Assembly: GCA_023267655.1 (NCBI GenBank)
Contig: JAHFMV010000003.1
Location: 16,522-80,521 of the forward strand
Origin: Candidatus Kaiserbacteria bacterium
GTDB taxonomy: Bacteria; Patescibacteriota; Minisyncoccia; Phycocordibacterales; UBA2100
Reading direction: 5' to 3'
DNA length: 64,000 bases
In this document: positions 1-64,000 of the stretch, in pieces
Layout of the letters: each line of letters opens with the position of its first letter
How positions within the stretch are numbered: position 1 is the first letter of the stretch
The notes under the pieces: model-generated
What the model was told of the DNA's origin: nothing
The model's input: only the letters and a program-made list of their open reading frames with translations
Database searches by the model: none
Made by a program: the position numbers and the translations under genes

Positions 1-572
1 GTTTTGCGGATGAAAATCGCCATCTCGTGCATCTGCCGTGGCTCCATGGCTTTTGTCGCACCAATAGCCCACACCGGCTCATACGCGATGATGATTTTTG
101 AAAGTCTTTTCCCCGCATCTTCGGAAAGCCCCACGCGTAGTTGCTCGCGCGCCAATTCGAAATGTTCGGCGCCATGCCCACGTTCCTTTTCACCAATGCA
201 CATGATCGGCGTAAGGCCGCCGACGAGCGCCGCATCGACTTTTTTGCGCACATCGTAGTTCGTCTCCCCCATTGCGCGCCGCTCGGCATGCCCGATGATT
301 GCATACGCTGCTTTTGCGTCCTTTACTTGCGCAACCGAAATCTCACCGGTATACGATCCTTGCGCTTCAAAATGCACATTCTGTGCGCCAAAAGAAATCC
401 GCCCCGCTCGCTGCCCTATTGCAAGCGAGCGCAAAAAAACCGCAGGAGGACACACCACAACGGAAACTCCTTTCAATAGCCCGGTTAATCGTTTCGTCTC
501 ATCAAACAATTTCTTCGCTTCTTTATAGGTCTTCGGATTCATCTTCCAGTTCGCGACGATCAGGGATTTCAT
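1..572 (-). CDS. tpiA: triosephosphate isomerase, partial (C-terminus lies beyond window start)
   Basis: Minus-strand translation from ATG at 570-572 reads MKSLIVANWKMNPKTYKEAKKLF...IIAYEPVWAIGATKA. The ANWKMN and AYEPVWAIG motifs are the hallmark TIM motifs. Not in the ORF track because the frame runs off the window edge. Confidence 0.8.
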   Translation of the reverse strand, partial: MKSLIVANWKMNPKTYKEAKKLFDETKRLTGLLKGVSVVVCPPAVFLRSLAIGQRAGRISFGAQNVHFEAQGSYTGEISVAQVKDAKAAYAIIGHAERRAMGETNYDVRKKVDAALVGGLTPIMCIGEKERGHGAEHFELAREQLRVGLSEDAGKRLSKIIIAYEPVWAIGATKAMEPRQMHEMAIFIRK

Positions 573-638
573 AGCGCGATTGTAGCATGAGCGCCCGGCT
601 GCGAAGCAGACGGGCGCATCGGTCTTTTGGCTCGAGGC

Positions 639-893
639 TCAATCGCGTCGCATCGCTGGGGCAAATACAAGCCCGATCAGGACAGCGATCACATACTCGA
701 CCACAAGAACTACGACGAAGATCCACCACGCAAGTTGTTTTTCCCCGAGCGCCCATACAATGAGCACCATCAAGATATAGAAGAACCCCACATAAAACCC
801 CCAGTAGGGATGCAGACATGCGACCAGCGGGATCATGAGGTACCGCTTAATTTCGTTCAGCCAATACTTGCTCGTCCGTCGCGCGTCTTCCAT
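639..893 (-). CDS. hypothetical small membrane protein (84 aa, two hydrophobic segments)
   Basis: ORF with strongly hydrophobic composition upstream of tpiA on the same strand; no recognisable family. Confidence 0.3.
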   Translation of the reverse strand: MEDARRTSKYWLNEIKRYLMIPLVACLHPYWGFYVGFFYILMVLIVWALGEKQLAWWIFVVVLVVEYVIAVLIGLVFAPAMRRD

Positions 894-966
894 GGCTAGT
901 CGTCCTTCCTCAAGTTAAACCTATCCTGCAGCCTAGCGCATTTATTGCTCCCTCCACAATACCAAC

Positions 967-1002
967 TAAAAAATGGCAAGGCGACGCCTTGCCATTTTTT
1001 TC
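967..1002. terminator. bidirectional intrinsic terminator
   Basis: A6 run, stem atggcaagg / ccttgccat with 5-nt loop, then T7 run; sits downstream of the minus-strand pilin operon. Confidence 0.6.
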
Positions 1003-1035
1003 CATCTCACTCAAACCCAAACAGCGGGGCGCGAT

Positions 1036-1154
1036 AGATGTCTTTGCTTCGAGAGAACATCGCGCAGCAGATACTAAAGCGTGATGTCATACAGCAGTAG
1101 ATGTGACGTTAAAGCGTCCGCTCAGTTCGTGTTCGGTCCGAAGCAAAGACATCT
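1036..1154. repeat. copy 1 of a ~110-nt conserved 3'-proximal element (core GAGAACATCGCGCAGCAGATA...GTGATGT.ATACAG.AGTAGATGTGACGT...CAGTTCGTGTTCGG) closed by a 16-bp perfect inverted repeat (agatgtctttgcttcg / cgaagcaaagacatct)
   Basis: Near-identical core also at 5741-5863 and, reverse-complemented, at 12815-12925. Lies between the stop of the 1174-2694 gene and the terminator. Confidence 0.7.
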
Positions 1155-1173
1155 GTCGCGCCAACGTCAACCT

Positions 1174-2694
1174 CTACTGCTCGCGCCACAGCACCAGCTT
1201 GTAATCCACCGAAGCCGAAGGCGTAAACGCCGGCGGCGAAAATGCGAGGAGGCGATCGTACGTATCAATGCGTTGCGCAAAGCCCGAGCAGTACGTGCCG
1301 CTGCACGTCCACTGCGTCCCAATGCGGCCGTTCGAAACCACGGTGCCGATCGTCGTCAGCTGCGTCTGTTTTACATACGACGTATACGCGCTCGGCACCG
1401 CGTTATTGCCTGTTTCTGCGTAATAATTCCTCCCGAAATATCCCGACTGCGCGACAAAAATCCCGCGCACGGTCATCATATCCGGCGATACCAGAGGAAT
1501 CGTTACCGATCGCTCGGCGATTGCGGTGAGGCCGCTGGAGCCCGTACCGGAAGAATATGTGATGTTATTTTGCAAAATAATATCCGGCGTATACGCGCCG
1601 GTATCGGCCGCAACCACCGTCACTTTGTTCCCCACGATGCCTTCGAGCCACGTCTTCGCTTGTACATAAATGATAGGACAGCCCGAGGGAATCGTGTAGT
1701 GACCTTGGTACGTCTCACTGGTGATGATGTCGTAGTCCGTCGCCCACGAGCCCGGATTATCGGTATGCACACTGTAGACGCCTTGCGTACCCGTCACGCG
1801 ATATACATCTATTGTATTGTCGGCATTTAATTTTACGTGGTAGCCGCGCTGGTCGGAGGCTCCAACAGAACTAAACGTCCCGCCCTGCTGCGAACCGCCA
1901 ACTTTCACGCGATCGATATCCAGAAGGATGCCTGTGGAGTTCGCGTAACCCCGCAGCGTGGCAAAGTTGGTCGCGATGCCCGCAAAATTAAATGACGCAA
2001 CGTTCGGTGCCCATGACCAGAGTGCAGAACCTGACCCCGAACCCCACACGCCGTTTTTGCTCTGCGTCGGCGAGCAGCCGAACGATGAATCGCACGACCA
2101 TGTCGCAACCGCGCTCTGCACGGTGGAATTGGTTGTGCCATCCATGCGAATGCCGCCGTTTGAAAAATACGGACCCGATATGACACGATCGGCACCCGCC
2201 CACACATTCGCATTGAGAAGCGCGGAATATTCTCCGACCGACGGTCGCATGTAGCGTGCGTTTAAGGTGCGCGTGAAGACAACTGACTGATCGGATTTCC
2301 CGACCGACGTGAGATCAACCCATTGCACCACTCCGCACTGCAAATTCGCTGTCGCGGTGATCGTCGATTCGCCGAGGCGGCTCGCTTCCGGATCATTGAC
2401 GATGTACGTATAGGGCGACGTGAGGCCGACGCCCGCGTTCATAATCGAAGGATTGTGCGCGAGGAACCACCGATAGTATTCAAGTCCCGCTTCGGAAATG
2501 TTAAATGCCTGCTCGCGCGCATTGAGCGCGCGGCCGTACTTCCCCTGTGTAAGCACATAACTCATGATCGTGGCGAGAAGAAAGAGAAAGATGCCCATGA
2601 ATGCAAGGACGAGCATGACGGTCACGCCGCGGGAGTAGCGTCGAGCGTCAAGCGTCGAGCTGCGAGACTTTTCTGCTTGCGTTGTGTATATCAT
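1174..2694 (-). CDS. PilX-like type IV pilus minor pilin / large pseudopilin (506 aa)
   Basis: N-terminal hydrophobic helix VMLVLAFMGIFLFLLATIMSYVL typical of the PilX N-domain; large Gly/Ser/Thr-rich extracellular region; clusters with pilB/pilC. Confidence 0.55.
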   Translation of the reverse strand: MIYTTQAEKSRSSTLDARRYSRGVTVMLVLAFMGIFLFLLATIMSYVLTQGKYGRALNAREQAFNISEAGLEYYRWFLAHNPSIMNAGVGLTSPYTYIVNDPEASRLGESTITATANLQCGVVQWVDLTSVGKSDQSVVFTRTLNARYMRPSVGEYSALLNANVWAGADRVISGPYFSNGGIRMDGTTNSTVQSAVATWSCDSSFGCSPTQSKNGVWGSGSGSALWSWAPNVASFNFAGIATNFATLRGYANSTGILLDIDRVKVGGSQQGGTFSSVGASDQRGYHVKLNADNTIDVYRVTGTQGVYSVHTDNPGSWATDYDIITSETYQGHYTIPSGCPIIYVQAKTWLEGIVGNKVTVVAADTGAYTPDIILQNNITYSSGTGSSGLTAIAERSVTIPLVSPDMMTVRGIFVAQSGYFGRNYYAETGNNAVPSAYTSYVKQTQLTTIGTVVSNGRIGTQWTCSGTYCSGFAQRIDTYDRLLAFSPPAFTPSASVDYKLVLWREQ

Positions 2695-2731
2695 ATGGAT
2701 TTCCTTGAAGCTTGACGCTCGTAGCTCGAAG

Positions 2732-3382
2732 CTACTTTAGATTCCTCAGCGCGGCTGTTGAGCGCAGGGTGAATTGGTTCGGCAACCGATTCGGATTGAT
2801 GTTAACGACGATCGTCGCTTGGACGAACCGCACTTCCGCGATTTTCGAGAGATCATTCATGAGCGTGCCATTCTGATCATAATACTGGAACATCAAGACA
2901 TTCTGTTCCGTGTTGCGCACATTGTCAGAAACGGTTGAGATCGTCTCCGGATTGGTATAAACCGGCGGATCGCTTGACGGATCAATGACACCGCGCATCA
3001 GAGAATTTCCTTGGAGAAAGAACCGCACTTGCTCGAGAAACGCATCGTCGTCAATGTCCGCATAAAATGAAAAGCTCGAGGTCGCCATCGAAATGATCGG
3101 CCACGCGCCATTCGAGGAATACGCGGCCTCGCGAATGGTCTTGATCATGCTCTCCATGCCGTGTTGCCCCGACGTGATCGCCGCGCCTTGCTCGACGGTG
3201 TACGTATTGGTGCGATAAAACGCTTGTACGGTTTGCGTGATCGCGAGCATGATCATCGTCGTGATCGCGACCCACACCATCGTTTCGAGCAAACTGATGC
3301 CACGGGAAGCGCGGCAGCCACTAGCGACTAGCCAATAGCCACTAGGGGAATGCTTGGATGCTTTTTTGATTTTGGATTTCAT
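2732..3382 (-). CDS. type IV pilin-like protein with prepilin-type leader (RG|ISLLETMVWVAITTMIMLAI)
   Basis: Class III signal-peptide motif G-ISLLE followed by a hydrophobic helix. The unusually long 28-aa leader is partly encoded by the TAGCCACTAG repeat. Confidence 0.6.
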   Translation of the reverse strand: MKSKIKKASKHSPSGYWLVASGCRASRGISLLETMVWVAITTMIMLAITQTVQAFYRTNTYTVEQGAAITSGQHGMESMIKTIREAAYSSNGAWPIISMATSSFSFYADIDDDAFLEQVRFFLQGNSLMRGVIDPSSDPPVYTNPETISTVSDNVRNTEQNVLMFQYYDQNGTLMNDLSKIAEVRFVQATIVVNINPNRLPNQFTLRSTAALRNLK

Positions 3383-3407
3383 ACTAGTGGCTAGTCGCTA
3401 GTGGCTA
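3317..3407. repeat. inverted pair of family-A repeats (agccactagcgactagccaatagccactagg 3317-3346; ctagtggctagtcgctagtggcta 3384-3407) bracketing the pilin start codon at 3380-3382
   Basis: Read directly from the sequence; same motif family recurs at 11480, 22043, 33670/33774, 40515/40553, 55017/55085. Confidence 0.7.
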
Positions 3408-3411
3408 ATTC

Positions 3412-5175
3412 CTAATTTAGTATCACCGAAAGCCGCGAGGTCCCCGAGACATTCACGGTGGTTGATGTATACGTCGTATAGCCGGCCGCAGAGACACTAA
3501 TAGAGTACGCATTACCGCTTCCCGACGTGCCCGATGCCATGTTCGTAAAGAATGATTGTCCGCAGCTATCAGCGAGAATGGTGGTATTTGATGCAGGCGC
3601 TATGGCGCGATACACGTGCACGCTTGCGTTTGGAATCGCAGCACCCGCCGCATTTTTCACATCGACCAGAAGCGAATTAGTCGTATGCGGCGAGACATAC
3701 AAAAGCGTCGTCACGCTCGCGCTGGGCGCGACGACAACCGGCTGCGTGCTACACGACGACGAAATGTCGTACCCCGTTGCGGAAGCAACGCTTAACGTAT
3801 ACGAGTCGTATTCAACATTCGAAATTGTCACCGACCCTGGCGCGCCTGTTGATTGCGCCTGATTATATTTATAGACAGGACCACTTGGCCCGCTGCCGAT
3901 CGTCTTTGCGCCTTGCATCGTAAAGGCAAGATTTGAAAGTGAAAGCGGCCCCGAGTCATTGGAGATTGCCCATGAATCGATCGATGGCGTGTTTGATGCG
4001 TTCGATGTGGTGAGCGTTGCATGTACGGCAAGCGCGAGATACGTCGAGGTCGAGACATTACTCAAATCAATCGACGCAGCTGAAAGCCCCGCCGCGTTCC
4101 CCGGGATCTGCGCATCGGGAATGAGTGATGTGCCGGAAGAATCATAAAAACGGAACAGGATATTCGTGGAGGCAGGTTGTGCGCCAACCCATGTAAAAGT
4201 CCGCCACGATTGCATCGTCGTCGTCGAGAGCGGGATTGATATCAACATGCCTGCGCTCGGATAGCCGCTCCCACCGCCGCTCGTCAGCTGCGCGACGCCG
4301 GATGCGACGGTGATATTCGTACTCGACGCGATGACGTTTGCATTTGAGAACGGTTCCGTTGACGTGGCACGCGCGATCGGCGTAAATGATTGCACGTTCA
4401 ATGATCCGAGCGTATCGATCGCAAATGTCGATGCGGTTGTTTGATTCAGAGCGACCCCCAGATGCGCTGGTGTCGGATTCGTGTTCGTCGACGATGCGCT
4501 GTAGGTCTGCGCGCTCGAATAACCAGATTTACTGACGGTGATCTGATACCCCGCTCCTGCAGGCGCCCCCACAATGCTCGCATTCCCCGCCGTGTCCGTA
4601 TAAGTCGTAAGATCGACCGCGGGCGAGACGCCCGCATTCACGATGCGCACTTGTGCGTCTTGCACGGCTTGTCCTGTCGCGTCCGCTGCCTGTATTGAAA
4701 TCGTGCCGCCGGGGACTGATGTCTCGACACCGGTCGGCGGCGTCAGGCGCGTGACCATCGTGATCGTGCGCGTACCCTGCCGTGTTGTCCACGAGACAGA
4801 AACCTTTGCCGCCTTAAAATCTTCCGGTATGTGGTTGGTATCCGCCGCGCCCGTGCCGTCGCCTGCGTCATCTTCGTAATCGATAAAGGTGCGTCGTGTG
4901 TAATTCACATCATTCAGTGCCACACTCTCGCTCTGTGGAATAGTTCCGGAGGGAATACCACTCACGGTTCCGACGGAATTATAGGAAAGCGAGCGAATGT
5001 ATTCGAGCCTTTCATTCGCGAGAGCGATCGCGCCCGCACGCGCTTTGTTATTCGACACCACGTCAACCGCAAGCCGAAACGCGCCGACGATGCCGACGAA
5101 CACAACAATCATGAGCGCCGAACCAACAACGACATCCAAAAGCGTCGAGCCCCGTTCCCCTTCGCGGCCATGCAT
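3412..5175 (-). CDS. large pseudopilin / minor pilin-like protein (587 aa) with prepilin-type N-terminus (G|STLLDVVVGSALMIVVFVGIV)
   Basis: N-terminal class III leader-like motif plus hydrophobic helix; Thr/Ser-rich extracellular domain; pilus locus context. Confidence 0.55.
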   Translation of the reverse strand: MHGREGERGSTLLDVVVGSALMIVVFVGIVGAFRLAVDVVSNNKARAGAIALANERLEYIRSLSYNSVGTVSGIPSGTIPQSESVALNDVNYTRRTFIDYEDDAGDGTGAADTNHIPEDFKAAKVSVSWTTRQGTRTITMVTRLTPPTGVETSVPGGTISIQAADATGQAVQDAQVRIVNAGVSPAVDLTTYTDTAGNASIVGAPAGAGYQITVSKSGYSSAQTYSASSTNTNPTPAHLGVALNQTTASTFAIDTLGSLNVQSFTPIARATSTEPFSNANVIASSTNITVASGVAQLTSGGGSGYPSAGMLISIPLSTTTMQSWRTFTWVGAQPASTNILFRFYDSSGTSLIPDAQIPGNAAGLSAASIDLSNVSTSTYLALAVHATLTTSNASNTPSIDSWAISNDSGPLSLSNLAFTMQGAKTIGSGPSGPVYKYNQAQSTGAPGSVTISNVEYDSYTLSVASATGYDISSSCSTQPVVVAPSASVTTLLYVSPHTTNSLLVDVKNAAGAAIPNASVHVYRAIAPASNTTILADSCGQSFFTNMASGTSGSGNAYSISVSAAGYTTYTSTTVNVSGTSRLSVILN

Positions 5176-5272
5176 CTATCTATTGTAGCGTGCAATTCCC
5201 CTGCGCCGCAGCGTATTCAACAAAAATTCAGCCCCGCGTTGCCGCGGGGCTGACAACACTTCTGCTCGAGAG

Positions 5273-5650
5273 CTAAGTGCGGGCAACACTGTTAAAGAGA
5301 TTGGTCACGTCTTTGACGTTACGACCGACCTCATCGTTCCACGTATAGAAGAACCGCATCGACACCTTCTCCCCACACCGCAGAACAGCTTCTATCGCCA
5401 TTGATTCCGCCTTGCCGTCATCGCTCTTTGGGAAGCATTGCCCGGCGGCAAAATAGAGCATGCCCACCGCACAAAGACACCATGGAATCTCGCCCCTCTG
5501 CCCCATTGTAAGGAGCACCTCAGGGCTGAAAATCTCATGCCCCCGTTGCGTTTTGCCGTATACGCCTTGACTCCACCAATCAGGGCGATCCTCGTAGAGC
5601 GCCCTCGCTTTGTCCAGCACTTTCCGCAAATCTTTCGAACTCCCTGCCAT
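5273..5650 (-). CDS. hypothetical protein (start chosen at MAGSSKDL with GGAGG RBS 5 nt upstream)
   Basis: ORF 5273-5713 trimmed to the internal ATG at 5648-5650 preceded by ggagg; no family recognised. Confidence 0.4.
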   Translation of the reverse strand: MAGSSKDLRKVLDKARALYEDRPDWWSQGVYGKTQRGHEIFSPEVLLTMGQRGEIPWCLCAVGMLYFAAGQCFPKSDDGKAESMAIEAVLRCGEKVSMRFFYTWNDEVGRNVKDVTNLFNSVART

Positions 5651-5740
5651 GACTGTCCTCCATCGATTGCCTATTTCCAATGTCCACACTAACCCTACCC
5701 GAACGGTGCACAAAACTCAACACAACCACTAAGGAGCGAT

Positions 5741-5863
5741 GGCGTGAAAAATGCTTCGAGAGAACATCGCGCAGCAGATAGTAATACGTGATGTAATACA
5801 GTAGTAGATGTGACGTAAAAGCCACTGATCAGTTCGTGTTCGGGTTGAAGCATTTTTCACGCC
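5741..5863. repeat. copy 2 of the ~110-nt conserved element, closed by 17-bp perfect inverted repeat ggcgtgaaaaatgcttc / gaagcatttttcacgcc
   Basis: Core near-identical to 1052-1135; lies directly 3' of the pilC stop (5877). Confidence 0.7.
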
Positions 5864-5876
5864 ACCGCGACACGCT

Positions 5877-7133
5877 CTAGATATTGTCCGAGAGTTGGTA
5901 GATCGGGCTGATCATCGCGACTGCAAAGAAGCCGACGGCTGCACCGATCGCAAGCATAAGGAATGGCTCAATGATCGTCGACATGTCTTTCGTCTTCCGA
6001 TCCACTTCGTCTTCGTAAAAGACTGCAAGCTTTTTCATCATCTCGGTCAACTGCCCTGTCTCTTCGCCGACCGCAATCATCTCGCCCACAAATGCCGGGT
6101 ATAAATGCTCCGCGCGCACAAAAGCGCTCGAGAGCGGCTCACCTTTTGAAATATTTTCCTTCGCCTGCCCGATGACTTTCTTGAAATAATGATTCTGCAC
6201 AACGTCTTGCACGATCTCGAGCGAGGTCACCACATCCACGCCGCTCGAGAGAAGCGACGCGAGTGTCCGCGCCGTGCGCGCCGCATTCACCTCTTTCACG
6301 ATCGGCCCAATGATCGGAATGTGCAAAAAGACGAAATCCTTTGCGCGCCCGCCCGCTTCAGTGCGAAGCGCGGTATAGATGCCCCCGACGCCGATTATGA
6401 GAATTGAGAACGCAAGAATCGTGTACTCGACGAGGAAATTCGATACCGCGATGATTGCGCGGGTCGAAGCCGGCAGTTGCGCCCCCATTTCCTTAAACGT
6501 CGAGGCAAGCGTCGGAACAACATTGATCATCATAAAGGTACCGATGCCGAGAATCGCACAGACGATGATGATCGGATAGAGCATCGCACCACGAATTTTC
6601 TTCTTCAAGACATACATCCGCTCCATCTGGTCGGAGGTGACGACGAGTGCTTGCGGCATCTCACCGCCTTCCTCGCCCGCGCGCACCATCGCGACAAACA
6701 GTTTGGAGAAAACATGCGGGAATTTTGCCGCAGCAGAATGCAGTGTCTCACCGCGGCGCACCGCGCCCGATAATTCCGCAACCACGCTGCCGAGCCGCGG
6801 GTTTTTCGTCTGGCGCTCTATGACCGCAAGTGCTCGCGCAAGCGAAAGTCCCGCAGAGAGCATCGCGCCCAAGTTGCGCGAGAAGAGAATCTTCTCGTAT
6901 TCCGGCACCGTCGTTATTTTTGAATTCCAATACTGGAGGCTGAAGACGCCGTGCCTCTTTTCTTCGTCAACCGCGAGGATGCGGCCGCCTTCATGCCGCA
7001 CTATTTCGTACAACTCAAACCGATCGCGCGCCTGCGCGGTCCCTTTATATACTTCCCCGTCGCTTTTTTCCGCCGTGTATGAAAATCTCGCCACAGAATC
7101 AGTATACCGTATTCCGTATACAGTATTCCGCAA
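5877..7133 (-). CDS. pilC: type IV pilus assembly platform protein PilC (GspF family)
   Basis: Two GspF-type repeats and three TM segments; N-terminus ARFSYTAEKSDGEVYKGTAQARD typical of PilC. The first ~11 codons (TTG start at 7133) overlap an inverted-repeat arm, so the true start may be the GTG near 7094. Confidence 0.8.
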   Translation of the reverse strand: MRNTVYGIRYTDSVARFSYTAEKSDGEVYKGTAQARDRFELYEIVRHEGGRILAVDEEKRHGVFSLQYWNSKITTVPEYEKILFSRNLGAMLSAGLSLARALAVIERQTKNPRLGSVVAELSGAVRRGETLHSAAAKFPHVFSKLFVAMVRAGEEGGEMPQALVVTSDQMERMYVLKKKIRGAMLYPIIIVCAILGIGTFMMINVVPTLASTFKEMGAQLPASTRAIIAVSNFLVEYTILAFSILIIGVGGIYTALRTEAGGRAKDFVFLHIPIIGPIVKEVNAARTARTLASLLSSGVDVVTSLEIVQDVVQNHYFKKVIGQAKENISKGEPLSSAFVRAEHLYPAFVGEMIAVGEETGQLTEMMKKLAVFYEDEVDRKTKDMSTIIEPFLMLAIGAAVGFFAVAMISPIYQLSDNI

Positions 7134-7543
7134 AATGCACTATGTACGAATTCGATTTGGCGCCGTGCGGATTAATCCCGTCAACATTTGCGACACGGTT
7201 TCGGCTTTCTTTTCAAGTGCAGTAAAAGAATCGCGGGAAATATATTCCAAATCGCGTGCGATGAGTAACTGGCTCCTCAACTCTGAAAGTGAAGCGAGCG
7301 AAGTCGTATAAAAATTGATCTTGTCATTTTTCGTCTGCCGCACGAATCCCTCTGCAATATTTGAAGTAACAGAAACTGCGGCGCGGCGGATCTGACTGGT
7401 TAATCCGAAAAGTTCATCTTTTGGAAAAGTCTTGCTGGCTGTATATATCTCAAGAACAAGCGAGTGACCTTCTTGCCAAACACGTAAGTCCGTAAAACGC
7501 TGGATCATGGTGCGGTATACGGAATACTGTATACGGTATACGC
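7100..7543 (-). other. cassette: four-helix-bundle gene bracketed by ~31-bp inverted repeats (cagtataccgtattccgtatacagtattccg 7100-7130; gcggtatacggaatactgtatacggtatacgc 7512-7543) in the pilC-pilB intergenic position
   Basis: Arms are reverse complements over about 20 of 22 core positions. The right arm abuts the pilB stop (7544); the left arm overlaps the annotated pilC start. Confidence 0.65.
7140..7508 (-). CDS. four-helix-bundle protein of the 23S rRNA intervening-sequence protein family
   Basis: MIQRFTDLRVWQEGHSLVLEIY...AVSVTSNIAEGF matches the family's conserved N-terminal pattern (compare paralog at 54115). ORF-track start (GTG 7547) is encoded by the repeat arm, so ATG at 7506-7508 is preferred. 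Confidence 0.7.
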   Translation of the reverse strand: MIQRFTDLRVWQEGHSLVLEIYTASKTFPKDELFGLTSQIRRAAVSVTSNIAEGFVRQTKNDKINFYTTSLASLSELRSQLLIARDLEYISRDSFTALEKKAETVSQMLTGLIRTAPNRIRT

Positions 7544-9286
7544 TCACTCCGTAATCACACGCAACACCTCTTCAATAGTAGTAACTCCTTGCGAGGCTTT
7601 AAAAATCCCGTCTTCGATCATCGTGAGCATTCCCTCGCTGCGTGCTTGTTTTTCAATTTCATCCGCGGTCGCATTTTTCATCACATGCTCCTTAATGGTT
7701 GCAGTAACCGGGAGGACTTCATAGATACCGCGACGACCCGCGTACCCTTCCGGACACTCTGCCGTCGGCCCTGGTTTATAAAACGGCACGGTTTTCCAGG
7801 TCGCATTTGCGGCGACGATCTTCTCGTCTTTCAGTGCCTTGAGGACGACGCCGGCATCCAACGTGCTCTCAAGCTGCGTCTGTTCGTCGCGCGAGAGTTC
7901 GTACTTTTCGTGGCTTGGGCAGAGCATGCGCACGAGGCGCTGTCCTATGACAACGCGCAGAGTCGAGACGAGGAGGAACGGCTCGATGCCCATATCGAGG
8001 AGACGCGGGATGGCTCCTGCCGCAGAATTCGTGTGCAAAGTAGAAAGCACAAGGTGGCCGGTGAGCGCCGCATTGATCGCGAGTGATGCGGTTTCCTTAT
8101 CACGAATTTCCCCCACCATAATGATGTCGGGATCTTGGCGCACGAGCGAACGCAACCCGTTGGCAAACGTAAATCCAATATCCGGGCGCACCTGCGTCTG
8201 GTTCACCCGCTTCATTTGATACTCAATCGGATCTTCGACCGTGGAAATATTCACATCCGGCGTATTCAAAAGATCGAGAATCGTATAGAGCGTGGTGGAT
8301 TTGCCGGCGCCGGTCGGACCCGTCGTTAAGATGAGGCCGGTCGTTTGTTTCATCGCGCCATGCATTTGCTCCAAACCTGATCCGTGGAATCCGAGCGCTT
8401 CGAGCGAAAAGCCCGCGACATTATCACGCAAGAGGCGCATCACGATCTTTTCGCCGTAGTACGTCGGCAAAATAGAAACACGAAACGAAATTTTCTCACC
8501 GCCCGCTTCGACGCCAAAGCGTCCGTCCTGCGGCAATCTTTTTTCATCGAGCCGCATGTTGCCGAGGACTTTAATGCGCGCAGTGATTGCGGGCGCAGCG
8601 TGTTTCGGCAATTCCATCGCATCATGCAAGATGCCGTCGATGCGGTAACGGATGAGGAGCGATTCTTCGAGAGGCTCGATATGGATATCAGATGCATTTT
8701 GCGCGTTCGCGTGGCGCAAGAGCGTATCAACGATGCGCACAGCACTCACTCCCTCCGCCATCTGTCGCAAGTCTTCTTGCTTTGCGTCCGCACTTCCTGT
8801 TTTCGCAAGCGCATCGGTCTCGCGCTTGATGACATCGCCGAGATTGTCTTTGAGACCACGCTGGTACTGCTTGAGTGCGAGTTTCACCGACGCAGCGTCA
8901 GTGAGACGCGGCAAGATTTTCAAATGCGTTTTCTTCTTAATGAAATCGATCGCGGCGAGATCGTCAGTATCGAGCATCGCCACCTCGAGCTGCTCGTCTT
9001 TGTGGCTGTAGGCAATGATCGAATTGTGCCTTGCGACCGGTTCGGGAATGAGGGAGAGCGTTTCAAATGGAATCTGCTGCCCTGCGAGCGAGACAAACGG
9101 GATGCCGAGGATGTATGCGTAGGTGCGACGCAGTTCGTCCTCGCCAATTTTATTCTCCGCGATGAGAATATCCCCAATCGGTTTCCCGCGCTCTTTCGCC
9201 TCACGCTCGGCGGCCTCAAAATCTTTGTTCGAGATGAGCCCCGCGTCGGCGAGAAACGATTTTAAATGGGTATCAGAAATGTACAT
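7544..9286 (-). CDS. pilB: type IV pilus assembly ATPase PilB (GspE family)
   Basis: N-terminal GspII-type domain, Walker A GPTGAGKSTTLY, Walker B and His-box regions; 580 aa. Confidence 0.9.
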   Translation of the reverse strand: MYISDTHLKSFLADAGLISNKDFEAAEREAKERGKPIGDILIAENKIGEDELRRTYAYILGIPFVSLAGQQIPFETLSLIPEPVARHNSIIAYSHKDEQLEVAMLDTDDLAAIDFIKKKTHLKILPRLTDAASVKLALKQYQRGLKDNLGDVIKRETDALAKTGSADAKQEDLRQMAEGVSAVRIVDTLLRHANAQNASDIHIEPLEESLLIRYRIDGILHDAMELPKHAAPAITARIKVLGNMRLDEKRLPQDGRFGVEAGGEKISFRVSILPTYYGEKIVMRLLRDNVAGFSLEALGFHGSGLEQMHGAMKQTTGLILTTGPTGAGKSTTLYTILDLLNTPDVNISTVEDPIEYQMKRVNQTQVRPDIGFTFANGLRSLVRQDPDIIMVGEIRDKETASLAINAALTGHLVLSTLHTNSAAGAIPRLLDMGIEPFLLVSTLRVVIGQRLVRMLCPSHEKYELSRDEQTQLESTLDAGVVLKALKDEKIVAANATWKTVPFYKPGPTAECPEGYAGRRGIYEVLPVTATIKEHVMKNATADEIEKQARSEGMLTMIEDGIFKASQGVTTIEEVLRVITE

Positions 9287-9294
9287 AGGGATGA

Positions 9295-9362
9295 GGTTCT
9301 AGGTTCTAGGTTCTAGGTTCTAGGGAATCCGAAGTCCTCTGCAACCTTGCACCTTAAACCTG
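9295..9362. repeat. tandem heptamer (GGTTCTA x ~4.5) plus a family-B-like segment, 9 nt upstream of the pilB start codon
   Basis: gaggttctaggttctaggttctaggttctaggg then ctctgcaaccttgcaccttaaacctgacacctaa. On the pilB coding strand this reads CCTAGAACCT x4 immediately before the ATG. Confidence 0.65.
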
Positions 9363-9456
9363 ACACCTAATTTGTCATGCGCAGATTGATTATAGCAAGA
9401 TTTGGATGTAAGGTTGCGGCAGTCGCCACAGGGTCGCGACAAACAGGGAGATTCAC

Positions 9457-9684
9457 ATGACGATTCATCCTGACGGCTCGATGGAGCACAAAGTTACTGC
9501 ACCGCCGAAAACCGCGGCGAAGTTTCAAAAGTTGAAAGAGCGTCTGAAGGCGGATGAAGACGCCGAAGTCTATCGTCGCGTCTTCCAGATCGTCGATGCG
9601 CTTGTCGAGGATACCGACAAGGGCGAGAAATTCTTCAAGCGGAAGACCGATGGAACCATGGAAGAGGTTCATTTCTTCGTCTAG
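9457..9684 (+). CDS. hypothetical small protein (75 aa)
   Basis: ATG preceded by gggag RBS about 7 nt upstream; divergent from pilB. Confidence 0.4.
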   Translation: MTIHPDGSMEHKVTAPPKTAAKFQKLKERLKADEDAEVYRRVFQIVDALVEDTDKGEKFFKRKTDGTMEEVHFFV

Positions 9685-9742
9685 CGACAGAAACGCCACT
9701 ATCAAGGCCGGACATCATATCTGATGCTCCGGCCAATTCTTT

Positions 9743-10630
9743 TTAATCCAGCGAATAGCGACGCCAAATTTTGCGCAGGAGCCAAAGGACAAACAAGATG
9801 AGGATGAGATAGAACGCGTAGATGTTTCCGAAAACAAACGAACCGGCTTTGTAGGCGTAGCTCTTGGCGGCCGCAAGGATGCCGCTCGGGTTTTTCAAAA
9901 TGTCAGCGTTCGTCGTTGATCCAAAGCCGCTCACGTCCCCTTTCGATTTCGCATCGAAATAGTCTTTTCCTTTTGCGCGCAACGATTCGGTGGTCTGAAA
10001 CACGTTGCTGCCGGTCGATTTGGCGATATTGGTTGCCTGATCGACGTAGCCGTTTGCATTCGTCGTGGCCGCGCCCGCGACAGCGGGCGCGGCCACAGGC
10101 GCATCCGCAACGAACGGATTCGTCCCATTTTTAATTTCCACGCTATCCGGCACGCCGTCGTTATCGTCATCGGGATCCGTTGCATCCGGAATCCCATCGC
10201 GATCATTATCAGGATCGACAACGAGTGTTTCCGATGATTTTATTTCTTCCGCGATCGCGATCGTTTGTTCTTTGCCGCCCTGCATCACCGTCACTTTGGA
10301 AATCTTTGCAGATATTTTGTGTGAACCTTTCGCAGGAACCGTGGAAACTGCGACAACGGCACCGCCAACATCACTGGATAGAGAAAAATCCGCACTTCCA
10401 ATGACCGCGCTATCCGCAAAAAATGTCACCGTCCCGTGTGCACTCTCCGCATCTTTTTTCATGACGACCGTCGATACCTGAACAGACTTCCCTTCCGTAA
10501 TATGCGTCGACGAGAGCCAGAGCGGCGCTGTCGCAAACGAAACGAGTTCATCGGCGTGTACATACAACGCACAACAAAACACAAGGCCAAACGACACGGC
10601 AAACAAGCAGGCTCCTTTGATCCATTGCAT
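9743..10630 (-). CDS. secreted/cell-surface protein with thrombospondin-type-3-like Ca-binding Asp repeats and a C-terminal TM anchor
   Basis: Signal peptide after MQWIKGACLFAVSFGLVFCCALYVHA (internal ATG at 10628-10630 preferred over the ORF-track start at 10765); DPDNDRDGIPDATDPDDDNDGVPD repeats; C-terminal IYAFYLILILFVLWLL. Confidence 0.5.
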   Translation of the reverse strand: MQWIKGACLFAVSFGLVFCCALYVHADELVSFATAPLWLSSTHITEGKSVQVSTVVMKKDAESAHGTVTFFADSAVIGSADFSLSSDVGGAVVAVSTVPAKGSHKISAKISKVTVMQGGKEQTIAIAEEIKSSETLVVDPDNDRDGIPDATDPDDDNDGVPDSVEIKNGTNPFVADAPVAAPAVAGAATTNANGYVDQATNIAKSTGSNVFQTTESLRAKGKDYFDAKSKGDVSGFGSTTNADILKNPSGILAAAKSYAYKAGSFVFGNIYAFYLILILFVLWLLRKIWRRYSLD

Positions 10631-10727
10631 CTCTCTTATTGTATCCGACAAATATTGACGAATTCCCCAAAAGCAGTAGTCTCTCGGGTAGACTTGCCTG
10701 CGTATCCTGCAACCAGGGGAGACTACG

Positions 10728-11315
10728 ATGAACCCGAAGATCGAACGTGGAACTGCTTTGCACACTCTGCTTTTCGTCCTTGGCCCGTTTCAAGGCGGAA
10801 AGCCGGTGTGGAAATGTCTCGTCAAGCTGATGGTGCTCATTGCAGCGATCTGGGTGGTCGCGACGTGGTGGCTGTTCTCATTCTTGAGGCTGCTTCGCGT
10901 TCTTGGCGCCTGCGCCACCGGCCCTTTCTGTACGGGCCACTGGTACACGTGGTCATGGCGTTACATTGTCGGGCTAGAAACAAAGTTCGACTGGTGGAAA
11001 TCCTGCGAGCCAATCGCCGCGTATCAAAAATCGTGGTGGCCGAAAGAGAAAGGCAAGGCGTGGCCACCGGCATTTGCACTGTTCATGTGCTTCCTCGCAA
11101 TCTTCTGGGCGTTCTTTACTTCACTCGGCGTGTGTGAGATCTACTTAACCGGCTCGATCGATATCGTGTCGGGAACGATCTGGTGCATGAATGTCTCACT
11201 TATCCTGACTTGCGGAATATTCGTCTTACCGTGGACGTCATGGGTGCTCACGATAGTGGGACCAATCGTTTCGAGAAAAGAAATCATTTGCCCCAAAGTA
11301 AGCGTAGACGCCTAA
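10728..11315 (+). CDS. hypothetical Trp-rich integral membrane protein
   Basis: Multiple hydrophobic segments; no recognised family. Confidence 0.35.
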   Translation: MNPKIERGTALHTLLFVLGPFQGGKPVWKCLVKLMVLIAAIWVVATWWLFSFLRLLRVLGACATGPFCTGHWYTWSWRYIVGLETKFDWWKSCEPIAAYQKSWWPKEKGKAWPPAFALFMCFLAIFWAFFTSLGVCEIYLTGSIDIVSGTIWCMNVSLILTCGIFVLPWTSWVLTIVGPIVSRKEIICPKVSVDA

Positions 11316-11479
11316 GTGGCGCGGGCGCGACCGGTTCCCGGTCGCGCCCTTCAATTTTTGTTGACATCTACAATGAGGCGTGTATACTCCTTCCTACAGC
11401 TGCATACAGCGATGTATTCAGTCCGGCGAGAGCCGGACGTTTTTAATAAACAGCTGTGCATTAGTATTATTGAATTAAC

Positions 11480-11507
11480 CTATTGGCTATACCCTAGTGG
11501 CTAATTA
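11480..11507. repeat. family-A repeat unit (ctattggctataccctagtggctaatt) 9 nt upstream of the nusA ATG
   Basis: Shares the ATTGGCTA / CTAGTGGCTAAT modules with the other family-A copies. Confidence 0.55.
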
Positions 11508-11515
11508 CTATCCCT

Positions 11516-12763
11516 ATGGCTCTCTTTGACCTCAAAACACTCAACGCCGCGCTCGACGAGCTGCAGGCGGAAAAAGGTATTTCGCGCGCAAGCGTTGTCG
11601 AAGCGATCGCAACGGCGCTCGCTGCCGCGTATCGCCGCGAATACGGCAAGCGTGGACAAATCATCCGCGCAACATTTAATCCCGAGACGGGCGACTTGGA
11701 ATTTCGCCAGGCGAAAATCGTCGTCGACAATACTCTCGTTCGCCAAGAAGACGAGGAGCCAACATCAGATGAAGACCACCGTTCACGCTTCAACCCCGAA
11801 CAGCACATCATGATCGAGGACGCGCGTCGCATTAAGAAAGACGCAGCACTCGACGAAGAAATTTCCTTCCCGCTTGAATCACAAGAAGAATTCGGCCGCA
11901 TCGCCGCGCAAGCCGCAAAACAAGTCGTGATGCAGAAAATCCGCGAAGCGGAACGTGCATCCATCATCAATGAATACGGTGAACGCGAAGGCGAGATCGT
12001 CACCGGCCACGTGCAGCGCTTTGAACGCGGCAATCTGTACATCGACCTCGGTCGTGCGACAGCTGTGCTTCCGTACGACGAACAAATCCCGGGCGAACGG
12101 TATCGCCAAGGCGAGCGCGTGCGCGCACTTCTCCTTCGTGTTGATGAAGGTGTTCGCGGTACCTTCATCCGCCTTTCCCGCTCGCATCCAAAATTCCTCA
12201 CGAAACTTTTTGAGACTGAAGTGCCGGAACTCGCAAACCAGATTCTCGAAGTGAAAGGTGTCGTCCGCGAACCGGGTTCGCGCGCAAAAATCGCGGTACA
12301 TTCGAAAGACGAACATGTTGATCCTGTCGGCGCGCTTGTGGGACAGCGCGGCGTGCGTGTTGCTGTTGTCACGTCAGAACTCGGTGGCGAAAAAATCGAC
12401 GTCGTCGAATGGTCTGAAAAGGCAGGCGACTTTGTGAAAGAAGCACTCAAGCCCGCACAGGTCATGGACATCGAATTGAATGAGGATGAAAATCGCGCGA
12501 CGGTCACCGTCGCCGAAGATCAGCAATCACTCGCGATCGGCCGCGGCGGACAAAACGTCCGCCTCGCCGCACGTCTCACCGGATGGAAAATCGACATCCG
12601 CTCTGCGGGTGGCGAAAAGTCTGTCGAAGAACCAAAACCGGATGTGCCGGTTGAAGCGGAAACGACTGAAGAAAAAGCCACTGAAGGCGAGGAACTTACG
12701 AATCCCGAAGGCCAAGAAGATCGCGACATCCCGTCGGCCAAAGTTGAAGACGAGCAGAAATAG
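11516..12763 (+). CDS. nusA: transcription termination/antitermination factor NusA
   Basis: N-terminal NusA domain, S1 and two KH domains, acidic C-terminal tail. Confidence 0.9.
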   Translation: MALFDLKTLNAALDELQAEKGISRASVVEAIATALAAAYRREYGKRGQIIRATFNPETGDLEFRQAKIVVDNTLVRQEDEEPTSDEDHRSRFNPEQHIMIEDARRIKKDAALDEEISFPLESQEEFGRIAAQAAKQVVMQKIREAERASIINEYGEREGEIVTGHVQRFERGNLYIDLGRATAVLPYDEQIPGERYRQGERVRALLLRVDEGVRGTFIRLSRSHPKFLTKLFETEVPELANQILEVKGVVREPGSRAKIAVHSKDEHVDPVGALVGQRGVRVAVVTSELGGEKIDVVEWSEKAGDFVKEALKPAQVMDIELNEDENRATVTVAEDQQSLAIGRGGQNVRLAARLTGWKIDIRSAGGEKSVEEPKPDVPVEAETTEEKATEGEELTNPEGQEDRDIPSAKVEDEQK

Positions 12764-12769
12764 TTGAAT

Positions 12770-12973
12770 TTCAAAACCGACGCCGCGGAAAAGTGTCCGC
12801 TCGCGGCGCTCGGCGGTGTTCCTCCCACCCGAACACGAACTGATCAACGGATCGAATATCACATCTACTACTGTACGTCATCACGTATTGTTATTTGCTG
12901 CGCGATGTTCTCTGGGAGGAATACCGCCTATCGCCGTCTCGCTCCCTCTTCCGTCGGCGTTTGAGGTTTTGAA
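12770..12973. repeat. copy 3 of the ~110-nt conserved element (core 12815-12925, reverse-complement orientation on the plus strand) with extended imperfect outer inverted repeat
   Basis: Reverse complement of 12828-12912 aligns with cores at 1052-1135 and 5759-5845. Lies 7 nt after the nusA stop and before a terminator-like hairpin. Confidence 0.65.
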
Positions 12974-12994
12974 ATACGATTTGAAAAAAGTTTC

Positions 12995-13033
12995 AGCGGC
13001 GCCACGTTGACGCGCGGCTCCGCTGTTTTGGTT
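12995..13033 (+). terminator. putative intrinsic terminator after nusA and the 3' element
   Basis: cagcgg...ccgctg stem followed by ttttggtt. Confidence 0.35.
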
Positions 13034-13094
13034 GTGCTGTTTGCGATCGTATGCAAGACTAAAGGCAGTTTGAACCACTCGGAGAGCTTTAGCC

Positions 13095-13271
13095 ATGAAA
13101 GGCAATCGCGCGTTCAGAGAATCGCAAAGAGCGGCAGAGGCCGCATCCAATGCCCGTGCAGAGGAGATTATGCGCAGAAGTCCAGTTGCTCGTGCGTATT
13201 ATGAGACGATCATGGCAACGTGTACGTCTGACAAGCGACGTAAGCAAAAGAAGAAAAAAGCACCTCGATGA
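13095..13271 (+). CDS. hypothetical small basic protein (58 aa; below ORF-track cutoff)
   Basis: ATG at 13095 with ggagag upstream; reads MKGNRAFRESQRAAEAASNARAEEIMRRSPVARAYYETIMATCTSDKRRKQKKKKAPR; ends inside the terminator hairpin. Confidence 0.2.
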   Translation: MKGNRAFRESQRAAEAASNARAEEIMRRSPVARAYYETIMATCTSDKRRKQKKKKAPR

Positions 13272-13290
13272 GGTGCTTTTTATTGCTTCC
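13254..13290. terminator. bidirectional intrinsic terminator (aaaaagcacctc-gatg-aggtgcttttt)
   Basis: Perfect 9-bp stem flanked by an A-run and a T-run; the ppa stop codon overlaps the T-run. Confidence 0.6.
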
Positions 13291-13810
13291 CAAACCGCTC
13301 AATGCACTCTTTGATGACTGCAACCGCTTCGTCCGGCCCACCATAGCCCAATACCTTCGTCGTTCCTTTCTTTTTCAAATCTTTGTACGTATTAAAGTGA
13401 TATTCCATTTTGTTTTTCCACTGCTCGCCCAAGTCATCAAGCGATTTGATGCGGTTCCCGCTATCTCGTTCGTCCGTCGGCACACAGATGATCTTGTGAT
13501 CTTTCTCGCCGTCGTCCTCAAAATTCAAGACACCGAGGATCTTAGCCTTCACCACAACACCCATCGGGAGCGGCTCAGGTGAGACGATGAGCGTATCGAG
13601 TTCGTCGCCGTCTTCATCACGCGTACCTGGAATGAAACCGTAATTCGAGGGTTTGGCAAAAATCGCCGGTTCGACGCGATCGAGTTCAAAGGTCGCCTTC
13701 TCGCGGTTGTATTCGATCTTAAGAATGGACTTCTCCGGAATCTCGATGACGGTGTTGATCGTACGAGCATCCAAATCTCCCGGGGTATAGAGTTTATTGT
13801 AGTCAGTCAT
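13280..13810 (-). CDS. ppa: inorganic pyrophosphatase (family I)
   Basis: Soluble PPase signature-like region DEDGDELD and overall family-I PPase pattern; 176 aa. Confidence 0.85.
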   Translation of the reverse strand: MTDYNKLYTPGDLDARTINTVIEIPEKSILKIEYNREKATFELDRVEPAIFAKPSNYGFIPGTRDEDGDELDTLIVSPEPLPMGVVVKAKILGVLNFEDDGEKDHKIICVPTDERDSGNRIKSLDDLGEQWKNKMEYHFNTYKDLKKKGTTKVLGYGGPDEAVAVIKECIERFGKQ

Positions 13811-13884
13811 GCGTTCAGTATAACGAGATACCGTAGTAAATCAACAAAAGTATAAGGGCGCGACGTTGCCGTCGCGCCACTCTT

Positions 13885-14253
13885 TCACCGCACGCGGAAC
13901 CGGATGTGTGATTCACCGTTCAGCACCGCGTGCTTGTCAAAACCCAGAGACCCCTTGTACGTGCTCCAGACCCACGCGCGGAGTATGTCGTTCAGTCGGG
14001 TGTCGGTAAAAACAGCGCCTCCTAGTTCCCCATCGAACTTCAGGGTGAATGACGGCTCGTTTTTGTTACGAGCAAGCACCGCCCGCTCGTCTATCTCGAC
14101 CCTTGCGCCATCAAGCGCTTGTTCGATGAGTCGCTTGCGCAATTGACGCTCTCGCAATTGCTCTATCGATGCGGGCACATAGTCCCCCAACTCACTCTCA
14201 TCGACCGTGCGTTCCTGCCTCTGTTGCCTCATGACAATACTCCCGGTTGCCAA
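13885..14253 (-). CDS. hypothetical protein
   Basis: ORF only; no family recognised. Confidence 0.35.
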   Translation of the reverse strand: MATGSIVMRQQRQERTVDESELGDYVPASIEQLRERQLRKRLIEQALDGARVEIDERAVLARNKNEPSFTLKFDGELGGAVFTDTRLNDILRAWVWSTYKGSLGFDKHAVLNGESHIRFRVR

Positions 14254-14316
14254 CCTCTACCGTCTTTCTAACATCAAACAACCTGATGAAGCAAATCGAG
14301 TAAGTTATGCACAGCA

Positions 14317-14344
14317 GGCCGGTCGGCCACGGGGCCGACCGGCC
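14317..14344. other. perfect GC-rich palindrome ggccggtcggcc-acgg-ggccgaccggcc (12-bp stem)
   Basis: Read directly; lies in the 5' region of the 14360 gene, with no clear U-tract. Confidence 0.5.
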
Positions 14345-14359
14345 TTATGCTATACGCAT

Positions 14360-15118
14360 ATGTCAAATTACACCGTAGCCACTTTCTTATCAGCCGCTAT
14401 TCTCTCATTACTCCTCACCGTGCCGTTTTCTCTTGCGCACGCCGAAGACGTCTCTGTTGATGCAAACGCGGGAGCGCCCCTCCCCCCAGGTCCTTTGCGC
14501 CCGTTGGATATTTTAAAAATGAAACTGAACGCGGCGGCGCATGGTGCAAAAGACGAAAAGACCCAACTGCGTGTGGACACGAAAATCCAACTTCAGAACG
14601 CGAGTACGTCTGGCGAGAAACATGACATCCGTGTGGACGCGCTCGGCGAGCGCAAAGATATTGCAAAAGATCGCTTCGCCTCGACGACACAGGCGATCAG
14701 CCAATTCAAAATGATGGTGCGTATCCATGGCGGCCTGATCAGACAGCGCTTTGTGATCGCGATCAACCAGCTGGAAAACCTCCTCGCCCGCATACAGACG
14801 CGACTCGATAAGATGCAGGCGGCGGGCGTGGACGTGACTGCGGTCGTTGCGCTGAAAGTAGATGCGCAAGCGGCGAGTGACAAGGCGAAAGCTGATGGGA
14901 AGGCCGTTGCGGATTTCATTGCGAATGTGAGCGACACCGATGATCGCGCAACGGTGAAGACCGCTCTCGAAACGAAGATCAAAACCGCACAAGCATCCAT
15001 AAAAGCCGCGCACGAGGCCGTGATGAAAGTAGTCCGTGCGCTGGTACAACTCGCGAAAGATAACAAGGACAAACTCAAGGTCGAGAGCGATGTTTCCGCT
15101 ACCACTTCTGTGCAATAA
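14360..15118 (+). CDS. secreted Ala/Lys-rich coiled-coil-like hypothetical protein
   Basis: Signal peptide MSNYTVATFLSAAILSLLLTVPFSLAHA (internal ATG at 14360 preferred over the ORF-track start at 14207). Confidence 0.4.
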   Translation: MSNYTVATFLSAAILSLLLTVPFSLAHAEDVSVDANAGAPLPPGPLRPLDILKMKLNAAAHGAKDEKTQLRVDTKIQLQNASTSGEKHDIRVDALGERKDIAKDRFASTTQAISQFKMMVRIHGGLIRQRFVIAINQLENLLARIQTRLDKMQAAGVDVTAVVALKVDAQAASDKAKADGKAVADFIANVSDTDDRATVKTALETKIKTAQASIKAAHEAVMKVVRALVQLAKDNKDKLKVESDVSATTSVQ

Positions 15119-15125
15119 TGTATTC

Positions 15126-15157
15126 ACCTAGAACCTAGTCCCTAGAACCTAACACCT
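15126..15157 (+). repeat. family-B leader motif (cctagaacctagtccctagaacctaacacct) ending 6 nt before the ATG at 15164
   Basis: Same CCTAGAACCTAACACCT module as at 54486, 55850 and, on the minus strand, 9295-9325. Confidence 0.6.
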
Positions 15158-15163
15158 ATCTTT

Positions 15164-15550
15164 ATGGATCCACTCAACACAAGTCCCATTGCATCCGGCA
15201 GCCAAATGCCCGTACCGCCGATGTCGAATCGAGGCGGCCAGGAAGTGCCGCAGCCCGAACATCCGAAAAAGTCGGTCGGCCCTGTCGCCGGCGCCGTTAT
15301 TGTCATTCTTCTTCTGGTCGCCGGCGGTCTCTACTTCTGGGGCGCACAGCTGAACAATCAACAGCAACCGTCTCCGTATATTCCGTCGAATGATACGCCG
15401 CAGCCTGCCGTTGATCCGACGAGCGACTCCGGCGCGGGCTTGCCGCCGCAGAGTTCTTCGGATGACGTGAGCTCAATCCAGGCGGATGCCAGCGCAATGA
15501 ATACAGATCAATTGAACGCGCAGAACGGTACGGAGTTAAACGGCATTTAA
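15164..15550 (+). CDS. hypothetical membrane-anchored Pro/Gln/Ser-rich protein
   Basis: Single TM segment VGPVAGAVIVILLLVAGGLYFW; low-complexity ectodomain. Confidence 0.4.
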   Translation: MDPLNTSPIASGSQMPVPPMSNRGGQEVPQPEHPKKSVGPVAGAVIVILLLVAGGLYFWGAQLNNQQQPSPYIPSNDTPQPAVDPTSDSGAGLPPQSSSDDVSSIQADASAMNTDQLNAQNGTELNGI

Positions 15551-15560
15551 TATTCCCCAC

Positions 15561-15598
15561 AGCCGTCGGCCGCCTCTGGCGGCCGACGGCTTTTGCTT
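15561..15598 (+). terminator. intrinsic terminator (14-bp stem agccgtcggccgcc / ggcggccgacggct, loop tct, then ttttgctt)
   Basis: Read directly from sequence. Confidence 0.65.
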
Positions 15599-15611
15599 GT
15601 AGTATCTCGCC

Positions 15612-16679
15612 ATGTCCAAACCAACCATCACCCGCGATGAAAAAGCATGGGAACTTGCCATCAAGGGCGAAATCGCGCCTGAGAAAATAGCCGAACATCG
15701 CACACACGTGATCGCGCACCTAAAGAAAGACGCGCAGCTCCCCGGCTTTCGTCCCGGCAAAGCCCCCGAAGACGCGGTTGTCAAAGCCGTCGGCGAAGAG
15801 AGAATCATGCACGAAACCATCGAACACGCGATCCAGCACGATCTGCCGGAAATTCTCGCGGGCGAGAGCGTGAACATCATCGCCTCCCCCAAAGTCATCG
15901 TGGAGAGCGCACCAAAGAGCTTCCCCGCGACAGAGCCGATCATCTTTACGGCGCGAGCTCCGCTTGCGCCCGAAGTAAAACTCCCCGACTACAAAGCGAT
16001 CGCCAAAAAGCATACGGAATCAAAAACAGAAGTTACCGTCACCGACGATGAACACCAGCAGACAATGACGCATCTCAAGCGCGAACGTGCACGCATCACG
16101 AAAGTCGAACTCGGCGCGACGCCGCAAGAAGCCGCAGAACAAGCGCAGAAGATGGAAGAGAAAGATCTTCCGGCGCTCGACGATGAATTCGTCAAAACTC
16201 TCGGTTACGAATCGCTCGAAAAATTCACCGAATCAGTGAAGGCAAATATTAAAACGGAAAAAGAAATGCGCGAGACGGAAAAACGCCGCGCGGCCATGCT
16301 CGACGAATTGATCGAGAAATCCAAGATCTCCTACCCCACCCTTCTTCTCGACTACGAGCTCGATGATATGGAGGCGCGCCTCAAACAAGATCTCGATCAT
16401 ATGAAAGTCACCTTCGAACGCTACCTTACGGAAACTAAAAAGACCGAAGAGGATTTACGAAATGAATGGAAGCCAGCCGCCGATAAACGCGCCAAGATGC
16501 GCCTCATCCTCTCCCACATCGCCATCGCCGAAAAAATCGACGCCGACACCGAGCGAGTCGAGCGCGAAGTAAAAAACGCCATCCAGCATTATCCCCAAAC
16601 CAACGAAGCAAACTTGAGAGCCCACATCACCCACGCCCTCCGCAATGAAGCGGTGATTACTTTTTTGGAGCAACAATAA
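15612..16679 (+). CDS. tig: trigger factor (short form; PPIase domain apparently absent)
   Basis: N-terminal ribosome-binding region with GFRPGKAP signature; 355 aa; followed downstream by clpP as in the canonical tig-clpP order. Confidence 0.8.
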   Translation: MSKPTITRDEKAWELAIKGEIAPEKIAEHRTHVIAHLKKDAQLPGFRPGKAPEDAVVKAVGEERIMHETIEHAIQHDLPEILAGESVNIIASPKVIVESAPKSFPATEPIIFTARAPLAPEVKLPDYKAIAKKHTESKTEVTVTDDEHQQTMTHLKRERARITKVELGATPQEAAEQAQKMEEKDLPALDDEFVKTLGYESLEKFTESVKANIKTEKEMRETEKRRAAMLDELIEKSKISYPTLLLDYELDDMEARLKQDLDHMKVTFERYLTETKKTEEDLRNEWKPAADKRAKMRLILSHIAIAEKIDADTERVEREVKNAIQHYPQTNEANLRAHITHALRNEAVITFLEQQ

Positions 16680-16692
16680 TAGCCGCGAGGAT

Positions 16693-16947
16693 TCAAGAAA
16701 CCGCGCGTTCAAGGGCCCGTCGGATAAACCGCTGCGTTTTGATTCCCTCTTTTGCGGCCTTCTTTTTTACGCTTGCATACAGGTTTTCTGGTAGCCGCAC
16801 ACTCACCGCAAGCGACTTCGGCTCAAATTCAAAATGCACCCGCTTGAAGCCTGAAAGATCATATTCCGACAAGTCGGCTGTTTCCAGAAAGTGTTCGGCC
16901 TGCTCGTCTGACAAGAGGCGTGGTATTTTTTTGAGTTTTTTTGTCAT
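16693..16947 (-). CDS. brnA: BrnA-type antitoxin (CopG/RHH-like)
   Basis: Pattern DLSEYDLSGFKRVHFEFEPKS...VRLPENLYASVKKKAAKEGI...FIRRALERA matches the BrnA antitoxin family; overlaps brnT by 4 nt. Confidence 0.7.
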   Translation of the reverse strand: MTKKLKKIPRLLSDEQAEHFLETADLSEYDLSGFKRVHFEFEPKSLAVSVRLPENLYASVKKKAAKEGIKTQRFIRRALERAVS

Positions 16948-17237
16948 AGTTTTTCAAAACGCTTAATTTCTTTCCTATGCATGTATCGCGCGCTTATAGG
17001 ACGAACAAGCATTATCCCGTCTCGCTCCCGATAAGTGAACACAACCGCGACATACCTGCCCTCGTAATTTTTACCGGCGGCAATCTGCCTATCCTCTGTT
17101 TCCGAATGCTTGAGATCGGGATAGATGGTCGGATCACGCAAGAAGAGAAACTCTATCTCGGCGATCGACACGCCGTGCTTCTCGCACTTCTTTGTATTGG
17201 CAGAATCCCAATCAAAGCCGTGCGCGCTTCCCTCCAT
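16944..17237 (-). CDS. brnT: BrnT-type ribonuclease toxin (DUF497)
   Basis: FDWDSANTKKCEKHGVSIAEIEFLF...RQIAAGKNYEGRYVAVVFTYR...RPISARYMHRKEIKRFEK matches the BrnT pattern. Confidence 0.7.
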   Translation of the reverse strand: MEGSAHGFDWDSANTKKCEKHGVSIAEIEFLFLRDPTIYPDLKHSETEDRQIAAGKNYEGRYVAVVFTYRERDGIMLVRPISARYMHRKEIKRFEKL

Positions 17238-17296
17238 CTACCCATACTACCAAATGTATATACAATTGTACATACACTTATCCACAACCGGTTTTC

Positions 17297-17365
17297 CCCC
17301 AGCCCACATCTCCCAACGCCCTCCGCAACGAGGCGGTCATTACGTTTCTTGAGACCCAAAAATAG
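17297..17365 (+). repeat. degenerate direct duplicate of the tig 3' end (compare 16617-16680), flanking the brnTA insertion
   Basis: gcccacatctcccaacgccctccgcaacgaggcggtcattacgtttcttgagacccaaaaatag versus gcccacatcacccacgccctccgcaatgaagcggtgattacttttttggagcaacaataatag (about 80% identity, same reading frame relic). Confidence 0.65.
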
Positions 17366-17368
17366 TTG

Positions 17369-17396
17369 TTGACGCGTGGCGAAAGAGTGCTATCTT
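17369..17396 (+). promoter_or_regulatory. sigma-70-like promoter TTGACG-N16-TATCTT
   Basis: Read directly; located between the brnTA insertion and a small ORF/clpP. Confidence 0.4.
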
Positions 17397-17440
17397 CCAG
17401 GTGCGTCACACATCACGACGCTGGCACACAGGAGTTTACG

Positions 17441-17626
17441 ATGGCGAAGAAAAAGGTTCCACGCACCGCACAAGATACACAGCCTATCAAGGAGACACGC
17501 CCCCCGCGTGTGCGCCCGAGTACTGGTCACGGATCCGTCATCCACGGCAATGATCGCGGCAACCCACAAATCCAGGATGATTACTGTGGTTGGGGCGATG
17601 GAACATCAACTACCGAGGCCTTCTAG
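17441..17626 (+). CDS. hypothetical small protein (61 aa)
   Basis: ATG with aggag RBS 7 nt upstream; followed by a clean terminator. Confidence 0.3.
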   Translation: MAKKKVPRTAQDTQPIKETRPPRVRPSTGHGSVIHGNDRGNPQIQDDYCGWGDGTSTTEAF

Positions 17627-17653
17627 CGAGAGATTCTGTGAGTATTCACCAAG

Positions 17654-17689
17654 CAGTTGGAGTCTTCACCTCCAACTGTTCTTTTTTAT
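17654..17689 (+). terminator. intrinsic terminator (cagttggag-tcttcac-ctccaactg then ttcttttttat)
   Basis: Read directly from sequence. Confidence 0.65.
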
Positions 17690-17735
17690 CCGCTAGAATG
17701 GCACCACAAAACCCGTTGTGATACTATGCCGTGGT

Positions 17736-18335
17736 ATGAAAAACACACCAATCACTGCGCAAATGTTAGTCCCGATGGTCATCGAGAAGTCCTCGATGGG
17801 CGAGCGAGCGTATGATATCTACTCGCGCCTCCTCAAGGAGCGCATCATCTTCCTCGGCGGCCCGATTAATGACGAAGTAGCAAACCTCGTCGTCGCGCAG
17901 ATGCTCTTCCTCGCTTCCGAAGATCCAAAGAAAGACATCTCCTTCTATATCAATAGCCCGGGCGGCCACGTCGCGGCGGGACTCGCGATCGTCGACACCA
18001 TGAACCACATCCAGCCGGATGTCTCGACCGTCTGCGTCGGTATGGCTGCATCGATGGGCGCCGTCCTGCTTTCCGCAGGCAAAAAGGGCAAGCGATTCGC
18101 GCTCCCAAACGCGGAAGTCATGATTCACCAGCCATCTGGCGGCGCGGAAGGCATGGCCTCGGATATCGAGATCACCGCCAAGCATATCCTTGCGACCCGC
18201 GAGCGCCTCAATAAGATGCTCGCAAAAAACAGCGGCCAAAAGCTTGAAAAGATAGAAAAAGACGTCGATCGCGACTTCTTCATGACCGCCGAGGAGTCCG
18301 TGAAATACGGGATTATCGACAAGGTGCTGGAGTAG
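17736..18335 (+). CDS. clpP: ATP-dependent Clp protease proteolytic subunit
   Basis: Conserved ClpP core [23 protein letters not shown], catalytic Ser/His/Asp context [11 protein letters not shown]...MIHQP. Start chosen at ATG 17736 (ORF-track GTG at 17718). Confidence 0.85.
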
Positions 18336-19235
18336 CTAGTGCCTCAAACTGTCTTGGAGGGAACGCAATTGCCTCCCGATCTCAAACGCGACATTCATGA
18401 GCCCTACGCGCGCCGGTTGTGAGCTTCCGGCACGTGCCACGCCCTCTTGATACCGGCGTTTAAGCAACTCGGAAAGCGAAAGAAAACTATCGTCTTCTTC
18501 GTGCGAACCGGTCTCCCGCGAGCGTTTTACATGTTCAAGCGCGGTGTGATGCACGTCGACAATGCGGTCGGTAAACATCATGCCAATGATTCCGACAAAG
18601 CTCGCGTTCGCACGTCGCTGCGCAATGTTATCGCCTTCCATAGATTGCGGCATGTGCGCCTTCTTCAATTCACTCGCCGGCGGCGGATTAAATTCTCCAA
18701 TTGACGTATTGATGCCTCGAGCAGCCAGCTCTGCGACGATTTTCTCCGATTCCATCATTCGAATTGCTTGGCGCTCACGCCCAAGAGAAACGAGGGCTTC
18801 GTCTCGCGAAGCAAAACCAAGTGCATTCCAGCTATCGGCGAGACGCTCAACTGCCTTTGGTAGCATGTCTCGCACCTGGGCGGTATAGACATCCTCGTGG
18901 GTTGCACCAACCGCCTGTAACAATTTTCCGATGGGTTTGTATTCTGTCGTCACTTCCCCGGCCGCGTTGGAGAGTTCAGAAAATGGTATGCCCCCGGTGA
19001 GGCGTTTCGCAAGCAGCGCACTCGCTTCGAGACAAATGTGCTCAAGCTCTTTGGGTGCCTCGTCGACGAACGCCCCCATCTCGTTAAACGCTTCGCGTCC
19101 CTCGGCAGCGGCATACTTGGCGTAGTTCTCTTCGGGCGGAACACCGTTGGGGCCCAGTTCTTTCAGCATCTCGCGGAGACTTTCCTTGCGCCCTTCCTCT
19201 TTCGCCTTCGTGCCAAGTAGCCATTCAAGTGCCAT
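18336..19235 (-). CDS. hypothetical protein (299 aa)
   Basis: ORF only. Confidence 0.35.
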   Translation of the reverse strand: MALEWLLGTKAKEEGRKESLREMLKELGPNGVPPEENYAKYAAAEGREAFNEMGAFVDEAPKELEHICLEASALLAKRLTGGIPFSELSNAAGEVTTEYKPIGKLLQAVGATHEDVYTAQVRDMLPKAVERLADSWNALGFASRDEALVSLGRERQAIRMMESEKIVAELAARGINTSIGEFNPPPASELKKAHMPQSMEGDNIAQRRANASFVGIIGMMFTDRIVDVHHTALEHVKRSRETGSHEEDDSFLSLSELLKRRYQEGVARAGSSQPARVGLMNVAFEIGRQLRSLQDSLRH

Positions 19236-19492
19236 GCCTGAAGCGTATCACGGATCAAAAGCCGTACCCGGAAACTTGACGTATCCATGCCGACATTGGC
19301 TATCCATGTAGCAGAAAAAAGCTCTTCATGCTATAGTCGCGGTACACCTTACTAAAAAATATGTTGTCAATTTCTTCTACCGCGCACCTGAAAACGCATG
19401 AGATGTTTGCGAAAATCGGCTTATTTTCGAACGATAATGTTGTTTCTGTAATCAAGCTTGCGTAACAAGGTGCGTGGCTGAAGTCCACGCCT

Positions 19493-21025
19493 ATGTTATC
19501 TATAAAATTTGTCCTTGCCCTCCTTGCCCTTGCGGGTCTTGTCGGCATTGCCTTCGGATATTTCCTCCGTTGGATCATTTCCCTCGGAAAACGAGGCTCG
19601 ATGGAACTTGAAATCAAGCAGATGATGCTTGATGCGCAAGAAAAAGGAAAAAAGATCATCGAAGAGAGCGAGCAGCGCGTCCGCGAAAAAGAAGAGACTA
19701 TTTCGGGAGAGTTGAAAGAAAAAGAGCGCGACTTGAAACAGATGGAAGAGCGTCTCATTAGGAAGGAAGAGATGGTTGACCAACGTCAGCACAATGTTGA
19801 TACCGAGAACGAATCGCTCAAATCCCAGACGGCGGAAGTTACAAAATTAAAGGAACGTGCCGATACTCTCATCCACGAACAGCAGGTGAAGCTTGAAAAA
19901 GTCGCCGGCCTCTCAAAAGACGAGGCGAAAAACGAGCTGCTCTCCTCGATCGAGAAACAGTACGAGAACGACCTCGAGAGCCGCATGCGCAAGCTCGAAA
20001 TCTCCGGCAACGAAAAGCTCGAGGCACGCGCCAAAGAAATCCTCACCACATCAGTCCATCGTCTTGGTAATTCCGTCGTCTCTGACGTCCTCGCGACGAC
20101 CGTTTCGATCCCGAATGACGATTTGAAAGGCAAAATTATCGGAAAAGAAGGCCGCAATATTCGCACATTCGAGAAAATGACGGGCGTTGATGTCATCGTC
20201 GATGATACGCCGGGCACGATTACCCTCTCCTGCTACGATCCGGTTCGCCGCCAAATCGCGCGCATCGCGCTCGAGAATCTTATTCTCGACGGCCGCATCC
20301 AGCCGGCAAAAATCGAAGAGGCCGTGCAAAAAGCCGAGGGAGAAATCGGCAACATCATCAAGAAAAAAGGTTCTGAAGCCGCGTACAACGCACGCGTCAC
20401 GAACCTCGACCCGAAACTCTTTATGATCCTCGGCCGTCTCTATTTCCGCACCAGCTACGGCCAGAACGTCCTCGATCACTCGGTTGAAATGGCGCACCTC
20501 GCGGGCATGCTCGCGGAAGAATTAGGCGCAGATCCTGCGGTTGCGCGCGCTGGTGCACTTCTGCACGACATCGGCAAAGCCGTCGACCATGAAGTTCCCG
20601 GCACGCACGTCGAAATCGGTCGTCGCATCCTCCAAAAGTTCGGCGTCGATGAGAAAGTCATCAAAGCGATGCAGGCGCATCATGAAGAATATCCGTACGA
20701 GACGCCCGAGAGCATGATCGTGCAAGTCGCCGACGCCGTCTCCGGCGGCCGACCAGGCGCTCGTCGCGATTCAATCGAGCAATACGTGAAGCGCCTCGAA
20801 GACCTCGAAGCGATCGCTAAGAAGCATCCCGGTGTCGATAAAGTCTACGCAATCTCCGCAGGTCGCGAAGTCCGCGTATTCGTTCGCCCTGAAGAAATCT
20901 CTGACCTCGACGCCCGCAAGTTAGCTCGCGACATCGCCGATCAAATCGAAAAGGAAATGCAATACCCTGGGGAAATCAAAATCAACGTCATTCGAGAAAA
21001 CCGCGTTATCGAGTACGCCCGCTAG
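19493..21025 (+). CDS. rny: ribonuclease Y
   Basis: N-terminal TM helix, coiled-coil, KH domain (GKIIGKEGRNIRTFEKMTG), HD domain (LLHDIGKAVDHEV...HH). Confidence 0.85.
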   Translation: MLSIKFVLALLALAGLVGIAFGYFLRWIISLGKRGSMELEIKQMMLDAQEKGKKIIEESEQRVREKEETISGELKEKERDLKQMEERLIRKEEMVDQRQHNVDTENESLKSQTAEVTKLKERADTLIHEQQVKLEKVAGLSKDEAKNELLSSIEKQYENDLESRMRKLEISGNEKLEARAKEILTTSVHRLGNSVVSDVLATTVSIPNDDLKGKIIGKEGRNIRTFEKMTGVDVIVDDTPGTITLSCYDPVRRQIARIALENLILDGRIQPAKIEEAVQKAEGEIGNIIKKKGSEAAYNARVTNLDPKLFMILGRLYFRTSYGQNVLDHSVEMAHLAGMLAEELGADPAVARAGALLHDIGKAVDHEVPGTHVEIGRRILQKFGVDEKVIKAMQAHHEEYPYETPESMIVQVADAVSGGRPGARRDSIEQYVKRLEDLEAIAKKHPGVDKVYAISAGREVRVFVRPEEISDLDARKLARDIADQIEKEMQYPGEIKINVIRENRVIEYAR

Positions 21026-21038
21026 AGGAAATTATTCC

Positions 21039-21068
21039 AAAAAACCCGCTGAAAAGCGGGTTTTTTGT
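21039..21068. terminator. bidirectional intrinsic terminator (aaaaaacccgct-gaaa-agcgggtttttt)
   Basis: Read directly; shared by rny (+) and the 21068 gene (-). Confidence 0.65.
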
Positions 21069-21643
21069 TATTTAAACGGCACTGCAGCAATAAAAACTGT
21101 GTAGTTGAATTTGAGGTCTTGAATGGACTCGTCGAGAATCTTGAGCTTATAGGTCGTGGCGGCATTTCGGGACGCGATAACCGCAGTGGTCTTCGGCAAC
21201 TTCCCACTCGCCAAGTCTTCTGCCGCTTTTGCGGTGTCCATATATTCGCCAACCTTAACTTTCGGCCAAATACGCTTCAGGTACATGCGGCACTGCTTGA
21301 TGGCTTGGTCATGCGAGACGATTTGCTTGATCGAGTCTGCGGTAGCGGCGCTTTTTACGAGCAAGTGATGATGGACATCGATTTCAAACATCTTTTTGAT
21401 ATGAAAATTGTGTTTTGCCATCGCATGCACAGCCTCGAGGACAATACCACCGTTTGAGTTCTCAATCGGAAAAATACCTATGTCCACAGCCCCTTTTTCG
21501 AGTTCGGAGAGGACATTTTCGGCGGTAATGAGGTAGAGGATCTCGAATTTCTTGAGATGCGCGTACTTTTTGGCATACGTGCGGCCAGCGTCTTCAGAAA
21601 ATGACCCCTTGGCACCCATAACTCCGATTTTTACGACTTTCAT
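21068..21643 (-). CDS. prephenate dehydratase-like protein (PDT domain only)
   Basis: IGVMGAKGSFSEDA...IFPIENSNGG pattern of the PDT catalytic domain; 191 aa, no ACT domain. Confidence 0.6.
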   Translation of the reverse strand: MKVVKIGVMGAKGSFSEDAGRTYAKKYAHLKKFEILYLITAENVLSELEKGAVDIGIFPIENSNGGIVLEAVHAMAKHNFHIKKMFEIDVHHHLLVKSAATADSIKQIVSHDQAIKQCRMYLKRIWPKVKVGEYMDTAKAAEDLASGKLPKTTAVIASRNAATTYKLKILDESIQDLKFNYTVFIAAVPFK

Positions 21644-21765
21644 GAGGGCAAATCATACATCTGTTTTGCCACTCTGACAATGATTGACATCCCGAAAATA
21701 CGGCTCAAAATGGTGCTTGATTGGTCGACAATCATTTTTACTTACAATTTTGTATAAACGCATAT

Positions 21766-22041
21766 ATGGCAAATAAAATGGATTTGGTAGACAAGGTGCA
21801 CTCGACGATCGGCTCGACGAAGGCCGATGCGGAGCGCGCGGTTGAGGCGATTATCATGATGATCACGGATTGCCTCAAGCGAGGCGAAGAGGTCTCGATC
21901 GCCGGATTGGGCATTTTCGAAGCAAAGACGCGCGCAGGCCGCACCGGTCGCAACCCGCGCACGGGAGCTACGATCCAGATCAAAGCTATGAAAGTTCCAA
22001 AATTTCGCGCATCGAAGACGCTCAAGGATGCGGTGAAGTAG
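21766..22041 (+). CDS. hup: DNA-binding protein HU
   Basis: MANKMDLVDKV...GLGIFEAKTRAGRTGRNPRTGATIQIKAMKVPKFRASKTLKDAV is the canonical HU/IHF fold signature; ATG at 21766 preferred. Confidence 0.8.
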   Translation: MANKMDLVDKVHSTIGSTKADAERAVEAIIMMITDCLKRGEEVSIAGLGIFEAKTRAGRTGRNPRTGATIQIKAMKVPKFRASKTLKDAVK

Positions 22042-22042
22042 T

Positions 22043-22067
22043 AGCGACTAGCCAATAGCCACTAGGA
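22043..22067. repeat. family-A repeat unit (tagcgactagccaatagccactagg) directly after the hup stop
   Basis: Identical to 3322-3346. Confidence 0.6.
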
Positions 22068-22100
22068 CAAAATCTGCCCGACGGCGGATTTTTGTTTTAC
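22068..22100 (+). terminator. intrinsic terminator-like hairpin (aaatctgcc-cgac-ggcggattt then ttgtttt)
   Basis: 8-bp stem with one mismatch plus T-run. Confidence 0.45.
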
Positions 22101-22127
22101 AGCGATATTCGTGTAGAGTTATCGAAC

Positions 22128-22198
22128 GCGGGATTAGTTTAATGGCAAAATGCGACTTTTCCAAAGTTGAATCGGGGGTTCGATTCCCCCATCCCGCA
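22128..22198 (+). tRNA. tRNA-Gly (anticodon TCC)
   Basis: Manual cloverleaf: acceptor gcgggat/atcccgc, D arm gttt-aatggca-aaat, anticodon arm cgact-ttTCCaa-agttg, T arm ggggg-ttcgatt-ccccc; 71 nt, no encoded CCA. Confidence 0.75.
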
Positions 22199-22202
22199 CT
22201 CT

Positions 22203-23369
22203 ATGGTTCGCTCTCTTCTACAACTTGCGGCCTCGCTTGGCATTGCATGCATTTTGGTGGCAGTCCTGTACATCGATGGCGCACAAGCACCCGTGTCTCT
22301 GCTATATCAACCAGCATCAACAACCCCATCAATCACAGAATCAACCTCGACGCCGCTCATTGCGTCAACGACCGTTGCAACGAGTACCGCAAAAAAGACA
22401 CCGGTAAAAAAAGCCGCGGCTAAGGCACAAAAGAGTCAAATAGCGACGACAACGCAAGGCCAGAGTGCAACAACGAGCACAAATGAAGTGCATCGTATCG
22501 AAAATCCCTACCCATTTCCCCCGCTTGCATCAGATTCGATCAATCAAAGCGCCCGCGCAGCTCTCGTGAATGTGTTTTGCCAAACTGCGGGAGGGCCGAT
22601 CAGCTCTATTTCAGGCTCCGGCGTGATTATTGATCCTCGGGGGGTTATTTTGACGAATGCCCACGTCGCGCAGTATGTCCTACTCTCCACGGAACCCGCT
22701 GCGGGATTGAATTGCTATATCCGCACCGGATCCCCCGCCGAAATACATTGGAACGTCGGCATTCTCTATATTCCAGCCGCTTGGGTGCAATTGCATGCAC
22801 AAGATATCGTCAAATCGAAGCCAAAAGGCACCGGCGAAAATGATTATGCGCTCCTGGTGATTACAGGTAGCACCGACGGCAACGCTCCACCAACAACCTT
22901 CCCCTACCTCCCGCCCGATACTCGTGAAGCCATTGGCTTTACGAGTGATCCAGTGCTCGTCGCCGCATATCCGGCGGAATTTGCCGGTGCATCGACACAA
23001 ACCGCACTATATCCCTCGACAGTCTTCACTCGTATCGGCGACCTACTTACGTTTGATGAGAGCACTGTTGATATCATTTCCCTTGGAAGTGTCGCGGTTG
23101 CCCAAGGTGGCTCATCGGGTGGCGGCGCCGTTAACGAATGGGGTCGGTTAGTGGGTGTTGTCACGACCACAAGCGAGGGAGAGACGACCGCGAATCGCGA
23201 ATTACGTGCCATTACGCTGGCCTATATCAATCGCGATATGCTTCGCAAAACTGGATCTACCCTCTTGAACTATATCGGTGCAGACCCCCTCACTAAGGCA
23301 CGAAGCTTTACGCAGAATGAAGCCCCGCTTCTCGCAAAGCAGGTTTTAGGCAATCTCCAAGGTCGCTAA
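22203..23369 (+). CDS. trypsin-like (S1/DegP-type) serine protease, membrane-anchored, Thr/Ala-rich linker
   Basis: His box GVILTNAHV, Asp DYALLV, Ser box GGSSGGGAV. ORF-track start at 22167 overlaps the tRNA, so ATG at 22203 is preferred. Confidence 0.65.
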   Translation: MVRSLLQLAASLGIACILVAVLYIDGAQAPVSLLYQPASTTPSITESTSTPLIASTTVATSTAKKTPVKKAAAKAQKSQIATTTQGQSATTSTNEVHRIENPYPFPPLASDSINQSARAALVNVFCQTAGGPISSISGSGVIIDPRGVILTNAHVAQYVLLSTEPAAGLNCYIRTGSPAEIHWNVGILYIPAAWVQLHAQDIVKSKPKGTGENDYALLVITGSTDGNAPPTTFPYLPPDTREAIGFTSDPVLVAAYPAEFAGASTQTALYPSTVFTRIGDLLTFDESTVDIISLGSVAVAQGGSSGGGAVNEWGRLVGVVTTTSEGETTANRELRAITLAYINRDMLRKTGSTLLNYIGADPLTKARSFTQNEAPLLAKQVLGNLQGR

Positions 23370-23376
23370 AATTTAA

Positions 23377-23447
23377 TCGGGGCGCCGAGAATCGAACTCG
23401 GTCTACTTGGTCCCAAACCAAGCGTACTACCGGTATACTACGCCCCG
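23377..23447 (-). tRNA. tRNA-Pro (anticodon TGG)
   Basis: Reverse complement folds as acceptor cggggcg/cgccccg, anticodon arm cttgg-ttTGGga-ccaag, T arm ccgag-ttcgatt-ctcgg; 71 nt. Confidence 0.7.
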
Positions 23448-23560
23448 CTCTTTTCTACTCACAAAAAACTTCTTCGCGTACGCCATACTACCACGGAAAA
23501 TTGCAAAGTGTACAACTTATAAAGGACACGGCGTGTCCAATATAATGTCCTTTACATATT

Positions 23561-23956
23561 TCACAGTATTTGCTCGAACAAACGACACCGCGCTTTCCTC
23601 GTAATGGGGTCTAGAATGACTCCCACCGCATCAATTTGATATTCCCTATCATCTTCCTTGTGTGCCATGTACAACTGCGCCGTACGAACAATCTTCTTAA
23701 GTTTAGCTGGATGAATCTGCTCTTCCGGCCGATACGAGTTGCTTTCACGTGAAAGACTCTCAAGATCGCCAGATACTGCTTTAACCTCGATAAAACGAAC
23801 TTCGTTATTTTTGAGGGCTATTATATCGATCTCACCCCATGGTTTCCGATAATTCATCTCGATAACTTTGAATCCTTTGCGCTCAAGAAACTGCCGTGCG
23901 ATATCCTCTCCAAGTGCACCAGTCTGACTCGTCTTACTTTTAAGCATACATTTCAC
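23561..23956 (-). CDS. YraN-family (UPF0102) endonuclease
   Basis: GE(D)IARQFLERKGFKVIEMNYRKPWGEIDIIALKNNEVRFIEVKA matches the YraN/UPF0102 pattern; AT-rich coding sequence. Confidence 0.55.
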   Translation of the reverse strand: MKCMLKSKTSQTGALGEDIARQFLERKGFKVIEMNYRKPWGEIDIIALKNNEVRFIEVKAVSGDLESLSRESNSYRPEEQIHPAKLKKIVRTAQLYMAHKEDDREYQIDAVGVILDPITRKARCRLFEQIL

Positions 23957-24159
23957 GTGAAAGCACCATATCTATGTTTCTTAAGTTACATTTAAGATGC
24001 CTTTCACGCGAAACTTCCTGTCTAATACAATAATATAGCTCAAAATATGCCTTTCTAAAGGAATGCGTCTTTTAATGAAGACACTGGTCATTTGTCCGAT
24101 ATCCACATATCCCCAGAGTTGTCCACATATCATAATATATTAAGACGTGAACTGAACCA

Positions 24160-24861
24160 TTGTCTGTTACTATTCAATATATGAGAAAAGATAAAATGTT
24201 AGCGATAAATATGAGGAAAACAGGTAGCAGTTACAACGAAATTCTTGAAGCTTTGAGAATTCCAAAAGCAACTCTATCGGACTGGTTTTCTAAGGAGGGA
24301 TGGTCTAATGATATCAGAAAAAAACTGACGACGACCGCGTACGAGGCACATTCCGTGAGAATGCGTGAGCTGGGTCGCGTTAGGGGAATTCATTTAGCGA
24401 ACGTGTATGGTGAGGCGCGACAAGAAGCGATCGTCGAGTACGAAGCAATGAAATATAATCCTCTTTTTATAGCTGGACTGATGACGTATTGGGGAGAGGG
24501 GGACAAGGCAACAAAACACACTGTGAGACTCACGAATACTGATCCTGAAATGCTGCGTTTATTCTTAATCTTTCTCACAAAAGTGTGTAGTATTCCACTG
24601 GAGAAAATTGGAGCACATATTCTAATTTATCCTGATTTAGAAGCAAAAAATTGCCTTGACTATTGGTCGCAGAAAACAGGACTGCCTATCGAACATTTTA
24701 CAAAATGTGTCACGATACAAGGCCGTCATAAAACAAAACGCCTCGGATTTGGGGTTGCAGAAATGTACGTCTGCAGTACGTATTTTAAAGCGAAAGTTCT
24801 AAAATGGCTTGAGTTATTGCCGCAGGAGTTGATGAGCAGAGAATATTATGCGAGTATATGA
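24160..24861 (+). CDS. hypothetical protein with N-terminal HTH-like region and a weak LAGLIDADG-like segment (FIAGLMTYWGEGD)
   Basis: AT-rich ORF (visibly lower GC than surroundings) between tRNA-Pro and tRNA-Gly; family assignment uncertain. Confidence 0.35.
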   Translation: MSVTIQYMRKDKMLAINMRKTGSSYNEILEALRIPKATLSDWFSKEGWSNDIRKKLTTTAYEAHSVRMRELGRVRGIHLANVYGEARQEAIVEYEAMKYNPLFIAGLMTYWGEGDKATKHTVRLTNTDPEMLRLFLIFLTKVCSIPLEKIGAHILIYPDLEAKNCLDYWSQKTGLPIEHFTKCVTIQGRHKTKRLGFGVAEMYVCSTYFKAKVLKWLELLPQELMSREYYASI

Positions 24862-24866
24862 CCGAC

Positions 24867-24937
24867 GCGGGTATGGTTCAATGGTAGAACAGGTGGTTGC
24901 CAATCACCTGATAGGAGTTCGATTCTCCTTACCCGCA
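24867..24937 (+). tRNA. tRNA-Gly (anticodon GCC)
   Basis: Acceptor gcgggta/tacccgc, D arm gttc-aatggta-gaac, anticodon arm ggtgg-ttGCCaa-tcacc, T arm aggag-ttcgatt-ctcct; 71 nt. Confidence 0.8.
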
Positions 24938-24955
24938 CAAAGAAGTTTTATCAGT

Positions 24956-25027
24956 TGCTCCCGCCAAGAGTCGAACTTGGAACGGCTGCTTCGAAGGCAG
25001 TAATGATATCCATTTCACCACGGGAGC
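24956..25027 (-). tRNA. tRNA-Arg (anticodon TCG)
   Basis: Reverse complement: acceptor gctcccg/cgggagc, anticodon arm actgc-ctTCGaa-gcagc (one A:C mismatch), T arm ccaag-ttcgact-cttgg; 72 nt. Confidence 0.6.
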
Positions 25028-25075
25028 TTGATGCACATCATACGTGGAATTCATTCGCGATGCTAGAATGCCTGC

Positions 25076-26536
25076 ATGAAGCGATCGGTTCCGCAAGAGG
25101 TACTTGATGTGCATTCGCGACTGCGTAAGGCAGGATTTGAGGCATACCTTGTGGGCGGGTGCGTGCGAGATCTCCTCCTGAACAGAGAACCGAAAGATTG
25201 GGATATTACGACGAACGCAAAGCCAGAGGAGATTCAACCCCTCTACGAAGAAACATTTTATGAAAATGCTTACGGCACCGTCGGTGTGGTCACACAATCA
25301 GAAAATCCGCGGTTGAAAGTCATCGAGGTGACACCGTACCGCATCGAAGGGGAGTACTCGAATGCACGACACCCTGACGATGTGACGTGGGCAAATAATC
25401 TCTCTGATGACCTCAAGCGTCGCGATTTCACCATCAACGCAATCGCATACGACCCCGAGACCGATACCGTTGTCGACGAGCATAATGGTCAGGAGGATAT
25501 TAAGAAAAAAGTGGTTGCAAGCGTTGGCGACCCGAACGAACGCTTTGCTGAAGACGCATTGCGCATGCTCCGTGCCATCCGTATCGCGGCAGAATTAGAT
25601 TTCGCGCTTGATGGAAATACGGCACAGGGGATCGCTCGAAATGCGTCCAAATTAGGGGATATTTCGAGGGAGCGTGTTCGCGACGAGCTCATCCGCATTT
25701 TAATGAGCGATCGGCCGCTACAGGCCCTCTACGTGGCTCAAAAGCTTGGTATTTTGAAGTACATCATCCCGGAACTTGAAGAAGGGATTGGGTGCGCCCA
25801 GAATCAAGCGCATTCATTCGACGTATTTGAACACCTCATGCGCTCACTCCAGCATGCGGCGGATAAAAAGTGGCCGCTGGAAGTCCGCCTCGCCGCGCTT
25901 CTTCACGACGTAGGGAAGCCGGCCACCCGCCGCTTTTCAGAAGATAAAAAAGATTGGACATTCTATGGTCACGACGTAGTCAGCGCTCGCATGGCAAAGA
26001 AAATCCTCTCCGAACTCAAATTTTCAAAAGAAGTAATCGCAAAAGTTGAAATCCTCGTCCGCTGGCACATGTTTTTCTCCGACCCCGATACCGTGACTCT
26101 CACCGCTGTCAGGCGTCTCATTTCGCGTGTGGGAGCGGAAAACATGCCGGACTTAGTAAATCTACGTGTTTGCGACCGCATCGGCACCGGCAGGCCAAAA
26201 GCGCATCCATTTAGGTTACGCAAATACATGTCGATGATCGACGAGGCGATGCGCGACCCGGTATCGGTTGCAATGCTCAAGATTGACGGGAATAGGATTA
26301 TGGAAGTAGGGGAGAAGGCAGGGCCTCGTATCGGCTGGGTGTTGCACGCGCTCCTGGAAGAAGTCCTCGACGATCCGGCAAAAAACTCGGAAGAATATCT
26401 TGAAAACCGCACGCAAGAACTGCTTAAATTATCTGATGAGGCGTTAAAAAAAGTGGGGGAGGCGGGCAAGGATCGCAGGGCAGAAGAGGACGCTGCGGCT
26501 GTGAAAGTCCTCCGTGATAAACATCACGTCTCCTGA
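25076..26536 (+). CDS. cca: CCA-adding tRNA nucleotidyltransferase with HD domain
   Basis: PolyA-pol/CCA head GGCVRDLLL...DWDITT...RRDFTINAIAYD and HD motif LLHDVGKP. Confidence 0.85.
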   Translation: MKRSVPQEVLDVHSRLRKAGFEAYLVGGCVRDLLLNREPKDWDITTNAKPEEIQPLYEETFYENAYGTVGVVTQSENPRLKVIEVTPYRIEGEYSNARHPDDVTWANNLSDDLKRRDFTINAIAYDPETDTVVDEHNGQEDIKKKVVASVGDPNERFAEDALRMLRAIRIAAELDFALDGNTAQGIARNASKLGDISRERVRDELIRILMSDRPLQALYVAQKLGILKYIIPELEEGIGCAQNQAHSFDVFEHLMRSLQHAADKKWPLEVRLAALLHDVGKPATRRFSEDKKDWTFYGHDVVSARMAKKILSELKFSKEVIAKVEILVRWHMFFSDPDTVTLTAVRRLISRVGAENMPDLVNLRVCDRIGTGRPKAHPFRLRKYMSMIDEAMRDPVSVAMLKIDGNRIMEVGEKAGPRIGWVLHALLEEVLDDPAKNSEEYLENRTQELLKLSDEALKKVGEAGKDRRAEEDAAAVKVLRDKHHVS

Positions 26537-26569
26537 ATTCCCAAGTAAGGCGACCAGCCGTATTGGCAG

Positions 26570-26675
26570 AAGGCAAAAAATGCTTCACGAGGGTCTTCGC
26601 AGCGGCGTCGGGCGCGAGACCGAGCGCTGGCGCAGCAGCGCCAGATAGCGACCCGAGGGAAGCATTTTTTGCCTT
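26570..26675 (+). other. long hairpin: 17-bp perfect inverted repeat aaggcaaaaaatgcttc / gaagcattttttgcctt enclosing a 72-nt GC-rich interior
   Basis: Shares the AAAAATGCTTC...GAAGCATTTTT closing stem and the GCGCAGCAG / CAGATAG words with the ~110-nt 3' element family; lies 34 nt after the cca stop. Confidence 0.5.
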
Positions 26676-26703
26676 TTGCCACAAACATACAAAGCAAAAG
26701 CCG

Positions 26704-26728
26704 CCCGGTTGTACCGGGTCTTTCTATT
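26704..26728 (+). terminator. intrinsic terminator-like hairpin (cccggt-tgt-accggg then tctttctatt)
   Basis: Read directly from sequence. Confidence 0.45.
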
Positions 26729-27077
26729 CCGGTACCGCTGAGCGGCTAACTTGTCCTGTTCTCGAAATAAGGTCATCTGGTTTATCTACAGTACGTTTTC
26801 CATTTTTGAGACAAAGGGTCTCTATATAAAGGGTGTACTTGTATAAACCGAATCTCCTCAAAAGATCACGGATACAGGATATCTGTCTAGTATGTAATAC
26901 CTGACAGTGGCTTCGTAAAACCTCGGAGAAAGGTTTCCCTTTCTTCCTCTTGTGTTTTAGAGGGGCCAAATATAGGAAGAAATAAATCTTCCCTGCAGAT
27001 AAGAATACTTTGCTATCGGACATTGTAAAGGACATGCTGTGGATAACTTCATGCGCCGATCATGTCCTTTAAAAAAG

Positions 27078-27878
27078 CTAGACTTTGAGCTCTATACTGA
27101 CGGGGCAGTGGTCGGAGCCGAAAATGTCAGGATGAATTTTTGCCGCCGTAATTTTAGGAACGAGTGATTTGCTCACAAAATAGTAGTCGATTCTCCAGCC
27201 AACATTACGTGCGCGAGCATTTCCAAAGACGCTCCACCACGTATAGAACCCTTTGCCTTTTGTGAACTTTCTAAAAATATCAACAAAGCCTGCATCAATG
27301 ATCTGGTCGATTCCCTCACGCTCCTCCTTGGTATACCCATGACCGCCCTCATTGGCTTTCGGGTTGGTGAGATCGTCCGGCGTATGCGCGACATTAAGAT
27401 CTCCGCAGAAAATGACCGGCTTTGTCTTCTCAAGGCGCTTCATAAAAGCAAGAAATGCTGGATCCCATTGCTTGTGACGGAGGCCAAGGCGACTTAGGTC
27501 GGGTTTGGCGTTGGGAGTGTAGGAGTTAACGACAAAAAAGTCCTTAAATTCAGCCGTAATAACCCGTCCTTCTGCGTTCACATCACCGTAAGAGTCGCCC
27601 TCAAGCTTATATTTCTTCGCAAGGTCATGGGGAATACCTAAGATCACACTTTCGGGCTTTATCTTCGAGAAAATCGCCGTTCCGCTATAACCCTTCTTGC
27701 GAGTCGATGAATTCCAATATTCCTCATATTCGGGAAGGTCGATTTCTGCCTGCCCTTTCTCAGCTTTAGTCTCTTGGAGGCAGATAATGTCCGGTTTCAG
27801 AGCCTTCACGGCAGGAATAAACATATCTTTCCGGACTACCGCCCGAATTCCATTCACGTTCCATGATACGAGTCTCAT
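27078..27878 (-). CDS. xth: exodeoxyribonuclease III (AP endonuclease)
   Basis: MRLVSWNVNGIRA...DIICLQETK and C-terminal catalytic His/Asp motifs of the Xth/ExoIII family. Confidence 0.85.
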   Translation of the reverse strand: MRLVSWNVNGIRAVVRKDMFIPAVKALKPDIICLQETKAEKGQAEIDLPEYEEYWNSSTRKKGYSGTAIFSKIKPESVILGIPHDLAKKYKLEGDSYGDVNAEGRVITAEFKDFFVVNSYTPNAKPDLSRLGLRHKQWDPAFLAFMKRLEKTKPVIFCGDLNVAHTPDDLTNPKANEGGHGYTKEEREGIDQIIDAGFVDIFRKFTKGKGFYTWWSVFGNARARNVGWRIDYYFVSKSLVPKITAAKIHPDIFGSDHCPVSIELKV

Positions 27879-27937
27879 ATGTGCATCATAGCAAATCCTT
27901 CATATCTCCCTCATTTCGCTTTGGTACGCTTACGCGC

Positions 27938-28129
27938 ATGGATAAAGAAATCTTCAACGCATTCGACGCGCCCCACGAACAGGGCACGGGGGAGTGGAAG
28001 ACCTTTAACGCCGTCACGCATGATAAGACGACGCTGCTGCACGCAATAGCGAACTACCGACCGAAACCACGCGTGCCAACAGCCATCCGCTTTGGAGCAT
28101 CTCGTCTCTTCGTTCTGAAACGCGCATAA
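27938..28129 (+). CDS. hypothetical small protein
   Basis: Internal ATG of ORF 27863-28129; no RBS; weak. Confidence 0.2.
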   Translation: MDKEIFNAFDAPHEQGTGEWKTFNAVTHDKTTLLHAIANYRPKPRVPTAIRFGASRLFVLKRA

Positions 28130-28133
28130 AATT

Positions 28134-28159
28134 TTCGGCCAGACGTCTGTCTGGCCGAA
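28134..28159. other. 11-bp perfect hairpin ttcggccagac-gtct-gtctggccgaa between convergent genes
   Basis: Read directly; weak flanking U-tracts. Confidence 0.4.
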
Positions 28160-28163
28160 TTGG

Positions 28164-28802
28164 TCACGACGTACCACGGCCTAGGATTATTCTTAGGCGT
28201 TTTTCTTTTCCAGAAAGGATTCGGCTAACGACGCTAGCAATCTTGGCAGGTTTCATGCCATCCACAGCGGCATGGCGAGCGCGCTTGTCAGCAGATTTAA
28301 GGAATGCCTTCTGCATTGCCGATCCTTCGACAAACGGCAGGTCAATGAAGTACGAATTGATAATTGTATGCGCGTTCAGAAAGCGAACCAAGCTCCATAG
28401 AGCCCCATTCCCGACGGTAAATGCCGCAAAACCTGGATCGGAGGACGTCTCCCGACCACCAAGCATGATGACGTACGATCTTTTCTTCAATCGAGCAAGC
28501 TGGTTGCAGACAATAAGGGATCCTACAGATTTTGCATTGACGTGCGCTGCAATTTTCTCGAGATTGCGCATCTTGCCAACGGCTTTTGGCGTCATAAATA
28601 CTCCAGCCGCGAAAATTACGACGTCGGGTCGCACATCTCGCATGAGTGCTCGAACAGAAGGGGGCGAAGTGATGTCACACCTCGCCCCCAGACGACCACT
28701 ACGACTCGCGTAGGTAACGGAATGACCCTCGGCACGTAAGAGCTCGCCAACCATATAACCAATGCTCGCTTTCGTTGACGCACCGAGGATCAGGATTTTC
28801 AT
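28164..28802 (-). CDS. short-chain dehydrogenase/reductase-like NAD(P)-binding protein
   Basis: Rossmann N-terminus MKILILGASTKASIGY; start could also be 28844. Confidence 0.5.
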   Translation of the reverse strand: MKILILGASTKASIGYMVGELLRAEGHSVTYASRSGRLGARCDITSPPSVRALMRDVRPDVVIFAAGVFMTPKAVGKMRNLEKIAAHVNAKSVGSLIVCNQLARLKKRSYVIMLGGRETSSDPGFAAFTVGNGALWSLVRFLNAHTIINSYFIDLPFVEGSAMQKAFLKSADKRARHAAVDGMKPAKIASVVSRILSGKEKRLRIILGRGTS

Positions 28803-28806
28803 AGGT

Positions 28807-29430
28807 TTACTCCGCTTTTTGAAGGACGATGACCGTAGTCTCACGCAGCCACTCTACTGTACTTTCGCTCTGAAATACAAGCTTTCGCGCTGGAATATCG
28901 GATGCAGCCAGCTGCTGCAACAATTCGTCAGGATCAACGCGATGTTGCCATGAGCGCAATTCTTTAGTGCCCTTGATGGATGGCTCATGCATGATGTGCA
29001 TTGCAACACCACCGACCCCGAGCGCGTCATACGAGTTCTTTATCACCTCGATTTGTTCCTCTTTCGTCAAGAATTTCATCAATTCGTGACTGAATACGAC
29101 CGCATATGGCGCATGAGGGAAAGCTTTGGTGACATCGTGCTCGACGACATCGGTCCCGTTCCCAAGATGCTCTGTATCCACATCAAGCGTGCTCAACTTA
29201 ACCTTTTTCCCAAGCACGTCAGAAAAGACTCTAGCGTGAATGGCTATATAGCGCTTGTCGGATGCGCCCAAGACGACCACCTTGATCGGCTCTGAAAGCG
29301 CGGTCACTGGCGCGGCATTGAGAACATGCTGAACGATGGAATGTTTTGTGATTTCCATGTTCGACACCCATTCGTCAGGCTGGCTCGCGTACTCGACGTA
29401 GTGCTTTCCCAGTACTTGTTTCTCGATCAT
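28807..29430 (-). CDS. hypothetical protein (possible Rossmann-like fold)
   Basis: ORF only; VVVLGASDKRY is weakly Rossmann-like. Confidence 0.35.
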   Translation of the reverse strand: MIEKQVLGKHYVEYASQPDEWVSNMEITKHSIVQHVLNAAPVTALSEPIKVVVLGASDKRYIAIHARVFSDVLGKKVKLSTLDVDTEHLGNGTDVVEHDVTKAFPHAPYAVVFSHELMKFLTKEEQIEVIKNSYDALGVGGVAMHIMHEPSIKGTKELRSWQHRVDPDELLQQLAASDIPARKLVFQSESTVEWLRETTVIVLQKAE

Positions 29431-29525
29431 AGACTTTCTCCTTTGCTAATAATTCCTCGATGAGGTCGCGACGGAATGTCACGAACTCAATAGAGGGGAG
29501 AAACTCTTCTCCCCACCGACGATGG

Positions 29526-29819
29526 CTACAATCCGCGCAATGTGCCAAATCCACGCGGGTCATACTGGATGTACACATACCAACCGTTCCAAGTGCCCTC
29601 GATTCGCCACCGCTGCGAGCGAGTTTTGACATCCTTAATGTAGACCACGTAGACCTGTATTTCCGCCTCCTCGAGATCTTCTGATCTCTCTTTGACCGGA
29701 ATTTGAGTTTGTCGCCTCTCCAAGTTTTTGACAGTACTTCTTTCGAGGGACCCGAGACGATATGTTTCTGGACGTAGGTCATGGCGTTTGTCCTCATTGT
29801 CGGACTTTTCTGGACGCAT
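29526..29819 (-). CDS. hypothetical protein (97 aa)
   Basis: ORF only; competes with overlapping ORF 29375-29797. Confidence 0.25.
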   Translation of the reverse strand: MRPEKSDNEDKRHDLRPETYRLGSLERSTVKNLERRQTQIPVKERSEDLEEAEIQVYVVYIKDVKTRSQRWRIEGTWNGWYVYIQYDPRGFGTLRGL

Positions 29820-29900
29820 TTTTATCCTATATTACGGCTTGAATCAAGCTTTTTTCTATATCTTGTTGACTAATTCCGACAACAGATATAAACTGCATAA

Positions 29901-30665
29901 ATGCCCGCAAGCCTGATCACAAGTCTCCGAGGGATCGGTCTTAACCTCAATGAATCTGTAGTCTTGGGAACGCTCCTCAAGGGAGGCCCAATGTACGCAT
30001 CTCGTGTTGGAAAGGAGGCGCATCTCAACAGGACCACCATCTACGGCGTTTTGCATGAACTTATCGAGAAAGGCCTTGTCTCGAAGGTGAAAGCGCGGAG
30101 TGCGACACAATTTCAGGCTATTTCGCCGGAACTTTTGCCGGATTACATTGCCAAACGCCGCCAAGATCTCGTGGAAAAGGAGAAAGAACTTCGGGATGCT
30201 ATCCCCCAACTTCTCCTTTTGCGCTCGAAGGGAAGTATTTTACCGAAAGTACAGTTTTTTGAAGGAGAGGAGGGAGTAAAACAAGCGTACGAAGACACAC
30301 TAGAGAATAATAAAGGGCAGTACCTACGCGACATTACCGGCGTTGATGCTGTATTTAAACGATTAGGAGAAAAGTGGGTGCATTACTATCTCGAAAAGCG
30401 TGCAGATTTTGGTATTCGCTGTACAGATCTTGCGCCAGAGAGCGAGTGGGCACGAAAGAGCAAAGAAGACGACCAGAAATATCTGCGCCAAACGAAATTT
30501 TTGCCGGAGAAATACGGATTTGATGCGGAAATTAGCATCTATGACAATAAAGTTGGTTTTTTCTCGTACGCGAAGGAAAATCCGATTGCTGTTTTGATCG
30601 AAGATGAGACTATCGCTGATGCGATGAAAAAACTGTTTGATTACATGGAGCAATCGGCAAAATGA
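29901..30665 (+). CDS. TrmB-family transcriptional regulator
   Basis: N-terminal winged HTH LGL...E..VLGTLLKGGPMYASRVGKEAHLNRTTIYGVLHELIEKGLV plus C-terminal TrmB-like domain. Confidence 0.6.
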   Translation: MPASLITSLRGIGLNLNESVVLGTLLKGGPMYASRVGKEAHLNRTTIYGVLHELIEKGLVSKVKARSATQFQAISPELLPDYIAKRRQDLVEKEKELRDAIPQLLLLRSKGSILPKVQFFEGEEGVKQAYEDTLENNKGQYLRDITGVDAVFKRLGEKWVHYYLEKRADFGIRCTDLAPESEWARKSKEDDQKYLRQTKFLPEKYGFDAEISIYDNKVGFFSYAKENPIAVLIEDETIADAMKKLFDYMEQSAK

Positions 30666-30709
30666 GATGCTCCTTATGTCTCACGGTCGTAGATAGTAAG
30701 GAACACGTC

Positions 30710-31618
30710 TTACCGACGGCGTTTGCCGTGGAATGTTTTGTGTACCTCTCTCAAATGTTTATCGGTGACATGGGTGTAGACCTGCGTGGTGGCAATGTTG
30801 GCGTGGCCTAAGAGGGCTTGGACTGAACGAAGGTCGGCGCCGTTTTCCAATAAGTCGGTCGCAAAACTGTGTCGGATGACGTGGGGGGTGACTTTGCGCG
30901 TGATGCCGGCTTTGACTGCGTGCTGTTTGACGATGCGCTCGATGGAACGAGAGGTGAGGCGGGCGGAGTCTTGGCCGATGCCGTACCCAACAAAGAGTGC
31001 TTCGCCCATATCGCCACGCTTCTTGATGTACTCGGCGACAGCTCTTTTTGCGCCCGGCGAGAGGAAAACCACACGCACTTTGTCGCCCTTGCCGCGGACG
31101 GAGAATTCGTCGCGAGTAAGATCGAGGTCGGAATTTAACGAGCATAATTCGGAGACACGGAGCCCCGTGGAGAAGAGAAGCTCGAGAATCGCGCGATCGC
31201 GCAGTTCGTTCAAGGAATTTCCGGCTGGACTTTTCATTAATCGATTCAATTCGTCAGCAGTGATGAGATCGAGATCACGACCGCCGACTTTTGCGAGCTC
31301 GATTTTCTCCGGTGAGAGCGATTCGATTTCGTTTTTGCGCAGGTATTTGAGGAATGCCCGCAGCGCAATCATGTAGTAATTCTGCGTCTTCTTTTTCATG
31401 TCGCCGCTCGTTCCCGGCTGGCGATTCAACCAGATGCGGAATTCGCGAACCATCCGCTCATCAAGCTTCGACGGGGAAGTGACTTTTGTCTGCGTAAGAA
31501 AACGGGAAAGGTAGCGGTCGTAATTCTCCATCGTCTTCACCGAGCGGCCTTTTTCGATCTCAAGGTATTCGAGAAACTGCGTTTTGAGATCTTTCAAATC
31601 TGATACCATGTCGCACAA
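30710..31618 (-). CDS. xerC: tyrosine site-specific recombinase (XerC/XerD family)
   Basis: C-terminal catalytic region HVIRHSFATDLLENGADLRSVQALLGHANIATTQVYTHV with R-H-R-Y residues. Confidence 0.8.
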   Translation of the reverse strand: MCDMVSDLKDLKTQFLEYLEIEKGRSVKTMENYDRYLSRFLTQTKVTSPSKLDERMVREFRIWLNRQPGTSGDMKKKTQNYYMIALRAFLKYLRKNEIESLSPEKIELAKVGGRDLDLITADELNRLMKSPAGNSLNELRDRAILELLFSTGLRVSELCSLNSDLDLTRDEFSVRGKGDKVRVVFLSPGAKRAVAEYIKKRGDMGEALFVGYGIGQDSARLTSRSIERIVKQHAVKAGITRKVTPHVIRHSFATDLLENGADLRSVQALLGHANIATTQVYTHVTDKHLREVHKTFHGKRRR

Positions 31619-31630
31619 TATTATAGCAGC

Positions 31631-32767
31631 TTATTTTAAATAGCGTTTCTTCCTCAACTGCTCCGGCAAATACGATTCTTTGTCATACGCTTCGTAGCCT
31701 TTGCCGTATTTCAAATCTTTCATCAATTTTGTCGGCGCGTTGCGGATTTTGAGGGGAATGGGGAGGTTGCCGAATTTTTTCACGTCGTCGAGCGCTTCGA
31801 AAATGGCATCGTAGGCGCGGCGGTCTTTTTTACACGTTGCAAGATACGCGACGCCGTGCGCGAGGCTGATCGTTGCTTCGGGGTAGCCGATCGAGCGCAC
31901 GGCTTCGAAAACCGCATTGGCGACGACGAGCGCCGTCGGCTGTGCGAGACCGATGTCTTCCGATGCAAAAATCACCATGCGCCTCGCGATGAATTTCGGA
32001 TCTTCCCCTGCGTCCACCATGCGCGCGAGGTAGTAGATGGCGGCATCCGGCTGCGATGCGCGCATGGATTTAATAAATGCGGAGATGGTGTTGAAGTGCT
32101 CTTCGCCTTTTTTGTCGTAGCGGAGATGGCGCGATTGAATCGCCTCTTTCAACGACTCGAGAGAAATCTTTCCGTACAGCTTATTTGCAGTTTCAAGGAC
32201 GGTGATTGCCTGTCGTGCGTCACCGCTTGCCATTTGTACCAACCAATCACGCGCGTCTTTTGGAATTTTAAATTTTGTGCGCGCGATTATTTTCTCCATT
32301 TCCTTTTCCGAATGTTCGTTGAGAACGAAGACGCGGCAGCGAGAGAGGAGGGGCGCGATTATTTCAAACGAGGGATTTTCCGTCGTTGCGCCGATGAGCG
32401 TGATATCGCCGCGCTCGACAAAAGGGAGCAGATAATCTTGCTGCGCTTTGTTAAAACGATGGATTTCATCGACGAATAGGATTTTTGGCTTTTGTTTTAA
32501 GAGCGTGCCGCGTACGCCGATTACTTTGCGAATATCGTCTTTGCCCGCCTCGACGGCCGAGAGCTCGTAAAAGTCAGCTCCGACGGCGTTTGCGTAAATT
32601 CGCGCGAGCGTCGTCTTTCCGGAGCCCGGTGGCCCCCACAAAATGAAGCTGAACAGCTCTTTCTTTTCGATGGCGACGCGAAGCGGCTTCCCGGCACCTG
32701 TCAGATGCTCTTGCCCCACGAATTCATGAAGATTTTGTGGCCTGATCTGTGATGCAAGGGGCTCCAT
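31631..32767 (-). CDS. rarA: replication-associated recombination protein A (AAA+ ATPase)
   Basis: LFSFILWGPPGSGKTTLARIYA Walker A and MgsA C-terminal domain. Start set to MEPLASQ (ATG at 32765-32767); the ORF-track 5' extension is Cys-rich junk. Confidence 0.85.
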   Translation of the reverse strand: MEPLASQIRPQNLHEFVGQEHLTGAGKPLRVAIEKKELFSFILWGPPGSGKTTLARIYANAVGADFYELSAVEAGKDDIRKVIGVRGTLLKQKPKILFVDEIHRFNKAQQDYLLPFVERGDITLIGATTENPSFEIIAPLLSRCRVFVLNEHSEKEMEKIIARTKFKIPKDARDWLVQMASGDARQAITVLETANKLYGKISLESLKEAIQSRHLRYDKKGEEHFNTISAFIKSMRASQPDAAIYYLARMVDAGEDPKFIARRMVIFASEDIGLAQPTALVVANAVFEAVRSIGYPEATISLAHGVAYLATCKKDRRAYDAIFEALDDVKKFGNLPIPLKIRNAPTKLMKDLKYGKGYEAYDKESYLPEQLRKKRYLK

Positions 32768-32848
32768 ACAGTTAGGTATTCTTGGAGTGTACTCTTGTCC
32801 ACCATTTGTACCAGTTGCACAAAAATTATGAGGGAGTATCCTTGCACG

Positions 32849-33367
32849 ATGACAGGAAAAATTATTACACTTATTGCAGTCGTTATTATTCTTATTGGTG
32901 GAGGGACTTACTATTTCATGCATAAACAACCAGCAGCTCCTGCGCCAGATGCGGCGCAGCAAGCAGCAGCGACGCCGCAAGTCGCGGGGCAAGATGTCAC
33001 GATCGGAACCGGTGCAACAGCTGCACCAAATTCGAATGTTGAGGTCTTGTACGTCGGTATGCTCCAAGATGGCACAGTCTTTGATTCATCGGCAAACAAC
33101 GGCAACAAACCGCTTCCGTTTACCCTCGGCCAGCCGGGTATCATTCCGGGCTTCCAGATCGGTGTAAACGGCATGAAAGTAGGCGGTGAGCGCCGTGTCT
33201 CAATTCCGCCAGAACTCGGCTATGGCAACCAGGATGTGAAAGATGCGACCGGAAAAGTCATCATTCCCGCCAATTCAACCCTCGTTTTCGACATTAAATT
33301 GATCAAAGTGACGGCCGGAGCTGCGCCTGCAGTGGCTCCCGCACCAGCTCCAGCGAAGCCGAAATAG
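32849..33367 (+). CDS. FKBP-type peptidyl-prolyl cis-trans isomerase, membrane-anchored
   Basis: VLYVGMLQDGTVFDSS...PLPFTLGQ..IPGFQIGVNGMKVGGERRVSIPPELGYG...LVFDIKLIKV. Confidence 0.75.
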   Translation: MTGKIITLIAVVIILIGGGTYYFMHKQPAAPAPDAAQQAAATPQVAGQDVTIGTGATAAPNSNVEVLYVGMLQDGTVFDSSANNGNKPLPFTLGQPGIIPGFQIGVNGMKVGGERRVSIPPELGYGNQDVKDATGKVIIPANSTLVFDIKLIKVTAGAAPAVAPAPAPAKPK

Positions 33368-33404
33368 CCTTGCAATGAAGGCAGGATTGTGATATCCTGT
33401 CTTC

Positions 33405-33671
33405 ATGCTGACGAAGCGAAAGAAGCAAAACGAAATCGGCAAGGTTAAGCGCCACGACACTGATACCGGCTCGCCGGAGGTGCAAGTCGCGCTCTTGACC
33501 CGCCGTATCGAAGAGCTCTCGGCACATTTGGATAAGAATCGTAAGGACAAAAGCTCCCGTCGCGGACTTTTGGGGCTCGTGGCTGATCGCCGCAAGCATT
33601 TGAAATACCTTGAGTCTACCAACAAGCGCTCGTATTCAGCGCTCACGAAGAAGCTCGGATTAAAAAAATAG
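33405..33671 (+). CDS. rpsO: 30S ribosomal protein S15
   Basis: Full-length S15 pattern (KRHDTDTGSPEVQVALLTRRIEELSAHL...RRGLLGLVADRRKHLKYL). Confidence 0.9.
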   Translation: MLTKRKKQNEIGKVKRHDTDTGSPEVQVALLTRRIEELSAHLDKNRKDKSSRRGLLGLVADRRKHLKYLESTNKRSYSALTKKLGLKK

Positions 33672-33800
33672 CGACTAGTGATTAGCCACTAGGAAATGCG
33701 GGCTCTCCAAATCGTCAGCTATAATCTGCATAGAGCAGATTTTTAGAAGCATTATCAGTTTTTATATTGAATTCACTAGTGGCTAATCGCTAGTGGCTAA
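33670..33800. repeat. inverted pair of family-A repeats (agcgactagtgattagccactagg 33670-33693; cactagtggctaatcgctagtggctaa 33774-33800) with an 80-bp AT-rich spacer, ending 6 nt before the ATG at 33807
   Basis: Read directly from sequence. Confidence 0.7.
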
Positions 33801-33806
33801 CAAACT

Positions 33807-34406
33807 ATGAGCATTATCAAACATCCGGAACAACGTGTTGGGGTCTTTATTGATACTCAAAACGTCTACCATAGTGCGAAAAACATCTATCACGCACGCG
33901 CCAATTTCGGCAACATCCTCAAGGATTCTGTCGCCGGTCGTCGCCTCATCCGCGCGCGCGCCTATTCCGTTACGACGGAAACAGGTGAAGAAAAGGGGTT
34001 TTTTGAAGCCTTGGCCAAAATCGGCATCGAAATGCGCCTCAAAGACCTCCAGGTCTTCTACGGTGGCGCCAAGAAGGCTGATTGGGACGTCGGATTGGCA
34101 GTTGATGCCATTACCGCCGCTCCGAAGCTCGATACCGTCATCCTTGTCACCGGCGACGGCGATTTCGTCCCGCTCGTCCAATACCTCCAGACCCATGGCG
34201 GCTGTCAGGTAGAAGTCGTCTCCTTTGGCCGCTCAACTTCGGGAAAACTCAAAGAAGCAGCCGACGATTTCCTCGATCTCGACGCCGACCCTCGCCGCTA
34301 CATCATGGGCTTTCGCGGCGGCTCCCGCCGCCCAAGCTCTCGCGGAGCACAAAACGCACCGTCCGAAATGTCGGACGAGATGGAAAAAGAGATGGGAGTG
34401 GAATAG
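33807..34406 (+). CDS. NYN-domain (LabA-like) putative ribonuclease
   Basis: VFIDTQNVYHS...WDVGLAVDAI...DTVILVTGDGDFVPLV matches the NYN/LabA pattern. Confidence 0.65.
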   Translation: MSIIKHPEQRVGVFIDTQNVYHSAKNIYHARANFGNILKDSVAGRRLIRARAYSVTTETGEEKGFFEALAKIGIEMRLKDLQVFYGGAKKADWDVGLAVDAITAAPKLDTVILVTGDGDFVPLVQYLQTHGGCQVEVVSFGRSTSGKLKEAADDFLDLDADPRRYIMGFRGGSRRPSSRGAQNAPSEMSDEMEKEMGVE

Positions 34407-34428
34407 AACAAGCTGCTTGTCGAAGCTG

Positions 34429-34803
34429 CTACAAAGCTATTTTGGTCGCCTTGTAGTATTCACGGAGCGAACTGAACTTACCACCTTTTATCTGGAGGAT
34501 CGCCACTTCTGTCATCTGAATCCTCGAGTTGCTCTTTGTGTCTGTAAACTCCGCATCCCATTCTGCAATCACAGTATCTCCGTCAGCCCAAACATGTAGA
34601 AGCTTAAAGTGAATGCTGCTCTGTTCGCCCTGCACTTTGCTTACCCAATATTTCCGAATGCCCTCGTGTCCGAAGTTTTCAGGCTCTTCCGGATCTTTGT
34701 AGGAGGCATCTTCTGAAAAAAGAGTGAGTATAAGATCAGGGTCCTGTTTCTCCCATGCTTTGCCGTAGATGCGCAATAGCCGCGTTGCTTCTTTCTTTGT
34801 CAT
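34429..34803 (-). CDS. SnoaL-like / NTF2-like fold protein
   Basis: Size and pattern (LFSEDASYKDPEEP...WDAEFTD) resemble the SnoaL_2/DUF4440 family; low certainty. Confidence 0.4.
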   Translation of the reverse strand: MTKKEATRLLRIYGKAWEKQDPDLILTLFSEDASYKDPEEPENFGHEGIRKYWVSKVQGEQSSIHFKLLHVWADGDTVIAEWDAEFTDTKSNSRIQMTEVAILQIKGGKFSSLREYYKATKIAL

Positions 34804-35186
34804 ACGTCAAGGGAAGGCTTCTTGCAATTCTCATCGTTGCAACGACATTCAAAACCAATCATACACTTAACATCTGTATAGTCACCGGTAAGCTCTTCTC
34901 CCGTTTTAATGTCTCTGACAGCATAACCGGTCCCATCATGCGCAGTTTTGATATTTGGATTGCAGGAATGGTTGATGTATCGCTCTGGTTCCGAAATCAA
35001 TAAATATCTGCCGTTAAAAATACAGACATAAATCTTTAGGTGATCTGGGAGCGCTTCAGCTTCTTCTTTAGATAGATACGTTCTGTTTTCGTCTGCTTCA
35101 AGCACCGCGTCTCCCTTTTTGAAATCACGCGCCGCAAAAATACCCCGCCCCTCAATGGCTGACCCTTTTACGATAATACTTTGCAT
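34800..35186 (-). CDS. SET-domain protein (putative lysine methyltransferase), 128 aa
   Basis: GRGIFAARDFKKGDAV...NHSCNPN...GEELTGDY motifs; internal ATG at 35184-35186 preferred. Confidence 0.6.
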   Translation of the reverse strand: MQSIIVKGSAIEGRGIFAARDFKKGDAVLEADENRTYLSKEEAEALPDHLKIYVCIFNGRYLLISEPERYINHSCNPNIKTAHDGTGYAVRDIKTGEELTGDYTDVKCMIGFECRCNDENCKKPSLDV

Positions 35187-35312
35187 AACTATATTTTGTG
35201 TTTGACTTAGATGATAAATGACAGAGATACAGAACGCTTCCTCGATGAAGCCGCGAACGAATCGTGACTTCAAAAGAGGAGAGAACGTACGATTCTCTCC
35301 AACAGGCGGCGG

Positions 35313-35651
35313 TTACCCGGCGTCTGTTTTGCTTCGCAAAAGGCTCTCAACAACCTCGTAGAGATGTTGAGCGGTAATGCACGTACCGATATGGCCTTTC
35401 GCGAAGCGCGTAGCACAACCACCCTCTGCAACCTTGGCGTGTCGCACTGCTTCGTCTACTTCTCCGAGATCGAGACCTAAGAGCTGAAGTTCACGAATAA
35501 TCCCGTGAATCTCCGCCGTATTTGGACCCCGACAAGAGAACTGATTGCCTCGATTGTCCGTATATGGCGGACCGATGCAATCCAAGCAACCATGCTCGAA
35601 CGAACCAGTAAACGACAACGCCTTGCGCAGATTGGTAAGGTCATACGTCAT
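35313..35651 (-). CDS. hypothetical Cys-containing protein
   Basis: ORF only (HGCLDCIGPPY...C). Confidence 0.3.
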   Translation of the reverse strand: MTYDLTNLRKALSFTGSFEHGCLDCIGPPYTDNRGNQFSCRGPNTAEIHGIIRELQLLGLDLGEVDEAVRHAKVAEGGCATRFAKGHIGTCITAQHLYEVVESLLRSKTDAG

Positions 35652-35781
35652 GGCACACCTCCTTTGGGTTTGCCGGTTGAACTTTCTGGGGAGATTGTGC
35701 CACAATAACGGAATATAGTCAATTTTTATTGGTGGTATTTTATTGGTTGATTTTGCTTTATTTACTTGCTATATTTAGCAA

Positions 35782-36549
35782 ATGCCAAAAAGTATTGGTG
35801 AAAATGAAGGGCGAGAAATCGCTCACGGACTTGAATCGCTTGGCTTGAAGGAGAAAGAAGCACTGGTGTATATGGCTCTTTTGGAGCTTGGCGAGGTCGG
35901 CAGCTCGCAGATTGCACGCAAGACAGGCCTGCATACGCAGTTTATCTACACGGCGCTCGCAGCGCTGGAGACGCATGGGCTCGCGCAACACGTCGTCAGG
36001 CGCGGCAGGAAGAAGTTCAGCGGCAAGCACCCACGAGCACTGGTACGGCTTGTCGAGCAGCAGAAAGCAACGGCGGACGTGCTAGCCGCTCGACTCGACG
36101 CCTTTACTTCGCTGCCCAAAGAGCAGCGATTTGAAATTTTTCAAGGGAATACCTCGTACGTCGCGCATGAATTCGACATACTCAAAGAAACGCCAGAGGG
36201 CTCGGAAATCCTGATCATCAGCGGCAGTGGAGATCGGTTCGATCATGAAATGCGTAGCGTAATGGCAGAATACGAAACCCTTCGTATTCAAAGACGCGTT
36301 GTGCTCCGGTATCTCGGAAGCCGTATTGAACGCGAATATCTCGAATCGATAAAGAATGCACGCGCTCTGTTTTCGTACCGATTGTTACCTGGCCTCTTTA
36401 CAGGTCTGGTTTCCACCGTCATCGGGCCAAGTACGATCAGTTTTAAAGTGTACGGTGAACCGGTCACCAGCTTTGTCGTCTCCAACGAGGTCATCGCAGG
36501 CAGCTACAAGCAGTTCTTCGAGACGCTCTGGAAGATGGCGCAATCGTAG
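35782..36549 (+). CDS. TrmB-like transcriptional regulator (second copy)
   Basis: HTH LGLKEKEALVYMALLELGEVGSSQIARKTGLHTQFIYTALAALETHGL similar to the 29901 gene. Confidence 0.5.
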   Translation: MPKSIGENEGREIAHGLESLGLKEKEALVYMALLELGEVGSSQIARKTGLHTQFIYTALAALETHGLAQHVVRRGRKKFSGKHPRALVRLVEQQKATADVLAARLDAFTSLPKEQRFEIFQGNTSYVAHEFDILKETPEGSEILIISGSGDRFDHEMRSVMAEYETLRIQRRVVLRYLGSRIEREYLESIKNARALFSYRLLPGLFTGLVSTVIGPSTISFKVYGEPVTSFVVSNEVIAGSYKQFFETLWKMAQS

Positions 36550-36782
36550 AGATTTGCTATAGTGTCCACATTATTGAATAACCGTGGCGGACAGATAGGC
36601 AGGATTTTCCCTCGTGAGGGTCAATGCTGAAATCTGGTCGTCACTTAATTAAAAGTGATAAGTTGCAAATTTGGATGAGATGCTAGGCGCGGAGAAAGCA
36701 GCGTCCGAGGCGTACACCTGTACGACGAGGGCGACGCAGAGGCTCCGCAACAACGCAGCTCGCCACATTTGAAAATTAGCAT

Positions 36783-38993
36783 ATGCAAAAAAAAGAATAT
36801 GGCTTGGATATTGGAGGCAAGACGATGACAGCCGAGTTTAATGACTGGGCGAATCAGGCAAACGGATCGGTGCTGTTGCGATACGGCAACAGTGCCGTCC
36901 TTGCGACCGTGGTTATGGGTGCAAAAGAGAGCGACAAAGATTATTTTCCTCTCTCCGTTGAATACGAGGAAAAGTTTTACGCAGCCGGCGCCATTCTCGG
37001 CTCCCGCTTTATGCGCCGCGAAGGACGTCCGTCCGACGAAGCCGTCCTCTCGGGTCGCATCGTCGATCGTACGATCCGACCACTCTTTCCAAAAGGTTTG
37101 AAGAAAGACGTGCAGGTGATTATCTCCGTCCTCTCGCTTGAGGAATACGACGCGGATATTCTCGCCGTCAACGCGGCATCTCTTGCAATCGCAACCTCGA
37201 ACATTCCATGGAACGGTCCGGTTTCGGCGGTACGCATCGGACAGGAGGAAGGTGTTGCAGATTTTATCGTAAATCCAACCTACAAAGAACGCGATGAAGC
37301 AGGGGATCCAAAAGCAATTCTCGATCTTACCGCGTGCGGCAAAGACGGTCTCATCAACATGATCGAAGTCGGTGCAAAAGAAGTTACGGAAGAAGTGGTC
37401 AACAAGTCCCTCGCAAAAGCGAGCGAGGAAATCGAAAAGATCCAAGCGTGGCAGAAAATGATTGTCGCCGAACAGGGTAAAGAGAAACATTCGTTTGTTC
37501 CGCCGTTTGAAGATGATGCGCGTCTATCTCCCGCGTTTGATCAGATCGTCGGCACGCACCTTGGTGCAAAAGCGGGAAACCTCACAAAACACGATATCAA
37601 CGAATTCAAATCGAATTGGATGGCGCATGCGAAACAGGAATTCGAAGACATCGAGCCGGGCAAACTCGACACGTATTACGAACACCGCCTTGATGCATAT
37701 GTGCACGATCTCGCGATCAAAGAAGGAAAGCGTGTCGATGGTCGCGCCATGGATGAAATCCGCGAACTGTATGCACAAGCAGGCGGCGTTTCTCCCGTCA
37801 TCCATGGCTCTGGCATTTTCTACCGTGGCGAAACGCACGTGCTCGCAGCGCTCACGCTCGGAGGCCCGGGCGATGCACAATTGATCGACACCATTGAATC
37901 GCAGGATGTGAAGAAAACATTTATGCTGCATTACAACTTCCCGCCGTTTTCTGTTGGCGAAACAGGACGCGTCGGCGGTATGAACCGTCGCATGATCGGA
38001 CATGGTGCACTCGCAGAGAAAGCACTGCGCGCTGTCTTGCCGGACAAATCAGTTTTCCCGTACACGATCCGTATCGTTTCTGAATGTCTTGCTTCAAATG
38101 GTTCAACATCACAAGCAACCGTCTGCGCGGGCACGATCGCACTCATGGACGCTGGTGTTCCGATCACCAAACCGGTCGCGGGAATCGCGATGGGGATGAT
38201 GTCGGACGCGAAGGCGGGCGTGTACAAAGTACTCACCGATATCCAGGGGCCGGAAGATCATCATGGCGACATGGACTTCAAAGTCGCGGGAACACGCGAT
38301 GGCGTCACCGCAGTGCAGATGGACGTGAAAGTCGAAGGGGTGCCCGTCAATGTGCTTGCCGAAGCATTTGCACAGGCAAAGAAAGCGCGTCTGCAGATTC
38401 TTGAAGTGATTACGAAAGAAATCGCAACGCCGCGCGCCGATATTTCTCCCCGCGCACCAAAAATCCTTACGCTCAAAATTAAGACTGATCTCATCGGCCT
38501 CGTCATCGGTCCCGGCGGCAAGATGATCAATGGCATCCGCGACAGAACAAAAGCCGACGACATCACGATCGAAGAAGACGGCACGATCTTCATCACTGGC
38601 AAAAACGGTGCAGCCGAAGCTGCGTACGCAGAAATTGCGGATCTCACTCGCGAATACATGCCGGGAGAAAAATTCGAAGGTACCGTTACACGATTGATGG
38701 ATTTCGGCGCCTTCGTGAAAATCGGCGCAAATGCCGAAGGATTGGTGCACGTTTCAGAAGTCGCTCCGTTTAGAATCGGCAATATTTCCGAGGCAGTGAA
38801 AGAGGGCGACGTTGTGCCGGTCCTCTTGAAAGAAATCGACGAAAAAGGACGGTATAATCTCTCTATCAAGGCAGCTGATCCTGAATGGGCGGCCCGCAAG
38901 GGTCTTATCCCATCAGAAGGAGGCGGCCATGAATATCATGGGGGAAACAACGAACGAGGGGGGCACAGGGGCGATCGACGCCGGCGCATCTAA
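36783..38993 (+). CDS. pnp: polyribonucleotide nucleotidyltransferase (PNPase)
   Basis: Two RNase PH domains, KH and S1 domains; 736 aa. Confidence 0.9.
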   Translation: MQKKEYGLDIGGKTMTAEFNDWANQANGSVLLRYGNSAVLATVVMGAKESDKDYFPLSVEYEEKFYAAGAILGSRFMRREGRPSDEAVLSGRIVDRTIRPLFPKGLKKDVQVIISVLSLEEYDADILAVNAASLAIATSNIPWNGPVSAVRIGQEEGVADFIVNPTYKERDEAGDPKAILDLTACGKDGLINMIEVGAKEVTEEVVNKSLAKASEEIEKIQAWQKMIVAEQGKEKHSFVPPFEDDARLSPAFDQIVGTHLGAKAGNLTKHDINEFKSNWMAHAKQEFEDIEPGKLDTYYEHRLDAYVHDLAIKEGKRVDGRAMDEIRELYAQAGGVSPVIHGSGIFYRGETHVLAALTLGGPGDAQLIDTIESQDVKKTFMLHYNFPPFSVGETGRVGGMNRRMIGHGALAEKALRAVLPDKSVFPYTIRIVSECLASNGSTSQATVCAGTIALMDAGVPITKPVAGIAMGMMSDAKAGVYKVLTDIQGPEDHHGDMDFKVAGTRDGVTAVQMDVKVEGVPVNVLAEAFAQAKKARLQILEVITKEIATPRADISPRAPKILTLKIKTDLIGLVIGPGGKMINGIRDRTKADDITIEEDGTIFITGKNGAAEAAYAEIADLTREYMPGEKFEGTVTRLMDFGAFVKIGANAEGLVHVSEVAPFRIGNISEAVKEGDVVPVLLKEIDEKGRYNLSIKAADPEWAARKGLIPSEGGGHEYHGGNNERGGHRGDRRRRI

Positions 38994-40506
38994 CGTCGCA
39001 TCAAAAACGACACCGACGACTGCTCCGCAACCAGCAGCTCCTGAAGAAGCGCGCATAATTGAAGAACACATAATCGCGCCGCCGCCTGCCGTACGGCCGG
39101 TAGCGCCCACACCGATTGCAGCACCTGTACCAGCACCGATATCAATTCCACCTACTACACCGCTACCGAGTCCAAAGCCATTTGTACTACGACCACTCAA
39201 TCCGCTCCCGCCAACTCCCCAAGCAATTCCGGTGCCACCCACCGTGGTGCCTCAACCGCGACCTCTGCCGCAGCCACTCGCTGCTGAAGCGCAGCGCAGC
39301 GCCCAAGGATCAGATCTCATGAATGTCATGCATGAGATACAGGGGATGCCTTCCGCGCCCGTGACGCCGCAACCAGTATCGCCACCATCGACACCGCTTG
39401 CACCAAAATCCCCCAGCAACATCGCGCAAATACTCGAAGACGTGAAATTGCCGGAGCGCAATCAACAAAAAGAAGTTGCGCCACAACAAAAATACGACAC
39501 ATCACTCACGGCTGATCCAGAGAAAAAAACGGCGGCGGACGCCGCCCGCGCTGCGGCACTGCAGGACGCACAAACTGCTGCACAAGCGATTACTGAAACG
39601 CTCGCGAGTCCTACAAAGCCAAAAGACGATGTTCGCGCGCTCCACACCCTGAAAGATGACTTGCAAGAAGTGGTGCGCGACAAGAAAATCTCACTTGTGC
39701 GCGCTGTCGCGCTCGAAGAAGAAAAACGGCATCACGGATCGGCACTCGAAGAACACCTCGAAGTCGAAGTGCGCAAGCAAAAACGAAACCGCTTCGCGCT
39801 TTTTTTTGTCGGACTCCTTTTTGTTGTCGGCCTTATCGCGATCGGCGCCGTTTTATACGTCATGTCCGAGCGCACGCAAAAAGCCGCAGCGCCGATTACC
39901 GCACAAGTCCTATTCTCCGAACAATCAACGGCGCTCCCGATTGATAATGTCGCTCCCGCCGATATCCGGCGCGAAATTGGCAACGCCCGCACGTCTACCG
40001 CACTTACGCTGGGAGCGATTTTGCAGATCGTCCCTGTCGAACAAAAAGACATTGGGGGACAAGTGCAAACAACTCCTGTTACCACAAGCGAATTCCTCTC
40101 AAAAATCGGTGTACATGCGCCCGACGAGCTTGCGCGATCACTCGATGGAACCTTTTTTCTCGGACTCCATACGGTTGATGAGAACGCGCCGGTCATGATT
40201 TTTCCGGTCACTTCATACGAAAACGCCTTCGCCGCAATGCTCGCGTGGGAGCCGATAATGAACGCCGACCTCTCGCCGATCTTTACGCCGATCCCGATGC
40301 AAAAAGTCGGGATTGATGGCAATATCACGCAGCGCACGTTTGAAGATACCGTAATGCGCAACTACGACGTCCGCGCCCTCAAAGACGACAGTGGCACGAT
40401 CCAGCTGTACTACTCGTTCCCGACGCGCAATATCCTGATTATCGCGGAGAGCCCGTACTCATTTTCTGAAATTTTAAGTCGGCTTAAGGCCGATCGCAAA
40501 CTCTAG
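38929..40506 (+). CDS. hypothetical single-pass membrane protein with Pro-rich cytoplasmic N-terminal region
   Basis: PxxP-rich first 180 aa, TM FALFFVGLLFVVGLIAIGAVLYV, ~220-aa C-terminal domain; start overlaps pnp by 65 nt, so the true start may be further downstream. Confidence 0.45.
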   Translation: MNIMGETTNEGGTGAIDAGASNVASKTTPTTAPQPAAPEEARIIEEHIIAPPPAVRPVAPTPIAAPVPAPISIPPTTPLPSPKPFVLRPLNPLPPTPQAIPVPPTVVPQPRPLPQPLAAEAQRSAQGSDLMNVMHEIQGMPSAPVTPQPVSPPSTPLAPKSPSNIAQILEDVKLPERNQQKEVAPQQKYDTSLTADPEKKTAADAARAAALQDAQTAAQAITETLASPTKPKDDVRALHTLKDDLQEVVRDKKISLVRAVALEEEKRHHGSALEEHLEVEVRKQKRNRFALFFVGLLFVVGLIAIGAVLYVMSERTQKAAAPITAQVLFSEQSTALPIDNVAPADIRREIGNARTSTALTLGAILQIVPVEQKDIGGQVQTTPVTTSEFLSKIGVHAPDELARSLDGTFFLGLHTVDENAPVMIFPVTSYENAFAAMLAWEPIMNADLSPIFTPIPMQKVGIDGNITQRTFEDTVMRNYDVRALKDDSGTIQLYYSFPTRNILIIAESPYSFSEILSRLKADRKL

Positions 40507-40514
40507 ATAGGCAG

Positions 40515-40575
40515 TTAGCCACTAGCCACTAGGGGAAAGGCGGACTGAATTTCCTATTGGCTAGTGGCTAGTGGC
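40515..40575. repeat. inverted pair of family-A repeats (ttagccactagccactagggg / cctattggctagtggctagtggc) with 17-bp spacer
   Basis: Read directly; ends 24 nt before the ATG at 40600. Confidence 0.7.
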
Positions 40576-40599
40576 TTTTTGTTCATGTATTATAGGGCG

Positions 40600-40947
40600 A
40601 TGACACATTTAACTCCGGCAGAACTCGACGAGTTGCGTGCAGCGCTCCATGGCGAAAAAGCGCTTCTTGAAGAAGAGCTTGCCGAGCATGGCCGCAAAGT
40701 CGGTGGTGATTGGGTAGGAACGGCAAAGGGATTTGAAGGAAACGAACCAGCGGATGAAGACGAGGCGGACAAAATGGAAGAACTCGGCACCAATGTCGCC
40801 TTAGTGGAAGAATTGGAAAAACGCTACAAAGAAATCGTTGCTGCGCTCCAGCGTATGGACGAAGGAAAATACGGTCTTACCGCATCGGGCGAGGCGATTG
40901 ATGTTGAGCGACTGAAAGCCAACCCTGCGGCAACGACGAACATTTAA
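40600..40947 (+). CDS. DksA/TraR-like protein lacking the Cys4 zinc finger
   Basis: C-terminal YGLTASGEAIDVERLKANPAATTNI parallels the DksA zinc-finger tail with Cys replaced; ATG 40600 preferred over the GTG inside the repeat. Confidence 0.45.
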   Translation: MTHLTPAELDELRAALHGEKALLEEELAEHGRKVGGDWVGTAKGFEGNEPADEDEADKMEELGTNVALVEELEKRYKEIVAALQRMDEGKYGLTASGEAIDVERLKANPAATTNI

Positions 40948-40999
40948 TTACGCACACCCTCCTGTACGTGCTTCATGAACATGCGTTACACTTTTGTGC

Positions 41000-42535
41000 A
41001 TGAACTTCGCCCGAGTTTTCGGCGCGCAGCCGGCGCTTCCTTCCGCGCACATTGTGACCGTGGAGACCGACATGACGAAAGGCTTGCACGCCTTCACCAT
41101 CGTCGGACTTCCGGATAAATCGGTCGCCGAGGCACGCGATCGCGTCGCATCTGCCATTAAAAATACTGAAACGGATGGCGATGCGTTCAAATCGCCCAAA
41201 AGCACGAACAAAAAGATTGTGATCTCGCTTGCGCCTGCTGAATTGAAGAAGGAAGGATCAGTCTTTGATGTTCCCGCCGCACTTTCGTACCTGCTCGCCT
41301 CAAAACAGATTAAATTCAAGCCCGAGGGAAAGATTTTTGCAGGGGAACTCGGACTCGACGGGACACTCCGCCCTATTCGTGGCGCGCTTGCAATCGCACG
41401 TGCCGCAAAAGAAGATGGTTTTAAAGAATTGTATCTGCCAGCCATAAACGCACGCGAAGCATCGCTTGTTTCCGACATCGCCATCTATGCGGTGCGCGAT
41501 CTAGCGGAACTCGTCCGCCACCTCACGCGGGACGATTTTTCGATCAAAAAATATAAAGCTACTCCTGCAGATCTCCGTGACGATTCCGACACGCCGCTCG
41601 ATGATATTCGCGGGCAGGAAAGCGCGAAACGCGCCTTGGAGATCGCAACTGCCGGCCGTCACAACATCGCGCTCTATGGCCCGCCGGGAACCGGAAAGAC
41701 GATGCTCGCACGCGCTGCGGCGGCACTCTTACCGGACCTCTCCGAAGACGAGTCAATCGAGGTCACAACTATTCACTCGCTTGCCGGTGCGCTCACCAAT
41801 CCTGTCATTACCCGTCCGCCGTTTCGATCGCCACATCATACGTCCTCGTACGCTGCGATTATCGGCGGCGGAACGATACCGAAGCCGGGCGAAGTTACGC
41901 TCGCGCACCGCGGTGTCTTATTTGCCGATGAGTTCCCCGAATTCCACCGCGATGTGGTGAACGCCCTACGCGAACCGCTTGAAGATCGCGTGGTTTCCGT
42001 TGCACGGGCTAAATCCTCTGCCGTTTTCCCCGCCAATTTTATGCTGATCGCTGCACTCAATCCGTGCCCCTGCGGATTCTGGGGCTCCGAGCGCTGCCAG
42101 TGCATGCCGCATATCGTGGAAAAATATCGTCGCAAGATATCCGGTCCGATTGCCGACCGTATCGACATGTGGGTCACAGTTCCGGAAATCCCGCCAGAAA
42201 GTTTGTCGAAAAAAGCGAAGCGGGCGAGCGGAGAAACGGTCGCGACGCGAGGACGTATTGCGAAAGCACGAGCGAAACAGACAAAACGATTTGAAAAGTC
42301 GCGGACACTCACGACCAATGCCGATATGAAAGCGAAAGATATCGAAAACTATGCCGACCTCTCCGACACCGCCGAAGAAACCTTGATTGAAGCGGCGCGG
42401 CGTATGAAGCTCTCACCGAGAGGCTATCACCGCACTATAAAACTAGCCCGCACGATTGCGGATCTTGCCGGTGACAGCACAATCGAGCCGTCACACATGT
42501 TGGAAGCGCTCCAGTACCGCGCCCGAGAATTCTAA
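41000..42535 (+). CDS. yifB: YifB/ComM-family Mg-chelatase-like AAA+ ATPase
   Basis: N-terminal Lon-like domain, Walker A GPPGTGKTMLA, C-terminal ChlI/ComM region. Confidence 0.8.
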   Translation: MNFARVFGAQPALPSAHIVTVETDMTKGLHAFTIVGLPDKSVAEARDRVASAIKNTETDGDAFKSPKSTNKKIVISLAPAELKKEGSVFDVPAALSYLLASKQIKFKPEGKIFAGELGLDGTLRPIRGALAIARAAKEDGFKELYLPAINAREASLVSDIAIYAVRDLAELVRHLTRDDFSIKKYKATPADLRDDSDTPLDDIRGQESAKRALEIATAGRHNIALYGPPGTGKTMLARAAAALLPDLSEDESIEVTTIHSLAGALTNPVITRPPFRSPHHTSSYAAIIGGGTIPKPGEVTLAHRGVLFADEFPEFHRDVVNALREPLEDRVVSVARAKSSAVFPANFMLIAALNPCPCGFWGSERCQCMPHIVEKYRRKISGPIADRIDMWVTVPEIPPESLSKKAKRASGETVATRGRIAKARAKQTKRFEKSRTLTTNADMKAKDIENYADLSDTAEETLIEAARRMKLSPRGYHRTIKLARTIADLAGDSTIEPSHMLEALQYRAREF

Positions 42536-42586
42536 AACACCTGACGGAGGAAGAGCACGACCTGCATCACGAGCTGTTGGATGTTC

Positions 42587-42705
42587 ATCCCGTTAGAAAT
42601 AGGACGCGGACGCTTTGCATCCACACCCTAAGTTATTATATTTCGTAGGATTATTCGTATGACCTGGCTGCACGTATAAACCGAGTCCGTGATTTCTAAC
42701 GGGAT
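42587..42705. other. 14-bp perfect inverted repeat atcccgttagaaat / atttctaacgggat enclosing ~91 nt between convergent genes
   Basis: Read directly from sequence. Confidence 0.45.
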
Positions 42706-42713
42706 TCATATAA

Positions 42714-43928
42714 TTAGAACGGGTTGCGCGGCCCGCCGCGGATTTCAAAGTGAACGTGCGGCCCCGTCGCCTTACCCGTCTGACCCTCGTAACCGATGAC
42801 CTGTCCTTGGATGACGTGCTCGCCGACTCCCACGATGACCGATGAGGCATGTGAGTAAAGAGTTTGCGTGCCATTTCCGTGCTGGATGACGACATAGTTC
42901 CCATAGCCACCGTTCCACGCGCCATTATTCTTTGCCACGATCACATTCCCCGTAGCAGAGGCAAGTATCGGCGAGCCGGCCGGCGCCGCGAGGTCAACGC
43001 CGTTATAGCCATGGATATCTTGCGTTTTCTTGTAACTTGCGAGCGGGGCAATGTAGTACCCAGAATACTCTGCTGACGTCGAATATTTTGCGGCTTCCAA
43101 GACTGACGATGCACCGCCCGATCGAGCGACAGACTTCGAAACAGGTGGTGGCGCTGCAATTTCACCGTTTGGAATGATGATTTCAGTCCCGACAGCAAGA
43201 TCGCCTTCAATGCCGTTATAGTTGGTGATTTCCGTTGCATCAGAACCGAATTTCTTTGCAACCGATGCCAAGGTATCGCCTTTCTTCACCGTGTACTTCA
43301 CGCCGGTCACGGGGAGGATCGTCAGCGTCTGCCCGACGCGGATGGTGCCGCTCGGTGGAATGTCATTGGCCCACTTGATGGTATTTGCCGTCACCCCGAA
43401 CATGCGGGCAATTCCGGAGAGCGTGTCTCCCGGACGCACGACGTACAGACTGATCGAAGAGCTCTTCGGCTTTTCAATATCGGCAATGGTTCCCGCTGGA
43501 CCTTCTTCGGCGACCAGCGCACTATCATCGACAATAATCACGTCCCCGCCGCCTTTCGCGGGATTCGGGTCGATGTTCATTGCCGGTTTCGGAAGCGGCA
43601 TCGTCTGCACGCTTTTGCTGACCACACTTGAAGACGCTTCTGCTTTTCCTTGCCAGAGGGATTTTACATCATCAAAAACGCCCGCCTTCGTTTGGGCGGG
43701 ATAGAAAAGAGTGAAAGAAAGTGCGCATGCGAGCGTAAGAAGTGTATACCACGCGCGTCCTGTGCTTTGAAAGTCATTGACTGCTGAAGAAACCGAGGGG
43801 CGGCTTGAAAAATGCTCTGACACCTCCAACAAAGCCTTGCGGCTTGTTTGAGGATTCCATTTTGAACTTACAATATGCTTGTTTGAACAGCTTGCCCGCA
43901 GTGGGGTGAGTAGAGAGGGTTTCCACAC
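42714..43928 (-). CDS. M23-family peptidase with two LysM domains
   Basis: LysM repeats (YVVRPGDTLSGIARMFGV..., YTVKKGDTLASVAKKFG...) and M23 catalytic motifs HxxxD / HVHFE. Confidence 0.8.
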   Translation of the reverse strand: MWKPSLLTPLRASCSNKHIVSSKWNPQTSRKALLEVSEHFSSRPSVSSAVNDFQSTGRAWYTLLTLACALSFTLFYPAQTKAGVFDDVKSLWQGKAEASSSVVSKSVQTMPLPKPAMNIDPNPAKGGGDVIIVDDSALVAEEGPAGTIADIEKPKSSSISLYVVRPGDTLSGIARMFGVTANTIKWANDIPPSGTIRVGQTLTILPVTGVKYTVKKGDTLASVAKKFGSDATEITNYNGIEGDLAVGTEIIIPNGEIAAPPPVSKSVARSGGASSVLEAAKYSTSAEYSGYYIAPLASYKKTQDIHGYNGVDLAAPAGSPILASATGNVIVAKNNGAWNGGYGNYVVIQHGNGTQTLYSHASSVIVGVGEHVIQGQVIGYEGQTGKATGPHVHFEIRGGPRNPF

Positions 43929-44157
43929 TCTAGCCCTGACCTCACGCTTTTAAGCCATTTTTTGGTGGTAGAAAGACAGTCAATCGTTATTTCTTGGCTT
44001 ATATACTCGCTTTTTCAGCAAGTAGCACCAAAGGGAAATTCAGCAAACCACCGTCATTCACGGTATCCTCACGGGGGGTAAGAGTCAATAACACTCATAT
44101 TAGACGGGGGGATAACTGTTTCGTCAATAAATTCGAGCACCATGGTATAGTACGAGC

Positions 44158-46056
44158 GTGGAATACCTAAAAGGGCTCAACGAAGCCCAAAAAGAGGCGG
44201 TTTTGCATACAGGAGGCCCCCTTTTGATCGTCGCCGGCGCAGGGGCCGGAAAAACAAAGACCATAACCCACCGGATTGTCCACCTCATTTCGACCGGTGT
44301 CGCCCCTTCCTCCATCCTTGCTGTCACTTTTACCAACAAGGCCGCAGGCGAAATGCGCGACCGTGTCGCGGGACTCTTGCAGGGGATGGGCTCTTTCAGT
44401 GGGTACCCGGTCATTGCGACATTCCACTCGCTCGGAGTACGGATTCTGCGCGAATTTGCTCTTAATGCCGGTCTCGAGAGATCTTTTTCCATCTGGGACC
44501 GCGACGATAGCACCAAAGTCATCAAGCGCGCACTTGTCGCACGCGGCATGGAAAACCGCTTTACAGCCCGGCAGATGCTCGGACGCATCTCACGCGAAAA
44601 GGGAAATGGTGTAGCGCTGGCTGAATACGTCGACACCGTATCATCGTCTTTCGAACAAGCGGTCGTCGATATCTGGGAAGAATACGAAAAGGCGCGGCAG
44701 GCAGAAGGTGCACTCGATTTTGACGATCTTCTTTTGCAAACACTCATGCTTCTCAAAAAAGATCCGATTATCCTCAAGCGGCTGCAAGAGAGGTGGCGAC
44801 ACCTCACCATCGACGAATACCAGGACACCAACAAGGCACAATTTGAGATCGCGCGACTTCTTGCAGGCGATACGCCCAATATTTGTGCGGTCGGCGATAT
44901 GGATCAGTGCATCTATACGTGGCGAAACGCCGATATCAAATATTTGATGACGTTTGAAAAGAGTTTCCCCGGGACGAAAGTGGTGATCCTTGAGGAAAAT
45001 TACCGCTCGACACAAACCATCCTCACCGCGGCAAACAATATCATTTCAAAAAACAACAACCGCTACGACAAACGCCTCGTGACACGGAATCCTGTCGGCG
45101 AGGCGATAACGCTCTTTGCCGGAGAAACGGAGCGCGATGAGGCGTTTTTTGTGGCGCGCGAAGCACGCGGACTCCTCGGCTCTGGCGTTCGAGCGTCGGA
45201 AATCGCGGTTTTGTTCCGCGAAAACTTCCAGTCACGAACGCTTGAAGAAGCATTTATCGCCGGAGGCGTGCCGTACCGCGTCCTCGGCACACGCTTTTTT
45301 GAGCGCGCTGAAGTAAAAGATGCTTTGAGCTACCTGCGTGTCGCGCTCAATCCGAGGTCGGTTACCGACTTTGTTCGTGCGGCAGGTAGCCCCGCTCGAG
45401 GGATAGGCAAGACAACGCTCGACAGAGTTGTATCAGGGAAAGAATCAGAGCTCTCGAGCGCGGCGCGGGCAAAACTTGCATCCTTTCGCGGAAAACTTAC
45501 TGCGATCAGGCAGGCGATCGAGACGAGAACGGCATCTGACTCTGTCCGCTTCACCCTGAAAGAAAGCGGTCTCGAAGATTCGCTGCGAGAGTCCGAAGAA
45601 GGTCTCGAGCGCCTGAACAACATCTACGAACTCGTCGCGCATGCGGTGCGCTACGATGCGCTCCGGCCGAGAGAGGGAATCGAGCGGCTTTTGGAAGATG
45701 CGGCGCTGATGAGTGACCAAGATCAGCTCGAGGAAAAAAAAGAAGCGGTCTCTCTCATGACTGTGCATGCTTCAAAGGGGCTGGAATTCGACGCGGTGTT
45801 CGTGACCGGCCTTGAACAGGGACTTTTTCCCTCGGAGCGCGAATCCGATACCGATCGCGACCCGGAAGAAGAACGCCGACTCGCGTATGTCGCATTCACG
45901 CGCGCACGGCACTTTCTCTTTCTCACGTTTGCGGGAACGCGTACACGGTATGGCTCGCGCGAACACACGTATCCGTCTGCCTTTTTGAACGACATCGACA
46001 CCCGTCTTACCAAATACGCCGACGACCACGCCGCGTACGAGCCGATCATACGATAG
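44158..46056 (+). CDS. pcrA: ATP-dependent DNA helicase (UvrD/PcrA/Rep family)
   Basis: Motif I GAGAGKT, Q-motif, helicase motifs II-VI. Confidence 0.85.
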   Translation: MEYLKGLNEAQKEAVLHTGGPLLIVAGAGAGKTKTITHRIVHLISTGVAPSSILAVTFTNKAAGEMRDRVAGLLQGMGSFSGYPVIATFHSLGVRILREFALNAGLERSFSIWDRDDSTKVIKRALVARGMENRFTARQMLGRISREKGNGVALAEYVDTVSSSFEQAVVDIWEEYEKARQAEGALDFDDLLLQTLMLLKKDPIILKRLQERWRHLTIDEYQDTNKAQFEIARLLAGDTPNICAVGDMDQCIYTWRNADIKYLMTFEKSFPGTKVVILEENYRSTQTILTAANNIISKNNNRYDKRLVTRNPVGEAITLFAGETERDEAFFVAREARGLLGSGVRASEIAVLFRENFQSRTLEEAFIAGGVPYRVLGTRFFERAEVKDALSYLRVALNPRSVTDFVRAAGSPARGIGKTTLDRVVSGKESELSSAARAKLASFRGKLTAIRQAIETRTASDSVRFTLKESGLEDSLRESEEGLERLNNIYELVAHAVRYDALRPREGIERLLEDAALMSDQDQLEEKKEAVSLMTVHASKGLEFDAVFVTGLEQGLFPSERESDTDRDPEEERRLAYVAFTRARHFLFLTFAGTRTRYGSREHTYPSAFLNDIDTRLTKYADDHAAYEPIIR

Positions 46057-46058
46057 AT

Positions 46059-46895
46059 ATGAAACGCGGCGCACGACTCGGACAACATTTTTTGAACGCG
46101 GTATGGGTCGCGCGCGATCTTGTTGCTGCCGTCGCACCACGTCCTCATGACATCATCGTCGAGGTCGGCCCGGGTCGCGGGGCTCTTACGGAAAAGTTGC
46201 TTGCGACGGGAAATATGGTTGTCGCCATTGAAAAAGACGAGACGCTCGCTGCATTTCTCCTTGAAAAATTCGCGAATGAGATCGCAAACGGAAAACTGCA
46301 CCTCATGCAGGGAGATATCCGCGATGGCGATACGTACGACGTACTTGCCGGGCGTCCGTATGTCGTTGCAGCGAACATCCCGTACTACATCACCGGCGAG
46401 ATCATCCGTGATTTCCTTACGGCCGCGCATCAGCCACAGAAGATGGCGCTCTTGATACAAAAAGAAGTCGCGGACCGTATTGTTGCGCGTGACAAAAAAG
46501 AGAGCATTCTCTCGCTTTCGGTAAAAGCATATGGAGAGCCTTCCATCGTCGCGAAAGTACCGGCTGGCTGTTTCAATCCGCCACCGTCTGTGGATTCGGC
46601 AATTCTCTTGGTAAAAAATATCTCGCGAACATTTTTTGCGGATATTTCGGAAGAGACGTTTTTTGCCGTTGTAAAAGCGGGATTTGCATCAAAACGCAAA
46701 CAGCTTGGAGGAAATTTGGGAAAGGTATTTGGCGAAGTCGCGCTCGGCGCACTCGATGCGTGTGCTATTTCGCCGCGTATCCGCGCAGAAGACCTCTCGC
46801 TCGACGAGTGGCAACGCCTGACGACATCTATCAGCGCGATACCCCTAGAAAATCAATATGTTTCCCCGGAATCACCGCAACCGGAAAAAGACTGA
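46059..46895 (+). CDS. rsmA: 16S rRNA (adenine1518/1519-N6)-dimethyltransferase
   Basis: LGQHFL...VVEVGPGRGALT SAM-binding motif and KsgA fold pattern. Confidence 0.85.
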   Translation: MKRGARLGQHFLNAVWVARDLVAAVAPRPHDIIVEVGPGRGALTEKLLATGNMVVAIEKDETLAAFLLEKFANEIANGKLHLMQGDIRDGDTYDVLAGRPYVVAANIPYYITGEIIRDFLTAAHQPQKMALLIQKEVADRIVARDKKESILSLSVKAYGEPSIVAKVPAGCFNPPPSVDSAILLVKNISRTFFADISEETFFAVVKAGFASKRKQLGGNLGKVFGEVALGALDACAISPRIRAEDLSLDEWQRLTTSISAIPLENQYVSPESPQPEKD

Positions 46896-47190
46896 TGACA
46901 CAGTAGTAGTTGAATGATGCTTGGCCTGCCACCCACTGCCCGGTCCGCCATACGTGGCCGTTTTGATACATCCGCGTAAGTGGGGTGAGGATGTAGTTGC
47001 CACCTTTTGGTGGCCCGACCCGTATGAACGAGACATTATTCCCACACTTGCAGACGCCGGGGACTCCCGGAATCACGGTTCCGAGCGGACACACGAAGGG
47101 GAGGATCGGTCCGCCGAAGTTTTCGAGCGCTTGTAGGGACGTGGGGATAAGAAGCAGGCAGACGCCGAGTACGAGGTATCGTAGGTTCAT
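46831..47190 (-). CDS. small secreted protein, paralog A of a tandem pair
   Basis: Signal peptide MNLRYLVLGVCLLLIPTSLQA, then a domain alignable with 47406-47732: FGG.I...C...I.GPP.GG.YI.TP.T..YQ.G...TGQW..G.AS..YYCVIS.FPV.V.PG.HID; internal ATG 47188-47190 preferred. Confidence 0.45.
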   Translation of the reverse strand: MNLRYLVLGVCLLLIPTSLQALENFGGPILPFVCPLGTVIPGVPGVCKCGNNVSFIRVGPPKGGNYILTPLTRMYQNGHVWRTGQWVAGQASFNYYCVISLFPVAVIPGKHIDFLGVSR

Positions 47191-47369
47191 GCTATGTATT
47201 TTAGCATTGAAAAATCTTGAGCAAGGCTCTTCGCCCACTGACTCCGGTACGGATAATCTCCGGCCGAGTTCTGCGAACGGCCACACATAAAATTCGCGCC
47301 GTCGCGCGAATTTTTGTGCAGCCCCCGGCTCGCACCCGCATCTGCTGACGCGGGTCCCGCTACGCCCGT

Positions 47370-47416
47370 CCAGCCTAGTAGAAAAGAGTGCCCCGCACTC
47401 TTTTCTCACTGGCTGG
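47370..47416. other. ~21-bp near-perfect hairpin (ccagcctagtagaaaagagtg-ccccg-cactcttttctcactggctgg) between the two paralogs
   Basis: Read directly from sequence. Confidence 0.45.
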
Positions 47417-47732
47417 ACCCCATCATATCAATATGCGTCCCGGGCCAGACGATCACGGGGAAGATCGAAATAACACAATAGTAGGGTGCGCTCGCGAGAC
47501 CGAGGAGCCACTGGCCGGTGTGGCGCGGCGGACCGAATTGATAGGTCTTTGTCGCGGGTGTCCAGATATACGGACCTCCGCGCGGCGGGCCGATCGCGGC
47601 ATAGATTGCATTGTTGTAGCACGGCTTGATCGTCCCGATCGCACCGCCAAAGGGAAATGCGTACGTAACAAAGGGAACACACAAGAGAAGGATCGTCGCG
47701 GCTGACACAACACTGAAACGCATCTGCATCAT
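47406..47732 (-). CDS. small secreted protein, paralog B of the tandem pair
   Basis: Signal peptide plus shared ~90-aa domain (see 46831-47190). Confidence 0.5.
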   Translation of the reverse strand: MMQMRFSVVSAATILLLCVPFVTYAFPFGGAIGTIKPCYNNAIYAAIGPPRGGPYIWTPATKTYQFGPPRHTGQWLLGLASAPYYCVISIFPVIVWPGTHIDMMGSSQ

Positions 47733-47778
47733 GTGTGTATTCTACCACCGCGCGATCAGGGCGCGGTATACTGTGCAC

Positions 47779-48738
47779 ATGCCCCCCAGCCACGAGTACC
47801 CCATAGCGCCAACTCCAGTTGCAGAAGTTGTGGCCGCAACACCACCCGTAGAAAAAAAGGGCTGGGTGCACCGTCATTCGTATCTCACCGCCGCACTCGG
47901 AACTTTTTTTCTCATCGTTCTCGTGGTTCTGATCGTCGCAGCGCGCAGCGGCGTCTCTGGTTCTGATAATGCAAACAACTGGGTCGGCGCAGGTAGCGTC
48001 TTTTTCACCGGCGGTCGCAATTTGACACAAGAAGACCGAATGAAAGCTGAGACAGCGGTGAAGCAACAGTCACCAGAAACACAGCTTGGGTATATCCCGC
48101 TCCCGACCAACGCTGCCACAGCAGGGGGAAATGACTTCGGGAATGATTTGACCGCGCTCCTCGCGCAGCTAACGCAGCCAACAAAGACATCGGCGGGGGG
48201 TGGTGTGGACGCGAGTGTCGGTAGCGCCTTCTCCTTCATCCCGCAAGGCTTTATCAGCACCAATTCGAGTGGGAAGAAACTCACCCGCGACCAAGAAGCG
48301 CTCCAGGCATACGGTAACGAGCTTGGAACCTACATTCAAGGGTATGAAAGCTTGCACGGAAACTCCGCACAAATGCTCAAAGACCAAGCGGAAGACCGTA
48401 CCAATTCCGATAAGGCGATGCAAGTGAAGAATCTTGGCTACGACATGGCAGCGCTCGGGAGAGACATGCTGCAAATGACCGAGTTGCCGGATAGCGTGAA
48501 GGCGGCGCACCAGGCGCTCGCGACCTCGTATCGCATCGCGGGGACGAATTTGACGAAAATTCCTGATGCAAAGACAGATCAAGAATTCCTCGATGCTATT
48601 GCTGGATACAACGAGAGCGTCGAGTCGCTCTCGAAGCGATTTTTTGTGATGGTTGGCATCTTCAGTGCCAACAATGTTACGTTTTCATCATCGGATCCGG
48701 GCAGTATCTTCATGTTTAATCCGAATCTTTCACTGTAG
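47779..48738 (+). CDS. hypothetical membrane-anchored protein (319 aa)
   Basis: Internal ATG 47779; TM LTAALGTFFLIVLVVLIVAA. Confidence 0.4.
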   Translation: MPPSHEYPIAPTPVAEVVAATPPVEKKGWVHRHSYLTAALGTFFLIVLVVLIVAARSGVSGSDNANNWVGAGSVFFTGGRNLTQEDRMKAETAVKQQSPETQLGYIPLPTNAATAGGNDFGNDLTALLAQLTQPTKTSAGGGVDASVGSAFSFIPQGFISTNSSGKKLTRDQEALQAYGNELGTYIQGYESLHGNSAQMLKDQAEDRTNSDKAMQVKNLGYDMAALGRDMLQMTELPDSVKAAHQALATSYRIAGTNLTKIPDAKTDQEFLDAIAGYNESVESLSKRFFVMVGIFSANNVTFSSSDPGSIFMFNPNLSL

Positions 48739-48776
48739 TGAAGATTTGCTGAAAAAGGGAGTGGTATACTTTCTAC

Positions 48777-49631
48777 GTGCGCTTACTTATGCGTGGGTCA
48801 TCGCCCATTCTTGTTACGGCCGCACTTTCACTTGCGGTCTTACTTCTCGCTCTTGGCGTGCACCTTGGTGCACGTGCGCATACGGCGCGCGCTATCATCG
48901 ATCCAAACCGCGCACTTGCGACACTGCCGACGTATCTCACGATCGATGATCGAAACGGCAACGGTATTCCTGATTGGCAAGACGAACTCACCCACAGTGG
49001 TATCGCTGCGAGCACGAGCACCGATTCAAACACTCTCGCTACTGCGGATCCGCTCACAGCACTCGCCAATCAAGTCGCGGGCGCACTCTATGGCGGATAC
49101 CTCTCGCTTAAACAAAACGGTGAATACTCGTCTGCGCGCGCAGCAACGCTCGGGACAAACATCGCGACAAACCTCCAAGCGCCGGATACGTTCGTTCCGC
49201 ACACGGTGGACGACCTCACGATCGACGAGGACACGACAGAGGCGCGCATTTTAAAATACCGCGCCGATTTGCGCGTCGCACTCGCCCCGATGGTGACTGA
49301 TGATCCGCCAGAAATTGAATACTTTGCGAGCTATGTCGTGACGAAAGATCCTTCGTGGATTACGAAACTCTCCGATGCCGCGGCGAGGTACGCAGCCGCG
49401 GAGAAAAATATGCTCACGGTGAGTGTGCCGAAAGATGGTGTGCCGGAACATTTGCGCGCGCTCAATGCGCTTGGCGCATATGCGAGCACCCTGAATCGCA
49501 TGCCGCCGTATATGAACGATACGTTCGCCTCGCTCGCCCTCTTGAAGACTTTAAACGCCGACGAAGAAGACATGCTCCGCTCGTTTGATGCCCTTGCACA
49601 ATATTATGTACGCACTGTCGCAACAAAATAA
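48777..49631 (+). CDS. hypothetical membrane-anchored/secreted protein
   Basis: N-terminal hydrophobic segment ILVTAALSLAVLLLALGV. Confidence 0.35.
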   Translation: MRLLMRGSSPILVTAALSLAVLLLALGVHLGARAHTARAIIDPNRALATLPTYLTIDDRNGNGIPDWQDELTHSGIAASTSTDSNTLATADPLTALANQVAGALYGGYLSLKQNGEYSSARAATLGTNIATNLQAPDTFVPHTVDDLTIDEDTTEARILKYRADLRVALAPMVTDDPPEIEYFASYVVTKDPSWITKLSDAAARYAAAEKNMLTVSVPKDGVPEHLRALNALGAYASTLNRMPPYMNDTFASLALLKTLNADEEDMLRSFDALAQYYVRTVATK

Positions 49632-51234
49632 ATATTTCCTGTGGGCATCGGTCGCAGCGATTGCGATCATTCTCTTTTCTGCCTCCACAGCTTTTGCGGT
49701 TGACCCCGCGGTCGGAACACCACCAACGCAAACCACACCGACACAATCATCTGGCACGCTCTCGCGCGATGGCGTGTTCGGCTGCCGCGCGGCGCAATAC
49801 GCGAACATCGGCACCTTGACCGCGATCGGCGGCGTGTATGTGCCGGTGAACGACGCTGCGGTCACGCTGAATACCGGCTATTTGGTGTATAAGGAATGTG
49901 TGCTTGATGGTGTGGTATCGGCCATCAAAAATAGCGAGGTTGCGGACTTGCAGGCCGCGGCGCAGAGGGCGACTGAGACGAGTCGCGGCGGAAATGCACA
50001 GTACTTGCGGAATTTTGAGAAAGACTTGCGGCCACAACTTGATCAAATCATCGTTGAAGCTGTCACAGCTGCAAAGTCCGGCAGTATGTGCAATGCATTT
50101 AAAAATACGGTGCCAACTGCTGTCGCCCGTAGCTACTATCAGGGCTCGCGCCAACCAGGAGACGAGCAGCTCTGCCCGTTTGTGCAATCGGACGCAGAGC
50201 GGCAAGCACTGGTCAGCGGTTCTTCACCTGTAAATTGGAGTTCATTCAACTCACTAATACAGCCGGGCGGCTACGAGATCAGCGAATACTACCTGCTCAA
50301 AGCCCAGACCGAATCGCAGATGGCAACCTATGATTACAATATTCGCGAACAGCTTGGGTGGGGAAATGGCTTCTTTCCTGCGTTTGATACCGCCTCAAAT
50401 CCGCTCGCAAAGAACGTGATCACTCCCGGCTTTACGATTGCACAATCGTTGCAACGCCTCCTCAGCGCCGGCACAGACATTCTCGTGAATGCAAATGAGA
50501 TCGACCAAGTGAATGGTGCACTGCAAGCGGGCTTACAGAGCACGATAGTCTCCGACACCATCCGCGGGCTCTCGGGTCTCGCTCGTTCGCAAAATGGACA
50601 GCCGTCGTATCTCGATCGCATGACCGCAGAGGCGTCATCTGCCGTGCGCGCAAGCGCAGTAAATGCGGCGCTTTCGATTCTCTCGGCAGCACGCCAAGTC
50701 GAGACGCTGTATAAGGCTGCAAAAGAAGCAATCGCACAGGCACTCACCGACGCCATCAATAAACTCCGTGGTGCAGAAACTACATGCTGGGGATTGATCG
50801 TGCCAAAGGTAAAAGAACAAGCAGCAAATCAGGGCATATCGCTGCGCATCGCGACCACCACCGAATTCTCACAAAAAGTCATCGACGAAAACATTCAACC
50901 GCTCGCAACCGTGACCGTGCGCGATTTGCGCATCTCAACCGACGCGCTGAATCTCATCAACCAACTCATCGCGAGCGTGACGAACACCTCATCGACCGCG
51001 GCACAGCGCGCGGCGCTCGAGCGGCTCGATAGTTTGGTCGCGAATAACCAACTGCACAGTTCGTCGGAAGCACAGACTGCACAAAAACAGAAGGATGATG
51101 TGACGACGGCGATCGGTACGCTCGTCGATTCAACCCTCAAAGATTGGGGCGATTCAACGGATACGTCGGTCGGCTGGTGCAATGTGAACAACCCCGATGT
51201 CATTACGATGTGGTTGAATAAGTGGAAAATATAG
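49606..51234 (+). CDS. secreted protein of the T4SS-like cluster (541 aa)
   Basis: Signal peptide MYALSQQNKYFLWASVAAIAIILFSASTAFA; Ala/Gln/Thr-rich; first gene of a co-directional cluster. Confidence 0.45.
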   Translation: MYALSQQNKYFLWASVAAIAIILFSASTAFAVDPAVGTPPTQTTPTQSSGTLSRDGVFGCRAAQYANIGTLTAIGGVYVPVNDAAVTLNTGYLVYKECVLDGVVSAIKNSEVADLQAAAQRATETSRGGNAQYLRNFEKDLRPQLDQIIVEAVTAAKSGSMCNAFKNTVPTAVARSYYQGSRQPGDEQLCPFVQSDAERQALVSGSSPVNWSSFNSLIQPGGYEISEYYLLKAQTESQMATYDYNIREQLGWGNGFFPAFDTASNPLAKNVITPGFTIAQSLQRLLSAGTDILVNANEIDQVNGALQAGLQSTIVSDTIRGLSGLARSQNGQPSYLDRMTAEASSAVRASAVNAALSILSAARQVETLYKAAKEAIAQALTDAINKLRGAETTCWGLIVPKVKEQAANQGISLRIATTTEFSQKVIDENIQPLATVTVRDLRISTDALNLINQLIASVTNTSSTAAQRAALERLDSLVANNQLHSSSEAQTAQKQKDDVTTAIGTLVDSTLKDWGDSTDTSVGWCNVNNPDVITMWLNKWKI

Positions 51235-51235
51235 T

Positions 51236-53458
51236 ATGCACACACTCACAACACTACGCACATCGCCGATTGCAAGACTCCTCGTCGTCATCTTCTTGTG
51301 CATGACGCTTTTCAGTCTCTCGCTTCCGATGGTGGTGTTTGCGCAGACGACAGACGATGGTTCGGGTACAGTGGCTCCGACTCCCGCGGGGTCGCAGACA
51401 CCGCCTACGGATCGTTGTGCGTGGTATAGCTCGTGGTCGAGTCCAGTTACGTGTATTTTTCGCGCACTATTTGTCGGAAGTTCCTCGGGTTTAATCTGGT
51501 TAACAGGCTGGATCCTTGGAATTGCTGGCGTGCTTTTTAATGCAGCGCTTGAATTTACGACGCAGGGATTTGATTCGCAGATTTACGCAAAAATACAAGG
51601 AGGCATTGAGGCCGTTTGGACGGCGTTTCGCGATATCGCCAATATCCTCATTATTGGAATGTTCACGTTTACCGCACTCACCATGATTCTCGGCATTGAA
51701 TCGTTCAACGCAAAGAAAATGGTCGCGAAAGTTCTCCTCATCGCCGTTCTCATCAACTTTAGTCTCCTATTCACGCGACTTGTCATTGCGTCATCGAATT
51801 TTGTCGCGGTACAATTTTACAAGGCTGCGAAATTCGACACGAGTACCTCTCTAGCATCAGCGCAATCGGTAGCTGGCCAAACATCCCCATACAATCAATT
51901 TTCTGCGGGTATTTCTGGAAAATTTGCACAATTGATGGGGGTTGCTGGGTTTAGTGATTCTGCCGGGGCGCTCTGGGAAATTGCGCAAAAACAAGACAGT
52001 GGCTTACTTGCACTTGGCCAGGGTGTCTTGACCGCATTGATTTTTACCGGAGCGGCATTGGTATTTCTCTACGCATCATTTCTCCTTATCGCGCGAGCAA
52101 TTCTTTTTGTGCTGCTACTCATAACGTCTTCATTGGCATTTGCAGCGCACTTACTGCCCAGCAAGATCACCATGGGATACGATGGTTGGAGCGCGTGGTG
52201 GAGTTCTCTCCTTAAAAACGCGGTCTTCGGCCCGATGCTACTTATCCTTCTGTGGGCAACGATCCAACTAGGTGAGGGTATACGAGCAACAAACAGTACT
52301 TTGGGATCGCTTCTTGTTGATCCCGCAAAAGGAGGTGGTATCAATGCGCTCTTCAGTTATCTCCTTATCCTCGGCATGTTGTACGCTTCAATTAAGATCG
52401 CAAGTATGTTTGCAAATAAGGTTGGTGGATTCAATTGGGCAGCTGTTGCACCAGCCTGGACAGCAAACAAGATTATGGGATTTGGGGGATTTGGTGCTCG
52501 ACAAACAGTGGGTCGAGGTGGCGCATGGGTGGATAAAACCTTGACATCCCGTGCGGCTGCCCAGCCTGACACTTTCGGCGGTAAAATGCGCCGCAGTTTG
52601 CTTCAAATTGGAGCTTCAGCCGGAGCTGCGGCCACTAAACGCGACTTTAACTTGGCAAAGACAAAAGTCGGTGCAGAGCTCGGTGCCGTAAGTGGCCTTA
52701 AGATAGGGAAAGAAAAGGCGCTCGGTGGATTCGATGGAACAGAAAAGCGACGTGCAGAAGCATTCGCAGAACAGGGTGAAAAATTCGCGAAAGCGGCGAA
52801 AGATTTGAGCGCTGATACGAAAAAACAAATTGCGTTGCAAGGTAATCCTGAACTTCGCGATCGCTCAGAACGCGCAGACGCAAACCACGGACAAGCGGAT
52901 CGAGATAACCAAGCAAATCAACAAAGGGCGATGCAGCTTGCTGACGATCATCGTCGCGCAGTTCAAAATGAGGAGACGTTACGCACGAACGTTGAGCAAT
53001 TACGTTTGGACCGACAACAAATGGAACAGGACGTCCGTGCTGGCAGGCGACAACAATCAGAACTTGATGAGCAAGATAATCGTATTCGTGATACTCAATC
53101 TCGCATCATCGATTCGAGACAACGAAATTCTACGCTCCAGAGACAAGTTGATGATGCTCGGCGTACGGCAAATGAATCTCAACAAGCATTCACTCAAGCC
53201 GCGAGAAACGTGCAGAATGTTACGAAAGAGATTGAGGATCGCTTTAGCGCAGGTGGATTTGCCGAAAATCTCGCTTATAATCGCTTGAGCAACACGCTGC
53301 TGAAGCCCGCTGACGCAAAAGATGACGCATTGGCCCAGAGAGCACGTGCGGCAACTGGCGATCGTGCCCGCAAAAAACGTTTGCGTGACGCGTTAGCAGA
53401 CGACGTTCGAGACACGACGAGAGAATTCCAACCGCCACCAGCCCCAACAAACCATTAA
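51236..53458 (+). CDS. VirB6/TrbL-like polytopic membrane protein with C-terminal charged coiled-coil extension
   Basis: At least 7 hydrophobic segments in the first 400 aa, then a 300-aa R/Q/D/E-rich region; position and topology fit VirB6/TrbL. Confidence 0.5.
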   Translation: MHTLTTLRTSPIARLLVVIFLCMTLFSLSLPMVVFAQTTDDGSGTVAPTPAGSQTPPTDRCAWYSSWSSPVTCIFRALFVGSSSGLIWLTGWILGIAGVLFNAALEFTTQGFDSQIYAKIQGGIEAVWTAFRDIANILIIGMFTFTALTMILGIESFNAKKMVAKVLLIAVLINFSLLFTRLVIASSNFVAVQFYKAAKFDTSTSLASAQSVAGQTSPYNQFSAGISGKFAQLMGVAGFSDSAGALWEIAQKQDSGLLALGQGVLTALIFTGAALVFLYASFLLIARAILFVLLLITSSLAFAAHLLPSKITMGYDGWSAWWSSLLKNAVFGPMLLILLWATIQLGEGIRATNSTLGSLLVDPAKGGGINALFSYLLILGMLYASIKIASMFANKVGGFNWAAVAPAWTANKIMGFGGFGARQTVGRGGAWVDKTLTSRAAAQPDTFGGKMRRSLLQIGASAGAAATKRDFNLAKTKVGAELGAVSGLKIGKEKALGGFDGTEKRRAEAFAEQGEKFAKAAKDLSADTKKQIALQGNPELRDRSERADANHGQADRDNQANQQRAMQLADDHRRAVQNEETLRTNVEQLRLDRQQMEQDVRAGRRQQSELDEQDNRIRDTQSRIIDSRQRNSTLQRQVDDARRTANESQQAFTQAARNVQNVTKEIEDRFSAGGFAENLAYNRLSNTLLKPADAKDDALAQRARAATGDRARKKRLRDALADDVRDTTREFQPPPAPTNH

Positions 53459-53462
53459 TTAT

Positions 53463-54077
53463 ATGTCCGACGATAAGAAAACTTTGGATGTTGAACTAAA
53501 GGAACGCTTTGCTCAACTTCCTAAAGTTGTACAAAATGCAATTACCTCAGCAGAGGTTGAAAAATTACTGCGGAGCTTGGCTGATACTCAAAAATTACAT
53601 TTGGATCAGTGGCAATCCTTGGAAAACGAAGTCATGATGGCGTTACTGGGCGTACAACCCATTGGAAATTTACAAGAAAACATCGGTAAGGAAGTTGGGG
53701 TGAGCGCTGATGTAGCTAAAACGCTCGCAGAAAATATCAACAAAATCGTCTTCGAACCCATTCGCCAAGAACTCGAACGCCAGCTAGAGCATCCGGAGGC
53801 GCAAGCGAAGCAGGTGAGTACCATTGAGGCGGCGCGGGCAGAGACGCTTGCGGGGGCGCAGCCGGCAGCCGGGAGCCAGCAGCCGGGAGCTAATTCAGAA
53901 TCCGCTCCGAGCTCCGGGCTACAGGCTCCAAGCTCGGTTCTACCGGCAACACCACCATCGCTCGTGCCTGACATAAAAGTCACGCGCCCCTCTGAATCAA
54001 CCGCCTATAAACCGGGCGAACCATCAACACAGCGCGCCGCGGTGCACGACGACCCGTATCGGGAGCCGCCACTCTAG
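53463..54077 (+). CDS. hypothetical protein (204 aa)
   Basis: ORF only; its stop overlaps the left arm of the IVS cassette. Confidence 0.4.
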   Translation: MSDDKKTLDVELKERFAQLPKVVQNAITSAEVEKLLRSLADTQKLHLDQWQSLENEVMMALLGVQPIGNLQENIGKEVGVSADVAKTLAENINKIVFEPIRQELERQLEHPEAQAKQVSTIEAARAETLAGAQPAAGSQQPGANSESAPSSGLQAPSSVLPATPPSLVPDIKVTRPSESTAYKPGEPSTQRAAVHDDPYREPPL

Positions 54078-54510
54078 GTGACAGGTTCCAGGTGTCAGGT
54101 TTTAGGGAAAATACATGGATAAAATTCGATCGTACAAAGATCTTATTGTTTGGCAGAAAGCGATTGGCGTTGTCACTGACGTGTATCTAACGACCAAGAA
54201 ATTTCCTTCAGAAGAGCGATTTGGACTTTCTTCACAAATGCAACGCGCGGCTGTTTCGATAGCTGCAAACATTGCAGAAGGACACGGGCGTGGAACACGA
54301 AGTGACTATGCTCACTTTTTGGATATGTCAAATGGCTCGGTATCCGAATTGGAGACGCTCTTCATCATTGTCAGAAAACTATCATATTGTTCGGACGAAC
54401 AATGTAGTAAAATAGAAGGACAGTTACATGAAGTTGGGAAGATGCTTGGATCTCTCCGAAGTAAGTTACGTGTTCGCCCCTAGCACCTAGAACCTAACAC
54501 CTGGAACCTA
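54074..54510 (+). other. cassette: four-helix-bundle gene bracketed by family-B inverted repeats (aggttccaggtgtcaggttttagg 54084-54107 versus cctagaacctaacacctggaacct 54485-54508)
   Basis: Arms are reverse complements at ~20 of 22 positions. The insert 54108-54484 is almost exactly the 369-bp gene. Confidence 0.7.
54115..54483 (+). CDS. four-helix-bundle protein of the 23S rRNA intervening-sequence protein family (second copy)
   Basis: MDKIRSYKDLIVWQKAIGVVTDVY...AAVSIAANIAEGHGR parallels the 7140-7508 paralog. Confidence 0.7.
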   Translation: MDKIRSYKDLIVWQKAIGVVTDVYLTTKKFPSEERFGLSSQMQRAAVSIAANIAEGHGRGTRSDYAHFLDMSNGSVSELETLFIIVRKLSYCSDEQCSKIEGQLHEVGKMLGSLRSKLRVRP

Positions 54511-54515
54511 ATTCT

Positions 54516-55022
54516 ATGCAATTCCAAGTTCCCCAGTTCATTGAGGTCGAGGACAAGATCTTTGGGCCTCTCACCTTCAAACAATTCGTCTACATCGCAG
54601 GAGGCGCCGGCTGCGGCTATCTGCTGTGGCGCGTTCTTCCTATTTACCTCGCCGCCCCCCTTATCGCCGGCGTCGTCGGCCTCGGCGCGGGGTTGGCCTT
54701 CTTCAAATACAACGGCCAGCCCTTTATCCTCGCCCTCGAGCATGGTTTTTTCTTCTTTGTACGCAGCAAGCTCTACCTCTGGAGCAATGAAGTGCGCGAT
54801 ACTACGAAAAAGAAAGATCTCGCGGCACAAATAGCCGCTCCCGCAGCACAGATTTACGTCCCGAAGCTCTCCGACGGCAAGCTGCACGAGCTCGCGTGGA
54901 GTCTCGACATCAAAGAGCGCATCGCAGGAGGAACTGCCGATGACGACGAGCGCGCAGACAGCTCACCACTGAAGGGCATCATCGCGCCCGTCCGTACCGC
55001 GCGTGAGGCGCTCATTAACTAG
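54516..55022 (+). CDS. PrgI-family (VirB3-like) T4SS membrane protein
   Basis: MQFQVPQFIEVEDKIFGPLTFKQFVYIAGGAG followed by two TM helices matches the PrgI family N-terminal pattern. Confidence 0.55.
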   Translation: MQFQVPQFIEVEDKIFGPLTFKQFVYIAGGAGCGYLLWRVLPIYLAAPLIAGVVGLGAGLAFFKYNGQPFILALEHGFFFFVRSKLYLWSNEVRDTTKKKDLAAQIAAPAAQIYVPKLSDGKLHELAWSLDIKERIAGGTADDDERADSSPLKGIIAPVRTAREALIN

Positions 55023-55115
55023 CCAATAGCCACTAGGTATTTGCCACTAGAAAATGCATATGAATCCAAAAATTTCCTTAATGTATTGGCCAGTGGCTAG
55101 TCGCTAGTGGCTAAT
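55017..55115. repeat. inverted pair of family-A repeats (taactagccaatagccactagg ... attggccagtggctagtcgctagtggctaat) ending 10 nt before the ATG at 55126
   Basis: Read directly; the spacer contains CATATGAAT..TTCC, also seen in the 55820-55850 spacer. Confidence 0.7.
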
Positions 55116-55125
55116 AACTATTTTT

Positions 55126-55800
55126 ATGCCTGAAACCGTCACCTCAACAAAGCCGACCAGCAAATCGACACAGCAATTTGTGCCGGTTTCCGAAGTGCGC
55201 GACGGTATCTTGATCCTCAAGGACAAGAGCCTGCGTGCGATCCTTCTTGCGTCGTCGATCAATTTTGCGCTTAAATCTGAAGACGAACAGACGGCGTTTA
55301 TCGTGCAATTCCAAAACTTTCTCAACTCGCTCGACTTTTCGTGCGAAATTTTCGTGCAATCGCGCATGCTCGACATCCGCCCGTACATTGCATCCCTCGA
55401 GGTCGCCTACAAAGGGCAGCTCGACGACCTTATGCGCATCCAAATTCGCGAATACATCGAATTCATCAAGAGCTTTACCGAGGCCGCGAACATCATGACG
55501 AAAAATTTCTTCGTCGTCGTCCCGTATTCGTCGACGGCGATTTCGCTTTCCGGCAGTGGCGGCATCGCGGGGAAATTACCGTTTGGACGCAAAAAAAATA
55601 CGGCAGAGGATGCGAACCGTTCGTTTGAAGAGCAGGTCTCACAGCTTGAGCAACGCATTTCGATCGTGCAGCAGGGTCTCGTGCGCTGCGGCGTACGCAC
55701 CGTGCAGCTTGGAACCGAAGAGGCGATCGAACTGATGTACAAACTCTTCAACCCGGGCGAAGAAGGGAAGCCGATGACGCTGGATGCAGGTGCCAGGTGA
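55126..55800 (+). CDS. VirB4/TrsE-like N-terminal domain encoded as a separate ORF
   Basis: FVPVSEVRDGILILKDKSLRAILLASSINFALKSEDEQ resembles the N-terminus of Gram-positive-type VirB4 ATPases; stop codon lies inside a family-B repeat arm. Confidence 0.45.
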   Translation: MPETVTSTKPTSKSTQQFVPVSEVRDGILILKDKSLRAILLASSINFALKSEDEQTAFIVQFQNFLNSLDFSCEIFVQSRMLDIRPYIASLEVAYKGQLDDLMRIQIREYIEFIKSFTEAANIMTKNFFVVVPYSSTAISLSGSGGIAGKLPFGRKKNTAEDANRSFEEQVSQLEQRISIVQQGLVRCGVRTVQLGTEEAIELMYKLFNPGEEGKPMTLDAGAR

Positions 55801-55879
55801 CAGGTTCCAGGTTACAGTAAAATATAAATACAATACATCATATGAATTTCCTAGAACCTAACACCTGGAACCTGTAACC
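55794..55879 (+). repeat. family-B inverted pair (ggtgacaggttccaggt 55796-55812 / acctggaacctgtaacc 55861-55877) with 48-nt AT-rich loop, separating the two VirB4 ORFs
   Basis: 17-bp stem with one mismatch; forward arm CCTAGAACCTAACACCTGGAACCT ends 5 nt before the ATG at 55882. Confidence 0.65.
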
Positions 55880-55881
55880 TT

Positions 55882-58800
55882 ATGGCTTTATTGGATCTTT
55901 TCAAAAAATCTTCGGTCCCCGCGGCGACGGTGCTGCCGGTCCTTCCGGAAGAAATCTACCGCACTGGCGTCCTCGGCCTCCAGGACGTGATCGCACCGCA
56001 CGCACTTCGCGTCTCGCCGCGCGAGCTCGACCTTGGCGAAAAAATCGCGCGCACGTTTTTTGTGATCTCATACCCGCGCTTCCTCACGACGGGGTGGTTT
56101 GCGCCGATCATCAACATGGACAAGGTGCTCGACATCGCGATTTTCATCCATCCGATGGACACGAACGAAATGCTGCGCAAATTTCAGAAAAAAGTCGCCG
56201 AGGTGCAAAGTCAGATCGCGACGCGTGAGGAAAAGGGGATGGTGCGCGACCCAATGCTCGATACCGCATATCAAGACCTCGAAAAATTGCGCGACTCTCT
56301 GCAACAAGCGCAGGAACGCATTTTTGATGTCGGACTCTACCTCACGATCTACGGCTCGAGCCGCGAAGAAATAGATAAGGTAGAGAGCGAAATCCGCTCG
56401 ATCCTCGAGAGCCGCCTCGTGTACATCCGCCCGGCACTTTTCCAGCAAGAACAAGGCTTCCGCTCGACGCTCCCGATTGCGACCGATGAATTAAACGTCC
56501 ACACGAAACTCAATTCGGCGCCGCTCTCGTCCATCTTCCCGTTTATTTCATTCGACCTAACGTCCGACAGGGGAATCCTTTACGGCATCAACCGCCACAA
56601 TTCGTCACTTATTTTGTTCGATCGATTTTCTTTGGAGAATTATAATTCGGTCACTTTCGCAAAGTCGGGAGCAGGTAAGAGCGTCTGCTACGAAGAGCCC
56701 GTTTTGACACGTGAAAGCGGAATCATACGTTATGCGCCAATTGGTCAAGTGGTGGAAAAAACTATTAAAAAACATGGTTGCAGAAAGATTGACGACGAGT
56801 TAGAGGGAGTTATCGATCCGGGTATTGAAGTGTTCAGTTTTGATCAAGACATGCGGGGGCGTTGGAGTAAAGTATCGGTCGCTGCACGAAAAGATGCCCC
56901 AGATACATACTACGCATTCAGGACAAAAAGCGGCCGCGAGGTAACAACTACTGCTGATCACAACATGCTAGTCTTACGACGCGGGAAAGTTATTGCCGCG
57001 AAAAGTGAAAATGTGAAAGAGGGAGAGTATATTCCTCTGCCGCGCAGCGTGCATCCATCCCTGCACTCCCCCCGTCATATAGGATCTAGCCTCTTGCCGG
57101 TAACAGAACATCTCAGTTCTGTCCTTGGTTGGATCGCAGCAGAAGGGACTATCGCGAAACGCTCGATCATTATCAGCAACACCGATCAGGAATCACTGTC
57201 ACACATTGAAAATGAATGTCGAGCCCTCGGTTTTTCCTGCGGCAGCAACAAGCGGTGGGTTGCCATTTATGGCAAACGTGTCTGTGAACAGCTAAAAGCC
57301 CTTGGCGCAACGGGAAAATCCGGTACTAAAACAGTCCCCGGATTTCTTTTTAACACGTCGCGCGATGTGGTCGCCTCATACCTGCAAGCGTATTTCGAAG
57401 GTGATGGCGGTGTAGAAAATCACGAAATTACTGCGCTTTCAAAGTCGAAAGAGCTGATATCAGGGCTTTCGTATTTGTTGTACTACTTCGGCATTATTGC
57501 GCGGATACAGAAGCGGCAGAAGAAATACGCGAAGACGGGACGCAAAAGGACATTCTGGATGCTTAGCATTTCAGGTCAGGATAATATCCGGAAATTCCAA
57601 GAGCACATCGGCTTTATTTCGACGCGAAAAAAGGAGGCCCTCGCGAAAATCGCCGTTAAAAACGGAAATACCAACTGCGATATCGTGCCGGGACTACAAC
57701 CGCTTGCGAAAGAGCTTGAACTCCTTTTCGATACGCAGCTGTCGGACATATCCGACTTCTCCGCGCTCAAGCAGGGTCACGGCCTCTCGCCGACTCGGCT
57801 CGGAACACTTGTCGATACAATGGAGGCGCGCGTGCGGCGGTTCAAGGACTTGTATCCTTTCATGCAGAAATTGCAGGATCTGCCGACTGTTGAAGCGATT
57901 ATCAAAAAAGCTGATGGAGATCGCGATTTGAATCACAGGCTTATTGAAACAATGAGCAGCTCATGGTTTACGGTCAAGCAAGGAATGCCACCACGAACGA
58001 AAAATGCGCTGAAAATCTTTGAAACTGCAGGTGTCGAAGCTCCAAAAACCATCGACGAATTAAAGGGGATGGTGGAGAGCGGCGTCTCGAATTTGCGCGT
58101 CCCGAGGAGCGATTTTGATGAGTACCTTACGAGATCCCTGCATGGTACTCGCGACAATTCGTCGTACGAACTCCTACGCACCGCATCACAATTTATTTTT
58201 TGGGAGTACCGCCGCACGCTACACAACTTGCATCGCGTCGAAGAAATCATCGCTATGTTTAAGACGCTCGTGAACGCCGACCTTTTCTGGGATCCGATTG
58301 TTTCTATCGTGAAAAAGGCCAACAAAAAAGACAAGTATGTATACGACCTCACCGTTGACGACGAAGTGTTCCTCGCGGGACACGGCGGCATGTTCGTGCA
58401 CAATTCATATACGACGAAGCTTGAGATTCTGCGCTCTTTAATGTTCGATACGGAAGTCATCGTCATCGACCCGGAACGCGAATACGAATATCTCGCGACG
58501 ACCGTCGGCGGCCGCTACTTCAACATTTCACTCTCCTCCGAACACCATATCAATCCGTTTGATCTCCCCATCCCACGTGAAGACGAGAACCCCGGCGACA
58601 TTTTGCGCAACAACATCATTACGCTCGTTGGCCTCTTCCGCATCATGCTCGGCGGACTTACGCCAGAAGAGGACGCCGTCATCGACAAGGCGATTACGGA
58701 AACCTACGCACTCAAAGACATTACGCAAGACGCGAATTTCGCCTCTATCGAGCCGCCGCTCCTCTCCGACTTTGAACTGGTCTTAAGCGGCATGGAAGGA

Positions 58801-59685
58801 TCAGAATCACTCGTCGCGCGCCTTTCGAAATATACGAAAGGCACGTGGTCGGGATTCATGAACCGCCCGACCAACGTCGATATGAACAAAAAACTTACGG
58901 TCTTTTCCGTGCGCGATATGGAAGATGATTTGAAGCCGGTCGCGATGTACATCATTACACACCACATTTGGAACACGGTAAGGAAAGAACTGCGAAAGCG
59001 CCTGCTTGTGATCGACGAGGCGTGGTGGATGATGAAATCGCAAGACACGGCGAGCTTCCTTTTCGGTATTGCAAAGCGCGGCCGTAAATACTATCTCGGT
59101 CTCTCGACGATTACGCAGGACGTCAACGACTTTCTCACCTCACCGTACGGCGCGGCGATGATCACGAACTCATCAATTCAGCTCCTTCTGCGCCAATCAC
59201 CGACGTCGGTTGATCTTGTACAAAGCACGTTCAAATTGACTGATGAAGAAAAGTATTTGCTCCTCGAATCCGACGTGGGGGAGGGGATTTTCTTCGCCGG
59301 ACTGAAGCATGTTGCCATCAAAGTCATCGCCTCGTACACCGAAGACCAAATCATTACCTCCGATCCGTCGCAAATCCTCGCTATCAAGAAAGCAAAAATG
59401 GATCTCGCTTCTGCAAACGATACAAGCGCACCTGCCGCACCACGACAGAGCGCCGCTGATATCTTAAAAGCCGCGGCCATGAAGGAATCGAGCGGTATCG
59501 CGCAGCAGGCCGCTACCGAGGCACTACCAACGCAAACACCAGCGGCAAGCACAGAATCCGACAATCCGCTTCCACCGCCCCCAACACCGACTCCTACTCC
59601 ACCGCCCTCGCCTGTCGCGCCTGCACCTGCGGCACCCACCGCGCCCTCGCTTCCACCCGAAGCAAATCCTGATCGTCCGGTATGA
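55882..59685 (+). CDS. VirB4/TraE-like T4SS ATPase (extein ~694 aa) interrupted by an in-frame 573-aa intein
   Basis: Walker A FAKSGAGKS immediately before the intein; C-extein SYTTKLEILRSL...LLVIDEAWWMMKS (DEAW Walker-B-like) and conserved VirB4 C-terminal region; Pro-rich tail. Confidence 0.8.
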   Translation: MALLDLFKKSSVPAATVLPVLPEEIYRTGVLGLQDVIAPHALRVSPRELDLGEKIARTFFVISYPRFLTTGWFAPIINMDKVLDIAIFIHPMDTNEMLRKFQKKVAEVQSQIATREEKGMVRDPMLDTAYQDLEKLRDSLQQAQERIFDVGLYLTIYGSSREEIDKVESEIRSILESRLVYIRPALFQQEQGFRSTLPIATDELNVHTKLNSAPLSSIFPFISFDLTSDRGILYGINRHNSSLILFDRFSLENYNSVTFAKSGAGKSVCYEEPVLTRESGIIRYAPIGQVVEKTIKKHGCRKIDDELEGVIDPGIEVFSFDQDMRGRWSKVSVAARKDAPDTYYAFRTKSGREVTTTADHNMLVLRRGKVIAAKSENVKEGEYIPLPRSVHPSLHSPRHIGSSLLPVTEHLSSVLGWIAAEGTIAKRSIIISNTDQESLSHIENECRALGFSCGSNKRWVAIYGKRVCEQLKALGATGKSGTKTVPGFLFNTSRDVVASYLQAYFEGDGGVENHEITALSKSKELISGLSYLLYYFGIIARIQKRQKKYAKTGRKRTFWMLSISGQDNIRKFQEHIGFISTRKKEALAKIAVKNGNTNCDIVPGLQPLAKELELLFDTQLSDISDFSALKQGHGLSPTRLGTLVDTMEARVRRFKDLYPFMQKLQDLPTVEAIIKKADGDRDLNHRLIETMSSSWFTVKQGMPPRTKNALKIFETAGVEAPKTIDELKGMVESGVSNLRVPRSDFDEYLTRSLHGTRDNSSYELLRTASQFIFWEYRRTLHNLHRVEEIIAMFKTLVNADLFWDPIVSIVKKANKKDKYVYDLTVDDEVFLAGHGGMFVHNSYTTKLEILRSLMFDTEVIVIDPEREYEYLATTVGGRYFNISLSSEHHINPFDLPIPREDENPGDILRNNIITLVGLFRIMLGGLTPEEDAVIDKAITETYALKDITQDANFASIEPPLLSDFELVLSGMEGSESLVARLSKYTKGTWSGFMNRPTNVDMNKKLTVFSVRDMEDDLKPVAMYIITHHIWNTVRKELRKRLLVIDEAWWMMKSQDTASFLFGIAKRGRKYYLGLSTITQDVNDFLTSPYGAAMITNSSIQLLLRQSPTSVDLVQSTFKLTDEEKYLLLESDVGEGIFFAGLKHVAIKVIASYTEDQIITSDPSQILAIKKAKMDLASANDTSAPAAPRQSAADILKAAAMKESSGIAQQAATEALPTQTPAASTESDNPLPPPPTPTPTPPPSPVAPAPAAPTAPSLPPEANPDRPV
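56686..58404 (+). mobile_element. intein with LAGLIDADG homing-endonuclease domain inserted in the VirB4 P-loop
   Basis: Block A CYEEPVLTRESGIIRYAPIGQVV (Cys1 at 56686), block B TTTADHNMLV, DOD motifs LGWIAAEGTI and LQAYFEGDGGV, block F/G KYVYDLTVDDEVFLAGHGGMFVHN followed by Ser+1 (58405). Confidence 0.75.
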
Positions 59686-60716
59686 CGCGTGCGTTTACAT
59701 TCCTTTTCTCCCTTGTTCTTACGGCGTGCATGTGCACGCTGGTCAGCGCACAATCGCTCTCACTTGAAAAGCCGATCACACTGCAAATTTCTCCCGAAAA
59801 TCCAGAGCCTCACGAAATGGTACATCTCACCATTCAGAGCTACGCCATCGACTTGAACCGGAGCGACATCACGTGGCGCGCAAATGATACGGTGATTGCA
59901 CAAGGTGCTGGCATCAAAGAAGCGACGTTTACGACAGGGGACGCGGGCGAAGAAACCACTATCGTTGTGACCGCGATCGACCCGGACGAAGAAGTCGGCC
60001 GTGTCGTCGCCTCGGTCATTCCGACGGAAGTTGACCTTCTCTGGGATAGCGATTCGTATGTGCCGCCCTTTTTCAAAGGCCGCACTCCGGCAGGAACGGG
60101 CGCGAACGTGCACCTCTATGCTGCAGCGCGTTTCCCAACTCTCAAGGGAGTGTTCGTTTCTGACAGCGATATTATTTACACGTGGTCACAAAATGGAACC
60201 ATCCTCGGAAGTAAATCCGGCCGTGGAAGATCAAGTATCACCATCCCCGGTCCCGCGCTCTTTGGTGCAGATAGTGTAAAAGTCGACGCAGAAACGGTTG
60301 ACAAAACCATGCGCGGAAGCGCGACGGCACAGATTCCCGCCGCGGACACGCATCTCGTATTGTATGAAAACCATCCTCTCTTTGGAATTTTGTTCCACCG
60401 CGCGATTATCGGCGACGTGAACACGAAAGAAAAAGAGCAAAAAGTGACCGTCGTCCCGTATTTTGCGCACATCACGTCGCCGAGTGACCCGTCGCTGTCG
60501 TATGATTGGCACGTCAACGACACGCGTATCGCGCCTGATCCTCACAACCCCGAGACACTCACCATTGCGGCTAATAATTACAATGGCCCCGCCTCGATCG
60601 CACTCACCCTCTCGAGCGCAAGCGATATTCTGATGCATGCAACCGGCCTCTGGTCGCTCATCTTCTCCGACACCAGCTCACTCTTCGGCGGAACTACGAA
60701 TGGATTTGGCCAATAA
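59682..60716 (+). CDS. secreted hypothetical protein (344 aa)
   Basis: Signal peptide MTRAFTFLFSLVLTACMCTLVSA; beta-rich repeat-like sequence. Confidence 0.4.
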   Translation: MTRAFTFLFSLVLTACMCTLVSAQSLSLEKPITLQISPENPEPHEMVHLTIQSYAIDLNRSDITWRANDTVIAQGAGIKEATFTTGDAGEETTIVVTAIDPDEEVGRVVASVIPTEVDLLWDSDSYVPPFFKGRTPAGTGANVHLYAAARFPTLKGVFVSDSDIIYTWSQNGTILGSKSGRGRSSITIPGPALFGADSVKVDAETVDKTMRGSATAQIPAADTHLVLYENHPLFGILFHRAIIGDVNTKEKEQKVTVVPYFAHITSPSDPSLSYDWHVNDTRIAPDPHNPETLTIAANNYNGPASIALTLSSASDILMHATGLWSLIFSDTSSLFGGTTNGFGQ

Positions 60717-60717
60717 T

Positions 60718-62058
60718 ATGAACTACCAACGAATTTTCACGTACATTGGTGTCGCCGCGATCATACTCCTCCTTGTTGGGCTTCTTGGATGGTATTTCTT
60801 TATCCAGAAGGCAACACAATCGGTCCAAGGTGCGGACCAGGCACGTGGATTCTCTATCGGCATTCCGTCGTTCCTCGGGGGACAGGGCTCAAACGCGGCA
60901 AACACGAACACCGGCGGCTCTTCGGGAGCAAGTCTTGCGACACAACAAGAAACCGGATCCAAAGGAACACAAAGTGCACTCCTCAAATTCCTTGGTATTG
61001 GCGCACAACCACCACTTCAGGGCGCACGCGTTCCAACTTCTCCGCAGATGGCGCCCGCACAAGAGCCATTACAAAAGCGCGCGCCGCGCCTCTTCCATGC
61101 AAATCTCTCGCCGGTTGCGGGTGCTGCCTTCGTCGGATCAGGAAGTTCAACGCGACTGCGGTACGTCGAGCGGGCGACGGGAAATGTCTTTGATGTGAGC
61201 CCGGAGAGCGGCGATATTGTGCGCATTACCAACACGCTTATTCCCAAAGTGTATGCGGCATCAATGGGAAGTGGCGGCATCGTCGTTGAACGAACGCTTG
61301 AAGATGGTGCGCCTACCGCGCTTGTCGGGAAAATTGGCACGTCAACCGACGGGCTTGCCGCACTGAATACAAAAAATCTTGGCTCGAATGTCCGTGAAAT
61401 CGCGAGCATTCCAACTTCAAATAATATTGTGACTCTCACCCGCACCAACGCAGGGACGCGTCTCGTACGATCCGCATGGAACGGCGCATCTCCTCACGAC
61501 ATTGCATCAACCGCGGCGGGAGATTTCCGTATCCTCTGGCCATCCGACAACCGGATCTTTCTCGTTGAAAAAGCGGGAAGTGGCGTCTTGGGTAGTGCAT
61601 TCAATGTGGAGGGAGGAACTCTCACCGCACTGATCCGCAACATCCCCGGCCTCACGGTACTGCCACACCCATCGTCAGACGCACTTCTGTATGGCACGGA
61701 CGATGGCACGTCGCTCTCTCTCTTTGCACGGCCGGCAGGTGCGAGTGCGATAGAACTTCCGATCCATACCACCGCGGACAAATGCGTGTGGGGCGCCGGG
61801 ACAACCGCATACTGTGCGGTGCCCGATACAAAAACAGGCTCTGTGTTTCTTGATCGATGGTATCGTGGGGAGGTACACACCGAAGACACGTGGTACACCG
61901 TGGATACCGGCGCGGCAGATGCAACGAAACTGTTTACCTTGAGTACGAGCGATGCGGTCGATGTTGAATCACCAACCATCGATGCGGGCGGAAAGTATCT
62001 TGCGTTTCTCAACGCCCGCGACAAATCACTGTGGATATTCCGCATCAGCGACCAATAA
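60718..62058 (+). CDS. membrane-anchored hypothetical protein (beta-propeller-like ectodomain?)
   Basis: Internal ATG 60718 (MNYQRIFTYIGVAAIILLLVGLLGWYFF) preferred over the ORF-track start. Confidence 0.4.
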   Translation: MNYQRIFTYIGVAAIILLLVGLLGWYFFIQKATQSVQGADQARGFSIGIPSFLGGQGSNAANTNTGGSSGASLATQQETGSKGTQSALLKFLGIGAQPPLQGARVPTSPQMAPAQEPLQKRAPRLFHANLSPVAGAAFVGSGSSTRLRYVERATGNVFDVSPESGDIVRITNTLIPKVYAASMGSGGIVVERTLEDGAPTALVGKIGTSTDGLAALNTKNLGSNVREIASIPTSNNIVTLTRTNAGTRLVRSAWNGASPHDIASTAAGDFRILWPSDNRIFLVEKAGSGVLGSAFNVEGGTLTALIRNIPGLTVLPHPSSDALLYGTDDGTSLSLFARPAGASAIELPIHTTADKCVWGAGTTAYCAVPDTKTGSVFLDRWYRGEVHTEDTWYTVDTGAADATKLFTLSTSDAVDVESPTIDAGGKYLAFLNARDKSLWIFRISDQ

Positions 62059-62059
62059 C

Positions 62060-62443
62060 ATGCACAAAAATTTCCACCAAAAAACCAAATATCTTTTTCA
62101 GGCGGCGGGCACTGCTGTGTTAAACGGCGTCGGAAATGCACAACAATCACCCTTTCTTTCAAAATTATTTGACCCCAACACGACATCACTCGCACAATTT
62201 TTTAACGCGCTTTTCAAGGCAGCAATCGTGCTTGGCGCAATGTTCGCGGTTCTTCGCCTCGGCTACGCGGGATTTATGTATATGACGACCGACCTCCCGG
62301 GAACAAAGGGAAACGCTCGAGAAATTATCAGCAAGGCCGTTCTCGGTCTTTTACTACTTCTCGGCGTTTGGCTAATTCTTAATCAAATTAATCCGGACAT
62401 TTTGAACCTCGACATCTTAAGAAATATAAAAAGCGCCCCGTGA
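62060..62443 (+). CDS. VirB2/TrbC-like pilin-type small membrane protein
   Basis: Two hydrophobic helices (AQFFNALFKAAIVLGAMFAVLRLGYAGFMYM; AVLGLLLLLGVWLILNQI) after a cleavable-looking leader; last gene of the T4SS-like cluster. Confidence 0.35.
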   Translation: MHKNFHQKTKYLFQAAGTAVLNGVGNAQQSPFLSKLFDPNTTSLAQFFNALFKAAIVLGAMFAVLRLGYAGFMYMTTDLPGTKGNAREIISKAVLGLLLLLGVWLILNQINPDILNLDILRNIKSAP

Positions 62444-62450
62444 GAGGCGC
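62428..62450 (-). terminator. intrinsic terminator for the minus-strand zinc-finger gene (gcgcc-tctcacgg-ggcgc then ttttt on the minus strand)
   Basis: Read directly from sequence. Confidence 0.5.
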
Positions 62451-62493
62451 CCATGAAAATCAGTCGTCCGTACTGAATTTCATATTGATTTCG

Positions 62494-62763
62494 TTAGTGA
62501 CCGACTGTACCAGAGCCGTGACAGCGCGGACAAACCACGCGTCCCGTCCCCTGACACTGGCGACACTCTACTTGACGTGCACCCCTCTGAATGACACCAT
62601 TCCCTTTGCATCGTGGACAGTCAATCTGTCCCTTGCTTAAAAAGAAGTCCTTACAGCGTTGACAATCTCTTACGGCCATGACTTTTCCTTTCGTGCACTT
62701 GAGACATTCCACTTGCACCATCGCAAGCCATCCGTAATGTATACACACGGAAGGAAAAGTCAA
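62494..62763 (-). CDS. small DnaJ-type CxxCxGxG zinc-finger protein
   Basis: Repeats CPRCKGNGV, CRQCQGTGRV, CPRCHGSGTV. Confidence 0.5.
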   Translation of the reverse strand: MTFPSVCIHYGWLAMVQVECLKCTKGKVMAVRDCQRCKDFFLSKGQIDCPRCKGNGVIQRGARQVECRQCQGTGRVVCPRCHGSGTVGH

Positions 62764-62774
62764 TCTTCCTCATC

Positions 62775-63245
62775 CTATGCCGCGTATCTAATAACCACGC
62801 GGCGATTGCGACCCTCGCCTTGCGATTCTGTTTTTACATTCGGCGCTTTTTGGAGGGTGGTATGCACGATGAGACGCTCGTACGCGCTCATGGGCGAGAG
62901 CTCCACGTCGTATTGGAAACTGCGCGCACGCTCGGCCATCATAAGGGCTTTCGTCTGTAAATCTTTGATCTGACGAGTGCGGTATTCATTGACGTCAACG
63001 AGAAAATGGTCTTCGGTTGGTTCTGCACCCTCAACGCGAGGGCCGTTTTTTTGTTCTACAATCTTCTTTACCAAGTAGTCAATGGCGTGGATGGCATCGC
63101 CATGGCCGCCGATGAGCTGCCGCGCATCGTCGGCTGCAATCATATAGATCTGCTGCCCCGCGACTTCGAGGTGTGAAATATCCTTATACACCGCCCCCAT
63201 AGAGTCGAGGAGAGATTTGAGAATTGGTTCAATGTCCACCTGCAT
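62775..63245 (-). CDS. jag: Jag/KhpB-like RNA-binding protein (KH + R3H domains)
   Basis: C-terminal R3H pattern ELSPMSAYERLIVHTTL...SQGEGRNRRVVIRY; downstream of yidC as usual. Confidence 0.7.
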   Translation of the reverse strand: MQVDIEPILKSLLDSMGAVYKDISHLEVAGQQIYMIAADDARQLIGGHGDAIHAIDYLVKKIVEQKNGPRVEGAEPTEDHFLVDVNEYRTRQIKDLQTKALMMAERARSFQYDVELSPMSAYERLIVHTTLQKAPNVKTESQGEGRNRRVVIRYAA

Positions 63246-63295
63246 GGGTGGACTTTATCACCAACGGGCGGGAAGGGCTAGTTTGAGGGAATTTG

Positions 63296-63413
63296 CAGAT
63301 AATTTTCAATTCTCAATTTTCAGTGAATTTTCAATGTTCCAATGTTTGAAAATTGATTCATTCGAACTTGAATGAAAATTTGAAATTGATAATTGATAAT
63401 TGATAATTGAAAA
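63296..63413. repeat. AT-rich repetitive spacer (TTTTCAAT words, GATAATTGA x3 tandem, palindrome cattcgaacttgaatg) between yidC and jag
   Basis: Read directly from sequence. Confidence 0.6.
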
Positions 63414-64000
63414 TTAGTCTGATTTCTTATCCCCAAATCGTCGTCCCATGAAAAGTTCCTGCCCAATCATAAAGAGGTTTGAGGTCGTCCAGTAGAGAGG
63501 TACGGCGGCAGAAACCGTAAATGCAATGCCCGCGACGATAAGCGGGAGGATGTAGCGCGCCTGGAGGTCGAAACTCTTGGCCATGTCATTTGAAAACGAT
63601 TGCTCTACGGGCGACGTGGCCATTTGGTTGCGAGGTCCCATGGAGAGACGCGCGTAGGTCAGTTGCGTGAGACCCGCGAGTGCAGCAAGAAGAATGCTTT
63701 TCTTTCCCATGTCGATAAGTCCGAGAAACTCCATGTTAAACATTTTCGGGACCGGAACGAACGAATACAAAAGGTCGGGATTGACGTGGGGAAGACCGCC
63801 GCGGCCGAAGACCCAATAGAGGCCGAGGAGGATTGGGAATTGGATGAGAATGAGAAAAAATGAAGAAAACGGCCGAATGCCGCGTTCTTTGTAGAGGGCA
63901 AAAATTGCTTTTGCCTGTTCGTCTTGTTTATCTTTGTATTTTGTTTTAATCGCTTCAATGTTCGGCGCAATCGCCTTCATCGCCATTTGCGTGCGGATCG
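63414..64000 (-). CDS. yidC: membrane protein insertase YidC, partial (N-terminus beyond window end)
   Basis: Conserved YidC/Oxa1 core ...IKTKYKDKQDEQAKAIFALYKERGIRPFSSFFLILIQFPILLGLY...; the reading frame stays open to position 64000. Confidence 0.8.
   Translation of the reverse strand, partial: IRTQMAMKAIAPNIEAIKTKYKDKQDEQAKAIFALYKERGIRPFSSFFLILIQFPILLGLYWVFGRGGLPHVNPDLLYSFVPVPKMFNMEFLGLIDMGKKSILLAALAGLTQLTYARLSMGPRNQMATSPVEQSFSNDMAKSFDLQARYILPLIVAGIAFTVSAAVPLYWTTSNLFMIGQELFMGRRFGDKKSD

Follow-up and report, generated by a model that had tools for sequence, protein, structure and literature searches.

The DNA examined here, a stretch of 64,000 nucleotides from a Candidatus Kaiserbacteria genome (hereafter the window), raises the question of why one sequence, CCTAGAACCT, should recur a few nucleotides ahead of start codons. 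The genes behind it are those for the PilB ATPase (from 9286), PrgI (from 54516) and the C-terminal part of VirB4 (from 55882), together with an ORF (15164-15550) for which we found no family match. A sequence-only reading had regarded this motif, termed family B, as a leader that, if it acts in translation, would do so by a non-canonical mechanism, and had placed it beside a second group of palindromes, family A. Here we report that the motif is the arm of an inverted repeat which, in its complete form, encloses a gene, and we weigh what this means for its position at start codons.

The motif is one arm of a heptameric inverted repeat

With no more than one mismatch allowed, CCTAGAACCT is matched 15 times in the window, where 1.57 matches would be expected, and none of 100 shuffles gets to 15. 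The motif is thus non-random, and the sequence-only reading had placed all its copies correctly. The matches fall at 9294-9324 (minus strand; four overlapping perfect copies), 15127-15150, 54479-54509 and 55850-55873, with reverse-complement arms at 54083-54106 and 55802-55811. At every match site Tandem Repeats Finder gives a period of 7; the one ahead of pilB, previously described as a tandem heptamer array, comprises 4.4 copies with 100% match. The claimed adjacency to start codons also holds, the arm ending 2-8 nt ahead of four ATGs, and the arm facing the ATG is C-rich, G-poor and not purine-rich, in keeping with its earlier description as unlike a Shine-Dalgarno sequence. The supposed leader is not free-standing but belongs to inverted repeats, each built of tandem heptamers on both sides (AGGTnnn / nnnACCT), of which it represents the 3' arm.

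At the originally flagged site the arms 54083-54106 and 54486-54509 are complementary over 24 nt (92%). The upstream gene 53463-54077 stops at the TAG in the 5' arm, and the 3' arm takes in the stop codon belonging to the enclosed gene and reaches to 5 nt ahead of the PrgI ATG 54516 (Table 1). A second complete element, with heptamers of another kind, lies between pilB and the T2SSF/pilC gene, its arms 7108-7144 and 7506-7542 being complementary over 37 nt (84%). It encloses ORF 7140-7547, which codes for a four-helix-bundle protein (PF05635, E 3e-38) and is likely to start at an ATG near 7509. Both arm pairs spaced 360-380 nt apart enclose PF05635/TIGR02436 genes. The gene enclosed by the arms at 54074 and 54510, the period-7 arrays throughout the window and the multiplicity of heptamer families are all new relative to the sequence-only reading.

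Table 1. Heptamer-array elements and their parts in the window
Feature	Coordinates	Strand	Sequence, position and fold
Family-B full-length element, 5' arm	54074..54107	+	C-TAG-GTGAC AGGTTCC AGGTGTC AGGTTTT AGGG; five AGG anchors, period 7
Four-helix-bundle gene between family-B arms	54115..54483	+	122 aa; PF05635 23S_rRNA_IVP E 1e-37; TIGR02436 E 4e-35
Family-B full-length element, 3' arm (flagged site)	54479..54510	+	CCTAGCA CCTAGAA CCTAACA CCTGGAA CCT
Second full-length element	7102..7545	-	GTATACC/GTATTCC heptamer arms at 7102-7130 and 7511-7545
Family-B miniature, ORF-less	55787..55880	+	between VirB4 N-terminal gene and VirB4 C-terminal gene (ATG 55882)
Family-B miniature, ORF-less	9294..9368	-	upstream of pilB; z -2.5
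Solo family-B 3'-type arm	15126..15157	+	between stop 15118 and ATG 15164
Family-A miniature (AGCCACT / CTAGTGG units)	55017..55123	+	between PrgI and VirB4 N-terminal gene (ATG 55126); z -4.9
Family-A miniature	3316..3407	-	loop ATG at 3382; z -7.0
Family-A miniature	33669..33799	+	ends 7 nt ahead of ATG 33807 (NYN-domain gene); z -8.3
Family-A miniature, short loop	40516..40577	+	z -6.5
Solo family-A 3'-type arm	11480..11503	+	12 nt ahead of nusA ATG 11516
Solo family-A 5'-type arm	22042..22065	+	directly after stop of ORF 21721-22041
Miniature, AGCGTCG-type arms	2637..2726	-	between pseudopilin gene and ORF 1174-2694; loop has AGGAAATCCATATG; z -3.6
Miniature, AATTTTC / TTGATAA heptamer arms	63301..63415	-	fills R3H-YidC spacer; z -3.7
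Candidate element, heptamer inverted repeat (AGCCGGC... / GCTCCGA...)	53856..53935	+	in frame in variable linker of ORF 53463-54077; z -1.4

The remaining family-B copies are ORF-less miniatures or single arms. The miniature between the two VirB4 genes shares the identical 24-nt arm CCTAGAACCTAACACCTGGAACCT (at 55850) with the full-length copy (at 54486), and the stop codon (TGA) of the VirB4 N-terminal gene falls in the second unit of its 5' arm. Read on the opposite strand, its loop is AGGAAATTCATATG, which matches the sequence around the ribosome site and start of the four-helix-bundle gene of the relative L210 (AGGGAAATTCATG); the loop thus keeps the start region of the gene, as an interior-deleted derivative of the full-length element would. 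In the miniature ahead of pilB the 5' arm (9368-9339) reads AGGTGTC AGGTTTA AGGTGCA AGGTTGC AG, and the 3' arm (9324-9294), which is (CCTAGAA)x4 CCT, ends 7 nt ahead of the ATG 9286. The upstream complementary arms and stems that had been proposed were recovered at 54083-54106 and at 55785-55881, the latter with a strong predicted RNA fold (z = -5.5). The arm at 15126 has no partner and no predicted fold (z -0.07). As the two VirB4 ORFs are in the same frame, we also considered the miniature at 55787-55880 as the splitter of VirB4, and rejected this because the N-terminal part is a separate gene in every relative examined; this part has 7960 homologues, with lengths of about 200-230 aa among the 120 matches listed.

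Such arrays extend well beyond family B. The window contains 14 arrays of period 7, as against 0-1 for periods 4-12, and at least six different heptamer families. Over the window and the other loci examined, some families (GTATACC, AAATCCG and AATTTTC) lack the AG anchor, and a few have period 8. The grouping of family B with the family-A palindromes holds, and the miniatures have folds with z from -2.5 to -8.3. The PrgI stop codon TAG (55020-55022) lies inside an arm of the family-A miniature that follows it, and another has in its loop the ATG at 3382. No other in-frame start precedes the prepilin cleavage glycine in the pseudopilin gene 2732-3382, so that this miniature apparently donates both the start codon and the leader peptide. 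The R3H-YidC spacer measures 168 nt in the window and 37 nt in relatives. A search of the window with Rfam 15 recovered only four tRNAs at the gathering score and no rRNA, the best sub-threshold match being WsnRNA46 (29.9 bits vs a gathering score of 65.3).

The enclosed gene and its arrays across bacteria

The four-helix-bundle 'IVS protein' family is among the commonest uncharacterised small-gene families in bacteria. It supplies the only protein encoded by the elements, which shows no match to a transposase family; neither transposase, integrase nor reverse transcriptase could be recognised among the element-encoded proteins. Against the equivalog model for the DGR accessory protein Avd (NF033474; cut-off 80) the window proteins score 43.1 bits (54115-54483) and 31 bits. 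The entries of the solved relatives 2GSC and 2RLD contain five chains each, and the title of the paper on the Xcc0516 structure speaks of 'five four-helix bundles'. Genes of the PF05635/TIGR02436 family have been found wedged within cas operons (PMC3936711). In the open-access papers, we found none that links heptamer inverted repeats with this gene family.

To determine how general the association is, we collected 80 loci of the family from many phyla, selected solely on protein patterns, of which 75 genes were testable, and compared them with 276 shifted controls. Inverted repeats bracket the gene at 62 of the 75 loci and at 1 of the 276 controls, and heptamer periodicity is present at 56 of 75 and 24 of 276, respectively. 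An AG dinucleotide recurs in register at period 7 in 46 of 74 loci and in none at periods 5, 6 and 9, giving a consensus unit of AGKNDYY; the modal number of anchors is five in the 5' and 3' arms alike, and the AG-anchored units face inward on both strands. The 5' arm has more G than C in 66 of 71 loci. The enclosed gene is oriented like both of its neighbors at 49 loci and against both at 6. At 22 of 60 loci a co-directional upstream ORF has its stop codon no more than 5 nt from where the 5' array begins, and the ATG of a co-directional downstream ORF is mostly found 1-25 nt past the 3' array. One-sided expansions reach at least 10 units (L051, L052 and L088), and many homologues of the gene sit on very short contigs.

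Conservation of the arms as pairs is less straightforward. Mismatches in 74 arm pairs, scored on the sense strand, show no preference for G:U over A:C (63 vs 78), and the arms are only about 84% complementary, which leaves both selection for an RNA stem and RNA pairing by covariation unproven. What is conserved may be the periodic core and not the pairing.

Gain and loss of elements at identical junctions

The secretion operon is also found in syntenic relatives, where its genes meet at stop-T-ATG junctions that are free of elements: the relatives L003, L007 and L009 have junctions of 49, 1 and 1 nt where those of the window measure 438, 103 and 81 nt. Between the two VirB4 genes L210 has no element and the window has the AGGT miniature, and a four-helix-bundle gene is present there with ACAGTAA arms in L213 and with AAATCCG arms in L211. 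Likewise, behind the pseudopilin gene an AGCGTCG miniature is present in the window and an AGGGACA miniature in L214, and the junction of L215 is empty; in L014 one miniature is present in two near-identical copies at two junctions. These empty, gene-filled and different-family states of the same junctions indicate that the elements are repeated insertions. In the closest relatives (94-98% identity) the gene coordinates leave spacers of 74-104 nt, which points to elements being present there too, differing in length. The relatives compared at filled and empty junctions are divergent, and among them no target-site duplication could be defined; a candidate TAACTA repeat at 55017/55123 was seen and nothing elsewhere. 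The supposition that a Saccharibacteria locus (L061) has its element at the PrgI/VirB4 junction was discarded, as tblastn found neither PrgI nor VirB4 there.

A probable selfish cassette between stop and start, and the alternatives

The observed anatomy and gene family, the presence/absence polymorphism, the replacement of one family by another at the same junction and the occurrence of the 5 x 7 architecture in many phyla form the ground for the reading that we favor, with a probability of about 0.6: a selfish cassette, of the type first encountered as the ORF-bearing intervening sequence (IVS) of 23S rRNA genes, has the motif as its 3' terminal repeat, and its MITE-like derivatives fill operon junctions from stop to start. 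A full-length element begins with about five AG-anchored heptamers as its 5' arm, continues with a gene of about 120 codons for a four-helix-bundle protein (PF05635/TIGR02436, a homologue of Avd), and closes with an inverted-complement 3' arm. Internal deletion would turn it into ORF-less miniatures of 60-135 nt and single arms that have the same terminal repeats, much as in MITEs. Between co-transcribed genes, the very short stop-T-ATG junctions would receive such insertions again and again, each independent of the others, after which the 5' arm would begin at the upstream stop codon, often supplying it, and the 3' arm would end a few bases before the next start. The 'leader' position of the motif would then arise because the elements sit exactly between neighboring genes, with no role in starting translation. 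Once transcribed with the operon, the arms could pair into an interrupted stem of about 30 bp, and cutting by RNase III, by analogy with rRNA, would make the insertion tolerable; such cleavage has been demonstrated for the rRNA IVS of Coxiella and Leptospira, that is, only for rRNA-borne relatives. The five-unit arms might serve as a binding platform for the element's own pentameric protein, which would also work in trans on the miniatures, for their maintenance or movement. The correspondence of five arm units to five subunits is a match of numbers, at this point numerology, and the binding is a prediction.

The strongest rival, which we nevertheless regard as rather unlikely, is a transposon that acts purely as DNA. 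The arrays would be terminal inverted repeats composed of iterated binding sites, the transposition factor would be the four-helix-bundle protein, either by itself or together with an enzyme of the host, and RNA pairing and RNase III would be incidental. Several of the above observations sit comfortably with it: the lack of a G:U over A:C bias among arm mismatches, a periodic core that is conserved better than the complementarity of the variable positions, AG-anchored units that point inward on both strands like transposon ends, miniatures that have the full-length copy's terminal repeats with either internal orientation, repeated and independent insertion, and the many homologues on very short contigs, as is seen with repeated mobile DNA. 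However, neither a recognisable catalytic domain nor a target duplication was found, the 49:6 co-orientation of the gene with its neighbors suggests a dependence on read-through transcription, and the rRNA-located relatives are excised at the RNA level. Moreover, a 7-bp spacing would be geometrically hard for duplex DNA to accommodate around a pentamer of about 120-aa subunits.

The heptamer array might instead be an initiation or coupling element independent of Shine-Dalgarno sequences, as a standby site bound by a protein or by S1, or through stem-aided re-initiation. This has in its favor that arms end 2-12 nt ahead of at least eight start codons in the window and that partnerless 3'-type arms precede starts (15126 and 11480 in the window; 3266-3304 in L003). 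Most of the TAACTGA arrays in a Beggiatoa genome face a start codon that has no ribosome-binding site (MacGregor 2015, PMC4679880), and TAACTGA is the complement of AGTTATC, consistent with the consensus unit AGKNDYY. In addition, the 5' arm closes all three reading frames in 38% of cases vs 8% of shuffled ones, and the 3' arm in 23% vs 2%, and one miniature provides a start codon. The translational claim of the sequence-only reading is nonetheless not supported, on several counts. The same sequence, when reverse-complemented, makes up the 5' arm, which lies at the stop codon of the preceding gene. In relatives with 70-80% nucleotide identity, the same genes function with a bare stop-T-ATG junction and without the motif, and other relatives hold quite different, unrelated heptamers at the identical junctions. 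In a scan of motif position at 84 metagenomic sites, the outer edge fell at the end of an opposite-strand gene in 51 and at the start of a same-strand gene in 33, so that the motif adjoins gene ends at least as often as gene starts. Neither is the missing Shine-Dalgarno sequence remarkable, since most genes in the window lack one and the genome overall is poor in them; many window genes instead have a -10-like TAnnnT box about 7 nt ahead of the ATG, which suggests that leaderless mRNAs are made in the window. Finally, the array is the terminal repeat of an element that carries a gene. We therefore consider a translation signal quite unlikely as the explanation of the motif. The likeness of AGGT / ACCT to a Shine-Dalgarno / anti-Shine-Dalgarno pair was also set aside as a general explanation, being absent from the CTAGTGG, GTATACC, AGCGTCG and AATTTTC families. 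A secondary link to translation is possible, as the arms occupy the whole space between stop and start codon, and a family-A miniature seems to be a start-codon donor; solo 3'-type arms at starts, such as those at 15126 and 11480, that of L003 and the Beggiatoa TAACTGA arrays (PMC4679880), could have been kept for a start-codon function.

Neutral simple-sequence repeats or G-quadruplex tracts arising from polymerase slippage, independently of the enclosed gene, are highly improbable: copy number does change in 7-nt steps among Coxiella strains and among Cyanothece strains, one-sided expansions occur, and G-rich units form quadruplexes in vitro (PMC4692102), but slippage leaves unexplained why the two arms are paired in inverted orientation with equal counts of five units, why one gene family is bracketed at 62 of 75 loci and why miniatures at different sites have common loops, and there are families without G-runs (CTAGTGG, GTATACC and AATTTTC).

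Implications

Several earlier reports of heptamer arrays at gene boundaries left these without an explanation. The present locus and the 80-locus survey unite them with a gene family as five heptamers, a gene or its deletion remnant, and five inverted heptamers, gained and lost at identical operon junctions. This provides a concrete, testable hypothesis for what the four-helix-bundle protein binds, and a recognition rule for annotation, as the elements break assemblies, shift predicted starts and lengthen or shorten neighboring ORFs. It also cautions that a motif ahead of many starts in compact genomes can reflect where selfish DNA is tolerated.

We further put forward a wider proposal, tentatively and as one likelier to fail than to hold: TIGR02436 genes would represent a single pan-bacterial class of mobile intervening cassettes, with five AG-anchored heptamers per side, one for each subunit of a pentamer around which a single strand would be wrapped in the manner of HutP or TRAP. 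HutP and TRAP rings read spaced triplets. The STRR, GGGAATC, TAACTGA and candidate-phyla arrays would be footprints or miniatures of such cassettes, which, because they are lodged exactly between stop and start, would sometimes be co-opted for stop codons, start codons and leader peptides. That all the Xanthomonas, Nostoc, Beggiatoa and STRR arrays derive from such cassettes is something we infer.

Relationship to known systems

Like MITEs and REP/BIME palindromes, the miniatures are short, ORF-less, palindromic and intergenic, share their ends with a gene-carrying partner, and often lie right after stop codons inside operons. Unlike in MITEs and REP/BIME-RAYT systems, the partner codes for no known transposase (neither DDE nor Y1/HUH), tandem heptamer arrays take the place of a unique inverted repeat at the ends, and no target-site duplication was found. 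The protein resembles the DGR accessory protein Avd, a homologous pentameric four-helix bundle that binds nucleic acid and a partner enzyme; near the window genes there is neither a reverse transcriptase nor a template/variable repeat pair, their neighbors being type IV secretion and pilus genes.

The period of 7 is shared with the GGGAATC arrays of Xanthomonas and the GGGGAYT arrays of Nostoc (Rehm et al. 2015, PMC4692102), with the TAACTGA arrays (MacGregor 2015), which occur in Beggiatoaceae, cyanobacteria and Bacteroidetes (PMC4679880), and with the cyanobacterial STRR. In Xanthomonas and Nostoc G-rich heptamer arrays come right after stops and C-rich ones right before starts, and in Xanthomonas 70-75 arrays per genome form convergent pairs (PMC4692102). 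The window arrays likewise consist of exact 7-nt units, G-rich after the stop and C-rich before the start. As in the window, the published arrays are intergenic between co-directional genes (G-rich within 50 bp after a stop, C-rich within 50 bp before a start), their convergent pairs are inverted repeats, the downstream genes often have no ribosome-binding site, and copy number changes in 7-nt steps. Unlike here, those studies read the arrays as G-quadruplex tracts or possible sites for translational regulators; neither ties them to the four-helix-bundle gene, and their heptamer sequences differ from those of the window.

The intervening sequences (IVS) of 23S rRNA in Leptospira and Coxiella burnetii differ in being located in helix 9, 25 or 45 of the rRNA, whereas the window elements lie between protein-coding operon genes, in many copies and with several heptamer families per genome, and their excision by RNase III is only predicted from the stems. 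The rRNA elements take the place of a helix tip in a 23S or 16S rRNA gene, and RNase III excises them from the transcript with no ligation afterwards. In the IVS papers that we could read there is no description of the five-unit symmetric architecture or of its tie to intergenic hairpins that lack an ORF. In other respects the rRNA elements parallel those of the window. They encode a PF05635 protein, as do the full-length elements though not the miniatures; complementary termini give a potential stem of about 25-30 bp around the ORF; the gene is oriented with the host transcript; and ORF-less short versions exist. In the Coxiella IVS the termini form a stem of 28 bp, two to three tandem heptamers (GACAGAT) stand ahead of the S23p gene, and the RNase III cut falls at the first repeat (PMC4990558). 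Tandem heptamers thus stand at the start of the ORF in both, their copy number in the IVS varies by strain, and the sporadic distribution of the IVS points to horizontal spread (PMC4990558).

Heptamer arrays as termini of four-helix-bundle elements

A periodicity scan of the window recovered 14 arrays of period 7, against 0-1 for each other period from 4 to 12. Nearly all of these are paired in inverted orientation, and they fall into at least six sequence families: AGGTnnn (family B, with nnnACCT in the inverted arm), AGCCACT/CTAGTGG (family A; 27 matches versus 1 expected), GTATACC, AGCGTCG, AATTTTC and AGCCGGC. The sequence-only reading had described family B as a leader motif placed just before start codons, and as an observation this holds: the decamer CCTAGAACCT, with at most one mismatch, has 15 matches versus 1.57 expected, a number reached in 0 of 100 shuffles, and these comprise the four sites it named together with the reverse-complement arms it reported upstream (opposite strand, 54083-54106 and 55802-55811). 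Tandem Repeats Finder gives period 7 at every family-B site, including the heptamer array noted at pilB, with 4.4 perfect copies of AGGTTCT (9294-9324). The arms end 2-8 nt before start codons, and the downstream genes for PilB, PrgI and the C-terminal part of VirB4 are genuine.

Two inverted arm pairs are spaced 360-380 nt apart and hold ORFs matching the four-helix-bundle family PF05635; this makes the flagged 54486-54510 the 3' terminal repeat of an element that carries a gene. Both ORF products score well under the cut-off of the model for Avd, the homologous accessory protein of DGRs, and no reverse transcriptase was found near either ORF. Besides this full-length copy, family B includes two miniatures (hairpins with both arms) and a solo arm. 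A 24-nt arm is identical between the full-length copy and the 55850 miniature, and the loop of the latter, read on the opposite strand as AGGAAATTCATATG, matches the ribosome-site and start region, AGGGAAATTCATG, of the four-helix-bundle gene in the relative L210. The miniatures are predicted to fold into long interrupted stems (z -2.5 to -8.3); no fold was predicted for the solo arm.

Coordinates of the elements and associated features in the window
Feature	Position	Remarks
Gene-carrying family-B element	54074-54510	3' terminal repeat 54486-54510
Four-helix-bundle ORF	54115-54483	PF05635 E 1e-37; TIGR02436 E 4e-35
Four-helix-bundle ORF	7140-7547	PF05635 E 3e-38
Family-B miniature	55787-55880	ORF-less
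Family-B miniature	9294-9368	ORF-less
Family-B solo arm	15126-15157	
Family-A miniature	3316-3407	apparently supplies pseudopilin ATG
Upstream stop TAG, opening 5' arm	54075-54077; 55020-55022	
Upstream stop TGA, within 5' arm	55798-55800	
PilB ATPase gene	start 9286	downstream of family-B arm
PrgI gene	start 54516	downstream of family-B arm
VirB4 C-terminal gene	55882-59685	downstream of family-B arm
Intein in VirB4	56679-58402	LAGLIDADG endonuclease domain
Pseudopilin gene	2732-3382 (-)	
In-frame heptamer inverted repeat	53856-53935	within ORF 53463-54077
Rfam RF02625 match	55763-55898 (-)	full-length, sub-threshold
Non-heptameric repeat	1028-1162 (+)	
Non-heptameric repeat	5736-5868 (+)	
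Non-heptameric repeat	12804-12936	reverse orientation
Non-heptameric repeat	26564-26681	perhaps a copy
TAnnnT boxes, upstream of starts at	5175 (-); 13810 (-); 15612; 25076; 30665 region; 35782; 44158; 46059	examples

Three further observations concern repeats in the window. Inside a linker of a conserved secretion-operon protein, which is variable and of low complexity, there is an in-frame inverted heptamer repeat whose arms have five AG anchors each; relatives have indels in this linker, and L007 shares the peptide that the 3' arm encodes. The repeat may be either an element that has been domesticated and is translated, or low complexity arising by chance. The 55850 miniature matches the Wolbachia small RNA WsnRNA46 at 29.9 bits versus a gathering score of 65.3; the consensus stem of that RNA also has a CAG-anchored 7-nt spacing, and the RNA may therefore belong to this class of element. 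A non-heptameric family, intergenic in every copy, has a conserved core of ~85 nt (CGAGAGAACATCGCGCAGCAGATA...GATCAGTTCGTGTTCGG) flanked by arms of 22-24 nt that vary among copies and are 88-96% complementary within each; no Rfam match was obtained even at E <= 1. The arm variation looks compensatory, as in a structured RNA or a MITE.

Insertion polymorphism at operon junctions

By the names of its protein homologues, the organism belongs to Patescibacteria / Candidatus Paceibacterota. In three syntenic relatives of 70-80% nucleotide identity (L003, L007 and L009) the same type IV secretion operon is without elements: the spacer before PrgI is 49 nt, against 438 nt in the window, and the PrgI/VirB4-N and VirB4-N/VirB4-C junctions, TAA-T-ATG in these relatives, measure 103 and 81 nt respectively in the window. 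Splitting of VirB4 by an element was rejected, as the ~220-aa N-terminal protein has a gene of its own in all relatives examined; 120 of 120 homologues listed, of 7960 retrieved, are of about this length. In closer relatives (L210, L211, L213 and L014) the element with the four-helix-bundle gene is shared before PrgI, yet the other junctions differ: VirB4-N/VirB4-C is empty in L210 and holds a second such gene, with ACAGTAA arms, in L213, a four-helix-bundle gene with AAATCCG arms in L211, an AGGT miniature in the window and an ACGTAGT miniature in L014, whose PrgI/VirB4-N junction has a near-identical second copy of the latter. Likewise, L215 has an empty junction (TAG-T-ATG) after the pseudopilin gene, where L214 has a miniature of the AGGGACA type and the window one of the AGCGTCG type. 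This pattern of empty and differently filled junctions shows independent colonisation of the same sites by different heptamer families, which is the behaviour of mobile DNA and not of a conserved translation signal.

The intein interrupting the VirB4 ATPase is another selfish element in this operon; L213 has it, and L003, L007 and L009 lack it.

A common grammar across phyla

We surveyed 80 loci from a species-representative genome collection, picked only by two peptide patterns within the four-helix-bundle gene and ranging over Acidobacteriota, Bacteroidota, Planctomycetota, Firmicutes, Proteobacteria, Chloroflexota, several candidate phyla and an archaeon. The gene is bracketed by an inverted repeat at 62 of 75 testable loci versus 1 of 276 control windows displaced by 600-900 nt, and heptamer periodicity is found at 56 of 75 versus 24 of 276. 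Although the heptamer varies by locus (GTGACAA, CAGGTGT, TAGGCAA, CACTAAC, ATCAAGG, CTAACCT and others), the loci have a common grammar. A G-rich 5' arm is combined with a C-rich 3' arm (66/71 loci); AG is found in register every 7 nt in 46 of 74 loci, every 8 nt in four and at a period of 5, 6 or 9 in none; anchors per arm have a sharp mode at five (27/74 and 26/74 for the two arms); and the units have the consensus A-G-K-N-D-Y-Y. Both neighbours run in the same direction as the enclosed gene at 49 loci and both run against it at 6. Usually the upstream stop codon lies a few bases from the first unit (within 5 nt in 22/60 loci), and the downstream ATG is mostly 1-25 nt past the last. The window elements conform to this full rule set, with five anchors in most arms and, in several cases, an upstream stop supplied by the 5' arm itself.

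Departures from the mode were also seen. One arm has 10-13 heptamers and the other four or five in L051, L052 and L088, from other phyla, so arrays grow by the addition of units on one side. Two candidate-phylum loci (L075 and L077) have the same architecture at period 8 with TAGGTAAT units. A large share of the four-helix-bundle homologues lies on contigs below 2 kb, and the source contig, L001, stops just past the gene; such elements evidently break metagenome assemblies.

Proposed mechanism

From the anatomy, gene family, insertion polymorphism and 5 x 7 rule established here, we propose that a selfish cassette of this type would survive only where harmless, which in compact operons would be exactly between a stop and the next start; such insertion would leave the 3' arm in the 'leader' position. 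The element would be transcribed together with the operon, as the 49:6 co-orientation suggests, whereupon the arms would pair and RNase III would excise it, by homology with rRNA-borne relatives. Avd is a pentamer. The solved relatives 2GSC (Xanthomonas XCC0516) and 2RLD have five chains each, and the title of the XCC0516 structure paper speaks of 'five four-helix bundles'. Five-unit arms might be a platform for a pentameric protein of the element, which could also act in trans on miniatures.

A purely DNA-level transposon is a serious rival to this RNA-excised cassette. Arm mismatches do not favour G:U over A:C (63 vs 78) and thus fail to demonstrate selection for an RNA stem; what is conserved may be the periodic core rather than pairing. 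Neither a target duplication at the elements nor a catalytic domain within them was found, which is a weak point of the cassette model and also counts against a DNA-level transposon.

Relation to translation

The sequence-only reading suggested that the motif marks translation starts, an interpretation that is partly supported; we regard a dedicated initiation signal as improbable. Orthologous junctions in relatives lack the motif, which is found next to gene ends as often as next to starts. In a metagenome collection there are at least 120 occurrences of the exact motif CCTAGAACCTAACACCTnnnACCT, on contigs of 31-69% G+C; its outer edge adjoins a same-strand ORF start at 33 of 84 sites and an opposite-strand ORF end at 51, with 64 of 84 showing one or the other versus 33% for random positions. 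The four-helix-bundle gene stands beside it in only 3 of the 80 metagenome loci fetched. Most window genes are without a Shine-Dalgarno sequence, so its absence beside the arms is unremarkable. Many have a -10-like TAnnnT box ~7 nt ahead of the start, a sign that leaderless mRNAs may be widespread; the PrgI spacer of the relatives reads TTGCAA-N17-TATACT-N7-ATG, and in the window it is replaced by the element.

A secondary link to translation may exist, on two grounds. Solo 3'-type arms are kept before starts (15126, 11480 and, in L003, 3266-3304), and the start of the pseudopilin gene apparently lies within a family-A miniature: no start codon other than the ATG in its loop is in frame ahead of the prepilin cleavage glycine, and this ATG gives a 28-aa leader, MKSKIKKASKHSPSGYWLVASGCRASRG/ISLLE, that runs through the 3' arm (PSGYWLVAS). 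The same open arrangement is seen in L214 and in the homologues P0242 and P0247; the empty relative L215 has TGA-T-ATG followed by a short 8-aa leader (MRSKHTRG/MTLLE). The miniature thus seems to have replaced the start codon of this gene, and elements can therefore be co-opted to supply starts, as they do stops.

Comparison with known systems

The finding is an IVS-type four-helix-bundle cassette, here in a candidate-phyla bacterium, with heptamer arrays at junctions within operons. The general rule to which it led appears to be previously unstated and is the part that merits pursuit: a pentamer-forming gene with five AG-anchored heptamers to either side, found across phyla and accompanied by miniatures. 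We found no paper among the open-access papers searched tying heptamer arrays to the four-helix-bundle gene, and the link is absent from the four studies summarised below (PMC4990558, PMC3936711, PMC4692102, PMC4679880). In Coxiella, the ORF-bearing intervening sequence (IVS) of 23S rRNA has a terminal stem of 28 bp and two or three tandem GACAGAT heptamers, strain-variable in number, before its S23p ORF, with RNase III cutting at the start of the first repeat; an older idea cited there is that the ORF serves mobility (PMC4990558). Members of the gene family have also been noticed inserted between cmr3 and cmr2, as well as in further cas operons (PMC3936711). Rehm et al. reported two kinds of array, GGGAATC in Xanthomonas, where each genome has 70-75 convergent pairs, and GGGGAYT in Nostoc; the G-rich strand follows stop codons within 50 bp, the C-rich strand precedes ORFs within the same distance, and the arrays were read as G-quadruplexes (PMC4692102). 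Finally, MacGregor reported TAACTGA arrays directly upstream of start codons that are without ribosome-binding sites (PMC4679880); AGTTATC, to which TAACTGA is complementary, agrees with the consensus unit AGKNDYY.

Follow-up and report, generated by a model that had tools for sequence, protein, structure and literature searches.

An ORF-less, heptamer-armed hairpin, probably an IVS-type cassette, between a TraC-like gene and a VirB4-type ATPase gene of Candidatus Kaiserbacteria

The window, a stretch of 64,000 nucleotides from Candidatus Kaiserbacteria bacterium (contig JAHFMV010000003.1), carries a stand-alone gene for a VirB4 N-terminal-domain protein (N-domain gene) followed on the same strand by the gene for a VirB4-type ATPase. 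The junction between them (J3) is occupied by a hairpin-forming element, and the genes and parts of the element are as follows.

55126–55800, + strand: TraC-like / VirB4 N-terminal-domain gene, stand-alone, 224 aa; its last five codons (DAGAR) and its TGA come from the 5' arm
55785–55811, + strand: 5' arm, tandem heptamers GCAGGTG CCAGGTG ACAGGTT CCAGG (N4-Y-A-G type), with AG phase-locked every 7 nt
55812–55849, + strand: A+T-rich loop that retains an IVP-type leader, AAAATATAAATAC, and start codon
55829–55834, + strand: TACAAT, a hexamer resembling a −10 box, preceding the loop ATG by 7 nt
55842–55877, + strand: mini-ORF MNFLEPNTWNL, which begins in the loop and extends across the 3' arm, with its stop codon 4 nt ahead of the ATPase ATG
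55850–55880, + strand: 3' arm, CCTAGAA CCTAACA CCTGGAA CCTGTAA CCT (C-T-R-N4 type), spanning the ATPase initiation region
55882–59685, + strand: VirB4-type ATPase gene, 1267 aa, with the Pfam domains P-loop_TraG, Intein_splicing and LAGLIDADG_3 and a conju_CD1110 match of 330 bits (NCBIfam)

The inverted repeat that a preliminary description had reported at this junction was recovered by a repeat search of the window (arms at 55795–55812 and 55863–55880; 18 nt, 94% complementary, 50 nt spacing), by a separate scan that gave a longer version (55787–55811 and 55850–55874; 25 nt, 84%), and by folding of the RNA of 55775–55895, which was predicted to form an interrupted stem of about 25 pairs (−38.65 kcal/mol, z = −3.9, equalled by 0 of 200 shuffles). 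The arm core, AGGTTCCAGGT, is present in 11 copies in the window when up to one mismatch is allowed, and 0.59 copies were expected. As described before, the upstream ORF ends at a TGA inside the left arm (55798–55800, 13 nt into the stem), and the 48 nt at 55813–55860 are rich in A+T (77%; the window has 52% G+C) and include TATAAAT and CATATGAAT, as well as TACAAT. The position of the right arm was corrected: acctggaacctgtaacc lies at 55863–55879 and not at 55861–55877, so that the ATPase ATG is found 2–3 nt past the arm instead of 5. The loop between the arms measures 38–48 nt and its sole ORF is the mini-ORF of 11 codons, with no PF05635 ORF.

A search of the window with Rfam detected no rRNA and only four tRNAs, the element being placed between two protein-coding ORFs. 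At J3 itself no family reached its gathering score, and the matches below threshold were generic long hairpins (WsnRNA46, 29.9 versus 65.3 bits, and miRNA precursors). A stable hairpin between two genes might also act as an intrinsic terminator or attenuator. This function is improbable in the extreme, since the two genes are tightly coupled in relatives, the conserved ATG at 55882 is only 2 nt away from the end of the 3' arm, and a terminator scan was blank at 55785–55890. An intrinsic terminator was rejected on the sequence past the stem (TTATGGC), which has no U-tract.

The N-domain protein matched the N-terminal part of fused VirB4 families in NCBIfam (positions 2–118 of 752 in conju_CD1110 and 96–233 of 894 in VirB4_plasma). 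It also matched the TrsD/TraD family NF041427 with an E-value of 3e-5, below the family cut-off (23.8 versus 200 bits), and produced no match against PDB sequences. All of its homologues carry the precomputed annotation PF26593, TraC-like. At approximately aa 268–842, adjoining the Walker A motif, the ATPase gene contains an intein that includes a LAGLIDADG endonuclease; this intein is absent from the ATPase of relatives, and the ATPase without it matched the VirB4 structure 4ag5 (E 1e-42). The two proteins cover the conju_CD1110 profile colinearly and without overlap, the N-domain ORF at 2–118 and the ATPase at 186–429 and 429–733, so the junction does fall at a VirB4 domain boundary, as had been proposed.

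It had also been proposed that the element split virB4, unless the N-domain and the ATPase were always separate genes in relatives. The junction was analyzed in 77 analysable Kaiserbacteria/Paceibacterota relatives (loci labelled L0xx), and the two ORFs were separate in all of them. The gap between the genes was of only 1–21 nt in 45 relatives, typically CAATAATATGGCA, with zero trace of heptamers. Moreover, the N-domain protein had only stand-alone proteins of 200–230 aa among its 120 best homologues. Because of these counts and of the colinear profile mapping the split must be regarded as ancestral: on this comparative evidence, the TraC-like N-domain and the ATPase were already encoded in the ancestor by two separate, translationally coupled genes. 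Some features of the junction would suit a once-continuous virB4 that the element cut in two, giving it a stop and a new start, namely the stop inside the 5' arm, the start 2 nt past the 3' arm, the position at a domain boundary, and a loop ATG that serves as a gene start elsewhere in the window. This was rejected on the 77 two-gene relatives and the 120 stand-alone homologues, and a separate N-domain protein is also found in Gram-positive plasmids (TrsD/TraD family); we consider such a cut very improbable in this lineage. An ancient insertion that was later lost cleanly would be a remote possibility. The split VirB4 of Gram-positive conjugative plasmids (a TrsD/TraD-like protein and a TrsE/TraE ATPase) is similar in having a protein of about 200 aa, corresponding to the N-terminus, just upstream of the ATPase. 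The protein of Patescibacteria differs in being PF26593 TraC-like, with its NF041427 match below the family cut-off, and the likeness concerns the split and not the hairpin.

What the element did change is the end of the upstream gene. Compared with the gene ends of relatives, where the protein finishes in PMxLxQQ, the 5' arm replaces the last few codons of the N-domain gene with those for DAGAR and provides the stop codon. A gap of 70–98 nt was found at J3 in 25 loci, about 20–21 of which contained a heptamer hairpin of the same build, and other gaps were of 140–175 nt (three loci) or 411 nt (three loci). The 411-nt inserts (L007, L019, and L023) are PF05635 genes located between heptamer arms (E 2e-14), and L073 has at the same place an ORF-less element with AAGTNNN arms, which are common to these three full versions. 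The presence of an element at J3 was scattered over the relatives, with 23 changes on a neighbour-joining tree versus 24.7 for random labels. When filled and tight junctions were compared, no target-site duplication was recognisable, the boundaries being blurred because the first heptamer is in many cases continuous with the native end of the gene (CAATAG...), as in CCAATAG CCATTAG. This comparison of sequences indicates that the J3 element is an insertion into an ancestral stop–start junction, polymorphic among relatives. Since the first heptamer blends in this way and J3 loops with different arms share the motif AAAATAC, repeated insertion is inseparable from a single old insertion whose arms turned over rapidly and which was lost many times.

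Additionally, other hairpins with heptamer arms, and one solo arm, were detected in the window. In this list, J1 is the junction of a 204-aa gene with a PrgI-like gene, and J2 that of the latter with the N-domain gene.

2637–2733, − strand: ORF-less cassette, AGCGTCG family, with a loop ATG at 2694 in frame with the downstream gene
3316–3407, − strand: ORF-less cassette, TAGCCAC family, with a loop ATG at 3382
7100–7547, − strand: second full cassette, with an IVP gene at 7140–7547 (PF05635, E 3e-38) and GTATWCC-type arms
9292–9370, − strand: short-loop hairpin at a gene junction, AGGT heptamer family
15126–15160, + strand: solo 3'-type arm (CCTAGAA CCTAGTC CCTAGAA CCTAACA CCT), directly upstream of the ATG at 15164
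33669–33799, + strand: ORF-less cassette, TAGCCAC family, with TATAAT in the loop
40516–40576, + strand: short-loop cassette, TAGCCAC family
54076–54509, + strand: full sibling cassette at J1, with a 5' arm (54076–54109), an IVP gene (54115–54483) and a 3' arm (54486–54509)
55017–55123, + strand: ORF-less cassette at J2, TAGCCAC heptamer family, with the loop mini-ORF MNPKISLMYWPVASR ending in a stop; fold −41.4 kcal/mol, z −4.3
63300–63416, − strand: ORF-less hairpin, AATTNTC heptamer family, without phase-locked AG

At least ten heptamer hairpins are contained in the 64 kb, and 65 raw detections were obtained in 700 kb of window and relatives, a few of which are artefacts of N runs or of pairing across elements. 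The IVP gene at J1 belongs to PF05635 (E 1e-37), and an IVP gene is present at this junction in at least 16 relatives; J2 is occupied in seven relatives, by an IVP gene in the case of L073. The preliminary description had assigned the J3 arms to the repeat family that brackets the IVP gene 1.3 kb upstream, and this was borne out: the right arms at J1 (54486–54509) and J3 (55850–55873) are identical in 24 of 24 positions, and the left arms are 91% identical. For the gene 2732–3382, no canonical in-frame start other than the loop ATG at 3382 precedes the prepilin motif RG|ISLLE, and as the sole usable start this ATG would agree with translation being relayed through such loops. Cassettes would therefore be able, in principle, to donate starts.

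The arms follow a defined grammar: on the sense strand the 5' arm is built of tandem N4-Y-A-G heptamers and the 3' arm of C-T-R-N4 units, an orientation relative to transcription that never varies. The period of 7 was found in 11 tracts and in none after shuffling, and periods of 6, 8, and 9 gave zero to one. A phase-locked AG was observed in the sense 5' arm of 40 of 43 elements, and AG exceeded CT in 35 elements, the reverse never being found. This test of polarity was preferred to the excess of G over C, or of purines, in the 5' arm, which was weak (18/26 and 12/17). Counts of ATG and CAT in the loops (24 versus 23) were discarded as a test of orientation, being uninformative because of CATG and CATATG palindromes. 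Compensatory double changes were detected at 12 of 15 consensus pairs of the stem in 20 orthologous elements. Mismatches on the sense strand comprised 13 G:U and 18 A:C, with no wobble bias of the RNA type, and a specific RNA signature of this kind was dropped.

The same arms were found beyond these relatives. In Kaiserbacteria, a strict test for heptamer inverted repeats was positive for 11 of 19 IVP genes versus 6 of 286 control genes; all nine IVP loci taken from other taxa had such arms, including loci in Bacteroidota where the IVP gene lies between sdhA and sdhB, as did approximately 13 of 19 IVP loci in IMG/VR. IVP genes with heptamer arms occur in Bacteroidota, Planctomycetota, Alphaproteobacteria, and phage-like contigs. 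In a literature search of incomplete coverage, no description of heptamer arms at IVP genes outside rRNA was found.

The suggestion that J3 holds an 'empty' member of the stem-loop family that brackets IVP genes was reinforced by these data. The arms are those of the J1 cassette, PF05635 genes occupy J3 itself in L007, L019, and L023, and the ORF-less element of L073 has the arms of these full versions. Loop length is bimodal (18–83 nt versus 350–512 nt), and the leader and start codon of an IVP gene survive in the short loops (AAAATAC...ATGAAT). All of these observations connect the empty with the full forms, and the simplest origin of the former would be an internal deletion in a full IVP cassette. 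In L043, J2 and J3 carry elements that are 89% identical over arms and loop, and the loops at 3316 and 55018 of the window share ATGAA(A)TCCAAAA, which suggests that elements are copied as units. No transposase or other mobility function was found with the cassettes, whose full-length relatives encode only PF05635/bAvd-like four-helix bundles.

A regulatory hairpin might instead have arisen in place, by slippage in 7-nt steps and inverted duplication of local sequence, with no mobile cassette and no IVP cassette in its ancestry. The first heptamers that extend the native gene end would be expected in that case, gap lengths do vary among close relatives (81, 95, and 104 nt, the closest being 98% and 94% identical), and the AAAATAC of J3 loops across arm families suggests one old origin. 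Nevertheless, single heptamer families are found at several unrelated junctions within 64 kb (TAGCCAC four times and AGGT four to five times), whole elements are duplicated with their loops, full IVP versions with the same arms occupy the same site, and the architecture is identical at IVP genes of other phyla. An origin in place is consequently considered unlikely, and derivation from an IVP cassette is preferred.

The known systems closest to such cassettes are the IVS (intervening sequences) of 23S rRNA that carry an S23p/IVP ORF, as in Coxiella burnetii and Leptospira, whose distribution is sporadic and whose mobility has long been suspected and never explained (PMC4990558). The Coxiella IVS has three tandem GACAGAT heptamers before the S23p ATG, in a copy number that varies among strains, and a terminal stem of 28 bp in which RNase III cuts (PMC4990558). 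J3 is similar in its terminal inverted repeats, which form a long stem, in its N4YAG units, which correspond to the N4CAG-type heptamers upstream of the ORF start, and in the PF05635 cargo found in its J1 sibling and at J3 of L007, L019, and L023. By contrast, the rRNA IVS are located in helix 9, 25, or 45 and J3 lies between two protein genes of an operon, the J3 copy has lost its ORF, excision by RNase III is known for the former and would be expected at J3 by homology, and the mini-ORF and TACAAT of the J3 loop have no described counterpart in an rRNA IVS. Short stem-loop IVS with no ORF, present in the 23S rRNA of Salmonella, Yersinia, and Campylobacter at positions that do not need an unbroken RNA (PMC4990558), resemble J3 in both respects and differ in their location, rRNA instead of an operon junction.

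A second likeness is that to the intergenic direct repeats of the heptamer TAACTGA in Beggiatoaceae, Cyanobacteria, and Bacteroidetes (PMC4679880). These also consist of tandem 7-nt units with indels in 7-nt steps, end a few nt from a start codon (as the J3 3' arm, at 2 nt, and the solo arm 15126–15160 do), overlap in some cases the end of the upstream ORF, and differ in presence or absence between close relatives. Read in register, TAACTGA becomes CTGATAA, the C-T-R-N4 form of the 3' arm, from which we infer that these repeats may be identical with cassette arms. However, they have been described only as direct repeats, with one inverted case, and with no link to PF05635 or to hairpins, whereas J3 is made of two inverted arrays that form a hairpin. 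MITEs and REP/BIME are comparable as short, multi-copy, palindromic, ORF-less elements, intergenic in compact genomes and found beside longer relatives with an ORF, and the heptamer hairpins share with MITEs the terminal inverted repeats and dispersed copies. Unlike these groups, they have no associated transposase, nor a RAYT among the window ORFs that were scanned, the cassette cargo being a four-helix bundle of 120 aa, and no target-site duplication could be recognised at their blurred boundaries. Their arms are internally repetitive with period 7, and every cassette points in the direction of transcription and fits precisely into the interval from a stop to the next start.

The loop of the empty form was also examined. 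In 17 of 21 elements, versus 5 of 42 control frames, the ORF opened by the first loop ATG ended −1 to 18 nt ahead of the downstream ATG, the elements not being phylogenetically independent. TA[CT]AAT was present in the sense direction in 15 of 41 unique loops and in the antisense direction in one (shuffles, mean 4.1 and maximum 11 in 1000). An internal promoter had been suggested for this loop. If this were its main role, TACAAT would serve as a −10 element, transcripts would begin at the loop ATG or close to it and carry a leaderless mini-ORF, and the ATPase gene would be transcribed independently of the genes upstream. The sense bias of the hexamer, the spacing TACAAT-N7-ATG found in the window, L014, L027, and L074, and its occurrence in J3 inserts other than heptamer hairpins (L015, L029, and L055) are consistent with such a role. 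On the other hand, no −35 element was found upstream of TACAAT, a scan of 53000–57000 for the sigma-70 consensus, which may not be that of Patescibacteria, yielded no promoter on the + strand, the hexamer is missing from 26 of 41 loops, and full cassettes leave no room for a promoter upstream of the IVP ATG. Of the earlier suggestion, the −10-like box survives and a full sigma-70 promoter does not; a loop that is mainly a promoter, and a start of transcription near its ATG, are both rather doubtful.

The explanation that we favour for J3, and regard as probable, is that of an ORF-less IVS-type cassette in an ancestral stop–start junction, which tolerates it because the stem folds back on itself. 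The arms would pair in the operon transcript into a stem of about 25–30 bp, closing the insert and bringing the upstream stop and the downstream start together, and this closure would explain why both rRNA helix tips and intercistronic junctions tolerate such inserts. RNase III probably cleaves the stem, as it does that of the heptamer-armed Coxiella IVS, and the loop would be removed with no need for re-ligation. Translation would probably be relayed: the ribosome terminating in the 5' arm would open the stem, and the retained IVP-type start in the loop would open the mini-ORF, whose translation would unwind the 3' arm and end 4 nt before the ATPase ATG. A relay of this kind would not be general, since in full cassettes the IVP stop lies 30–70 nt from the downstream ATG.

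The junction may also be purely a processing site for RNase III, as in the rRNA IVS, with the stability and translation of the two cistrons separated and the mini-ORF irrelevant. A processing site had been suggested earlier, and its support is the homology to the Coxiella IVS, in whose heptamer-bearing stem RNase III cuts in vitro. The stem is long enough, and strict co-orientation with transcription suits a role at the RNA level. Nonetheless, the stem has internal mismatches and no enrichment of G:U, the non-random end points of the mini-ORFs would be left unexplained, and the upstream stop codon is within the stem, so that a cut low in the stem would yield a non-stop mRNA. Processing as the sole role is thus possible but not favoured over the self-closing cassette with a translational relay.

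IVS elements have been known since 1990, and to our knowledge they have no accepted origin and their conserved ORF has no known function. The J3 locus places a cassette of the IVS kind inside operon mRNAs and defines its grammar: phased YAG heptamers, strict polarity, stop–start placement, and full and empty forms. For annotation, the results are a warning that cassette junctions can be mistaken for gene disruptions and that C-termini and starts can be mis-set, as the former may be encoded by an arm and the latter may lie in a loop. 

More tentatively, the (N4-Y-A-G)n / (C-T-R-N4)n cassettes with PF05635/IVP might form one cross-phylum class of polar, hairpin-closing selfish elements, a possibility that we rate as less likely than not. 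Such cassettes would colonise transcript positions where RNA continuity is dispensable, rRNA helix tips and operon stop–start junctions, and RNase III and translational relay would eliminate or neutralise them at the level of RNA. If this is true, ORF-less derivatives and solo arms would account for the heptamer repeats of Cyanobacteria (the STRR, which are intergenic heptamer direct repeats), Beggiatoaceae, and Bacteroidetes (TAACTGA). The cassettes could then also be a source of start and stop codons, by which genes would now and then be remodelled or split, and the pentameric Avd-like IVP might bind four to five phased YAG units in the way that TRAP binds spaced NAG triplets. The cassettes offer hundreds of natural insertion/deletion comparisons, and may join three literatures that do not cite each other, those on rRNA IVS, on 'four helix bundle' genes in cas and sdh operons, and on intergenic heptamer repeats.

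The repeat search of the window recovered the inverted repeat between the N-domain and ATPase genes at the place given in the preliminary description, with arms of 18 nt (55795-55812/55863-55880, complementarity 94%) that a more permissive scan lengthened to 55787-55811/55850-55874. The RNA of 55775-55895 folded at -38.65 kcal/mol (z = -3.9), and 0 of 200 shuffles were as good. The TGA of the upstream ORF (55126-55800) does lie within the 5' arm, as described, but the right arm had been placed 2 nt off, and the ATG of the downstream ORF (55882-59685) follows the 3' arm after 2-3 nt. The claimed kinship with the upstream repeat was also observed: the PF05635 (IVP) gene at 54115-54483 is flanked by arms matching those of the element (55785-55880), and the two right arms are identical at 24/24 positions.

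The 224-aa product of the upstream ORF matched fused VirB4 families in their N-terminal part only (conju_CD1110, 2-118/752; VirB4_plasma, 96-233/894; the TrsD/TraD family). Residues 1-267 of the large ORF corresponded to CD1110 186-429 and the remainder to 429-733; without its intein, this ORF matched the VirB4 structure 4ag5 (E 1e-42). Judged from these matches, the two ORFs jointly represent one VirB4 with a domain boundary at their junction, where the element had been placed. The proposal that the element split VirB4 was refuted by the very condition that the preliminary description had set. The comparison set consisted of 80 loci of Kaiserbacteria/Paceibacterota genomes, and the two genes were separate at each of the 77 that could be analysed, which indicates that the split is ancestral. 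The best 120 homologues of the N-domain protein were all stand-alone proteins of 200-230 aa from Patescibacteria, and with the 77 loci they rule out the element as the cause. The stop-to-ATG distance fell into four classes: 1-21 nt (n = 45, typically CAATAATATGGCA), 70-98 nt (n = 25), 140-175 nt (n = 3) and 411 nt (n = 3).

The ATPase is also interrupted by an intein (56683-58407, approximately aa 268-842 of ORF 55882-59685), which includes a LAGLIDADG homing endonuclease and adjoins the Walker A motif (GAGKS); the ATPases of the relatives' loci L007 and L019 are without it (658-705 aa). Two kinds of selfish element thus share this gene neighbourhood.

Three operon junctions were repeatedly occupied.

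Operon junctions occupied by cassettes
J1, 204-aa gene/PrgI-like gene: filled by IVP in the window as well as in 16 or more relatives
J2, PrgI-like gene/N-domain gene: recurrently occupied
J3, N-domain gene/ATPase gene: recurrently occupied

About 20 of the 25 J3 inserts of 70-98 nt were built like the window element, with, in this order, a tandem-heptamer 5' arm overlapping the upstream gene's end, a loop rich in A+T, the complementary 3' arm and a conserved (C)TATGG start, the heptamer sequence varying between genomes. The 411-nt inserts (L007, L019 and L023) hold a gene for a 117-aa PF05635 protein, flanked by AAGTNNN arms, and the same arms were found in an ORF-less element at J3 of L073. 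The reading as an empty IVS-like element was thus sustained, J3 being full or empty with the same arms. Occupancy of J3 was scattered on the protein tree (23 parsimony changes vs 24.7 with random labels). Whole elements were duplicated within a genome (L043 J2 and J3, 89% identical over arms and loop), and the window elements 3316-3407 and 55017-55123 have a loop motif in common. No transposase and no clear target duplication were found for the spread of cassettes, and one old insertion, followed by arm turnover through slippage or gene conversion, may have occurred instead.

Other inserts were also present at J3. Those of 140-175 nt (L013:719-895, L075:2582-2749 and L030:4663-4804) carry inverted repeats of a non-heptamer kind (AACCCCRCC-AAATTTTS ...) and, after them, ACTAAGAG..CTCTAA, and L047, nearly identical to L013, is without this insert. 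Those of L015, L029, L055, L002 and L032 (70-93 nt) showed no clear heptamers, several having TACAAT(G), and may be either cassettes that have decayed or independent spacers with a promoter. In the closest relatives (contigs P0002 and P0003; N-domain protein 98% and 94% identical) the J3 gaps are 95 and 104 nt, where the window has 81 nt; P0002 differs by 14 nt, which equals the length of two heptamers.

In the window plus the 80 loci (700 kb), 65 heptamer-armed hairpins were detected, a few of them N-run or cross-element artefacts. Their loop length was bimodal, either 18-83 nt or 350-512 nt enclosing an IVP gene. The window holds at least 10, of several heptamer families and nearly all located where the stop of one gene meets the start of a co-directional neighbour. 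The period of 7 was specific, with 11 tracts vs 0 in the shuffle, and periods 6, 8 and 9 gave 0-1. The consensus stem of 20 aligned J3 elements showed compensatory double changes at 12/15 pairs, with an AG that recurs invariably at 7-nt steps along the 5' arm and pairs with CT of the 3' arm. The sense 5' arm had phase-locked AG in 40 of 43 elements; AG exceeded CT in 35 elements and CT exceeded AG in none. Therefore, the arm unit is N4-Y-A-G/C-T-R-N4, and element orientation strictly follows that of transcription.

Heptamer repeats at L060:4669-4686 and window 15126-15160 are similar to the direct repeats of TAACTGA type known from Beggiatoaceae, Cyanobacteria and Bacteroidetes (PMC4679880). 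A period-7-like tract at 53857-53929 (GCAGCCGGCAGCCGGGAGCCAGCAGCCGGGAGC) belongs to the coding sequence of the 204-aa gene; it is probably no cassette arm but a low-complexity coding repeat. A second repeat family (1028-1162, 5736-5868, 12804-12936, reverse; -58.5 kcal/mol, z -6.7) has a conserved core of ~87 nt (GAGAGAACATCGCGCAGCAGATA...CAGTTCGTGTTCGG), inverted arms of 22-24 nt that differ among the copies, and no match in Rfam; at 26564-26681 similar arms enclose a different core.

Among the Kaiserbacteria loci, the strict heptamer-inverted-repeat test was positive for 11/19 IVP genes vs 6/286 other genes of 90-230 aa. IVP homologues of other taxa also lie between co-directional operon genes with arms of the same kind, which were likewise found in Pirellulaceae, Brevundimonas, a thiolase operon and ~13/19 IMG/VR contigs; the AG was phased in 11 of the 13 arms typed from these loci. 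In Bacteroidales/Flavobacteriales (L082, L083, L085 and L086, ~1400-1950), a PF05635 gene stands between sdhA (succinate dehydrogenase/fumarate reductase flavoprotein) and sdhB (iron-sulfur subunit), an arrangement recurring in several Bacteroidota, and is flanked by long heptamer arrays (GCCATTA/AGGCATT, up to ~10 units; xxxATAG). In the 23S IVS of Coxiella, the heptamer GACAGAT is repeated three times in tandem directly 5' of the S23p ATG, its number differs among strains, and RNase III cuts within a terminal stem of 28 bp (PMC4990558). Read in register, GACAGAT is N4CAG, like the cassette 5'-arm unit; the heptamers, this register and the stem therefore give the window element a detailed architecture in common with the classical IVS. 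IVP genes known between cas genes (PMC3936711) and in CPR rRNA insertions fit the cassette picture. No paper stating the general rule of heptamer-armed IVP cassettes was found in the literature searched, whose coverage was incomplete.

In full cassettes, the arm is followed by a short leader rich in A (GAAAATAC or the like) and ATG(A/G)A.... Empty loops begin with this leader and often keep ATGAAT, which supports derivation of the empty form from a full one by internal deletion. An ORF of 6-21 codons that starts at the first loop ATG and stops within -1 to 18 nt of the next gene's ATG was found in 17 of 21 empty elements vs 5/42 control frames (Fisher p ~1e-7, the elements not being independent). 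In the window it runs from ATG 55842 to TAA 55877, 4 nt before ATG 55882. The suggestion of a sigma-70 -10 element in the loop stood in part: sense TA[CT]AAT outnumbered antisense by 15 vs 1 among 41 unique elements (shuffle mean 4.1), and the spacing TACAAT-N7-ATG occurs in several loops, including the window (TACAAT 55829-55834), but the promoter scan found no -35 element. In element 3316-3407, no canonical in-frame start other than the loop ATG precedes the prepilin motif of gene 2732-3382. This prepilin-like gene (reverse strand, RG|ISLLE) apparently starts there, in which case loop and 3' arm encode its 28-aa leader; the frame stays open because one heptamer has TAT for TAG. The full cassettes of L031, L057 and L005 carry a small G+C hairpin and T-run between IVP stop and 3' arm (e.g. 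L057 GCTCGGCTGACAGCCTCGGCTTTTT), which resembles a terminator and would have a polar effect on the gene that follows.

The anatomy, family, polymorphism, covariation and polarity of the cassettes were demonstrated. The stem would close the insert on itself, keeping the stop in the 5' arm adjacent to the start that directly follows the 3' arm, and this would account for the insert being tolerated where genes are otherwise coupled across 1-5 nt. By homology with Coxiella, the stem is a likely RNase III substrate. Against such a mechanism stand the lack of a G:U bias in stem mismatches (G:U 13 vs A:C 18) and the upstream stop inside the stem. The mini-ORF end-points suggest a translational relay, in which a ribosome terminating in the 5' arm would open the stem, and loop-initiated translation would clear the 3' arm and terminate beside the ATPase start; however, tight stop-start spacing is absent from full cassettes.

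The element is an operon-borne, ORF-less form of the IVS kind, and its heptamers follow a defined grammar. A broader cassette pattern, apparently undescribed in the incompletely covered literature searched, is indicated and merits a systematic survey.
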